NCBI RefSeq assembly: GCF_006345805.1
Contig: NW_021832274.1
Span: forward strand, 9,908-73,907
Length of the DNA stretch: 64,000 nt
Direction: 5' to 3'
Source: Octopus sinensis
Lineage: Eukaryota
Shown here: positions 1 to 64,000 of the stretch, piece after piece
Layout: every line of letters starts with the position of its first letter
How positions within the stretch are numbered: position 1 is the stretch's first letter
Program-made: the position numbers and the translations under genes
Notes under the pieces: model-generated
The model's database searches: none
Told to the model about the DNA's origin: nothing
What the model saw: the letters and a program-made list of their open reading frames with translations, nothing else

Positions 1-258
1 TCCTTTCTCCTACCACACTCCTATAGCGTGACACCCTCAAACGTGGAGGATACAGCGTTGTATATATGTATGCGTATATATATATATATATTATGATTAT
101 TCCCAGCATGGTCACAGCGTACAGACTGAAACTAGTTAATATGTTAATAGACACACACATTCACACATACACATACACGCACACGCTCATACATAGATAA
201 ATGTTTACATATGCATATGTCTAAATATATATAATTATGCATATATATACGTCTATGT

Positions 259-306
<48 letters not shown>

Positions 307-417
307 CATATATGTATATATGTATGTATATGTATATTTATATATTATATATGTAAGCATAAGTAATGATATAAATGTATATATGCATGTATTTATGTGT
401 ATGCATACATATATTTG

Positions 418-489
<72 letters not shown>

Positions 490-508
490 TAATATATATA
501 GATACTTT

Positions 509-601
<93 letters not shown>
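509..601. repeat. (GATA)n microsatellite following a compound (TA)n/(TATG)n tract
   Basis: Direct read of the tandem tetranucleotide. Confidence 0.95.
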
Positions 602-602
<1 letters not shown>

Positions 603-1770
603 CGTGAAGTAAAATAGCGAGAGCGTATGATAACGAAAACAGGAAAAAAGACATTGAAATACTGTATTGAGGAAAGACTAGCAGTGCAAAAGTAGATTTA
701 TGGCACATCATAAAACACCAATGTATATGGCAGTTAGCCAACATTTTACTTAAAGATTTATCAAAGATTTTTTCATATTTTCTTTCATCATATCTTCCAA
801 GCATCATGTATGCTGTTGTTTAATTTATACCCAGTGGTATGTCAGTGTTGTTGTATATAAACGCAGCAATATATATGCGTCACTATTCATTATATACACA
901 GCAATATGTGGTCGTTGTTTTTTTTTCTTTTCATACTAATATATGTAAGTGGTGATATGTGCGTGCGTTTGTTGTTTATGTATATCGAGAGTTATGTCAG
1001 TCTTGTTTAATATAAACATCAATACATCTGAATTAAACCAAAAACTGTGGTGAAAATAGAGAGCTAGACAACAGATAGGGTGAGGGATGAATCAGAAGTG
1101 AAGTCAAAGGCCGAACATTTAGTAAAGTCGCTAAAACGTAATTATGATAGTCAGGGGGGAAATGTCTGCTCTCTGATACACACCTTGATCTCTCAAGACC
1201 AAAACATCGTTCTTAAGATTGTCTAGAAATTGTCAAATTACGAGTGTCTTGAGATGAGAATTTCTATAACTTGGGCAATGAAATTACAAATAAAGTAAAA
1301 TCTGTCAATAATGATTGGAGTACTGGGTATAATAAAAAAATAAACAGTAAAAAACAAGACAAATTCTTGGGTTGTCATGTTTACAAGGCTTATCTTAAGC
1401 AAGACACTTTCAATTCCCTATCATCTCACGCAATACGCTGCAAACATCTCTCGAGAACGAAGTAACATGTAGGGCAGCAGCAGAAATGGCGCACAAAACT
1501 GCTGAAAATATTGAATATGGCGGTGGTACTGCTGCTGATTTTTCTGGGATAGGCACAAGCTTGAAGTTTAGAGGAGATGAGTAATCAATACTATCGAATC
1601 CAGTACCTGATGTTACTTAATTTTATCAAAACTGAAACGATAAAATTTGAAGTTGACATCGGCGTGTACAAATTCAATACAAGAATCCCCATTTTGTTCG
1701 ATGTTCAAACGATGTTGGCAATACGATCCTCTCTAGTTCAATAATAACTATAATCATAGTTATTATTGAC

Positions 1771-1826
<56 letters not shown>

Positions 1827-1883
1827 TAATATAATAATAATAATAACAATAATAACAATAATAACAATAATAATAATGATACA

Positions 1884-2375
1884 GAAACCAATACATTAAT
1901 TATACCCGCGCTCATGTACAATCCATCAGAGCAAATTTCATAATGACAAAGAGTGATAAATCTTAGTCAGAGAAAGGCACACTCTTTGGAAAAGCGGTGG
2001 TAAATGTTACACATTTCATAAGTGAATACAGTAAGTTAGCGCAACAAGAGTATAATCCCTGGCATCGTGAGTGCTTTAAGATATTAGCCGAATGTGCGGG
2101 TTCAAAGTGAGGCAAAAGTGTTATAAACACGAGCTAGCGGCTCTGATGATTTTATGAGATTTCTCCTCTAAGAGTCTGACCATAGTATTGAAGCTAGAAG
2201 ACTAGCTATGATTGTAGTGAAGCAAGAATAGATATGATTGTAGAGAAGTATGTAAGATTATTTACATTTCAATACGATGTGATAATAGTTTGGTTAACAC
2301 AGAATTGAAAAATATCGAGACCTAATTAGAGAGTTGAAGTGAATGTAGGAGACAAAGGTGTTTATTGTTTTTCAG
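1884..2375 (+). mobile_element. Highly decayed R4/Dong-type non-LTR retrotransposon, C-terminal zinc-knuckle and restriction-like endonuclease region
   Basis: Manual translation across frameshifts gives ETNTLII..QSIRANFIMTKSDKS, VTHFISEYSKLAQQEY, DHSIEARR, IEKYRDLIRELK, resembling R4-clade motifs; follows an (AAT)n tract. Confidence 0.7.
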
Positions 2376-2591
2376 ACAAAGTTGTTTGTTGTTTCACGTG
2401 ACATAACAACCAAACTATTGCCTAAACTGCTGAATGATACTGGAATTTATAATTCGCATTGCGGACCTGCATTGAAGTGCTAGTTTGTATTCTGCAATAA
2501 TGCTTAGAATGATTCTTAACATATGGAGAGACTTGTTGTTACCCAGCCTCAAGTCAACGTCCTTGTTATCTAAAACTGCATGTAATAGCTT

Positions 2592-2805
2592 AATAATAAT
2601 AATAATAATAATAATAAGAATAATAATAATGAGAAGAAGAAGAAGAAGAAGAAAAGAAGAAGAAGAAGAAGAAGAGAAGAAGAAGAAGAAGAAGAGAAGA
2701 AGAAGAAGAAGAAGAAGAAGAAGAAGAGAAGAAGAAGAAGAAGAAGAAGAAGAAGAAGAAGAAGAAGAAGAAGAAGAAGAAGAAGAAGAAGAAGAAGAAG
2801 AAGAA
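2592..2805. repeat. (AAT)n plus (GAA)n compound microsatellite
   Basis: Direct read. Confidence 0.95.
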
Positions 2806-3998
2806 TGTTGATGATGGGATAAAGAAGTAAAAAGTACAAGGAGAGGAAATCTTATCAAAATTAGACTGGCGAAATTAAATTGCATTATAATATATTTATA
2901 ACATACATGGAACTTTGGAAATTTTTAGCGTCCAAATGTCAGTTCATTTTTCTTTTCTTCTTTCTGTCTTTTTTTGGCGGGGTAGGGAATAAAATATTCT
3001 CTCTGTCATTGTAAATACTGTTAAACAGATTGTAACAATGCCTGAGAGACAGCTATTTATTTCTTACAATAGGAGTAGCATCGGCGAAAGTGAAAGTAGA
3101 AAAGCATTAGATGGAATAGTTAAGAACACTTCATTTCAGTTTTTGGCTTGGTTTTTCATGTTGCACAATTTGGTTGATCGACCAAAATAAAGATCATTGT
3201 TTTCACACCAAAAGGATCAAGCATTGGAACCAAGATAAAGTGACTTTTAGTCGATTTAGTCCATTTTACTGCACAAAGGTAACTCATCAAGTAAAGTGTA
3301 TGCTACATTAAATACTGGAATAATTCTAAAGAGGGTAAAAAGAAGAAAATGTAAATAACTTCGCTTGTCTACTTGATGTTCAAAGACGAGCTGAAAGTGA
3401 TGTGGTGTAAAAGCATCTCCTGCTGCATTTTGTTTTAAGCGGCTGGCTGAACGCCAGAACGTTCGCTTAACGGAGAATCGGAGAGAAAAACGAAGATAGC
3501 ATCGTTAGTATTGAAAAATGGTAATTCTAGAACATGGATAACATGTAACGATACATACTAAAAGATTCTTTTATGAACAATTCCTGGCTGGTCACAATTA
3601 CTGTAATAAATATTTAGCTTTAGTTTCAGGTTTTATTTCTTAAAATTTACATTGGTCAGTCCACTCACTTCATGAGATTCAAGTGTCAAGCTGGTCTGGG
3701 AAAAATATATGGAGTTATAATGGCACTCTATGGCTTTTTCGTGTCAGACGTGCTATTGACAGAACATAATTTGGTCGACGTGTTTTTATTACGAATTGTG
3801 GTTGAATTGAACTCACTTTCCAATATATTAAGACATTGTGATACATTATCCTCCCTGGAGAGAAATGAGACAAATAATATTTCTTCATGGAACTGCTGAA
3901 CTGATAATATAAGAAACAAAGTAAAAAGTTTTATGTATAAATTTAGTGAAACGAACGAGAGCTGGTGCTGGGTAAAACGATAGGTTATTAACTATATA

Positions 3999-4415
3999 GG
4001 CGTAGGAGTGGCTGTGTGGTAAGTAGCTTGCTTACCAACCACATGGTTCCGGGTTCAGTCCCACTGCGTGGAACCTTGGGCAAGTGTCTTCTACTATAGC
4101 CTCGGGCCGACCAAAGACTTTTGATTGGATTTGGTAGACGGAAACTGAAAGAAGCCCGTCGTATATATGTATATATATATATATGTATGTGCGTGTATAT
4201 GTTTGTGTGTCTATGTCTGTCCCCATCCCCAACATCGCTTGACAACCGATGCTGGTGTGTTTACGTCCCCGTCACATAGCGGTTCGGCAAAAGAGACCGA
4301 TAGAATAAGTACTAGGCTTACAAGGAATAATTCCTGGTGTCGATTTGCTCGACTAAAGGCGGTGCTCCAGCATGGCCACAGTCACAAGACTGAAACAAGC
4401 AAAAGAGAAAGAAAG
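3999..4415 (+). mobile_element. tRNA-derived SINE family A (CORE-like), full length
   Basis: A-box-like TGGCTGTGTGG, B-box-like GGTTCAGTCCC, CORE-like ACCTTGGGCAAGTG, internal (TA)n/(TG)n, AAAAGAG tail; six near full-length copies in window. Confidence 0.9.
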
Positions 4416-5439
4416 TATACCAAATACAAGAGTCATTGATTCAGAGCATCTTAATTCTTAAATGCCCAGTCTACCGAACTGTAAACAATATACATAGCGA
4501 GATCAAGGCTTACTGGTATTCGCAGTAATACTACCGTCTGTATTAAATGAATATCAGCTTGAAGTTTTTGCCTTGTGTGTTTCTTTTGACACCATGTGTG
4601 ATAAACCAGTGTCTGCTATCAGAAATAAGTTCCTTTCCACATGAATGAATATATATTCCAAGCATAATGTTACGTAAAGTAGGGAAGTACAAGAGTCAAC
4701 GAAGGTTCTTCTAGACCGATTAGAAATTATGTAACTCACATAAATGCCACCTCACAGCATTAAAAATGCATGATAAAGCGTGTTAGTTATTACTATCCCA
4801 GATAAGTTATTCCTGAAACGAAAAACCATTGCAATGATCACGATTGGAACATCTTTGATGCAAATTTGTTTGATTAAAGCTGATATGGTACAAAACAGAA
4901 ACAGAGAAATACCACAAAATAGAAATATTTCCAACGTTATCACTAGTATGACGATGACGACAACAACCACCAGCACCGCCACCACTACTACTACTACCAG
5001 TACTACAACTGCTACTAGTACAACTACTGCTACTGGAACATATTATATCGTTGTTCCCTGGATATTGTTTGATGCTACTAATGGAACGTTAATATTAGGA
5101 ATGTCAGCATGTTAGTTTAATCCAGCAATCAAAGAAATATTGGGCGAAAATATATTGGAACCAGGAATGGTAGAGGTTTTTCTACATAGTCTGACCTCTA
5201 TTGAATAACTATCAATAATATCTCAGTATTTTCATGGCACGCTGCATCGATTTATTTTTATCATAGGAACAAAAAAACACAAAATAAGAAAGTGTAAAAC
5301 AAACTGAATAAAAGTGCATTAAACTGTTGATTATTAACATTTAATATGTTTCCTAAACTCATAGAGTGCTCTAGTAAAAAGTAGAACGTAAATAACTGCA
5401 ACAACAACATAAACAGTAATGATGATGGTGATGATGATG

Positions 5440-5476
<37 letters not shown>

Positions 5477-5507
5477 CGACGACGACGACGATGATGATGG
5501 AGATGGC

Positions 5508-5668
5508 GCACATTCAGAAAACAGCATCACTTGGCAGTGCAAGGAATCTCTGCAAAGATCTGGAAAGATGAAAAGAAAATGCCACCTTAATTCACTGCAA
5601 GTGAACAGCTGGTACATTTATGACACCTCCAGCAACAAGCTGAATATGTCACATAGAACAGCACCAGC
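5508..5668 (+). mobile_element. 3' end fragment of an R4/Dong-type LINE
   Basis: HIQKTASLGSARNL plus 3' UTR GTGAACAGCTG similar to 49170-49318; followed by (AAT)n. Confidence 0.65.
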
Positions 5669-5685
5669 AATAATAATAATAATAA

Positions 5686-5766
<81 letters not shown>

Positions 5767-5910
5767 TAATAATAATGATAATAATGCTGTTTCCTGAATG
5801 TGCGCAATGTTCATCATCATCGTCGTTGGCGTCGCCGTCGTCATCATCATCATCATCATCGTCACCATCATCATTACTGCTTTTGTTGTTGTTGCAGTTA
5901 TTTACGTTCT

Positions 5911-6292
5911 ATTAATGAAGAAAAAATGCTTTCTAATTGATGTATCAATACCAGCAGATGACAACGTGTCTCAAAAAGAAATGGAGAAACTTTCAAAATA
6001 CAAAGACCTGGAAATAAAGGTAACCAGAATGTGGAATCTAAAAACAGAAACAATTCCTATCATAGTAGGTGCATTAGGCATGATAAAAAAATATTCAGAC
6101 AAATACATAACAAAAACACCAGCACTTACAAACACATATAACATACAGAAAATTGCACTGCACACATCCAACGCAGAACACTTTCAATACAGTAACCATC
6201 AGAGCATCACAACAAATCACAGCACATACCCAAGGCACACAGAGCTGCGCTCGGTAGTGAAGTGAAAGCACGATATAAAAATAAAACTACTG
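5911..6292 (+). mobile_element. 5'-truncated R4/Dong-type LINE (endonuclease C-terminus plus 3' UTR), copy 1
   Basis: CFLIDVSIPADDNVSQKEMEKLSKYKDLEIKVTRMWNLKTETIPIIVGALG, typical of the R4-clade restriction-like endonuclease; ends in (AAT)n, the repeat type targeted by Dong elements. Confidence 0.9.
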
Positions 6293-6305
6293 AATAATAA
6301 TAATA

Positions 6306-6417
<112 letters not shown>

Positions 6418-6561
6418 TAATAATAATGATAATAATGCTGTTTCCTGAATGTGCGCAATGTTCATCATCATCGTCGTTGGCGTCGCCGTCGTCATCATCA
6501 TCATCATCATCGTCACCATCATCATTACTGCTTTTGTTGTTGTTGCAGTTATTTACGTTCT

Positions 6562-6942
6562 ATTAATGAAGAAAAATGCTTTCTAATTGATGTATCAATA
6601 CCAGCAGATGACAACGTGTCTCAAAAAGAAATGGAGAAACTTTCAAAATACAAAGACCTGGAAATAAAGGTAACCAGAATGTGGAATCTAAAAACAGAAA
6701 CAATTCCTATCATAGTAGGTGCATTAGGCATGATAAAAAAATATTCAGACAAATACATAACAAAAACACCAGCACTTACAAACACATATAACATACAGAA
6801 AATTGCACTGCACACATCCAACGCAGAACACTTTCAATACAGTAACCATCAGAGCATCACAACAAATCACAGCACATACCCAAGGCACACAGAGCTGCGC
6901 TCGGTAGTGAAGTGAAAGCACGATATAAAAATAAAACTACTG
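6562..6942 (+). mobile_element. 5'-truncated R4/Dong-type LINE, copy 2 (tandem duplicate)
   Basis: Same sequence as 5911-6292 except for one A in a homopolymer; period 650-651 bp. Confidence 0.9.
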
Positions 6943-6955
6943 AATAATAATAATA

Positions 6956-7038
<83 letters not shown>

Positions 7039-7039
7039 C

Positions 7040-7164
<125 letters not shown>

Positions 7165-7224
7165 TAATAATAATGATAATAATAATAATGATAATGATAA
7201 TAATAATAATAACGATGCTCTTAT

Positions 7225-7600
7225 ATTTTGGCACACGTCCAGCAATTTCAGGGCTGTAGGTAAATCGATTACATTCATTTCAGTTTTCAACTCATCCTCA
7301 AAATGGATGAAAGCCAAAGACGATATCGGCGGAAGTTTGATCCTAGATCGTCAAAAGTGAGGAGAATGCTGTTAAGCATTTTGTCCGAATTTCTAGTGAT
7401 TCCATCACCTGGCCACCTTAGTAATAATAATAATAATAATAATAATAATGATCCTTTCTATCCTAGGCAAAAGGTCTGAATTTTTGGGGGTATGGGGACA
7501 ACCGATCACATCGATCCCAGTACTTGACTTATACTTAACTTATCGACCACGAAAGGATGAAAAGTAAAGTCGACTTCAGCGGAATTTGAACCCAGAACGT
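7225..7600 (-). mobile_element. Two degenerate SINE family B copies
   Basis: GAAAGGATGAAAAGTAAAGTCGACTTCAGCGGAATTTGAACCCAGAACG matches the family B body at 29944-30728. Confidence 0.7.
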
Positions 7601-7613
7601 ATTATTATTATTA

Positions 7614-7646
<33 letters not shown>

Positions 7647-7665
7647 CATCATCATTATTATTGTT

Positions 7666-8153
7666 ATTGAATGAGAGAGCAGTGCATGCCATCAAAGTGA
7701 CACTGGGGTAAAGTATACGAAGCCCAGTATACCCAGCATGACTACCCATTTAATAAGGGTATACTAGGCACATACATCACAACCATATGTGCGCGATATC
7801 GTAATCTTACATCAAGATAAACAGCGTATGACCTTGCAAGTGGGCACCAGTTAGAATTTTCTTCAGTCTGAGTAGCCCATCCCACTCAAAAGTTCCCTGA
7901 ATAAGGTTTGTTTAAAAATGATAAACGAAACCTATGTTTCCATAGGTGAATTACTGAAGCCCCAAAGAATTCCTCTCAACACATGGATATGATGTTCCCC
8001 CACTACTTGTAATCAGGGATACACACATCGTCAGCCATTAAGGCTCAACTGATTTAAGGTCAAGCAACTGACAAGTAAATCTGTGTATTGAGAATACTTG
8101 CTGTAGCCCATTTTTTATACCAAGACAAAACATGTACATGATATCACTTCCAA
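7666..8153 (-). mobile_element. Non-coding interspersed repeat family C embedded in (AAT)n
   Basis: Homologous to 28289-28522, 28637-28871, 47156-47617, 55851-56082; four of five copies share one end abutting (AAT)n. Confidence 0.85.
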
Positions 8154-8160
8154 TTATTAC

Positions 8161-8229
<69 letters not shown>

Positions 8230-8840
8230 CATTATTTTGTCGGCTGGCCTCTCTACACTCACCACTAATTCTACGAAGAGCGATACTTTGATGCACTAAT
8301 AAATGCGCAAGCTAAGTACTTCTTCCTTTCAGAAATTTACATGATAAAACAATATGAAAGTCATTATGAGTGACTCCTACACATATTATGTATTATATTG
8401 CAGTTACTCTAGTCTTAGTTCTCTTAGAGTTTTGTTTTGTCTTTTACTCTTTCATAATGCAATCATAAAGATTTTAGTCTGCCTCCTGCCTGGAAAATTT
8501 CTTGTGTTATTTTATCAAGAGTCGATCATTAAAGAGTTTTGCAAGCAAGCTACAGCCGTTATTTAACAGTAAATATGTAGATGAAGGTAATACGAGATTA
8601 GCGGAGATTTTCTTTTTCGAGTTATAAAACTCAAAGAATATGGCAATATATTCACATATAAAAAAAAAATGAAATAAAAATTCAGAAAAATGAGGGAAAA
8701 AACAAAGCAACATAATTATTCTTCAAATGCATATTTTTTTTTGTCTTTTTGGTATCTGGGTTTATGAAACAAAAGATCTGCTGCAGAATACATCTAAATG
8801 TAATAAACAGAACGCAGTTTTACATCAATGTGTATATATA

Positions 8841-9121
8841 ACGGTATCGATCGGACTATCGAACGTTATTATACGTCGCTGGTTACAGTGCATTTCACAC
8901 CCTTTTGGCTTTCCAATTATGCTGCCCTGTTAGATAGGCGAGCAGGTCAACATTCCAGCATCCCTTCCGATCGCAAGGGTATTCTGCGTCGTGGTTACTT
9001 GTCAAAAGCTGAGTGGACACGAACATAGTGAAATGGAATGCTTTACTCAACAATGCAACGTGCAGACAATCTGGGAATTGAAACCAGAATCTCAGGATCG
9101 TGAACACTATGCCATGTGCCT
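8841..9121 (-). mobile_element. Degenerate SINE with family E-like head and family D-like tail
   Basis: GCTGAGTGGAC..GTGAAATG..GGAATTGAAACC resembles the reverse complement of 45094-45230; CGCTGGTTACAGTGC..GCGAGCAGGTCAACA resembles 15780-15880. Confidence 0.6.
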
Positions 9122-9242
9122 ACATGCTTATATACACACACACATACGTACATATATACAAATATATTATATATATACGTCGCATATATATATGTACATG
9201 TGTGTGTGTGTGTGTGTGTTCACGAGGGGCTATCTTCAGTTT

Positions 9243-9510
9243 CTTATTTCTTTATTGCCCACAATGGGCTAAACACAGGGGACAAACAAGGACAGACAAA
9301 GGGATTAAGTCGATTACATCAGCCCCAGTGTGTAACTGGCACTTAATTTATCGACCTTAGGGCTCCCTTCAGTTTCTGTCAACCAAATCCGCTCACAAGA
9401 TTTTGATCAGCCCGAGACTATCGCAGAGGACACATACTAAGGTTACACGCAGTAGGACTGAAGCAAAAATCATGTGGGTGGGAAACAAACGTCTTACCAC
9501 ATAGCTACAT
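9243..9510 (-). mobile_element. Adjacent fragments of SINE family B (9243-9357) and family A (9360-9510)
   Basis: Direct similarity to other copies in window. Confidence 0.75.
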
Positions 9511-10564
9511 GTATATGCCTATGCATATGTATTGGCATATAATTTGTAAGTCTGTTATTGTTATTTGTGAACTCTCGTTTCCAGACATTATCAACTTTGC
9601 TTTAAATTTCTTCAACTCTACTCCGTTTACGCCTGGCAAATAAGTAACAACAGAAGTTGTATAACTTACCAAAATATTTGTTTCGATTTAAATGTTTTAC
9701 TGTTCCATTTCTTCAGAAAACTCTATCTTTTATGCAACCGTTTAACATCCCTCCAGTTTTGAAATGTTCATTATTTTTCTGGAGATAAATGTTAATCTTC
9801 AATTATTTCTCTTACGGTTGTGAAATGACTTTCTTGGAATCGATTTCCTATCATTTTGGCAGCTTTACATATTGTGGTATCTAACGCAGAGAACCGAAAG
9901 CCACTGTAGATTCTTTTTCATCTGAAGTCAATGAGTATGTGATTAAATAGGCTTAGAATAAGCTGGGCAGTTATAATCCACTTTTTACTTGTTTCAACAA
10001 AAGTCTCCTATATTTCTTATTGACGCGGATACATAAAAGAAGATAGAATGGTTCCTGTTTCCATCAACAAAGTAAAATATCATTAGCACACAGATCTGAT
10101 ATTTTCTCTTGTTAACCGGAACAGCAATATCATGAAGTCCACTTGGGAAATCAAACTTCTTCATAAGAACTCATTAGCATCAATAAATTAAACGCGATCT
10201 ACGACCGAAATTGTATTCATGAATTTATTTTCCTATCTGGAATGTACGAGTTTACAGAAGCATTGGTGTTGCTGCTCTAGTCATGAGAATAAAGAATGTG
10301 ACGAACACGCGGTTGTGTTTTCATACACAAGTCAGCTACGACCGAGCAGTAGTACTATGAAAAGCATTCCAGCCATGGTAATCTCGATTGTTTGGCGCTA
10401 TTATACATCTATTTCTACTTCCTCCAGCAGGTTCTTCTTTTTTTTATAGAAAGCAGGATGTATCTTAAGGAAAATTTGACAGCTGGATCTAGTATGTAGA
10501 AACTATGTGAAGCATATGCATTTGGTAGAACTGGAGCATTTCGTAAAAAAGAATAATGGTAATA

Positions 10565-11078
<514 letters not shown>

Positions 11079-11581
11079 CAATAATGATAATGATAACAAT
11101 GATAAAGGTAGACATAAATGCCATCGTCATCACTCTAGCGACAATAGTTTGTTTTTTTGTTGCAATGAACCTTTAAACATATAGGCCTAATAAGAAGCAG
11201 AGAGAGAGAGAAACTATTGTGAATATTCAACATTTGTTTCTAATTTAGTATTTATACGAAACTCCACAAAATGTATTAGATGATTAGTTTTTAAATAAAG
11301 TGTACACAAAACAGTATATAAACTGATTGGTGAATACACGGCGGAGTTTGTATTAAGAAATATAATCATAGAAAACGTAAATGTCATCGGAGGGGAAAAT
11401 ATTTTTTACGGAAAGAAGATATATATGAAAGGTAACAACAGTAAAGAAAATGTCGACAAAAACATTTTCTTTCGTAACATTAGATCAGACATTTGATGTT
11501 ATTAATGCAATTCTAGTGATGACAAAACACAATTACATATTAAAAAAAAGTATGCATACATACATGCGCACACACACATAT

Positions 11582-11636
<55 letters not shown>

Positions 11637-13135
11637 CATATATGTGTGTGTTTGTGTATGTGTGTATCTTTGTGTGTGCATGTGTGTGCGTGTATGCATG
11701 TATTTATACATACGAGCTAATTTACAATAAGACAAGTGATAAAACAACATCGATTGAAAAACGAAAGCAAGATATTTATTGATAGAAAAGAAAAGAATAT
11801 TTACTTCAATGGCGAATTATCAAAAGTATAAATGACTGCTTTTTCTATCCACGTCTGTAGTTTGCTATATTCTTTATCTTCTTGAGTTTTAGCAACAACA
11901 AAATTGACTGCAGAAGAGATAACGTAATTCCTGAATACATTTTGTCAGCGTTGCAGAAAGTTTTTTGAAAGTTTCTAGGAATTATCATACAGTTGTGAAC
12001 TAAACATTTGGTATACGCTAAGATTGAAAAATATCTTCGAATTTGCAGTTTGTTAGAGAAATCACGAAGAGAAAATAATATACTTAAGTTGAAATTCCTG
12101 AAAAGTAAGGAATTTCTGTTTTAGTGACGAACATCTTCCTTCTACTTTTCGTACAATCCTAGTATTAAATATGTCTGTTGCTAGATTCTACTGCAGTGTT
12201 TTAGATAATTCTTGGTGTAATAATATGACTCGTATTCTTCACTCAGTTCTTCAAAAAAGTTCCAAGATATATACATTATAAATTCAGTAATACATGTGTT
12301 TATTCTAAAAGTGGGGATATACTTCCTTGATAAGTTTTTCTGTATACGCAGCAACATCTGTATGCTTACAAAACTCTATATAACTTGTGTGTATAATTGT
12401 GATATGTGTATAGCTGTTTGTGTATGTGTTTGTATGTGTGTATATGTATGTATGTATGTGTGTGTGTGTGTGTACATCAGGTTTTCTGAGCATTCAAATG
12501 TCACCTGCTTTGGGAATCCTAGATATATGTAGTACAGTGCTAACGTTAGCAAGAAAGACACAATATGTACGTGTATGTATGTATATATGTATGTAAGCAT
12601 GAGTTTGTGTGCATGTGCGTGTGTATGTGTATTTGTCTGTTTGTATTTCCGTGTGTAAGCTTGTCAAAGTACATGTAATCTACATAGTGTGAAAGCAACT
12701 GGAGTATACCAATCAAAATAATTTATCTCCAATGTTAAAGCGATAATATCTCCTTCACACCTTTACAGTTATATTATTCGGATCTAATGCGAAGTTGCAA
12801 AAAACGATGCTTGCATGTACATGCATGCATGCATACATACATGCATAAATACATACACACATACATATATAATGTATGCATACATAATGTATACATACAT
12901 AAATACATACATAAATACATAAATAAATACATACATACGACACTTGGCTTTAAGTAGATTTATACTGGTGATTATTGCCTCAGCAGCTTTCTTAAGAATC
13001 TGGGCCACGCAAAGCTAGAAAGGAGATGAATAAAGAAATACAATTACAAACTATTAATGGAACTATAAAATATCCATGAAAAATCTTTTAGCATTTTAAT
13101 GTGGAGTATATACATGCATACATTTATATATTTTA

Positions 13136-13498
13136 CTAGCAGTATCGCCCGGCGTTGCTCGGGTTTGTTTCAACCCTTTAGAATTGGAATGCTTGAAAAG
13201 TAAAATTTTGCATTATGTAGCTTGTTATTCTCTGCAAGTGAACATTTTTCTGGTTGAAATACACTGAAAAATGGCGACACAGCAGTCAAAAGATGGCAAA
13301 AAATAGGGATCTTCATAGAAAAAAAGCACCTTTTTGATGTAAATAATTTTTGGTGTTAACATGGTCCGATTTGAATTTTATCTTCTACGGAATGAAGAGC
13401 GAGCCTTCTTATATCATACTCTCAATTTTGGTCAACTTGCGTCGCAGGGTCTTGGAGTGTAAGTTGAAGGCTACCAAACTTGCCATACACAGACAACT
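13136..13498 (-). mobile_element. Non-autonomous Helitron-like element
   Basis: Minus strand ends ACAAACCCGAGCAACGCCGGGCGATACTGCTAG|T (subterminal GC hairpin plus CTAG); same terminus as 56578-56961. Confidence 0.75.
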
Positions 13499-14045
13499 AT
13501 GTGTACATCGGCGCAGACGTCACCGCGTGATTGAGGAGCTTGTTTCACAATGACGTGGACTTGGATTCTGTCCCACTCGTGGTAAATTGGTCGAGTCAAG
13601 CAAAGTCATGTCAGTAAGTTTGGTGGAATGAAACCAAAAGGTGTCCGTCGGATAAATATACACAGATGCGTACATATTTTAAATTTGTTTAAGTGGAGGG
13701 TTTTGAATATGCAAATAATGTTCTTATTCCATTATGCCGACCACACCTTAATGATGTTCAATGGTTCATCGGTTTTTGGGGTTGCATCGAAGTGGTCAAA
13801 AGGGATTAACATCCTTCTCGTAAACATCCATTAATGTTATATCGCCTGAATAAATGAATCCATGAAGATGATCAACTTGTTGCCCATGGATAATCATCAC
13901 AGGAATACCGACTGAAATTTTAAGAGACATATGAATTGTGGAAATGCGCATAGCGAGGCATTAAATGTTTTACAATTTCATCCAGGGATTATTGTTGTTA
14001 CTACTACTACTACTACTACTATACTACTACTACTACTACTACTAC

Positions 14046-14084
<39 letters not shown>

Positions 14085-14089
<5 letters not shown>

Positions 14090-14237
14090 TCAAAAAAGTA
14101 CCTTACGAATGAGAACCCAGGTTCAAAGTTTCCCCAAGACACCTAATGAAGGCCGGAGGGTATATCAGCCGAAATGTGTTAACAACAAACAAGATGAGGA
14201 CAAATATCCGTCAAATATAAATAATGTAAATAATGTT
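14085..14237 (+). mobile_element. Penelope-like pseudo-LTR fragment with decayed minimal type I hammerhead
   Basis: GACAC-CTAATGA-A-GGCCG..CAGCC-GAAA-TGTGTT at 14138-14180; homologous to 61995-62112. Confidence 0.7.
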
Positions 14238-14598
14238 TTAATGGAACATTCAAAATGTGCAGAATATATCAGAAATTTAGTGCATACTCACATGGAATTA
14301 CATTTACATGTTATGTATATTCACACACATGAGACAAAACCTAATGAATCACACATCTAATTAAACCGGTAGATACACAAATACATACATTTACAGATAT
14401 ATATATATATATATAAGCATATATACATACACAGATATATTGCTGATGTATAAATTCCAGTGAAGGAGCATTGTTTCTGTTTTGGAACACAGCTCGGTAT
14501 CGAATAGAAATTCTCAAAACGAAAACCAGAAAAATCATACGTTTATACGTGTTTGTTATATCTTATATTTATATATATATATATTATATATATATAGG

Positions 14599-14694
<96 letters not shown>

Positions 14695-14778
14695 ATGTGT
14701 GTGTATACTTGTATATGTATATATATTTGTATATATACTCATACATATACATAATACATATATAGTATATAAATCTGC

Positions 14779-14839
<61 letters not shown>

Positions 14840-15023
14840 TTACATTCATGTATACACGGACATACACGCACACACACACTCACATATGTGTGTGTATGCA
14901 TGTGTGACTGAGGAATTTCCTATAAATATATATTTACAGATAATAGTCCAATATTCGCAATCACACACGTACACCGACACACATACAGACACCAACATAC
15001 ACGTACTCCAACCAACGCACAAT

Positions 15024-15067
<44 letters not shown>

Positions 15068-15594
15068 ACACACACACACACACAGATAAGGACTCATTCA
15101 TATATGTACATATACATATATATATAAACATATATATAGATATTTATATAATATACTTCTTATAGATTGTTATTTCAAAGGTTACATTAAAAAAGAAACA
15201 ATAATAAAAATCAAAGATAAAACAAACGACAGTCCTACTCTGGTACACATGTATGTCCATAAAAAATCAATAAGAAAGTAGATCAACTAATCAATGAATA
15301 AATCAATGGTAACGATGATTGATTTGTACACATTATACAGTATATGTATATATAAGCTAAATGTTGATGTTTTTTGATATAGACTTTAAAATCAAGAAAT
15401 TACACCACATTATGTTATTGTATTGCACTGTGAACAATGAAAGTAGTTATCAATTGATATTTACCATAAATCAAGAAAATGATTTCTTTTTTTCCTTTGT
15501 GAAAGTGTGTTTATTAAATTATACTTATAAGTTTATACACTATCATATCGTCGTATCATCGTCTATTTCTGTATCTTTGACTCTGTATACACAG

Positions 15595-15637
<43 letters not shown>

Positions 15638-15760
15638 CATATATGTATGTATCTATATGCGTGTTTGTATATATTTTATCTTTTAAAAGACATACAAACA
15701 TGTAATATATATAATGTTGTGTGTATATATTATATATAGCGTGTATATATATAGGTATAT

Positions 15761-16068
15761 CACATGATCACGTGACCGACCAGGCCATCAGATGTTGCTA
15801 CACATCGCTGGTCACAATGCGCTTCGCATTGTTTTAGCCTTCGATGACGCCACCTCGCTGGCTAAGCGAGCTGGCCAACAGAAGAAAGTGTGAGGGAAAG
15901 TTGTGGTGAAAGAGTACAGCACGGATCGCCACCACCCCCTGCCGGAACCTCGTGGAGCTTTAGGTGTCTTCGCTCAATAAACACTCACAACGCCCGGTCT
16001 GGGAATCGAAACCGCGATCCTACGGTCGCAAGTCCACTGCCCTAACCACTGGGCCATTGCGCCTCCAC
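15761..16068 (-). mobile_element. tRNA-derived SINE family D with 14-bp TSD
   Basis: Minus strand starts GGAGGCGCAATGGCCCAGTGGTTAGGGC..GGTTTCGATTCCC (A/B boxes); ATATATAGGTATAT on both flanks (15747-15760, 16069-16082). Confidence 0.9.
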
Positions 16069-17469
16069 ATATATAGGTATATACATACATACATGCATAT
16101 ATATATATGTTTGTATGTGTGTGTGTGTGTGTATACACAATACACATACACAATACCCGCATATACACAAATATGCATTATATATGTGTGTGTATATATA
16201 TATAAATGTATATATATAAACAAACACACTTTGATTCATTAATGTAAGTTTGTATGTAAGTACGACGATGCATGTATATATGCGTCTATATATATGATGG
16301 TAGCATAGGCGAATAAGTAAGAATTTATCTTCACAATCATAGCAAACCACGTTCAGTGACATTAGGTCACATATTGGATGAGTAAATTACCACAGAATCA
16401 GATCTTTGTAGGACTTCTGACTGAAACCGCGTTATTCGAAACGACATGGGATGCTGCTTTAATTCAAAAGTCTAGGCTTGCCACATGGTTAATCATGCTG
16501 ATTAAGGGTCGATGAGGGTCGATGCATGATTATAGGTTTCCGTCGAATACTCGGCCAATCGCATGTTAATTTAACGCATATTTCAATTAATAGAAGGATA
16601 AAAAATTTTATAGCCGACAATAGATGACGATCTATAATGCATAAGTTGGTACATATGAACGTACATATATGAATATACTTATATGATTTGTAGAAGTAAA
16701 AATTGACATGAAATAACTCAGCGGTTTCTAGATAAACGCTTACATGCAGAATGTTAAGGAGAATGAAAAATGATGTTATTAGCATAGAAGTTTATGTTGT
16801 AAGAATTGATGGTAAGTAGGCAAAATACACAACTGGGTTAGAGGTCCATCATAATAATTGAAGAATGCTCGAAGAATGCTCTGACGGCGCACGTTTTAGT
16901 TGTACTGTGTGACTTAAAGTTCATTTACAGTGAAACGGAGCTTGTATATAAGCAGGTTTGTGACAGGATTCTAATAAGAAACAAATTTGGAAAGGCTTCA
17001 TGGACACAAAAATTAAGGGTGCTATTCATGGCGGAGGAGTGCATTGCACAGGAAAACAATTTTTATGTAAATCTACAACCAAAGAGGATACCTTTTCCTT
17101 GGTGGTGTATAAATGGCAATTAAGGGCGGTGTGAATCTGATAACAACAAAGCGGACATATATTTATGAGAGCTTTCATGATCCTTGAAGCATTAGGAGTT
17201 GAAACAAAACATTGGAATCTGGAACAGTCAAAGCGGTTGCTCTTGGAACGAAAGATACTGAACACTTTATTCACAGATGAGGTAGACCACATGGAAATAA
17301 AACAAAACAAACAAATAATGCAAGTTTGTTTAAAAGAGAGTTCTAGGTCTGAAATTAATTTTTCACTCAAAATGTTCGAAATACTTGTGACCAGACGCTG
17401 CTTTATATTGGAGATATATGAGCAAATATTTTCACTTGAACTTGTGCACTACACTTAAATGTAATTGTT

Positions 17470-18300
17470 TTCATGTACCGATGAATCTAACACCTATGAC
17501 GAATCGAATCGCTAATAAAAAATAGGAAAATTCTTCCCTCCACAGTTTCAAGTCAGAGACGCCAATGCCATACTCACAAATGCCATAATCAGTTCAAATC
17601 AAAGAATTTTAAGGTGAGATGTTCATGAACTGAGAAAAAGCTTTTAGTGAAAATTCCGTAGCGGTAATAACAATCTTGTTATCATCACACGGTCAGCCAA
17701 CTTGTAACTAGAGAAATCTGTCTCCATGTTTCTAAAGAAGATGTATATAAACTATTATATCACATTCAGAGGGCACTAAAAGGAATCACATCGGTCTAAC
17801 TAAAAGAGGGCACTAAAAGGAATCACATCGGTCTAACTACAAACAATCTTATTTCCCTCAACAACTCCATTCATTGAGGCCAACGAATCTGGAAATTCCG
17901 TCTTTCACAAAATTTGTTCGGAAAATCACATACTAGACATTAACATTTGCCCACTAACATGGGACATAATTGGTAAGAGAACTGATTACTTTAACGTGGT
18001 ACAGAATTGTAGACTTCGTTTCACTAAAAAGTTTCAAATGCAGAAGGAATATACATTTCCTAATCGGAGATCAAAGTTAACCTCCAAATGTCGCCACATA
18101 TAAACTTTCTGCTTAGAAAACTCCTGAGACATTCAAATACTAAAATGAACAAATATCATCTCAAAAATGAATTATTATAAAAAACGGTACAAAGAAGCGC
18201 ACTATCCTTGGGAAGGACACTTCTGATTTGATGAAAATAGGGACTCTCACAATCTCTGAGATATACTGTGTCGGGCCATAACCAAAGAGATTCGACTTTA
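17470..18300 (+). pseudogene. Decayed Penelope-like element: GIY-YIG endonuclease C-terminal region plus probable 3' pseudo-LTR
   Basis: Across frameshifts: NRKIL, CIYKTIISHSEGTKRNHIGLTTN, LTWDIIGKRTDYFNVVQNCRLRFTKKF, NRRSKLTSKCRH, matching the PLE pattern YxA..YIGLT..WxII..CxLCLxEK..LNxRSELxSKCRH; 37-bp internal duplication at 17768-17839. Confidence 0.8.
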
Positions 18301-19089
18301 GAAGAAGTGCTCTTACACCCCCACCAATTTACACACTCTTCGTTACCTTTAATATCATTTTAAGATTCACAAATGCGTAAGTCTTGCGTGTGCCCATGTG
18401 AAATCTCAGTAACGATGAAAAGAAATCAATGACAGCTTCCTACACACACACACACACACACACACTCACACAAACACATACGCCCAAATACATGTGTGTA
18501 TGGGCATACATGTGTGTGAGTGTGTGAGTGTGTGAGTGTGTGTGTGTGCATTTAAAAACGTATATGTTTGCATGTGTGTGTATAGATACTGTACTTATAT
18601 CAATCGATGTACGTTGGCCATCAGAAATTATATGTCGCGACGCAAAGTGAAACATTCCAAAGAACGTATGCAGAAATAACATCGTAAACATAAGCTGCCT
18701 ACTATATACAAAACATACACTCCACCCTACTCATTGTCCTCTATTATACGTTGAACATCGTTATCAAATAAAACATAAGCAATAACTGAATTAAAATTGT
18801 GCATAATGCTGACTGCTAGTTCCATTGAAGTTGGCTTCTTCACGTTCATTAAAAGCAATCTCCTGTCAAAATGAAAAGCATTGAATCGCATCAAGCGATG
18901 GTTTTATGTTCTTTTATAATCAGTGTTTTTAGTGGGTTCGTCACCCCCCTTTCTCACTCCAGCTATATAAACAGCCGTTGCTAATTGATATTTAGTATGG
19001 CGGCCTAGTTATACTTGTTCAAGCATGTATGAACATAAACATAAGTGTGTATGGAAACGTTATATGTAAGTATGTGCATACACCTAGAC

Positions 19090-19202
<113 letters not shown>

Positions 19203-19330
19203 TAGGTAGGTGGATATATAGGTAGGTAGATATACTGATGGACAAATAGATAATTCTATATAAGTATATGCAAAGATAAATGTGTGTGTGTGTATATGTG
19301 TACCTGTTGTGTATATTAGTAAGTGCTCCA

Positions 19331-19618
19331 ATTTAACGTCGTCATATGTACACTCGCGTACTTTTCTTATATTCTTGTGCCAAAGTCAATCTTCCAAACA
19401 GCCAAGGAAGACGATAAAAGGAATGTATACTGATATATTTGTATAACCATAAACCACACCACACCACACCACATCCGCACAAGAAACACGCTCGCACACA
19501 GAGACATACACACATACATACACGCGCATATAAGTATATGTATATATATGTGCATGAGATACATATATCTTTATACACGTGTGTGTCTATATATGTATTA
19601 TATATATACATGTGTATG

Positions 19619-19651
<33 letters not shown>

Positions 19652-19820
19652 GTATATCCATATTCATATATCTTTATACACATGTGTGTATGTATGGTAA
19701 TGTGAATAGATGTACCAATATATGGTCTTTTTATTGTTTTCATTGGTCGTTTCCAAGATTGATATTGGCACAAGAATATAAGAAATGTACGCGAGTGTAC
19801 ATACAACGACGCAAATATAC
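19331..19820. mobile_element. MITE/foldback-like element with ~105-bp imperfect terminal inverted repeats around a microsatellite core
   Basis: ATGTACACTCGCGTAC.TTTCTTATATTCTTGTGCCAA at ~19346-19383 recurs as reverse complement at ~19763-19802. Confidence 0.7.
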
Positions 19821-20448
19821 ATAATTGAAGGTATCAAATCGGAACAAGGTTAAATGCAATAAATAAATAAATGCACTCAATACATGGAATATAGTGTTAG
19901 AATATTAATTGTTAATTTCGTAGATTAAACTCTCACCGAAAGTTTCCTTTTCTTTAAAAAGCTACCAAAGAGAAAGATTACAGAAAAGTTGACAGAACAT
20001 GGATTTATTAATCACGTGAAAGAAAAAATCGTCATCATTTAAAAAATAGTTTATTAATATATGTGAAGGTAATGGTCGCGGTGTAAAATTAAAAAGTTCG
20101 GTAAGTCAAAAAAATATATTAGAGAGGTCGAATTTTATACCTGTTTACACATATACTGTATTAGTAAAGCGTATAACTATGACGGATGAGAAACGTAGAT
20201 AAATAAATTTAAAGTTAAAATAGTAATAATTGTAATGAAGTTGATAGAAAACAAGGGAAGTAACTAGGATGTCTTTGGGATAGTAAAGTAAATTGTAGGT
20301 AATAATTAGGAATTGTTATTTATAATCCAATAGTTTAAATCCAACGAAGTTAGGTTTGTCGTTCATTCTTTCGGGGTTGATAAAATATAGTACTGGAACA
20401 AACAACACTACCTTTCTTCCTTCCATTGGAAGTGGCTGTTCTAGACAC

Positions 20449-20598
20449 CAGTACGCAATTGGTACTCAATTTATCGATCCCGAAAGGAGGAAAGGCCAAG
20501 TCAACCTCGGCGGAATTTGATCTCAGAACGCAAAGACAGACGAAATACCGCTACGCCTTTCGCCCGGCGAGCTAACGTTTCTGCCGGCTCGCCGACTT
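20449..20598 (-). mobile_element. SINE family B monomer (head plus body)
   Basis: Minus strand GGCGAGCCGGCAGAAACGTTAGC..GGTATTTCGTCTG..CCTTTCGGGATCGATAAA. Confidence 0.85.
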
Positions 20599-22562
20599 AA
20601 AAATTAAAGGCAAAATTGGCCGCTGCGGAATTTGAACTCAGTGGGTAAAGAGTGACGAATTGTTGTTAAGAAATTTGTCCCGAGTGTTAAACAATTACTG
20701 ATTATTATGTAAGTAAAAATTAACGATTTATTTAATGTATTTCATGAAAGTGACGAATATGCGGAATGATCTGCTCTAAGAATTACTGATTAAGTAATAT
20801 AAAGAAAATATATATTGTTTGAAGCCAGCTTTAAGAAATATACACATTAAAACAAAATATAAACGGCGGATAAATTAGGGGAAATAAATGCATCAATGAA
20901 TAAATAAATGAAGTTAAATTACTAGGGGCAGTCAACGTACGTAGACAGATTGTACAGTTTTTAATATGATCGAAAATTGAACTAAATATGGTTCAGAGAA
21001 AGAAGGTTACACCTTAAAATATTTCAGCTATTATACGGGGTGGGGGGATACTTATGCTGTATTTTAGGGCCTTTGGGAGCGACATTTAAATACAAAGTTA
21101 TTTGATAATTTATTTTTGAATATGGTGTGCAACATTCTTGATATAAAATCAAGAAATGAAACAGATTTTGTCGTACTTAGGAAGGGTCGTTATGCTAATA
21201 GTAAAAACACGCCCTCGTTGTATTTCACTTCTTATACTATTACTCTGCTACTTGCTAAATAGTCAGCTAGTAGATTGCTTGATTGATGGTTCGGTTAATT
21301 GATTACTCAGCTAGGTTCGTCGGAATACCTTCGTACCATTCCCGATCTCAATGATTTTTTCCTGGATACTCTAGATTATTATAGTAGCAAAGACACCGAA
21401 ACTTCAAGTTTCACCTCTCGGAGGTAATTCAAACTGCTTCAGGGGAATGAAACTTGAAACCACATTGAAACTACACACACACACACACACACACCACACA
21501 CACACACAAACACAAATACACACACACGTATATATTACGTGTTTACTAACATATTGATATATACGCGCAAGTGCGCTTTGATGAGTTAATATTTTGTACG
21601 CATGCTTTTAAATCTTTTGAACCCGTATATTGTAGAACCCATAAAACCATGATTTTTATGTCATTAACAATACTCTGTCTCTTGCTGCTGCTGCTGCTGC
21701 AATTGTTGTTGCTGTTATTTTTGTTGTTTTCTCGGCTAAATTACTTTATGACTAATTCGCAATTTATCATTGAATCATTCTTCTCATCACTAGGTTTCTT
21801 AATTTATAACAGATTACGAGGTCAACAGTCGCATCAAATTGATATCATTAATACGACTATACAAGAGACTGCAGACTTGTTGGCTTCACTTAATTGTGCA
21901 GCCACTTCTGGTATTCTAGAGCAATACTTTGGGGTCAAGTATTTTAATGAGCGTTTAGTTCAGTTAAGTTTACGTTTAATTAGTCTTAATTAGAATATGA
22001 TTTGCTAACTAACTTTGGTAATATATTTAAGATTTAAGTGTTTTCGTTCGTTGTTTCACGGAGTTGGAGTTGTTAAGGTTTAGGTGAGCTCTGATCCAGC
22101 AGGTCAAAACAGCTCTAGACGTAATGATCTTGAGTCTGTTTTTAGATTTAATGTGTCTGGGATTTGATGTTTTAAAGCAGTAATATGGGATTTAACGAAG
22201 AAGCGGTTACCACTTTTAGCAGGTCGAGAGACAAGATCGAGGTTTCAAGAAGATACTGCCGTCGGTGCGTTGTATCATTATTTATAGAACTCAGATATGT
22301 ATTTGCTTATCTGTATTGAAACCATAAATGTGGCGGATTTGAACCACTGCTCTAAGTTAATGACATACGCGCCTGTTATAGATGTTTCCCGTGGTATAGT
22401 GTTTGATATACCAGTAATTGCCTGTCGTTCACCTGGACACTCTGGATTACTTCTTTTGGCTCATAAACACAATCAGACTCTCTCTCTCTCTCACACACAC
22501 TCACACATATTTACACACATTCTCACACACTCTCACACACACACACATATACATATATATAT

Positions 22563-22594
<32 letters not shown>

Positions 22595-22595
<1 letters not shown>

Positions 22596-23002
22596 GGCTG
22601 TGTGGTAAGTAGCTTGCTAACCAACCACATGGTTCCGGGTTCAGTCCCACTGCGTGGCATCTTGGGCAAATGTCTTCTGCTATAGCCCCGGGCCGACCAA
22701 TGCCTTGTGAGCGGATTTGGTAGACGGAAACTGAAAGAAGCCTGTCGTATATATGTATATATATATATATATATATGTATGTGGGTGTATGTTTGCGTGT
22801 CTGTGTTTGTCCCCCTAGCATTGCTTGACAACCGATGCTGGTGTGTTTACGTCGCCGTCACTTAGCGGTTCGGCAAAAGAGACCGATAGAATAAGTACTG
22901 GGCTTACTAAGAATAAGTCCCGGGGTCGATTTGCTCGACTAAAGGCGGTGCTCTAGCATGGCCGCAGTCAAATGACTGAAACAAGTAAAAGAGTAAAAGA
23001 GT
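22595..23002 (+). mobile_element. SINE family A
   Basis: High identity to the other family A copies; AAAAGAGT repeat tail. Confidence 0.9.
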
Positions 23003-24804
23003 ATATATATATATTCCTATATCTATATGAGTGTATATACTACAGAATATACGAACATATACAGATAAATGTATACATGCTATACGAATGTAGATAGCTA
23101 CAGTTATTGAAATTTTTCAGTTTTTATAGAAGTAAGACTTACATCATCTCCAACTTTTCATTTTATTACTTACAAGTTTGGTTCTTTAACAGACCGCAAT
23201 GTTTCTCTGATGCTAGACGAAAGTTTTAATATGCTTCGATCAGCAAAATTGCTTCCTGAATAATTTCCAATAAATACAACATTTCTTTAAATCGACGAAT
23301 GAAAACCATAATCCATGCAAATAGAATTCATTGGAATACTGCATTTACAATTTTATATTGCCATTATTAAATGCAAGAGCATACTAAAATCTTAGTAGAA
23401 TATCTAACCCTCACCTAACAAGGCGCATGTCTATGTAATATGATTACATTGATTGGGTTATATGCGTAGCTTATAAAGCTGTCGATAGTTATTCTAATTT
23501 TCTTAATATACTTTCGATTTTAAGACTTGATAAGAGTTTTAGCTGTTGCTTGTTTTATTTGATATGTTCTTAATGAAGACATGCATTTCCATAGTAAATT
23601 TTTAAAAATGGCATTAGCATTTAGATGTGTATGCATGTTTAAATGCAAGTCAATAGTTTTATGTGTATGTGTAGGCAGTGTGCGCTTTTGCGTGTGTTTG
23701 AATGAATGTGTCTAAAAAACTGATGCAAATATTTGCCAATGCAATTGTCATTTTTACGTAAAGTTACTGTAAACCATATTTATTTACAATAAGCATTAAA
23801 AAAAACGAATAAAACAATAGCATGATTCAAAAATAGAATAACAATATAATAAATATCAGGTAAAATGTGACATTAATGCAATAAAAATTGGATTCCTGCT
23901 TTCCATTAGAGATTTAGGCTGAAAGAGATGTTTATTTTCGAGTGAGAAAATATTCTGGAGATTATTCATGTCCATTTATCATGTGAATCCGAAGAAAATA
24001 AATGCATTAAAGGATTTTAATTCTGGGTTTATTGAAAGGATTGCTGTTTACAAAATGTTAGCGTGAGGCTAGTGTTATTCAAAAGATTTTTGTTCAGTCC
24101 ATTATCTAAATTTAGCTGATATTTACTATCATAATTCTGTACAGATATAAAAGAATATAAAATAAATGCCCTTTGTCCAAATGTCTTGGTTTGATCAGAA
24201 CCATATAAACTTAGTATGTATTATAGTTTTTAAGATTCTGATAGTGTGCGCTGTTGTAACTGGTGAAGTATAGGTCAGAAGAATTAAGAACGAATATTTT
24301 TTCTGACTTTAGTAAAAGATATTCTTCTCCAAAGAGTATTACTGAAGCTTGAAAGATGATCGATAACAATGTATAGAGAGTTAATGTTTAGAGTAATTTC
24401 CAAACATTGTAGTAAGTGGCAACTCACTCGAAATTACAGTCATGGTTGTCTGACCGTTTCCGATGATAATGACAATACCGCTGTATCGTAAACAGATTTA
24501 TAGTAACAACATGTTAGAATTTCTTGAACGGGAGAATGTCAGCAACGCACGATAGAATTTGATTTCAATGACATTTACAACCCCAACAGGAATAAACGAA
24601 TTCTGTAATCTTCTTAGAATCGGAGATAGTAAACAACTTTTGGAGAACATACTAAAAATATAGTTAAACTACTTCTAGTGAAGTTTTGTTACCTAACACC
24701 AAGTTGCGTTCTTAATTTTCTTCTATATTTACATCAATACACAGTATTCATAAGTTTTTTTGCTCATAGTGATAGACATCTAAACTTAATCGTTGCACGT
24801 CGCT

Positions 24805-24955
24805 AGGAGATGGTATGGGTTAGCTTCCCTGCTCGCAATTATATCGGATGCAGCTGTGCATCGTTAACCAGCTAGAGGGGATGTCCTCTTGGGGTTAATA
24901 AGTCACAGTAGAATCCGCTCGACCGGCCAGCCATGTTTAAGTAGCTAAGAATATA
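24805..24955 (+). mobile_element. Diverged relative of the hammerhead-bearing element at 44226-44795
   Basis: GAGATGG..GCTTCCCT..CCAGCTAGAGGGGATGTCCTCTTGGGG..ACAGTAGAATCC..AGCCATGTTTAAGTAGC aligns to 44645-44790. Confidence 0.65.
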
Positions 24956-27347
24956 ACCTTTTTATCGTTTTTCACCTAAAATATGCCACATCCAGGATCC
25001 TATATTTCTCTCGATTTTGCAGTCGCTCCGTATTCTGAGCCAATGTCTCTTTTTTTCTGAATTGGTATCATATCATTTATAATATAACATTTACTGAATT
25101 TTATGCTATTGATATGAAGAGCTGTGCCTCTCCAAACCATGTTCAAGTTATCAATAAAGGAGAGGTAAGAGGTTTCAGTGCGAGAAGTTATGATACCATA
25201 TTATTTATATTGATAAAAACACGAAGAATATAATTCTTATATTAAGTTTATTATTTTAATGGTATATCTGCAAAATATTTTCGTGGTTGAAGACACCCAG
25301 CTTACTGTGCTGTGAAATCAAACCCAAAACTACTTAAATTGAAAGTGACTTCTTCGCCACATATCTGCACCTCTAAGACAAACTTTAAATGAGGAATTAA
25401 AGACATAAAATTTTTAGGTTTCTAGTTGGGGTTAAAGTAGTGACGATAGTTTTCCGTTGTGTGTACTTATGTAAAATATTTTACAGGAACTAAATTCTAT
25501 TTATATCGCCATAGAATTCTAGAGTTTCAAGAGAAATCCACTGAATAGAAAGTAACTATTTATCTGCATATAACATTTTAAGTATTTGACATATCATTAA
25601 TCTAATTTTATGTTTAAATCTATCCTCGCTACCATATTGTAATGTCTCACAAAGAAAATACAATAATGTATGAAAAGTAGGACAGATGGTTCAAAGGTGG
25701 TGGTGTAAATAGAATGCATGGCTTTCTTGTACTTTCCAAAGACATTGGCGTCAAAAGTGAATGCAAATAAGTTTTATCAATAACTGAAACCATGTTGCTG
25801 AAAAGGTTAGCCGGGGACGGAGATTGAGACGTGCTGTGTAAATACTATCTAAAGTAGTTTGGTACAAAGAATGTGTATATAAAAGAGGCAATAAGTTATA
25901 GCACGAATGACCTAAATGAATTCTCAACGAAATTGGAATTAGATAGTTAGGGAAGCTGAGTTAAGTAAATTTAATATGTCACTCGATTTAACATCACACC
26001 TGGTCTGTCGGTATTTCTAATGACAGCCACTCGGCTTGGCGCATTTGGACCGAGTCTTATATCCGAATATACCGTCTAATATTTGCTGAAATTCCGTTTC
26101 GGAGGTCCTGAGAAGGGTGTACAGGAACTAAGTGAATGAAACAAAATAGAAAAGGATTTTCGACATTGAGGAGTTGTGTTTCAATTTCGGTTAAGAGAAA
26201 GCTCAATAACGTTATTAAGTTTTCGATTTAATGTAAACTTATCTAAAATATTAATTTCTTGCAAAAAGAATCAAGCCCTCTCATTTAAAGAAATATGAGA
26301 CTCTTTGAATGCCATTTGGACTATTTTAAACACTACAGAGATGCTTGCTACTGGTGTTTTAAGTTATTATTTTCATCGGCGACACTTGATGTTATATTAG
26401 TTTATGATCAATGTGAAGAAAGGATTATAGTGTTCATACTTTTAGCAAGTATTTTGATGCCGTAAAGAGAGAGAGAAATCATTTGAAGGTTGATACGAAA
26501 CTGGGTCGCTGTTTCAGTTGCTTTGGAACATCGCGACTACACTGCAGCACACCCTACGCATATTGACATTCTGTTATAAACAAACAACGTCTGAATTGGT
26601 TATGACTTAAAGAGAAAAGATGAATGTTTGTTATCGATGACCCTGGCAGTTGAACATGTGGTTCATAGCAGTACTTCGATTGATTAATGCATTATGCTCG
26701 GCTTATGCCCTCCTTTCGACTGGCATTTCGTTGTACTTACTACAAATTATAAAATTGTAAAACAAAATTTAAAATAAAATAGCCAAGACAGGAACCAATA
26801 AATCAACTTTTCATTCGATCTGTATCTAGTCTAAATTAGTTTAGCTCCAACATCACCCCTTATTTACTATTAAATGTCTGTAAATGGCGCCAACGTCAAA
26901 ATAAACACAACACCATTCTTTGAAAAATATTTGCCGAATAAAAAATATAATACGAAATATGAACCAATGTAACAAACACAAAAGTATATATGTGATGATG
27001 TATCTACCTTATAGTCTCATTACAAGAGATATGCTGTGTGTATTGAAGTATGTATTAGAGTGTGTGCGCAGACTACTTTTTTTTATCAGCATTTAAATAT
27101 TGCACACGCCAGATATAACTACTGATAAATGCTCACAAAAACACATACCCACACACATTTACACTGACAGATACGCACATATACAAATACATGTATATAT
27201 ACTGGATATATACTGCTATATGTGGGTGTGTCTGTGTGTATACACATCCATATATCATCGTTTAAACGTTTAAGTTCCTTGCCGACACGAGTTATGTATG
27301 GAAAATTTGAAAAAGAGTGAGATTGGTGAACCATTGTGCTTTTAAAG

Positions 27348-27408
27348 GCAGTGGGACTGAACTCGGAACCATGTGGTTGGTAAGCAAGCTACTTACCACA
27401 TAGCCTAT
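27348..27408 (-). mobile_element. SINE family A head fragment
   Basis: GCAGTGGGACTGAACTCGGAACCATGTGGTTGGTAAGCAAGCTACTTACCACA. Confidence 0.85.
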
Positions 27409-27442
27409 AGAATATATATATATATACATGAGTGGGGGGTAT

Positions 27443-27500
<58 letters not shown>

Positions 27501-27571
27501 GTATATAAATATATATATAAACACACACACACAGATATTGTATTGTAAAATTTGCGCTTAATATGATATCC

Positions 27572-27683
27572 ATTTTTGTCTGTTTTAGGTAAGTACCACT
27601 CCCAAAGCAAGAGGTTCTTCATTCCTATTGCTAACTATTTCCTTAGCAACTGTCTACATTTGTCTGTTCTTGTACAGGTAAGT
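27572..27683 (+). promoter_or_regulatory. Candidate recursive splice site(s) / RS-exon
   Basis: TTTTTGTCTGTTTTAG|GTAAGT (AG 27587-27588) and TTTGTCTGTTCTTGTACAG|GTAAGT (AG 27676-27677); branch-point-like TGCTAAC at 27629-27635. Confidence 0.5.
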
Positions 27684-28191
27684 ACTAGCATTTCTCTTTT
27701 AGAATGTTGTTATAGATAACAAAGAAACGATTCTTTACGAAAAAAACAATTAGAATGTTTTGACATCAGTATGGTATCAGTTATAAACCTATATGGCCGT
27801 GTTCACATTTTCTATTGGAGTCATGGACTAATCGTGCGTTTGGCGTTTGAAATCTGGCGGCACTCTTGTGTGTTCCGCTGGGAACATAGACAAAATATTC
27901 CAGAGCGATCGGACGAAATAGAGAGAAAATGTGAAAGCGAGAGAAAAAGAAGAAGAGGTGGAGAATAAGAAATAGAGGATGAGAAGGGGAAGCGGGTGAG
28001 AAGAGGAGGAATTGAAATCTGATATCAACTTGTACTTTATTTATCAGCCCTGAAAGGATGAACGTCAAATTGTTGACCTCTGCAGCACTCGAACTCGCTA
28101 CATAGAGGCATAGAACAAATACTGCAAGGCATTGTACCTGATATTCATACGACTACATGAATTAATGGCCTCTTTGTTGCAAATAAATGAA

Positions 28192-28271
<80 letters not shown>

Positions 28272-28288
28272 CATTATTACACTTATTA

Positions 28289-28522
28289 TTGAGTGAGAGA
28301 GCAATGGATGCCATCAAAGTGACACTGGGGTTAAATATACGAAGCCCAGTATACCCATCATGACTACCCATCTGATAAGGGTACACCAGGCACATGCATC
28401 ACAAACATATGTGCGCGACATAGTAATCTCTTATCAAGATAAACATCGCATGACCCTGCAGTTGGGGGCCAGTTAGAATTTTCATCATGTCAAGTAGCCC
28501 ATCCCGCTCAAAAAGTCCTTGA

Positions 28523-28619
<97 letters not shown>

Positions 28620-28870
28620 CATTATTACACTTATTATTGAGTGAGAGAGCAATGGATGCCATCAAAGTGACACTGGGGTTAAATATACGAAGCCCAGTAT
28701 ACCCATCATGACTACCCATCTGATAAGGGTACACCAGGCACATGCATCACAAACATATGTGCGCGACATAGTAATCTCTTATCAAGATAAACATCGCATG
28801 ACCCTGCAGTTGGGGGCCAGTTAGAATTTTCATCATGTCAAGTAGCCCATCCCGCTCAAAAAGTCCTTGA

Positions 28871-28871
<1 letters not shown>
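28289..28871 (-). mobile_element. Two tandem copies of family C repeat (348-bp period) separated by (ATT)n
   Basis: 28289-28522 and 28637-28871 appear identical by eye. Confidence 0.9.
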
Positions 28872-28947
<76 letters not shown>

Positions 28948-29394
28948 AAACTGTTAATTTATATGTCGGGCTCAGTGAAGGGGCCATGCGCAAATAAAAA
29001 AGCTAAAAATGTTGGTTATGGTTTAAACTACTGTATATGTAGCATTGATCTTTCCTTCTTACTGGTATATTTATGCCACTACTGAAAGTATGCTTTGGAA
29101 GAGGTGCTGTTTGCCCTGCAATTTAGAAATTATATGTACATATATAATTAACATGTGCAATATATGGAACGTCAATGTACTCAGTAGAAATAAATATATG
29201 GTGTAGAAAAATATAATAGTAGATACTTACAAATATGTTCTGGTTTGCACGGGAGACAACTTTAGGCATAATTCTGTATTATTCTTATCTTCTCGACAAA
29301 GCGCAATATTTCAGTCTATTTCAGTCTACTTACCGAAATAATTATAAAATATAAAGCAGAAAAAAACTCAAAGTTTTGGGGCAGAGATATATCT

Positions 29395-29822
29395 TTTATA
29401 TTTTACCATTTTCAGTTATTGGACTGTAGCAATGCAGTTACTACAGTTCAATAACTGTATATATGAAATGAACTTGAAAATAAACTGTATATGTAAATAA
29501 AGTTGAAAGGTTTAGTCACGAAAATGGACCCTAGTACTTATTTCCAAGTTTATTACCTACTGTATCGTTCTCTTGTGCCAACTCGCTAAGTTATGGGGGC
29601 ATAAACAGACCAACACGGTTTCCAGTGTTGGCGTGGCAAACACAGACACAAAGAGACACACAAACTCATGTATATATATATATTTATAAACGACGAGCTC
29701 CCACACAGTTTTTCGTCAGTCAAATCCATTTACAAATCCTTATAGAAGACGCCCACGGTTACGTGTAGTGGAACTGAACCCCAAAGCACGTCATTTCGAT
29801 ACAAGCTTCTTAACCTAACAAC
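29395..29822 (-). mobile_element. Degenerate SINE family A
   Basis: CGCTAAGTTATGGGG, CAAACACAGACAC, GTAGTGGAACTGAACCC collinear with minus-strand family A. Confidence 0.65.
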
Positions 29823-29943
29823 TATTGACGAAGATAAAAGACTCTAAGAGACAGTAAGTATCAATTATCAATGAATAACTAATGCTCACATCTCTTTAAT
29901 TGTTACTGTATATAAAAACCTTAATGAAAAGAGGACTCTTTAG

Positions 29944-30728
29944 TACCTATTTCTTTACTACCCACAAAGGGCTAAACACAGAGATGACAAACAAGGACAG
30001 ACAAACGGGTTAAGTCAATTATATCAACCCCAGTGCGTAAATGGTACTTATTTAATCGACCCCGAAAGGATGAAAGGCAAAATCGACCTCGGCGGAATTT
30101 GAACCCAGAATGTAACGGCAGACGAAATACCTACTTCTTTACTGCCCACAAGGGGCTAAACATAGAGGGGACAAACAAGGACAGACGAACGGATTAAGTC
30201 GATTACATCGACCCCTGTGCGTATCTGGTGCTTATTTATCGACCCCGAAAGAATGAAAGGCAAAGTCGACCTCGGCGGAATTTGAACTCAGAACGTAACG
30301 GCAGACGAAATACTTATTTCTTTACTACCCACAACGGGCTAAACACAGAGAGGACAAACAAGGACAGTCAAACGGATTAAGTCGATTACACCGACCCCAG
30401 TGCGTAAATGGTACTTATTTAATCGACCCCGAAAGGATGAAAGGCAAATCGACCTCGGTGGAATTTGAACTCAGAACGTAACGGCAGACGAAATACTTAT
30501 TTCTTTACTACCCACAGGCTAAGCATAGAAGGGACAAACAAGGACAGACGAACGTATGAAGTCGATTACATCGACCCCCAGTGCGTAACTGGAGCTTAAT
30601 TTATCGACCCCGAAAGGATTAAAGGCAAAGTCGACCTCGGCGGAATTTGAATTTAGAACGCAGATTGGACGAAATACCGCAAAGCATTTCGTCCGGCGTG
30701 CTAACGTTTCTGCCATCTCGCCACCTTA
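29944..30728 (-). mobile_element. SINE family B concatemer: one tRNA-like head plus four ~184-bp bodies, 11-bp TSD
   Basis: Units start at 29944, 30128, 30311, 30494; TCTTTAGTACC at 29937-29947 and 30729-30739; body contains GTCGACTTTGCCTTTCATCCTTTCGGGGTCGATAAA, resembling the Meta/MESC SINE domain (recalled, not searched). Confidence 0.9.
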
Positions 30729-31344
30729 TCTTTAGTACCGTCTAAAGAACATAGGAATACTGGAAAGTTTCTTTGAATTCCACTCAGTGTATACTATGGC
30801 TTACTATGAATAAATAAATCTTACGAGCTCCAGTGCATCGCTTCTTCAGGGAGAGGGTGATATTATGTTATTAAGAAGGCACACGGTTTAGTGCTTCGAA
30901 ATATAAGAAGCAGGTTTAAATTTAGCAAGGAAACAATAAACCTGTGCGTTCGTACTATTTTAGAAGCAGGTGATTCAATTATTACAAACGGCTCTGTCCC
31001 TTCTCGTACTCAGACCTGACAATGGTTGGTCATTAGTAGGTTGACTGGTTTAATTTCGGTTGCAATTCGCCATTAATATTCCTGATCGCCAAATCTCTTG
31101 AAGAAAACTTCACTTTAACTGTGCATTAATATTCTTAGCACTTGTGATGAGAGGTTGCCGTAGTGAATAAATTTTGCCAATTTGCAGATCTAAACAAATA
31201 ATGATGCGCACATACATACAAATAGATACATATATACGTAAATACATATCTGTCTGTCTATAACCAAGTCTCGTTCTCTCACTCTTATTATACATATATA
31301 CATACATACGTACGTATGTAAGTATGTATGTATCTGTGCATGAA

Positions 31345-31413
<69 letters not shown>

Positions 31414-31513
31414 ACACACACACACACATACACACACACATGCATACATACACACACACACACTCAGACAGACAGACACACACACACAAACACACACACA
31501 CACACTCACATAT

Positions 31514-31547
<34 letters not shown>

Positions 31548-32029
31548 AAACATCACCAACTCTCTTCAAGATATTTTCACTTTAACAAGGCATCAATACT
31601 CTTAGCAGTTGTGCTTTATTTACGTTCAAGTAATAATAAAAGCCATTTTAATCTGAATGGTTACTTTATACTTTTGTAGAGGACAAATTTATTATTCTTA
31701 AGCAAGAATGTCATTGATAGTGACTTCGAAGTTTTGACTTAGCTGGCCGAAACTTTGAAGTCATTGCTCGACTGTCTGCATATGCAAAAACAAACACACA
31801 TACACACGCACACATACTCACACGCGCACACACATAGACGCGCACGCACACACACAGATTTACTATTCCACATACCATTATACATATATTGGTATGTATG
31901 AGTGTGTTTGTGCCGATGTATAAATTTTCCCGAATATGAAAACGCTCTCTAGCGCGCACACATACATAAATACATGCATGTATACATATATATATTTAAA
32001 TCTTTAAATGTTTTCAGTTTCAAAGCTGT

Positions 32030-32371
32030 GGTCATCACCGTTGGCTGCGCTACACCATGATATGAAACATCCTCTGATATGTGGCATCTGGTGAATAAGG
32101 GAGTTTGATATCGCTACCCTCATCTGTGTTTCGTGCCGTAAGGTAGGCTCATCAGGGACCGTTGGCAGGAAGAGATCCAGTCTTGTTTTGAAGACATCTA
32201 CATCTACACCATGCAGGCCTCTCAGGCCTTTTGGAAGGATATTGAAAAGCTGTAGGCTCTTGAAACCCCAGCTGTTGCAGTATCTGATCCTATATTTTGA
32301 GTGACGCCGGAATCTTTGGTACTATGCAGCGGATGCAGTGTCGCCCTGTTCTTTCTGTTGGTATATCTTTC
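32030..32371 (-). mobile_element. 3' end of CR1/L2-like LINE ORF2
   Basis: Minus strand RTGRHC..IVPKIP..YCNSWGFKSLQLFNILPKGLRGLHGVDVDVFKTRLDLFLPTVPDEP. Confidence 0.75.
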
Positions 32372-33271
32372 AATGCCAAAGGACACATGAATTTATTCAG
32401 GAAGTTAAGCAATCCAGGAAAATCAATGAGGTCGTGTGTCAGAAAACGACAATCAGAAATGTTGTGCATGAAGACATCAGATACAAATCTTATGTGATGA
32501 GGAGAGGTCAATTCATGTCAGATACAAGAAACAAAATAAAACCGTTTAATGAGAGCCAAAAGACGCTTGAACAAACTTAAAAATCCATCATAAGATGGTG
32601 TAATTTGTTTTTTCTCAGATGAAAAACCTTTGACCAGGACCAGAAAACTAACAGAAGAAATGGGAGATGACTATGTGCAGAACCTTCTGAGATTCCGAGA
32701 ATAATGCACACAAAATTTCTTGCAAGTCTCATGGTTTTTGGTGTTGTTAGCAATGAAGGTCATGTGATGCCTCCTCACATTTTCTTCACAAAGCTTTACG
32801 GTGAATGTTGCTGCGTATATTGATGTCCTGGATAAAGTTGTTAAGCCTTTGACCAACGGTGTCTGCAATGGAAAGCGTTACACCTTTCAACAAGATTCTG
32901 CACCATCACACAAGGCTGAAAAGATACAAGAATGGATGGCCGACAATTTGCATGATCACATCACCCCAAAAATTTGGCCTTCTAATTCTCCAGATCTCAA
33001 TATACTGGACAACTATGTATGGAGCATGTTTGAGAAAAATGTTAATGAACACGCCCTTAGCACCAAAGGTTCTTTGAAAACTGCTATAGTTCGAGTCATG
33101 TCCGATATGAACAAGGACCACTTAATCGAGCTTGCAGTTATTGATGCTTATAGTGGTTTTATTTAATGTTTATGTTAAATTGATAATTTATAAAAATACA
33201 GTTTTTTCTGTTATCAAATAAGCGTTTTTTTTTAAACCATAAAACTGTCCTCAAATACCGTCCGCACGCTG
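32372..33271 (+). mobile_element. Decayed, 5'-truncated Tc1/mariner transposon, DD37D (maT-type) transposase pseudogene
   Basis: FFSDEK..FQQDSAPSH..WPSNSPDLNILD with 37 residues between 2nd and 3rd Asp; stops and frameshifts; right end ..CCGCACGCTG|TA. Confidence 0.9.
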
Positions 33272-34205
33272 TATATAACAAATTAAATCGATGGCTTATT
33301 TGCAATTTGAACCTATAGAAATAGAGTGCTTTGTGACTTTCGAGTAATTTTAACTCTTGTTTCTAGCAATATCTGGTGCTCACCAGTACTCTCCGTAACT
33401 TTTATGACCTCCCTCTCTCTCTTTTTCCCTCTTTCTCTCTCTTTCTCTATAAATGTGTATGTACATATATATATGCATTTATATATATATATATATATAT
33501 ACATATATATGTGTATGTATATATATATATACATATACATATGTATACATACATATATATATATTAATATATATATATATATACATATGTATACATACAT
33601 ATATATTCATTTATATGTATATACATATATACATATACATATGTATACATACATATATATTCATTTATATATTATTGTATATACATGTGTGTATATATAA
33701 ATATATAAGTGTATGATATTAGTATGTCTTATGTATGTGTGTGTTAACGATCACCAAATTTTATAGGTTTTAAAGATGGCGTTTAAGATAAAATGTTCGT
33801 TGCTTTATACTTTACAAACAAAATACAAAAGCCGTGTCTACGATAAAGAATTACGAATTAGATTTCCGATATCTCTGAGGAGCAATTTCAAAATAGGTGG
33901 TTATAGTTCGTGACATCACGCATACACACACACACACACACACACACCCACACACACACACCCACACACACACACACATACATAATACATACAAACATAC
34001 ATACATGCATAGATACATACCTATATAAATATGTGTTTATGTGTGCGTGCGTGTGTATGTATGTGTGCCTGTGTACATACATACATACATACATACATAT
34101 ATACATAGTACATGCATATATAAATATGTATGTGTGCGTGTGTAGGTCTGTGTGTCTCTGTACATACATTACATACATACATACATACATATATACATAC
34201 GTACA

Positions 34206-34248
<43 letters not shown>

Positions 34249-34250
34249 AC

Positions 34251-34281
<31 letters not shown>

Positions 34282-35269
34282 GGTCAGTGTTTCTGTGTAG
34301 ATACATACGTATAAGTTCTTGTAAATCAAGTGATTTAATTAAAAATTAATCACCTAAACTTAATCTACTTGTTCAGTGGAAGTTATGTCTTACCTTTTTA
34401 TTGCAATGAAGAGACATATTTATGTGTCGTATTCCCCATCAACAAAATATTATCCACTCAAGCCAGAGTACTTTTTTTCCATTCTCTTCTTTTTTCTACA
34501 ACCAAAGATCAAGTTTTTCCCACAATGATGCAAATTAACTTTGATTAACTTTAAAATTTGTTTCTTAACTTCTGGAAAATATATTTACTTTTAATCTACA
34601 ATTACGTCTTTTTTAGTTCGTTTGCTTTCTTTCTTTACATAAGTTATAATTTTCAATTAATTTAGAATGTCTTGTGTACCCCATTCTGTATATAACCATT
34701 TAGTCTTTAAGTGCAAATTTGTACCATTGTCTAAGTCGTTTCATTTCCTTTAGCTCATTTCATCTATTAATTATGTAAATCATATTTACTATAAATTCTA
34801 GGCAACTAATTTACCTGTAAATGATCAAACAAGCTGTAAACTATATACTCTGCTGACTTTTCCAATAGGTTGTTGCATCTCCAATGTAATCCGTTGATTG
34901 CAAACAAAAAGTAAGACTTTCTTGCAGGTAGAGAAATTAGCCACAAGCCATTAAGTTATAATTTCTTAAAACAATTTTATTATTATTATTAAAGCTATTA
35001 AAATTTACCCCTAAGTCTGCGTTTTCTCTCACCAAATATGATGTATATTTTAGATTGATGTGCTATTCTGTTAATTGTGGCTTATTGTATTGATTTCATC
35101 ACGTCTTTACTTGCTAAACGCTCCTTTTCATAACTTCTGAGAATTTTTACCTTTTCAGTGAGGTCGATATAACTTGTCTGCTGGCAAATATACCTTGGGA
35201 TAAATATATCAGAACATTTAAGCAGCTAACTGGCAGTGTCCTTTGATCATCGAATTAGTTCCGACTATG

Positions 35270-35303
<34 letters not shown>

Positions 35304-35571
35304 AAGCGCTGAGTTCGAATCCCGCTGAGCTGAACTTTGTCTTTAATCTTTCCGATATCAATAAAATAGAACTAATCTAAGGCGGTGGATTGGCTGAACT
35401 TTAACACCGTTACACCAGATACTTTGTGGTATTTGTTGCGTCTCTTTGAGTTCTGATTTCGGATCCCACCATGGCCTACTAAATTGGGAGACCTAGATTA
35501 AGGTTAACACCGCAATCTGATACACCTCGGTCGTCTTTAGCAGAGCGCCTTAGTCGCTGCCTCACCTTCTA

Positions 35572-35652
<81 letters not shown>

Positions 35653-35653
<1 letters not shown>

Positions 35654-35866
35654 CAACAAGGATATACAGAGGTATGCAGTACGTTAGTTTCATGCAACTC
35701 CATTTAATTTAAATGCATTGCTCAATTAAATGGAGTTGCATGAAACTGCATTGCCTCTGAATATCCTTGTTGCATATTTTGATTTTAATCACCTTACTTT
35801 GAAATTGTATGGATAATACCGTACTAAATTCTGGTGCCTCAACTTAAGTACCATATTCATCTGAAT
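35653..35866. mobile_element. Fold-back element in (TA)n, probable inverted Penelope-like pseudo-LTR remnant
   Basis: Arms 35653-35709 and 35724-35773; minus strand reads GAAAC-TAAC-GTA (hammerhead 3' half). Confidence 0.65.
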
Positions 35867-35897
35867 CTCTCTCTCTCTCTCTCCTCCTCTCTCTCTC

Positions 35898-35943
<46 letters not shown>

Positions 35944-38462
35944 TATACTACTTTCCTACCATATGTGACTTGATGGACATTCGACCAGCCACATTTGTAA
36001 TTACAAAACATAAAATATATTGTTCTTGAGTTTTAGTCTTTGCTGTATGTTTAAGAGGCTTATTTTGCAATAACGTGGTTTCGAGTTTAGTGACACTGTG
36101 CATTGCCAGGAACAAATATTCTTTACTATAGTCCCAACTGGCTCCCTTCGAATTTATGCAATTTCATTACTCTATATAGCTTGTAGTGAATGGGCTTCGG
36201 TGAAATGTGAAACCCGAAGCAAATTAGTCCAGTGTTTCTTATAATGAGATAGGGGATGGTGTTGATGATTGCAAAGGGATCGGACAACCGGCCATATTTA
36301 ATATATTTAAAATGCTTTTAAATTTTTAAAGGGATCAAAAGTTATGGTGCAGAAAAAATGATTATATGGAGGCGAATTCTATTCTGTTTCCTCATAAATA
36401 AAAACCAAAGAAACGTTATCCACCAGAAAGAAAATAATACCCACCCTCCAAAAAAAAATATCAAAACAAATTAAAACAAAAGACTATTTTTGGTCTGGGA
36501 CTGGCTATTGTCAATTTAGGAACCACTGAAATTAGTTTAAGACATTTGTTCCAGTATCTACATATAACCATTTGATAAAAAGATTTAACTTCCTCTAACT
36601 AGATTTGACCGAAATACATCTATACTGTTGTTTTGCATCTATTTTTTAATTCTGATCTTAATTTCGTATGAGTGATAGGTTGGTCTTTTATTTTTAGATA
36701 AACCAACTCTGTACAATGTAAACAAGAGACAAATATATCGTTAATATAATTTCATGACAATAATTTGTTGTTGTATCGAATATTTGACAGCGCACTTATT
36801 TGATTACTCCAACGAATATAGCGGAGCAGATTCGTAGTCGGAGTATCTGAAACGTTCCGAAATAGTATGAACGTTGCTTATATGAGATTAAACATGCCGA
36901 GCATAATTTACGCGGGAAAATTAAATAAAGAAATGAAATATAAACAAAACAAAATTCCTGATTTGTTGAATACCTTTTAAATCATTATATTGTAATTTGC
37001 GGAACTTTTAGTCAGCAGAAATAAATTAGATTAATGGGTAAGCCTTTAGAATCGTCCAATAGCATATGTGTATATATATACATACCTACATACACACATG
37101 CATACATACATATATGTATATATAAACGTCCAATAGCATATGTATATATATGTGTATGTATGTATGAATGTATGTATGTATGTATGTATGTATGTATGTA
37201 TGTATGTATGTATGTATGTATATATGTATGTATAGACAGATACATATATATAGTTACATATATATATACATATATATATATACAATCATACATACATATA
37301 CATGTGTGTGTGCTATTGCATGTCTATATATATATATATATACACACACAAGCGCGCACGCATAAATACAAAAATATACTCATCCATACTTATACCCATG
37401 TGTGTGTGCATGCACTTAGATATGAACGCATATGTATATCGGCTTCCGTTTGTGCCAAGAATCTGATTGATGTGCTATTCTGTTAGAGCGGGAGTATGCT
37501 TTACTAACAAGGACGATGATGATGATGATGACGATGATGATGATGATGATGATGATGATGACGTTTGTGTACCTTTTTAATTGCTGTGTCTAAAACCAAT
37601 TAGGCGGCTTTATAAACAGATTACAATAAAATTCTTACTGGACTGAAAATAGGTTTTCCGGTTGATACGATTGACTAAGCATTTGAAGATTTTTGCCCCA
37701 GAATGGTCGTACTGCAATGACTGATGCCTCAAAATAAAATAAATAAATAAATAAATAAATAAATAGATACATAAATGAAAAAGGAACTCGCGTGGCTGAT
37801 GTAATTCCTGATGATAAACACGAGACATCTCCTACACACCGAAGTTTCTCTTATGAGCGAGAACATTGAGGTGCTTTACAATAAGGTATTGACTGGTTTG
37901 AAACAGCATACTAGATTTGCAATGACTAGACAACAAAATGTTTGTTATGAGGTCGTAGACCTGTCTTAGTTTTACTCTGAAGTTGAGTTCATACAGCTTG
38001 TGACATGATCAATATGATCCACTTTTTTTCTAAGCATTGCAAAGCAAAATGTAACACAGCTACGTTGAAATGCACGATCTATATACTTACTTTCGTGTCG
38101 ATTTCCGCTCTATATATGTGATGTAGCTTGTAACTAAATAGAAAACGTGAGAACTTAGCAAATCAATTTCCTTTAAGAACATAAGCAGTTTCTCTTTGAG
38201 ATTATCTTCCACAACGTAAGTCAATTGGTACGTGAAACATATTAGGAAGATCTGTAATGCCGACATATATAAATACAGGTATAAGCCTGCTCCTGTAGTC
38301 ACAGTTTTATGAAAGTGCATGGCAAAGGTACAATGATTTCAGTTTTTACTTGCCAGTTCAGGTGTCGCGAATGCATAAATACTATCTCTTCCTCCCACAC
38401 ACGCGCACGCGCGCTCATATTTATATATGTGTGTGTGTGAGTGTGTCTGTTTGTGTATGCCC

Positions 38463-38523
<61 letters not shown>

Positions 38524-38535
38524 AGAGAGAGATAG

Positions 38536-38567
<32 letters not shown>

Positions 38568-38624
38568 GATAGATAGATAGATAGATAGATAGTAGATAGA
38601 TAGATAGATAGATAAATAGATAGG

Positions 38625-38715
<91 letters not shown>

Positions 38716-38744
38716 GTTTAAGAGAAGAAACCAACGACAAGCAA

Positions 38745-38906
38745 CTCAATCAACATTGAACGACATTATCTGCCAGAAATATATAAGATTAAAAAATTAT
38801 CTACTTAATACCTACAATTACTATTCTGAATCAAATACATTATATGTATATGATATTTAATCTTATATATCTCTCTCATAGATAATGTCATTCAATGTTG
38901 ATTGAG
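38745..38906. repeat. Imperfect ~50-bp inverted repeat between (GATA)n and (TA)n tracts
   Basis: CTCAATCAACATTGAA..ATATATAAGATTAAA (38745-38793) pairs with 38856-38906. Confidence 0.75.
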
Positions 38907-38987
38907 ACGCTAATAGTGGAAAATTCGTATTAGTACCACTAAATTGAATTTCTCTCCCCTGTGGACTCGGAAATAAATTCCCTAATA

Positions 38988-39049
<62 letters not shown>

Positions 39050-39519
39050 GTGTGTGTGTGTTTCTGTGTGTGTTTCTCTGTGTGTGTGTGTGTGTGTGTG
39101 TGTGCTTACGTGGGCATATGCGTATGTATGTATGTATCTATGCATGTATATGTGCAGATTTGTATGTTTTGCTTCATATATGTATTCTCATGCATATAGT
39201 TGCATATCTAGATATGCTAATATATATTTAAATGATAAACTTATGGAAAGTTTTACAAATTTTTACAGTTCCAGGCATGGATTGGATCTGTAGTTTTCGA
39301 ATTAGCTTTCTACTTTCTGGTTTTGAGAAGTCTAATTCCTCACGATTGTTATTTAAGCAGTATGTATATGTGCATGCATTTATATATGTATATATATGTA
39401 TGTATGTATGTATGTATACATACAGTTACCATGTAGGCACTTTAAATAGTTTCATTTTTTTTATAATTAAGATTTAAGCGGTTAATATATGAATACAAAA
39501 GAGATAGTTGAATGACTGT

Positions 39520-39542
39520 AAACCTACTTTTGGGCCACCCTG
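39520..39542. mobile_element. Solo Tc1/mariner-like terminal inverted repeat
   Basis: ACCTACTTTTGGGCCACCCTG followed by TA; reverse complement CAGGGTGGCCCAAAAGTAGGT has the usual Tc1/mariner end shape. Confidence 0.55.
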
Positions 39543-39566
<24 letters not shown>

Positions 39567-39575
<9 letters not shown>

Positions 39576-39880
39576 ATTGGTGAATTGAAGAAATGGAGCT
39601 GAACGCAGATTGAACAGAAATCGTTTTATTTCATTCTACACGTGTTTCGAAACACGTGTAGAATGAAATAAAACGATTTCTGTTCAATCTGCGTTCAGCT
39701 CCATTTCTTCAATTCACCAATAATGTTTTAATTTCAATTATCCGCACCAACGCACGGTTGCAACGCCAGATGGTTGTACCTCCAACCGTGCTGTTTACTG
39801 CTGTGATTTTTGCTACTAAGGTATCGGTTAAACTTTTGATTAATCTACTACAAGATTATTCATCTTTCTATTTCACATAA
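39567..39880 (+). mobile_element. Perfect 164-bp palindrome plus ~150-bp tail in (TA)n; probable Penelope-like remnant
   Basis: 39567-39730 is an exact palindrome centred on TTTC|GAAA; right arm begins GAAAC-ACGT-GTA then AATAAA. Confidence 0.75.
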
Positions 39881-39917
39881 TATATATATATATAATTATA
39901 TATATATATATATATAT

Positions 39918-39968
<51 letters not shown>

Positions 39969-40599
39969 TATATATATATACATATATATATAATGACATT
40001 TTTACATAGAATTTTGTCAAATTTTCTTTTTCCTCCGTTATTCTTTTTAATGGGTCATTCTTATCTTAAACTGTTTTCATTTACTTTTTCACATAAATGC
40101 AAACATTAATATAAATATATTTGTATGTCTATGTTTATATATGGACACACGCATTATATACATACACAAAAAGATATATCTAATACTATATAAGATAGTT
40201 TTGATTCCTTGATATCATCTTCCTTTCCAAAGGTCAAATAACAAAGGGAGATAATATCAAGAATTAAAAAAAAATACATGCCTCTACGGAAAAGGTTTTC
40301 TAATTAACTGGAGATAAAATGCAGCTTATGAAAGCAAATTTCTATGACTCTATGCGTCGTCAGCGCAGTAGTTCGAAGACAAGTTTTAAAGTACGTTCTT
40401 CTAAAGGAAGCTGGATTCTTATTCAATCTAACAGGGGCATCTTACTTAAAAAAAGATAAGAGAAACGAAATGTGTTGCCTCTTACAAGATATTCTGAACA
40501 GTGGTGTAATACAAATATATATACATACATAAATACGCACAGACATATGTACACACACATATACATACATATATATATTTATACATACATACATATATG

Positions 40600-40655
<56 letters not shown>

Positions 40656-40659
<4 letters not shown>

Positions 40660-40880
40660 AATAGTAAAGAGAAGGTTCTTGCTACAGTGTTATAAATATT
40701 TGAAAGAATGAATAGAGATGCGTTTTTGAGGGGATTTTAAAAATTTTAATCTTAATAATGTTTACAGTGAGTTGAAGCGTGAAACTCATATCAGAGTAAC
40801 TCACTGTAAACATTATTATTAAGATTAAAATAAAAAAATTAAACCCTCAAAAAAGGCATCTCTACTCATTCTTTCAAATA
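40656..40880. mobile_element. Fold-back element with hammerhead 3' half in its loop
   Basis: Arms 40697-40773 and 40798-40880; loop contains GAAACTC-ATATCA-GAGTA. Confidence 0.7.
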
Positions 40881-40922
40881 CATACATACATTCATACATA
40901 CATACATACATACATACATACG

Positions 40923-41463
<541 letters not shown>

Positions 41464-44225
41464 CATATATATATATATTATTAAATACACATCCATATAC
41501 AATAGAGATAGATAGATTGACAGACAGATAGATAAACACGATGTCACAATATTGCTGCTTCTCATAAATGCATCGCGAACGTGTTCAGGTATGAATTATC
41601 AGATTCCATGTATTAATGTCACTGATATGTGATCTTTGAACCGTGAATAGAGACAAGCAGACTATGTGGCGTGTAAATCCTGGGCATTAGTCCTTATTGA
41701 TTTTTGAAGCAAGACATTTTGATCAAGTGGCACTTCCATCAAACTATTGCATTCGATAACATTCGTGTAAAAAGGGTTCGATCTTACTCTGATGCCGTGT
41801 CTTGGGATTTTGTTTGTATAGCATTGTAAATTGTCCGAATCAATTCGCTGAAGTGGAATGTTAAATATTCGTTTGTTAGATTTCGAAGAATAATAATAGA
41901 AAGTGTTTTTCATCCACTAGGGTATATAGTCATTTGTATGGATAGAAATATTATTATGGTATATTTATGATTCAGGATGTAGACATAAATACTTGCAAAC
42001 ATTTGAAATCAAAAGCATAAGTAAACATTTAGCAGCAATAACAGGAAAATAATATCTCATCAAAATTCTCAGATGGGATCAAAATAGATTTACTTCCAGT
42101 CGAAAGCTCGAGCTATCGAGATAACACATGAGCGTTAATTCTTCCAATAAAACATACGCATTGTAAAAGTAAACCCAGGGCGTACACAACTTGCGAGTCT
42201 CTGAAAAGGTATGTGAGAGAATGCATAGGAAGCTAACGACATAAGGTAATCGATTGTAAAAATCGCAACAGCGCCCGGTATGTGATATGCATCGATTGTT
42301 CTTTCTGCTCTGCTATCTGAGTTCAACTTTTGCTGGAGGCAAAAAAAAAATACTAGTGAAATACTGTTGTTGTTGTTGTTGTTGTTGTTGTTATTGTTCT
42401 TGTTGTTGTTGTTGTTGTTCTTCTTCTTCTCTTCTTCTTCTTCTTCTTCTTCTTCTTCTTCTTCTTCTTCTTCTTCTTCCCTTACTGTACTTGACGTTGC
42501 GTGTGACCTACTGTCCAGTGCTAAATGCTAAGTTCGTGATGCGAAGTATATTTGACTGTTATTTCTAGTAAGTAATTAAGCTACAAAGCAATCCTATTAG
42601 TACAAGTTCTTCATAAACTATCCCTAAAAGTTAGAAACAGAGCTGACTTGAAGAGTTGAAGATTCTTATAACTTGGAACGAAAGTAAACGAAATATGAAT
42701 CATAATTGATAAATACCTACTTACATATGCACAAAGAATCTTCACTTTGGGCAAGCATTCATGTGTGTGTGTGTGTGCATGGATGTGGGTGTGTGATTTA
42801 TATATATAAATTACACACACACACATACACAAACATGCATACATACACACACACATATATATAATACACACATACACACACACACATGCATACATATATA
42901 CATACGTACATACATACATACATACATACGTACATACATACATACATACATACGTACATACATACATACATAATATATATATGGAAGCAGCCAAGAAACA
43001 TGGCAATGACCGCAAAATGTGGAAAACAAATGTTGAGGCCCTATGCTCCACAAGGGGAAAAAAGGATTAAGGAGAAGAAGAATACATGCATGTATGTGAG
43101 TATGTAAATGTGTGTGTTTCCATGCATGCCTGTTTGTGCGTACAAACGGGAGAAAGATGTACTCAAAACAACGCCTCCAGCAATATGTTATACGGCTCCA
43201 CATAATGATTCCTCCTCTTCCTAATAGTGGTTTTGATCTTAATTTTCAATCTCAAAATCTTTTAATTTATTCAATGTATTTTTATTTTACTGATTTTACT
43301 AGTTAAACTGCGGGCTAGTAGGAGCATCTGCTTCATAGACTTGATCAATTATATCAATTGAAGTTCAAAGCTGTAAGTCTTATAAGTATCCCATCAAAAT
43401 CTACTTGTCGATCTGTTACCTTACTGGTCATAAGGAAAAATATATCGCAAATAAGAATATGGACACTTACACACACACACCTCAATTACGGGTTTCCGTA
43501 CAGTTCCCATTTACCAAATTTCACTTATAAGACATTGGTCGATTCGATGCTATAGAAGAAGATGCTTGTTCAATATTCTAGACAATGGAACCGAATACGA
43601 AATCCCATATTTGCAAAGTGATGTCCTTAACCATACAATCTTACCAATGTCTGTTTGTTTACATGTTTAAACTTTTCAGTACTGTTTACACTAAAATTTG
43701 GTTGTTATTTTTACAATTCATCACATCGTTTCGCTTAATTACTGTCGCTAAATCAAATTAAGATAAATTATCTTGTTGTGTTAGACAGACATTAGTCAAC
43801 ATGAAACTGATAAGTTGTTGACATTTTCTACTAACACATAGATGGACAGTGACCGATTAAATATTTTGTATATCAAATAGAAATTTATTCCGAATTTGGG
43901 AGAAGGAAAAGCCTGAACTTATGGTTTTATTAGTCGTACTAGGTTGTTATTTTTATTTCTGCAAACGTTGACTTACAAAAGTTCAATAATAATGTTGGTT
44001 CATAATTTTAACAAAACGTCAGAAATTCTGTGTGAGAGTGCATGACGATTACATCAACATCAGTACTTTCCTGTTGTATGTATATTCTATCGATCCCAAA
44101 AGGGATGCCAGGCAAAATCGAACTCGGCGGAACTTGAACTCAGAGCATATAGACGGTTGAAATGCCACTAGACATTTTGCAAGGTGTATTAACGATCCTG
44201 CTAGGTCACTGTATTCAGGTTCAAT

Positions 44226-44795
<570 letters not shown>

Positions 44796-45093
44796 CGAAC
44801 AATATTAATCCTTTCTACAATAGGCACAAGGTGTGAAATTAGTAGTGGTGGTGGTAGGGGGAATAGTCAATTTCATTAACCCCAATATTCGACTGATACT
44901 TTTTCCATCGTCCCTGAAAGAATGAGGAGTCGACCGCGGCAGAATTTGAAATCAGAGCACAGCGACGGATGATATGTCACTCTGAATTTAGCCCGGCGTT
45001 CTAACGATTCTGCCATCACATGAACTTCAGTAATAATATTAATAAAGTCAATCTCAGATGTTTTATTTGGTTACTGTTATTTACTCCAGATCC

Positions 45094-45352
45094 GGCGCGT
45101 GGCTTAGTGGTTAGGGTGTCAGCATCATGATCGTAAGATTGTGGTTTCGATTCCTGAACCGGGCAACGCGTTGTTTTCTTGAGCAAAACACTTCATTTCA
45201 CGTTGCTCCAGTCCACTCAGCTGGCAAAAATGAGTAACGCTCCGATGGACTGGCGTCCCATCCAGCTGAGGAACACATACGCCATAGAAACCGGGAAACC
45301 GGGCCCATGAGCCTGGCTAGGCTTTAAAAGGGAGCATTTATTATTTTTATAT
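45094..45352 (+). mobile_element. tRNA-derived SINE family E with 14-bp TSD
   Basis: TGGCTTAGTGG A box, GGTTTCGATTCC B box; TTTACTCCAGATCC at 45080-45093 and 45353-45366. Confidence 0.9.
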
Positions 45353-45934
45353 TTTACTCCAGATCCAGTACGTTAAAAAATATCTATGCATCGATTTGCA
45401 TTCGAACGTACATGAACGTGTACCTACATACTTGCACATAAGTTAGTGATTAAAGATCCACGATATATTTCAAATAATGAAGGGATGGTCACGGCTGGTT
45501 CCATTTGAATAAAGAATATTTTCGACCTTGGATGAATAAAGCTAAACAAAACAATAACAGCTGTACGCCTTCGCAAATATAAGCTTTACAATGTATTGTA
45601 ATATTCGGTCTGTTTATTACAATACATTGTTTGTTCGTGTACTTGCGTGTATATGTGTGTGTATGGTGTATGTTTGTGTGTGCGTAAGTGTGCGTATGTA
45701 TGTGTGTGTATTTCTTTCCGCAACTCAGTAATCTCATAAAATATTAATGAAACATGATCGAATATAGGAAATAATGAATATTTAATTGAAAACTGAAGTC
45801 AGTAATCTTGGGATAGAAGCAAAAAGATATATCTTAACACGAAAATTGAATATAAGGAAAATAGAATGGAAGAAAAAAGGAGCAGGGGAAATGTATGAGA
45901 AACAATACTCAATACAGATTATGCAATGGAAAAT

Positions 45935-45968
<34 letters not shown>

Positions 45969-46013
45969 ACAATAATAATAACAATAAGAACAAACAACAT
46001 CAACGGCAAAACT

Positions 46014-46065
<52 letters not shown>

Positions 46066-46102
46066 GTATAGTAATAATAATGATGATGATGATGATAATA
46101 AC

Positions 46103-46169
<67 letters not shown>

Positions 46170-47155
46170 GCGTAGATGATGAAGATGGAAGATGATGATG
46201 ATGATGACAAAGTCGATGATGACGATGTTGTTTATGATGTGCGAAATAAGAGGTTGGAATTGTTGAAGGTAAATATTCGTTTGAAATTATAAGTCACAGG
46301 GAGAAAAGAATAACAAAAACTGAAAAAACAAATCAGATAATAGTGCTTATCAAATTGTATTGTCATCGGAGACACAAGATATGAGAGAAAAAGAGAGGAA
46401 GAGGTGGATGTGAAATAAGAAAAAATTTTTTCTTTTTTTAAATGTCAAAATTTCTTTGTTGTTTTTTTTTTTGAAACTAGCTTTGGAATCAAAGCATGAA
46501 AAAAGTTACTGTAATGATAATGTGTGTAATTTTATTATAACCAGTATTGCCACAAAGCACCACCATCACAACATCAACAACAGCAACAAGATTCCCAAAG
46601 CAGCAGCAGAGTGAATCAAAATAATAATTATAATGATAATAACAATTGTTAAAGAAATTTTGCTATGCGATTGTGAAAGAAATTTTATCATTCAATATAT
46701 TGGAAAATGTTGAAAAAATTTTGCTGAAATTGCGTGAAAGGCATCAAGAAATTTGTGTTTGAATATTTGAATGATAGGATAGAAGAATTGAATGAGAATA
46801 TAATGGTGGTGTGAAGAAAATGTGTCAGCGTCGTCATGTGATAAAGAGCGCTCAATATATGTTATAGAGTTGAAATTTATTATATGGCAGTTGATGAGGT
46901 TTCTTGGAGTTTTCTGTCACGTGCTCTTAGTTGCCATTATGTCATTTGTCATCTGCTGTCTGGAGCTACGCTGCAAGTGTCTCCACATACGATATATTTG
47001 AAATGATTGATCCATAATATCAAGAATTTTGTGTGTATGTGTGTGCGTGCGTGTGCATAAACAACAAGAACAAGAACAACATCAGTAACAACAACAGCAA
47101 CAACAACAACAACAACAACTACAACAACAACAATAATATATGACGCAGTATCAGG

Positions 47156-47617
47156 CACTGTCTCTCATGGCTTCCAATTTTCACTTGATTGGCAGTGTTG
47201 TCATGTACATGATTTGTCTCAATATGAAAGATGGGCGACAGCAAATATTCTGCTCAACATCTCGGATTTGCTTTCCGTTGTCTGACCTTAACCAATTGAA
47301 CATTTTCCTTGGAGGCTGATGGGATGTGCATCTCTGGTCACGAGCAGAAGTAGTGGGGGAACATCATAGCAATGTGTTCAGAGAAATTATTTAGGATTTG
47401 AATAATTCACCTCTGGAAACATGGATGTTTCGTTCAACATCCTTAAACAAGCGTTTTTCAGGGACCTTTTGGGCAAGATGGACTACTCAACCTGAAGAAA
47501 ATTCTAACTGGGTCTCGTCTGCCAGCTCATGCGCTGTTTATCATAATATGAGAACAACATGTCGTGCACATATGGTTGTGATGCATGTGTCTAGTGTACC
47601 CTTATCAGACGGTTAGT
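47156..47617 (+). mobile_element. Family C repeat, diverged long copy lacking the shared 3' end
   Basis: Reverse-complement homology to ~7745-8153. Confidence 0.8.
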
Positions 47618-47629
47618 TCTAATAATAAT

Positions 47630-49318
47630 AATACAGACCGGTACCCTACGAAAATGATGACTATCAAAATAAAAGGCCGGACGTTATTCCTCGTGTTCCG
47701 CAAATAAAATTTAAAAAAGCATAAATGGGCGAGTAAGGAATATATTTCAATATTATACGCTTATTTTACAGCAGTGCTCTACCCACAGGAAGAAAACACG
47801 AAAACATATACATATGAAATCTGGAAGAAAAATAACCTAGATAAAGATTTGGATGCAGCAATGAACACTAATAAACTAGCTAACATACGAAGATATATTC
47901 TCAAAGCAAAAAAAAAAAATATATCAGAAATAGAAATAGAACGCTTAAAAGGAAAGATACATCAGGAAAACGTAGATAATAACCACACGGCAATGCCAAA
48001 CAATATCATAAGCACTGGGACTGTAAAACACAAAAACATACGTAACATGTCAAACAAAAACGAAGAAAAAAGGTGAAACTAATGATTACTGTACTCTAAA
48101 AATGAGCATAATCAAAGAACTGAAAGCCACAGATCTTAGTATGGCCCACCGATTGTACCTCCCAAACATTAAAATTGATAGTAAAACAACATATAGATAA
48201 TATCCAGAAAAAATATGAAACAACACAAATAATATTCAGACAATAGATGAAAAAAGAGAGAGAGGGTCTGTCAATCCTGAATGAAACTAATAGACAATAA
48301 ACACTACTAAACAACAAAAGAAGAAGAAAAATACTTAGTAGATGCAAAATTACAGAACAAGGTACACCTGAGGTAAAAGAACAGCTAAAGTAAGATATCC
48401 TGGCCAAAGCACAAAGAATCCTCCGGTATGAAAAACGCCAACGTTTCTTTGAACAAAACAAACAGTTCAACTCCAACCCCAGAAGATTCTACCAAGAACT
48501 TGGCAAAAATAAAATAGAGATGAATGCAGCACCAAGAGAAGAAGTAGACGAATTTTGTAAAGAAATATCGTCAGCGAAGGAACAACCTCAGAAATGATCC
48601 CTCAAAGCAACGAACACAGCACCTCAACAATTCTGGACCCCTATAACAACTGAAGGGATCACCAAGGCACTACAAAAATTAAGCGACTGGAAGGCACTGA
48701 GCATGACAAAATCTCCAACTTCTGGCTAATATACCTAACAGGAACACATAAAATGCAGAACCAGAGACAATGTCTAAATGGCTCACGGAAGGCAAAGCTG
48801 TCCTAATTTCCAAATCCACTGAAACGGCAAACCCACAAAATTACAGACCAATAACTTGTCTCCCTACAATTTACAAAGACTTTACTGTAATAATATCGCA
48901 GAGAATGGGATAACAACTGGAAGAAAACCTCTTCCCAGAAGAGTAGAAGGGATGCTGCGAGGGCTCATACGGTTGTAAAGATCAACTACTGAACAATAAA
49001 GCGATAAAGAAGAAAAGTCGATATACATAACAGGTTAGCTTGGAATGTTAGCTTGTGGAGTTGTGGTCGCTAAAAAAATTGGTAATAATACCAATAATTG
49101 TCGGAGCCCTAGGAACAGTGAGCAAAATCTTGAGAAATACATGGAACAAATAGCGGCTGCAATAAGGGTGCAACACTTGCAGAAAACATCACTGCTTGGA
49201 ACTGCTCGAATATTCCAGATGGTGCTCAAAAAATAAGGGGTGTTACCTTAGTTTACTGGTAGTGAACAGCTGACACTTTAGTACATCACCAGCGTTAAAA
49301 GCTGTGCAAAGGCAATAA
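47630..49318 (+). mobile_element. Internally deleted R4/Dong-type LINE pseudogene (N-terminal region, start of RT, endonuclease end, 3' UTR)
   Basis: AKAQRILRYEKRQRFFEQNKQFNSNPRRFYQEL; WLTEGKAVLISK..NPQNYRPITCLPTIYK; GCKDQLLNNKAI; then IPIIVGALG..HLQKTSLLGTARI; flanked by (AAT)n/(AAC)n. Confidence 0.9.
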
Positions 49319-49383
49319 AATACTAGAAGAATAACAACAACAACAACAACAACAATAATAATAATAGTAATGATGATAATAAT

Positions 49384-49445
<62 letters not shown>

Positions 49446-49513
49446 TAATAATAATAATATTAATAATAATAATAATAATGATGATGATGATGATGATGCT
49501 AATAATAATAATA

Positions 49514-49585
<72 letters not shown>

Positions 49586-49769
49586 AGAAAGATAGATGCG
49601 AATAGGCCAGACATTATATTGAAAGACTTCAATATAATGTGCGATAAGAGACCTAGTGAGACATTTGACAACATGTTGCTGTCCGCTGTCACAGAATCAA
49701 CTAGAGTAAGTAAGCCGAGGTCTTTGAGAAGTATAATAACAACAACAACAATTTCTGATTGTAGCCATG

Positions 49770-49960
49770 GTATTGAGATCGTCGGTCGTAGAACTTGAGG
49801 CAAAGAGCATTTCCGTTTATGAATTTATGCCATGTGTCTTCTTTATCTTTGACCATACTGCACGATGCTAATACATTTGAAGTCCAGCGTTTGCCGTCTG
49901 GACGCGTTGTATTCTCTCCAATGTCCAATCTGCTTGTATACACCTGCATATCTTGAGGGA
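49770..49960 (-). mobile_element. Probable 3' end of RTE-like LINE
   Basis: Minus strand KRWTSNVLASCSMVKDKEDTWHKFING resembles RTE ORF2 C-termini; followed by a (TTG)n-like tail. Confidence 0.45.
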
Positions 49961-50660
49961 TCCAGATCTGGTTAATTCGATGAGCAAGTGACTGTTGTGA
50001 ATTTGATTTGTCGGAGTTATCACTTTGTGATGATTATAGCGATGATGATGATGATGTTGGCGATAGTGGTGGTGCTGGTGCTGGTGGCGGCGGCGACGGT
50101 GGTGATAAGGTAAGTGTAAAAAAATAACTCGAATTACAATAGTGTACAATCCAATTAAGTAGTTTAATTGATTCGGAATGTATGTTTATTTGGGTGAGCA
50201 ACAAAATCAACATCAATTAGTGAACAATGATTAATTAACGAGTCTTCTCATTATTATTATTCACGGATGGACGGTGGAGTAGCTGAGTCATTAGAGCGTT
50301 TGAGTGAATGCCTTGTGATATTTGTTCCAGTTCTTTAGGTTCTGAGATCGAATGTCGCCGAAGTCAAACTTGTCTTTCATCCCTCCGTGGTCGATAAATG
50401 AAACTACCTAGCCAATACTGGGATCCATAATACCACTCCTCAAAATTACAGGCCTTGTTATTGATTTCAGACATCAATGTCCGGACATACGTATTCAGGA
50501 ACATTAAAAAGGATTAAATTGGCACCAGCATTTACTCTGGTACGCTATTCTATCAGCCTCAGAATGATGAGAGGCAAATACGATCTCAGCGGGATTTGAA
50601 CTCATTAAAGTATATTAATACAATTCCACCAGACAATTTATTCAATGTTATCATGATCTT

Positions 50661-51168
50661 AAGGCGGCGATCTGGCAGAAACGTTAGCACGCCGAGCGAT
50701 ATGCCTAGCGGTATTGCGTCTGCCGTTACGTTCTAAGTTCAAATTCCACCGAGGTCGAATTTGCCTTTCATCCTTTCGGGGTCGATAAATTTAGTACCAG
50801 TTACGCCGCACTAGGGTCGATGTAATTGACTTAATACATTTATGTGTCCTTGTTTGTCTCCTCTGCGTTTAGCCCCTTGTGGGTAATAAAGAAATAGGTA
50901 TTTCGTCTGTCTTTATGTTCTGAGCTGAAATTCCGTCGAGTTCGACTTTGCCTTACATCCTTTCGGGGTCGATAAATTAAGTACCATATAATCGATATAA
51001 TCGACTTAATCCGTTTGTCTGCCCTTGTTTGTTCCCTCTGTGTTTAGCTCCTTGTGGGTAGTAAAGAAATATAAGTAGGTATTTCGTCTGTCTTTACGTT
51101 CTGCGTTCAAATTCCGCCGAATTCGGAGTCGATACATTTCGGGCCTTGTGCCTAGAGTACAAAAGAAA
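50661..51168 (+). mobile_element. SINE family B concatemer: head plus two bodies plus a deleted third body, 14-bp TSD
   Basis: GGTATT(G/T)CGTCTG recurs at ~50710, 50897, 51078; GTTATCATGATCTT at 50647-50660 and 51169-51182. Confidence 0.9.
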
Positions 51169-53309
51169 GTTATCATGATCTTGCCAACAAAATGTCGTTG
51201 GTTCCTTAACTATTCTAGCTATTTGTTAAAACATGTGATACAGTAGTGCCATCCACCAGTTGTGTTTAAATTTAGTCAACTGGTAGAATTTTGATGGCTT
51301 TTAGCTTTTGTCGTCTATACGAAATGATTTCCTGAGACGTTTACCAGCTTACGGCTTTAGAAACAACACATCCAGGTTAGCTTAGAAGTGCGAATTAATA
51401 TTCATTAGAAAGACTTTTTCTGTCGGCTCAACCTGATTTTTTTCCACTAGTGATTTTAGCTATTTGCATTGAAAAGTACGTTCAATGCCGTACATCACTT
51501 TACCCACACAAAAACTAATTCACGCACAGGGATTTCTTGGACTTTTGATTCTAAGAATTGGTCTTACATGCTCTGTGTGTGTATGTGTCTGTACATTTTG
51601 CATAGTTAAAAATATAGTACAGTACGCCATTGTGTAATAACATCCTGTCTTTAGAGAATATTCAATATCTTATACAATTGTTGAGAGTTCTTCATTTCGA
51701 TTCCTAATAAGTAGAGAAGAAACGGTTATTGTGACATTGATGCCTTAACAGACAGATTCACCTGCATGAGAAATGTACAATAGCATCGAGCAGGTATTAA
51801 AATTCCATTTAGTTGTTAATACTCCTGAAAAAGATTGGAATATCACAACCCTCTCATTTCTGTTGCTTTATAAATCCGGTGCCTTATGTGCATTGCAGAA
51901 ATCGATATGTGTACGATAAATAGTCGTCAAGGGAGCTTGCAGAATGCATTTATTGGGGAAAAATATAAAAGCAAAAGTTTAGTAGGGGCGTAAATCAACT
52001 ACCAGAAAGAATATGGTTAAGTGATAGCGCTTTAAAATAAGTAGGTGTAAAGAAAGATGGGTCATAGGTCACGTAACCACTTTCTTGTGATTAGTTGACG
52101 GGAATATTGTTCACGTAAGAACACGAGTGAGAAAGAGAGAGAGAGAGAAAGGGAAAGATATTTTAGCAATATGATTGTATTCATGAAATATCCGCACTTT
52201 CGTTTTTATGGATTAAGTGTGGTGGTGTTGGTGGGGGAATTTGTTCGCCATATTCTCTGCGAGCGGTCAATATCTAGAATTGTGATATGATTATTCGAAG
52301 CAGTAAACTTGTCACTGCCAACTAGTCATTCAAAAATATGTTAAAGGGTACGTTTTACGCCCTTTTATATTATCTAGGAAGAGAAAGAAAAAAATTGCAA
52401 CTTTATTCTGATATCGTTTAGATAAATGTGAATGAAATTTCTGTTTTCACACCAGTTTCGAATGTTAAATCATGTGCGTAGGATGCGGTTCTAAAAAGTA
52501 AATAACTGCTTTTCTTCCTATAAAATTTGATGGGCGATGAGTTGAAGCCGAACCTAAGCTAGTAAGATACTATCTAGTGAGCTGGAAAATTATCTCATTT
52601 GTACCCACCAATGGTAATCTTTGAACCTTATCTGGGAGTAAAGCAGAAAAAAAATGACTATAATGGAAAATCTAATTGTATTCCTTTTATCGTATTATAT
52701 TATTCTTAATTTATATACATAGATAAACACATAGATAGATCAATAGATACATACATACATCCTACATACACGAATATATGGTGCACATATATAAAGAACT
52801 ACACTTATTCAAATACACATACGTGTCACACGATAATTCAATGAATATGACGTTCAGTTGATCAAACAAGTGAACGATCATACGTCGTTCTCGAAGGAAA
52901 GAATCACTCATACTTACATACATATTTACATAGATACATGCATATAGACACATACAATCGTATAAAAGTGTAGAGCATATATACACTTGAAGCGTGAGCC
53001 TTAACCAACGTTCAGTATCAACAGTGGGTCTCACGCCCCTTTCATATCTGAAGTACTTTTAAATATGATTCATTAATGCTTGAACATCACATGCGTAATT
53101 ATAACCATAATTCGCTGAAACCCGTGAATGTTTATAAAGCATACATATGAAACCTGTTTTTTTCTATATGCATTTACATGCATATGTTCTGAACTTATGT
53201 GTCAGGGTACGTGTGCATATATATGCGCATATATGTGTATGTGCGGGGTGAGTGGGAGATGAAATGAAACCATAACCTACAAGGGCAAAAGGGTATTGCT
53301 TTGCAAAAG

Positions 53310-53682
53310 GGTAGAATTAGCATGAGGTTTCAAGTCTTGACCCGCTGTGCAGAACCTTTGGTAAATGTCTAATGACATATCACTGGTCCTATCAATCACG
53401 TATGAGTAAATCTGGAATGGTATAAGGAAACTTTATAAAACCCGTATATGTATGTTTGTTAGTGTAGGTACGTATGTTTGTTTGTGTTTCACATCCAGCG
53501 CATGACTCGATTCTGGCTTGCTCACGCACCCCCCCCCGTAACCTAGCTGTTCGGCAAGAGATTCTGATGGATCAAGATTCAGCTCTTTAAAAATAAAATA
53601 TTACTGAGATCGATATTTTGAACTAAACCATTCAAGCTGATGGCCCAGTAGGGCCGCCGTCCATTGACTAAAATAAGTAAAT
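53310..53682 (+). mobile_element. Old degenerate SINE family A
   Basis: ACCTTTGGTAAATGTC, CCCCGTAACCTAGCTGTTCGGCAAGAG, GACTAAAATAAGTAAA collinear with family A. Confidence 0.55.
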
Positions 53683-53774
53683 GCTAAAATATATGATACA
53701 TATGTACATGCATACCTACGTATATATGTATGTGTGTATGTATGTATGTATGTATGTATGTATGTATGTATGTA

Positions 53775-54073
53775 TATCTCTTCCAGTATTCTTTGAGTTG
53801 GTGTTTATGAATGTATTCCATAACAGAAGGATTTTCTAACTTTGTTTCAGGACAGTCTTTTTTTACGGATGGCATTGTAAACTGTTTTAGCAACACCATT
53901 GTGCTGCATAGCGAGGTAGTACCGTGACGCTATTTTAGGATATCTGCTAATCACATGCGTAATGTTTTCCAGAGAAGCATGACGTAGACTATACATGCGG
54001 TTGCACCTTGGGATTACAAAGGCATCACTCTCTCTCTTGTTCGGTAATCTCCTGTTCCTGGATTGTAAATGCA

Positions 54074-54149
<76 letters not shown>

Positions 54150-54501
54150 CATGTATGTATGTTTGTATGTATGTATGTATGTATGTATGTATTATATCTC
54201 TTCCAGTATTCTTTGAGTTGGTGTTTATGAATGTATTCCATAACAGAAGGATTTTCTAACTTTCTAACGTTGTTTCAGGACAGTCTTTTTTTACGGATGG
54301 CATTGTAAACTGTTTTAGCAACACCATTGTGCTGCATAGCGAGGTAGTACCGTGACGCTATTTTAGGATATCTGCTAATCACATGCGTAATGTTTTCCAG
54401 AGAAGCATGACGTAGACTATACATGCGGTTGCACCTTGGGATTACAAAGGCATCACTCTCTCTCTTGTTCGGTAATCTCCTGTTCCTGGATTGTAAATGC
54501 A

Positions 54502-54591
<90 letters not shown>

Positions 54592-54720
54592 CATGTATGT
54601 ATGTTTGTATGTATGTATGTATGTATGTATGTAGTATGTATGTATGTATGTATGTATGTATGTATATAAGGATGGCATAAGGACTAATATGAAGTCACTT
54701 GGAATTGTTCCAAGAGATGG
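53775..54720 (-). mobile_element. R4/Dong-type LINE fragment (zinc-knuckle region), tandemly duplicated and broken by microsatellites
   Basis: [49 protein letters not shown]; copies 53775-54076 and 54195-54504. Confidence 0.8.
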
Positions 54721-54722
54721 AA

Positions 54723-55133
54723 GGCGCTGGAGTGGTTGTGTGGTAAGTAGCTTGTTTACCAACGACATGGTTCCGGGTTCAGTCCCACTGCGTGGCACCT
54801 TGGGCAAGTGTCTTCTACTATAGCCTCGGGCCGACCAAAACCTTGTGAGTGGATTTGGTAGACGGAAACTGAAAGAAGCCCGTCGTATATATGTATATAT
54901 ATGCGTGTGTGTGTTTGTGTGTCTGTGTTTGTCCCCCTAGCATTGCTTGACAACCGATGCTGGTGTGTTTATGTCCCCGTTACTTAGCGGTTCGGCAAAA
55001 GAGACCGATAGAATAAGTACTGGGCTTACAAAAGAATAAGTGCCGGGGTCGAGTTGCTCGATTAAAGGCGGTGCTCCAGCATGGCCGCAGTCAAATGACT
55101 GAAACAACTAAAAGAGTAAAAGAGAGTAAAAGA
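54723..55133 (+). mobile_element. SINE family A, full length
   Basis: High identity to 22595-23002. Confidence 0.9.
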
Positions 55134-55625
55134 TATAGAAACCCTTGCTTCGGATTGAGTTGGATGGTGAACAAAGGTGTGGAGTGAAGTGAAAGCATTT
55201 GAAGAGGCCAGAATACCGCATGTAAGACTCAAACGAGATCTAAGGAAGAATGTAAAAATTGAGAAGGTGAATGATAATGACCTTTCTGTGTGCACAGTCT
55301 GGGACAAACCATGCCTGTCTTTTGCTGGCCTCAAATCTCATCTGCGAACGCATGGAAAACGAACCTCTACCAACTATTCTGCCTATATGTATGTGCACAC
55401 CTTGGAATGCAGTATATGCCAGAATGTTTGCAAGGCCTCAAAAGACATTTTAAGATCCACAAAGAGCAGAACTTATCTGCAGTTCTTGGTGGTCCAAATC
55501 GGAGGTGCAATCTTTCTGGGTGTCTGTTCAGAACATTGTCTGGTTTAAAAAGTCACATCAGATGCCATGATTGTGAGGTGTAGGTACAGGATGTGGTCAA
55601 ACTCTGTATAAGGAAGAGACAACCA
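55134..55625 (+). mobile_element. 3' end of RTE-like LINE ORF with three degenerate C2H2 zinc fingers
   Basis: ETLASD*VGW*TKVWSEVKAFEEARI..KRDLRK, then CTVWDKPCLSFAGLKSHLRTH, CSICQNVCK..GLKRHFKIH, CNLSGCLFRTLSGLKSHIRCH. Confidence 0.75.
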
Positions 55626-55730
55626 CTCTGCATGTACGTACGCAAACAAGTGCATACACACACACACAATAATGATAATAATAATAATAATAACAACAAC
55701 AACAACAACAACAATAAAAACAACAACATC

Positions 55731-55792
<62 letters not shown>

Positions 55793-55819
55793 TAATAATA
55801 ATAATAATAATAATTAATA

Positions 55820-55850
<31 letters not shown>

Positions 55851-55851
<1 letters not shown>

Positions 55852-56082
55852 GAGACCCTTTGAGTGGGATGGGCTACTCGACCAGAAGAAAATTCTAACT
55901 GGGCCCCACCTGCAAGGTCGTGTGCTGTTTATTTTGATATGAGATCACCAAGTCGCGCATATATGGTTGTGATGCATGAGCCTGGTGCACCCTTATCAGA
56001 CGGGTAGTCATGATGGGTATATTGGGCTTCGTATATTTTGCCCCAGTGTCACTTTGATGGCATGCACTACTCTCTCTCACTC
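55851..56082 (+). mobile_element. Family C repeat, truncated, within (AAT)n
   Basis: Reverse-complement homologue of 28289-28522. Confidence 0.85.
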
Positions 56083-56123
<41 letters not shown>

Positions 56124-56526
56124 AAGTGGCTAGACGCAATTCAAAACCGTTACTAAGAAGTGATGAAGGGTGCAGAGGACGTGATATTTAGTCGTTGTTC
56201 ACTATCACAAAAATATCCTGAAGTCCCACGCTAGTTTCCATCAACTTGGTGCTATCACAACTGATAACAGTTCCACTCAAGTGTCCATCACTCTAATCTA
56301 ATCGCTGGTGTGGAAAGGTTAATTTCGTACATATTGCTTATTCAAAGCTGATTTGATGTGTCATTGTTAACACAAGTATTGGATTAATGGTGAGTGCAGT
56401 TGGTTCCGCATGCGTCGAAAGGGCTGTGATATTCTACATTAATCATCATCATCTATGAATGTATTTAGAGAGAGAGAGAGAGGGAGAGAGAGAGAGAGAG
56501 AGAAAGAGTTATCTTTCTCTCTCTCC

Positions 56527-56558
<32 letters not shown>

Positions 56559-56577
56559 ATCTCTCTCTCTCTATATA

Positions 56578-56961
56578 TCTCTCTCTATATAAACGGCAGT
56601 TTGTCTGTGCGTTTTCTGTGTGTCTGTTTTCTCGTACCCTCACCCTGACCACGGCTTTCAACCGATTCTGATGAAACTTGACACACACATAGCCCAATGT
56701 CATAATTCAAAACTAACGCAGCGAAAATTTTGAAAAGTTCCCCCAGTTCTGAAAAAAATCGATAAATTCGACATGGGGTCGAGAATCAGAAACCCAAACC
56801 ACAGACCGTCTAGGGGACGCAACTCCACCTTTTTTAACTCTCAAAAAAAATTTACCATCATTTTTTTTCCATTTTTTTTCTATTTTTTGGCTATAACTCT
56901 CTAAAAATGCTTTATAGTTATTTCCCTTACAAACCTGAGCAACGCCGGGCGATACTGCTAG
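56578..56961 (+). mobile_element. Non-autonomous Helitron-like element
   Basis: 5' TCTCTCTATATAAACGGCAG, (GTCT)-like repeats, 3' CCTGAGCAACGCCGGG hairpin plus CTAG|T. Confidence 0.8.
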
Positions 56962-56982
56962 TATATATATAAATATATACAT

Positions 56983-57225
56983 ACTCTTTTACTTGTTTCA
57001 GTCATTTGACTGCGACCATGCTGGAGTTCCGCATGGTCGAGCAAATCGACCCCAGGACTTATTCTTTGTAAGCTTAGTACTTATTCTATCGGTATCTTTT
57101 GCCGAACCGCTAAGTTACGGGGACGCAAACACAACAGCATCGGTTGTCAAGCGATTTTGGGGGGACAAACACAGACACACAAACATATACACACACACAC
57201 ACAGACACACACACACACAGACACA

Positions 57226-57322
<97 letters not shown>

Positions 57323-57465
57323 TACGACGGGCTTCTTTCAGTTTCCGTCTACGACATCCATTCACGAGGCTTTGGTCGGCCCGAGGCTGTAGTAGGAGAC
57401 ACGTAGTGGGGCTGAATCAAGAACCATGTGGTTGGTAATCAAGCTACTTACTACACAGTCACTCG
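56983..57465 (-). mobile_element. SINE family A
   Basis: Reverse complement of family A with small deletions. Confidence 0.9.
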
Positions 57466-57488
57466 CATACACACACACATACACACAC

Positions 57489-57530
<42 letters not shown>

Positions 57531-57798
57531 TAAGTACACACAAACACACATATATCTATACATTATATAAATAAATATATATGTGCATATATATACACAT
57601 TTATATAAATGCATGCATACTTATGTCGACACACTACATACTATCTAAAAGCAGCCTCTGTATCGTTAAAGTTAACGGTCTAAACTTAATTCCAAAAGCA
57701 TGAAACAGACAGCTCACGACAGGTGTATAACGGTAACAAATCCAAGGAAATCGCATTCGATGCTACCGAGAAACACAGAGATGTGAATAGAAATGCTC

Positions 57799-57833
<35 letters not shown>

Positions 57834-57841
57834 TCGGATTG

Positions 57842-58070
57842 TCTTTTACTTTTTTACTCTTTTACTTGTTTCAGTCATTTGACTGCGGCCATGCTGGAGC
57901 ACCGCATTTAGTCGAGCAAATCGACCCCAGAACTTATTCTTTGTAAACTTAGTACTTATTCCATCGGTCTCTTTTGGCGGACTGCTAAGTTACGGGGACG
58001 TAAACACACCAGCATCGGTTGTCAAGCGATGTTGGGGGGTACAAACACAGACCACCAAACATATACACTC

Positions 58071-58101
<31 letters not shown>

Positions 58102-58288
58102 ATATATATATAATATATATATATACGACGGACTTCTTTCAGTTTCCGTCTACCAAATCCACTCACAAGGCTTTGGTCGGCCCGAGGCTATAGTAGAAGA
58201 AACTTGCCCAAGGTACCACGCAGTGGAAATGAACTCAGTACCATGTGGTTGCTAAGCAACCTACTTACCACACAACCACTCCTGCGCC
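57842..58288 (-). mobile_element. SINE family A, full length
   Basis: Reverse complement of family A. Confidence 0.9.
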
Positions 58289-60226
58289 TCTATATTAATA
58301 AATTCATAATTTATTAACGCCGTTAAGCGATGGATGTTCATTATTCCTGTTGTTTATACCGAAGGGTAATAATTCCGTCATTTTTCACTTTGTCTTCGAA
58401 TAGACTACATGATTTCAGTTGAATTGACACGTCATACATTAAGCTGTGCTTTATTCTACTATCTCATAACACCCATCATATGGCTCTCATACCTTTCTCA
58501 TGCCACCTGCCCTGAATTCTTGGGAAAACATACACTGGCAAACCTCTACCAACTTGGAATCATTGCACATATGACCTATCATTTCGCTATTCGTAATATT
58601 TCTTCTGAGAATTTGGAAAAAATTTACTGTGGACAAATTACCATGCATTTTCTTTGCAGACGTTATAAAATATCGATTTATATATCCGATTTTGGGTTTG
58701 CTTTTACATTTATACCAGCCAAGTTTGTTTTGGTATTTTTTCTGTAGATGGTTACGCTCCCACCACTAAACACTAAGAGTTTGAGTTCACCAAAATATCA
58801 TCGGTAATTGTCAATTTTACAGAAGAAATTAGGAAAATATGTTTTTGCTTTTATTCGCCCAACTTTTATTTTGACAGAATACCAAGCCAGGAAAGGGATA
58901 ATTTATTAGGTGACTCACAGTTTGACATAATTAAGCCCCTCTCCACTGCCATTTTTTATTGCATAGATTAATTCATTTACCCTGGTGATGTTTATGTTCA
59001 CATCTGTCTCAATTATAGCAATCGTGTCCTAGGTTGAATATTTTGTTGCCATTAAAACATAAATTTTTCCCATGAAGGAGTCTTTTATAGGTCAATAATT
59101 CTCCATTATTTTGCTCATATTGTAGCTCTTGTTTGCTATAAAGGAATATTAATAAAAAGCAAAATATTAAGTGCTACCAGGAAATAATATTAATTGATAC
59201 TTTAATTATAAAGGCTTACTGACCATATACTTAAATACTAAATAGGTGGAGGGTCAATTATTTCAAATAATAGTTTCAACATCAAGAATAATCAGAGCAG
59301 GGTCAAATGTAAGATTTACATTATTCTCCGGGAAATAGTCAAGTGTAATACGTCAGAACTTCTCTCGTTTATCAGGCTCAAACATTTGCTTTTTTGTTGT
59401 GGGACATTAACAACTAGCTTGTAAAAAAAGTCTTGAATAAAAATATCAAGTTCCACTGGAAATGAGATTAATTCATAATTTAATCATAAATTGGCATTCA
59501 TCACGCATTTAAAGTATAGATATGTGGAACTGATTATTTCGAATATACATAAGACACCATCATAGGTCGGTTGAATATAGGGATTCGGAAACATTTTAGG
59601 GATGAGAGAAATAAATTCTTCAGCCTAGCAAAGAGTACAACTTCGAACATTGTGATATATAACTGAAACTGACATGTGATTTCTTATATAGGAATATTTA
59701 AACTAAAATGTGGTAAACAAATACTCAGAGGAAGACAGGTATGTTCTCTTAATCCATAATAAAAGTATCACGGTGAAGACACAAAGAAAAAGAAGAGTCA
59801 AATCAAAAAGAGGGGAGATAACCATAGACAACTAAGTTAAATATGTAAGAGAGATGAGCGCATTGGAATGTTACCTTGTATAAAAAGTGAACGTTTAACC
59901 TCAGCTTATGTATGTTTGAGTAGATATATAATCATAGCCGCTGTCCTATTTTCATGGTAATAACAGTAAGATTTGAGGGAAATTTGGCACTTATTTCTAG
60001 CAGGTTGTGAGAACATTTAAAGGTCACTTAAATGACTCGTGCATAGGCATTGAAGTGTATTCGTATTAAACGTTCAAAGTATGCATGTATGAAGTGGTGA
60101 GGTCACATTTCACAATGTTGGGTCAGATGGATGGGAGATATGGTTATGTCTTGCTGCAAATTTACCGAAGTCCGGCGAGCAAAACCAGTGTTAAAAGCAC
60201 AGTCGCTTCTGTTGATATCACCGCTG

Positions 60227-60452
60227 TCTTCTTCTTCTCTTCTTCTTCTTCTTCTTCTTCTTCTTCTTCTTCTTCTTCTCTTCGTTCTTCTTCTTCTTCT
60301 TCTTCTTCTTCTTCTTCTTCTTCTCTTCTTCTTCTTCTTCTTCTTCTTCTTCTTCTTCTTCTTCTTCTTCTTCTTCTTCTTCTTCTCTCTTCTTCTTCTT
60401 CTTCTTCTTCGTCTCTTCTTCTTCTTCTCTTCTTCTTTCGTCTCTTCTCTCT
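60227..60452. repeat. (TTC)n microsatellite
   Basis: Direct read. Confidence 0.95.
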
Positions 60453-60744
60453 TCAATTAGGACTCACGCCATCAGCCACAAAGAATAATCTCTAATTCAA
60501 GCCTACTCTAAGCTACTAAGTATGCGTGAGGAAACTTGAAGATCCACTCACCACACGCGATAAACTGGCGCTTGCACGGGCTTGAAAACTACGTTGTTAT
60601 CCTCATTCCGTAAACGGTGGCTTTTAACGGGTGGAGAGCTGAACCATCCTGGAGTACAGAGCATTCGCAATCTAGACTAGGGTCTGAAAGTTTACCACAC
60701 CATTGTGGGTTACACCATGGTTCCTCTGCTTTGTGACAGGAGTA

Positions 60745-60846
60745 AGAAGAAAGAGTGAGAGAAAGTTTTGGTGAAAGAGTACAACGGGGTTCGCTACCAC
60801 CCCCGCCGGAGCCTCGTGGAGCTTAAGTGTTTTTGCTCAATAAACC
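60745..60846 (-). mobile_element. SINE family D internal fragment
   Basis: Matches ~15880-15983 (GGTGAAAGAGTACA..CCTCGTGGAGCTT..GCTCAATAAAC). Confidence 0.8.
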
Positions 60847-61346
60847 ACTATTGTTGTTGCAACTGCTGTGATAGTTAGGATAAAGACAATAACGATGAAG
60901 TACCCCAAAAAGCAAACCTACTGTATCAGTTTATCAATAAATTATGAAGTAATTTAGCCCCGTTAAAGTAAAATATTGTTGAAACATTTTTCGTGAATGG
61001 CATGATTAATTTGGGAAGCTTGATAATTAAGAAGAAAAAAAATATATATTAATCTTAACGAATTATTTATTTAGATGATTGCATTGAATATTTTCCACTT
61101 CATGAAATTGATAAATCATTGTGGCAGAATGTTGATTGTGCGGGTTGTGGTGATGATAGTAATTAACACCTACGATTCTATTACTTGAAGATATCTGTAT
61201 GGTTTCAGATTAATTATATCTTGATATATTGAGAACATAATTATTAGCGTATATCTTACTTCTCCCTCTTCCTCCTCCTTTTCCCAATCTTTCGATACAT
61301 AAAGGATATATATATATTTGTGTATGTACGTATGTATGTATGTATA

Positions 61347-61428
<82 letters not shown>

Positions 61429-61485
61429 TATATTATATGTATGTATGTATGGTATATATATATATGTGTATATATAAATATGTAC

Positions 61486-61541
<56 letters not shown>

Positions 61542-61994
61542 GATATATGTATAGATATATATACATACATATGCACTCACACACGCAGATTCACAGACAT
61601 AGAGACAGACACACACACAACACATACCTGCGATCAGTAAATAAGTGGGTGTATATGTGGGTATCAGGAATGTATAAGTGTATGCATGTGTGTATGGGCT
61701 GTTCGCCTATGCATTCACGCAATTCTGAATACATTTAAGGATATAGGCTTGCACAAAACAGGCACTAGATATTACTATATATGTATACGTATGTAAATGT
61801 ATCTATTTATGCATTTATGCATGTATATATGTATACAAGTATTTGTCCACAAATATTTGGTATACATAAAAATATCTAGCTATGTATGCTGTGTGTCTCC
61901 ATGCAAATTAATCAAAAAGACAGAAATGTACCTGGAAAGGTGTACACACACACAAACACACACACATACACACACATACACGCACGCACACACA

Positions 61995-62112
61995 CACACC
62001 TGAAGGCTGGGGTGTATATCAGCCGAAACGATGTGTTAACAAACAAGATGAGGATATATATCTGTCGAATGTTAATAATGTACATAATTCCTCATCTCTT
62101 AAATATAGGACT
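61995..62112 (+). mobile_element. Penelope-like pseudo-LTR fragment with decayed minimal type I hammerhead
   Basis: ACAC-CTGA-A-GGCTG..CAGCC-GAAACG-A-TGTGT; homologous to 14138-14237. Confidence 0.7.
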
Positions 62113-62211
62113 ATACATATGTGTTGTAGGTTTAGGGATTTTTATTACATGCCTGTATGTATGTATGTATGTATGTATGTACGTATGTATGTATGTATGT
62201 ATGTATATATA

Positions 62212-62637
62212 TACCATCCGTGCAACTTTTAAGTTCCCCCCTGTGCCTGTTAAATCTTATGACCCTACCGTAAGGCTTTACTTCCACATACGCCAGCTTA
62301 ATTTGATTCGTCCTTAGTCGAAAGACACCTGTTATTATGTTATGTTAATTGCATTTGTATTTGTGTAACATTTCTCTGTTTTTTTTTTCGTCCTTGTTTT
62401 CGCATACATTCGCTGCTTTGTTCCATGGAATCTAATGATCCTAGCTTATTTTCCCTTCGAGCTGGCCCGATTGGCGCAGTCTCAACTATAACTAGCCGAT
62501 TGCAAAGATGATCTGGAACTAGACTGAGAACAGAAAGCTCCGGATGACCCGTCCTTGTTTCCTTGTATCGTCTGTCTGGATATTTTGTCCCTTTATTGCA
62601 TCACCTAACTGTCTGGATGTTTTGCGTTCTTCTCCCT
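62212..62637. other. Unclassified ~425-bp higher-GC block bounded by TA repeats
   Basis: Sharp composition change, TA repeats on both sides, internal repeats CGTCCTTGTTT and CTGTCTGGAT. Confidence 0.4.
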
Positions 62638-63299
62638 ATATATATATAATTAATACCTGCAATTTGTTTTCGTACCTTTGTGTATATACGTGTGTATAAA
62701 TATGTAAATGTACGTGTACGTGTATTTGTATTTATATATATACATGTGCGTTTGTATGTGTACATGTCTGTGTGTGTGTCTGAATCTATAGACTTATTAT
62801 TCTTATACAACAGGTTTCTTAAATACAGCGTTCATAGTAATGTTTTGCAATTTCATTCGTGCCTCTCCGTTATCTACCATTAGAGCTAACTAAATTCAAG
62901 TGAAGCCAGTTCGGTTTAACAGGTTGAATGCTGTGAGCATAAGTGGAGATGCGCAGACGAAGGAACTGTATCATTTGATGACAGTTTAATCTACTGATAC
63001 TACTTATACACAACTTGGAGGACCTTAAAATAGTCTGAGGGTTAAATATCTTTTATAGAAACACGTGTGTCTATTGAAAGAAAATGAGTACTAATCGCTG
63101 ACAGCTGTTAGATTTTGGGTGGGAAAGTGATTTTTTCTTAATTTTTTTTCTCAATTAATCGATTATTTCTTTTTCATTAAAAAGATAATCTGCTACTACT
63201 TTGTTTAAGGGAATTGTTTTCCACACAACACTAAGATATTTTTTTTCTCATTTCCAACCATTGTGGTGTCACGCAAAACGAGAGAATCACACCGTGATT

Positions 63300-63920
63300 A
63301 GCTGACCCGCTAGATATTTGCCGTAAAATTTCTCTCAAATCCACAGCCTTCCAATGAATTGCGTTTGATATATTGTTGGGATGGTCATAGCTGGTATAAT
63401 CTTTGATCTTAATTCTTCACAATGAGAGCTGAACTCGAGCTACACAAGATATTGCAGCAAAAAAAAAAAGAACAGCAACAACAAAAACAATAATAACCAC
63501 GTAATTCTATTTTATCGTTTTTTCCTTTGTAGATATAAAATAAGCTAAAGTTCTAAATGCGTAACATTTGATGTCCTTATGATTTAGCCTCATTTTAGCC
63601 TTGATGAAGCCAACCTATTATCAAAAGACAATCCAACCATGATAATCTCGCTCTCTTCATTTTTCGAGGCATAAAATACCTAGGATCACTTCACCTTGTG
63701 CTCTTTTACAATTGTAGTGTATGTGTAAATTAGACAACTGCTGCTTCTAGCATAGATGCTCCCTTAAGTACTTGATATTGTAATTTAGCCTTAGGTCGAT
63801 CAAAACTGCTGAACAAAAGCTATATAGCTACGACCTTTCACTATCGAATGTATCCTGTTTTAATGACACTGGAGGGTGATTTCAAAGATATATGGAAGCC
63901 AGTTCTATCAGATCGAGATT
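63300..63920. repeat. Old diverged interspersed repeat (copies in both orientations)
   Basis: Loosely shared motifs TTAGCCTTAGGTC / CCAGCCATG / GATTTGAGGGAAATTTGGC..TTTCTAGCAGGT, also near 10330-10500, 22075-22235, 59895-60015. Confidence 0.45.
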
Positions 63921-64000
63921 CTGTGTTGAATTTTCTTAGAGAAGTTCTTTCATTGCTTCATCGTTGGCTCTTTATGTATCGTTGTTGTGTTTTTAAAGGG

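Follow-up and report, generated by a model that had tools for sequence, protein, structure and literature searches.

A used acceptor and probable recursive splice site, likely in the first intron of an octopus glutamate-receptor gene

In transcript contigs of sequencing run X3, and likely in those of X1 and X2, exon 1 of an octopus glutamate-receptor gene is spliced to an acceptor ending at position 27588 of the window—by which term we refer to the whole stretch of 64,000 nt analyzed here—and this acceptor is a used 3' splice site. We consider it probable that the site is an intronic ratchet point, or recursive splice site, through which the giant intron 1 of that gene is removed stepwise, the second cut being one that we infer: the ratchet-point motif, a likely position within a long intron, on its sense strand, an upstream junction that recreates a donor, and a short out-of-frame cryptic exon with a downstream donor were found together at this place. 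Flies and vertebrates are known to splice some long introns recursively, and the largely open-access literature searched yielded no description of such splicing in octopus, cephalopods, or molluscs. New in the present case are a first-step splice junction in transcript assemblies, a named host—a major excitatory receptor—and a matching site in a paralog; if the reading is true, recursive splicing would extend to a third lineage of bilaterians, one whose introns and nervous system were enlarged independently.

A sequence-only reading of this DNA had described two AG/GTAAGT junctions 89 nt apart (the slash standing for the splice position), together with a TGCTAAC motif and an internal acceptor, all of which are present in the sequence at the positions claimed; a 231-nt stretch here has a single match in genome G000. 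The elements concerned are the following:

27557..27562, plus strand: branch-point-like CTTAAT, with a putative branch A at 27561, 27 nt 5' of the acceptor (from the sequence, its use as a branch being presumed)
27570..27588, plus strand: polypyrimidine tract and TAG acceptor, in use as the 3' splice site for exon 1 (junction contigs in X1, X2, and X3; the X3 letters lead to exon 1)
27586..27594, plus strand: ratchet-point motif TAG/GTAAGT, with TAG at 27586-27588 directly followed by GTAAGT at 27589-27594 (sequence)
27589..27677, plus strand: 89-nt candidate cryptic exon, or RS-exon (frame test and anatomy)
27629..27646, plus strand: TGCTAAC (27629-27635) and internal acceptor ending at 27646 (sequence)
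27647-27677, plus strand: candidate 31-nt microexon bounded by the internal acceptor and the second donor (sequence and frame test)
27675..27683, plus strand: second CAG/GTAAGT, with CAG at 27675-27677 and GTAAGT at 27678-27683, the likely downstream donor of the RS-exon (sequence and frame test)
28182..28187, plus strand: AATAAA, 593 nt 3' of the acceptor, a candidate poly(A) signal (sequence)

The site fits (Y)nNYAG/GTAAGT, that is, a 3' acceptor fused to a 5' donor; and the second CAG/GTAAGT, to judge by its own pyrimidine tract and CAG, itself looks like a second ratchet point. With respect to number, YAGGTAAGT occurs twice in the window against a mean of 0.90 in shuffled sequences, 23 of 100 of which contained two or more, so that the count lies within chance. 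This count speaks for splicing noise, in which a strong acceptor that arose by chance within a giant intron would catch a small share of the exon 1 donors and lead to dead-end RNA. With respect to spacing, simple arithmetic gives a probability of about 0.002 that two randomly placed sites would stand so close on one strand. When YAG/GTRAG was considered throughout the 73.9-kb contig, a filter for a pyrimidine tract and an AG-free stretch was passed by two of the three sense sites and by none of the antisense sites (0/1), the two that passed being those described here. A third plus-strand AG/GTAAGT, at window position 50108, has pyrimidines at 6 of 17 positions and an A, not a pyrimidine, before the AG; this occurrence is likely due to chance or else a lone donor. 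The earlier suggestion that the twin sites might be an old duplication is weakly supported by a short stretch that their flanks share (p = 0.028 when one flank was shuffled and the motif kept constant).

The transcript evidence consists of assembled contigs, from which rare forms are dropped, in which RNA ends are invisible, and whose depth cannot rank the parts of a gene; the RNA status of all the runs used is, furthermore, the guess of a tool. Eight runs guessed to be RNA contain 27–73% of the words of 27520-27960, and contigs were aligned over the site for X1, X2, X3, and the small-share run X9, the runs with the junction coming from studies P1 and P2. In three of these four runs, and thus in two studies, a long contig aligns from 27586 onward and carries foreign letters before that point—20 in X1, 20 in X2, and 25 in X3—the junction being represented by a single long contig in each run. 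The 25 letters of X3 have one match in the 2.7-Gb genome, at C1:124697210-124697234 on the minus strand, which match ends 3 nt before the exon 1 donor and is followed by TAG and then by GTAAGT. These foreign letters were read directly for X3, while an exon 1 origin for those of X1 and X2 was deduced from their length and position. Because TAG is common to the end of exon 1 and to the acceptor, the junction falls at 27588/27589, and the joining of exon 1 to 27589 restores a nine-letter donor, TAG/GTAAGT, that is identical to exon 1's own. The plus-strand transcript predicted by the sequence-only reading accordingly exists in the contigs of X1, X2, and X3; and of the two junctions that reading had proposed from an upstream exon, the one to 27589 was recovered in those same runs, with no joint listed at 27678.

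The junction contigs run uninterrupted through both GTAAGT sites, and their 3' ends lie at 28013, at 28061, and just past 28185; among the rows listed for the three covering runs, no joint or loose end falls at 27646 or 27677. Upstream of the junction, 27535-27578 is without contig cover in all four runs, and the cover of X9 near the site is confined to 27838-28083, where the junction is not included. The contigs start with 23 exon 1 letters plus GTAAGTA in X1 and X2 and with 28 plus GT in X3, which starts would fit branch points at k = 31: those of X1 and X2 would be as expected if the branching were against the unspliced exon 1 donor, and the 28 letters of X3 are what branching against an exon 1–exon 2 junction should give, the first two letters of exon 2 being GT. 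This geometry is compatible with a recursive intermediate and is not a saw-tooth measurement. The contigs of X1, X2, and X3 also display an A>G difference at window position 27687, which lies 10 nt inside the intron that follows the second donor and has a TAG context; this change could reflect A-to-I editing, a process with a preference for sequence context, or else an allele, the latter being possible because about 1% of sites differ between these runs and the genome.

The upstream exon encodes a signal peptide, ends in phase 1, and constitutes exon 1 of a gene on C1 with 16 colinear exon matches to P0001 over 350 kb. This host gene matches Octopus proteins named glutamate receptor 2; the protein, of about 907 codons, has ANF_receptor, Lig_chan-Glu_bd, and Lig_chan domains (Pfam) and finds its best PDB matches in vertebrate GluA chains, so that the host would appear, from these best matches and the source names, to be an AMPA-type ionotropic glutamate receptor. 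Exon 2 starts at C1:124574872, and the assembled intron 1 measures 122,334 nt with two 100-N gaps, located 1.6 and 73.9 kb after exon 1. The contig of the window, C8745, is 73,907 nt in length, with the site 37,496 nt into it, and likely fills one of those two gaps, a placement that rests on the junction and not on DNA linkage. The corresponding feature is thus:

1..64000, plus strand: part of intron 1 of the AMPA-type receptor gene with exons on G000:C1 (from the exon 1 junction, the intron gaps, and a contig without a receptor exon; the gap placement is presumptive)

With C8745 included, intron 1 would come to some 196 kb or more, and the site would by arithmetic leave pieces of at least 39 and 157 kb in the one case and of at least 111 and 85 kb in the other, depending on the gap filled. 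No credible tblastn match to the host receptor's exons was found on C8745, and when 138 plus-strand frames, namely the 89-nt frame and 137 others lying upstream of the site or over it, were scanned, none attained the Pfam cut-off; these results agree with the earlier description of a stretch lacking evident exons. The ends of C8745 showed no overlap with the gap flanks of intron 1; and the idea that C8745 might be a haplotype copy of the assembled intron was discarded, as there were only two repeat-sized matches, of 361 and 419 nt. As to the earlier claim of a giant plus-strand intron, the junction fixes the strand and the host, and intron 1 is large; the position of the contig within that intron would be the one deduced above. 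The junction moreover ties an unplaced 74-kb contig to its gene.

Certain other observations concern the same gene. The database models P0004 and P0010 are without the signal-peptide exon 1 and have another N-terminus, as would be expected if a giant first intron defeats gene prediction. Exon 2 begins as CAG/GTGGTA at C1:124574872, a weak donor-like start. At C1:124646918 (minus strand), within the same intron 1, stands a second ratchet-like CAG/GTAAGA with a pyrimidine tract, followed 169 nt on by a CAG/GTAAGT, the piece between them being microsatellite-rich.

The mechanism that we propose would operate in two steps. In the first, the one seen in the contigs, exon 1, with its signal peptide and in phase 1, is joined to 27589, where the 89-nt cryptic exon, closed by the 27678 donor, would make the acceptor recognizable deep in the intron through exon definition. 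In the second step, the recreated TAG/GTAAGT would be spliced to exon 2, and the cryptic exon along with the remaining intron would be dropped; the product would be identical to that of direct exon 1–exon 2 splicing and would leave no distinct junction behind. In mouse, 103 lower-count AGGT junction candidates are described without a saw-tooth (PMC8797253), so that a junction alone constitutes no proof.

The joining of exon 1 to exon 2, whether direct or recursive, keeps the reading frame. The sequence-only reading had proposed a cryptic exon, and the frame test upheld it: the 89-nt exon is out of frame, and its retention would cause a frame shift and a stop at codon 76, while retention of the 31-nt microexon leads to a stop at codon 80 and read-through to one at codon 81. 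Since all the outcomes other than exon 1–exon 2 joining stop at codons 76–81 of about 907, only the recursive cut would rescue the transcripts that enter the site. The cryptic-exon peptides were found in none of the 16 proteins P0001–P0016. We also considered a last exon encoding a GPI-anchor or membrane tail, in view of the phase-0 frame from 27589, which comprises a hydrophobic 30-mer with a stop inside the second GTAAGT; this candidate was rejected because exon 1, as joined, has phase 1, and reading it in the frame concerned puts a TAG at its end.

By an approximate matrix, not octopus-trained, the downstream CAG/GTAAGT scored 8.94 and the recreated TAG/GTAAGT 6.51, an order opposite to the general, though not absolute, trend for the recreated donor to exceed that of the RS-exon; and a stronger downstream donor, under the competition model (PMC8605326, PMC8797253), favors some inclusion of the 89-nt exon over clean skipping. 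The higher score of the downstream donor, approximate as the matrix is, argues for a poison cassette exon, in which the 89-nt exon, or the 31-nt microexon, would be regularly included by means of the stronger 27678 donor and the RNA would undergo nonsense-mediated decay, with the contigs representing a half-spliced intermediate. The early stops in both inclusion forms point the same way, as do the mouse cases, described in PMC8797253, in which strong downstream donors accompany junctions from the RS-exon to the next exon. The 101 nt of 27586-27686, for which no difference from the genome is listed in three runs (0/101) against 12 in the next 327 nt of X3 (Fisher p = 0.08), might hint at constraint on the cryptic exon. 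Nevertheless, the rows listed for the three covering runs show neither a joint nor a loose end at either of 27646 and 27677—a point tempered by the fact that contigs drop rare forms and that inclusion RNA would be degraded—and, were a poison exon the sole route, every transcript entering the site would be destroyed. We hold the poison exon to be very unlikely as the explanation of the site.

The main rival of recursion is a cryptic or alternative last exon, in which circumstance exon 1 would be spliced to 27589 and the RNA cleaved and polyadenylated some 600 nt on, so that an 80-residue signal-peptide stub would attenuate receptor output and the GTAAGT would be incidental or secondary. That the contigs pass both GTAAGT sites without joints and end between 28013 and just past 28185 is in keeping with this scheme, as are the AATAAA at 28182, where cleavage is putative, and the occurrence of cryptic last exons in neuronal genes, within long introns (PMC7997972). 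A last exon, however, needs neither the perfect donor at +1 nor the second donor 89 nt on, and the same motif is present in intron 1 of a paralog, as described below. The ends of the junction contigs, for their part, are also accounted for by two elements that would break contigs, a SINE-like repeat (28025-28069) and, from 28192 on, a run of (ATT)33; the former is a short high-copy element, likely a SINE-type repeat, with very many contigs in all four runs. Of further relevance is a region well beyond the AATAAA:

51200..53700, plus strand: intron stretch 24-26 kb past the site, contig-covered in X1 and X2 (contig alignment)

This stretch is largely unique, and the contigs of X1, X2, X3, and X19 were aligned there. 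In X2 a single 2,589-nt contig extends over the whole 2.5 kb, and in X1 28 of 30 bins are covered, whereas X3 has only a 170-nt piece and repeats. The deep-intron material of X1 and X2 could be either nascent RNA or DNA, and the sparse cover of X3 would be compatible with either a last exon or a poly(A)-type library. With intronic sequence from 24-26 kb downstream present in X1 and X2, the junction contigs of these two runs do not have to represent a mature last exon. Upon weighing these points, we judge the last exon to be an unlikely account of the junction, although it might, like the poison exon, operate beside recursion as a minor exit.

The window contains, in addition, near-identical tandem duplications at 28192-28946 (348 nt, 99%), at 29944-30660 (183 nt x 3.9, 88%), and at 53721-54626 (428 nt, 95%), the first and the last being bounded by microsatellites; these may be either recent duplications or assembly stutter. 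A frame at 32768-33166 on the plus strand may represent a fragment of a Tc1/mariner transposase, which it resembles in motif, and a duplicated frame at 5798-6915, also on the plus strand, resembles a retroelement fragment.

Genome-wide, the strict motif Y10-N-YAG/GTAAGT occurs 213 times, a figure that includes ordinary exon donors, against 68 occurrences of a same-composition GTTGAA control and 109 and 102 of reversed patterns. The best donor at +20 to +200, as scored by the approximate matrix, was slightly higher behind the first 30 of the 213 sites than it was for a set of 30 taken from the 68 controls (p = 0.035), and those same 30 sites exceeded their own flanks (p = 0.012), strong donors being present in 5/30 versus 2/30. 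A second glutamate-receptor gene is situated about 2.2 Mb away on C1; its exon 1, found by protein search, lies at C1:122446438-122446304 and its exon 2 at 122168516, with a gap-free intron 1 of 277,782 nt between them. That intron contains one strict site, at C1:122278324 on the sense strand, with pyrimidines at 16 of 16 positions and a donor 36 nt on, against an expectation of about 0.011 from the genome-wide density; the site was noticed before the exons were located. The looser filter also lets through a single weaker site of this intron, on the antisense strand.

With these counts at hand, splicing noise gains some ground from the fact that background accounts for roughly one third to one half of all strict motifs in the genome, in addition to the motif count of the window; against it stand the junction, present as a single long contig in three runs and two studies, and the strict sense-strand site of the paralog intron. 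We consider noise highly improbable as the source of the junction, and a ratchet point continues to be the probable reading of the site. Strict motifs also occur between ANF_receptor exon matches, on the same strand as their neighbors, at C3:146756726, which site is within a 456-kb gap between colinear exons, and at C8:22412722, 24376244, and 24506579; these were picked out post hoc among the matches listed (100 of 213), and none of the 68 control motifs falls within those C3 and C8 spans.

A broader proposal, which we put forward tentatively and regard as unlikely, is that the AMPA-type receptor genes of cephalopods have long had intron 1 recursion in common and that the present copy has become a three-way switch setting receptor dose. 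The parts of such a switch would be the recreated donor, the stronger twin AG/GTAAGT 89 nt on, the internal acceptor, and the poly(A) signal; and through them neurons would choose, at the first intron, between a full-length receptor message and a destroyed or truncated one.

With the SFPQ-repressed cryptic last exons (PMC7997972), the octopus site shares an unannotated acceptor in a long intron, the joining of the upstream exon, and a downstream AATAAA; those exons, however, lack a saw-tooth and terminate at a poly(A) site that is in use, whereas the octopus exon starts with a perfect donor and its cleavage is putative. With recursive sites in mouse and human brain (PMC8797253)—the vertebrate brain sites being those of Sibley et al. 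(2015), as cited in PMC8605326 and PMC5126111—the likeness extends to the AGGTAAGT motif, the pyrimidine tract, a first intron of over 51 kb, a neuronal gene, and a stop-bearing RS-exon; and mouse sites with strong downstream donors exist (PMC8797253). The octopus case differs in that its host is an ionotropic glutamate receptor and in that the mouse criteria were a saw-tooth plus nuclear-over-mRNA enrichment, while those used here were contigs. The terms "gria," "grid," and "grik" have no occurrence in the main text of PMC8797253; and among the literature matches listed, in the parts available, none was evidently on recursive splicing in glutamate receptors.

In comparison with Drosophila (PMC8605326, PMC6110457), the octopus site is in a mollusc, has a cryptic exon of 89 nt versus the approximately 50 nt typical in flies, and has a downstream donor that outscores the recreated one and is itself preceded by CAG and a pyrimidine tract, a third acceptor lying between the two donors; the fly class, furthermore, is marked by saw-tooth, lariat, and conservation, whereas the octopus likeness rests on the motif, the junction, and the anatomy of the cryptic exon. 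The octopus motif is the fly ratchet consensus, (Y)nNCAG/GTAAGT, except for T in place of C at -3 (PMC5126111). As in the Drosophila ratchet points with RS-exons (Ubx, kuz, Bx; PMC8605326, PMC6110457), a fused acceptor and GTAAGT are located deep in a long intron, a short out-of-frame cryptic exon with a downstream donor follows, and a junction joins the upstream exon to the site; in the RS-exon logic of the fly, a molecule that has arrived at the ratchet site yields the full message by re-splicing from the recreated donor (PMC8605326).
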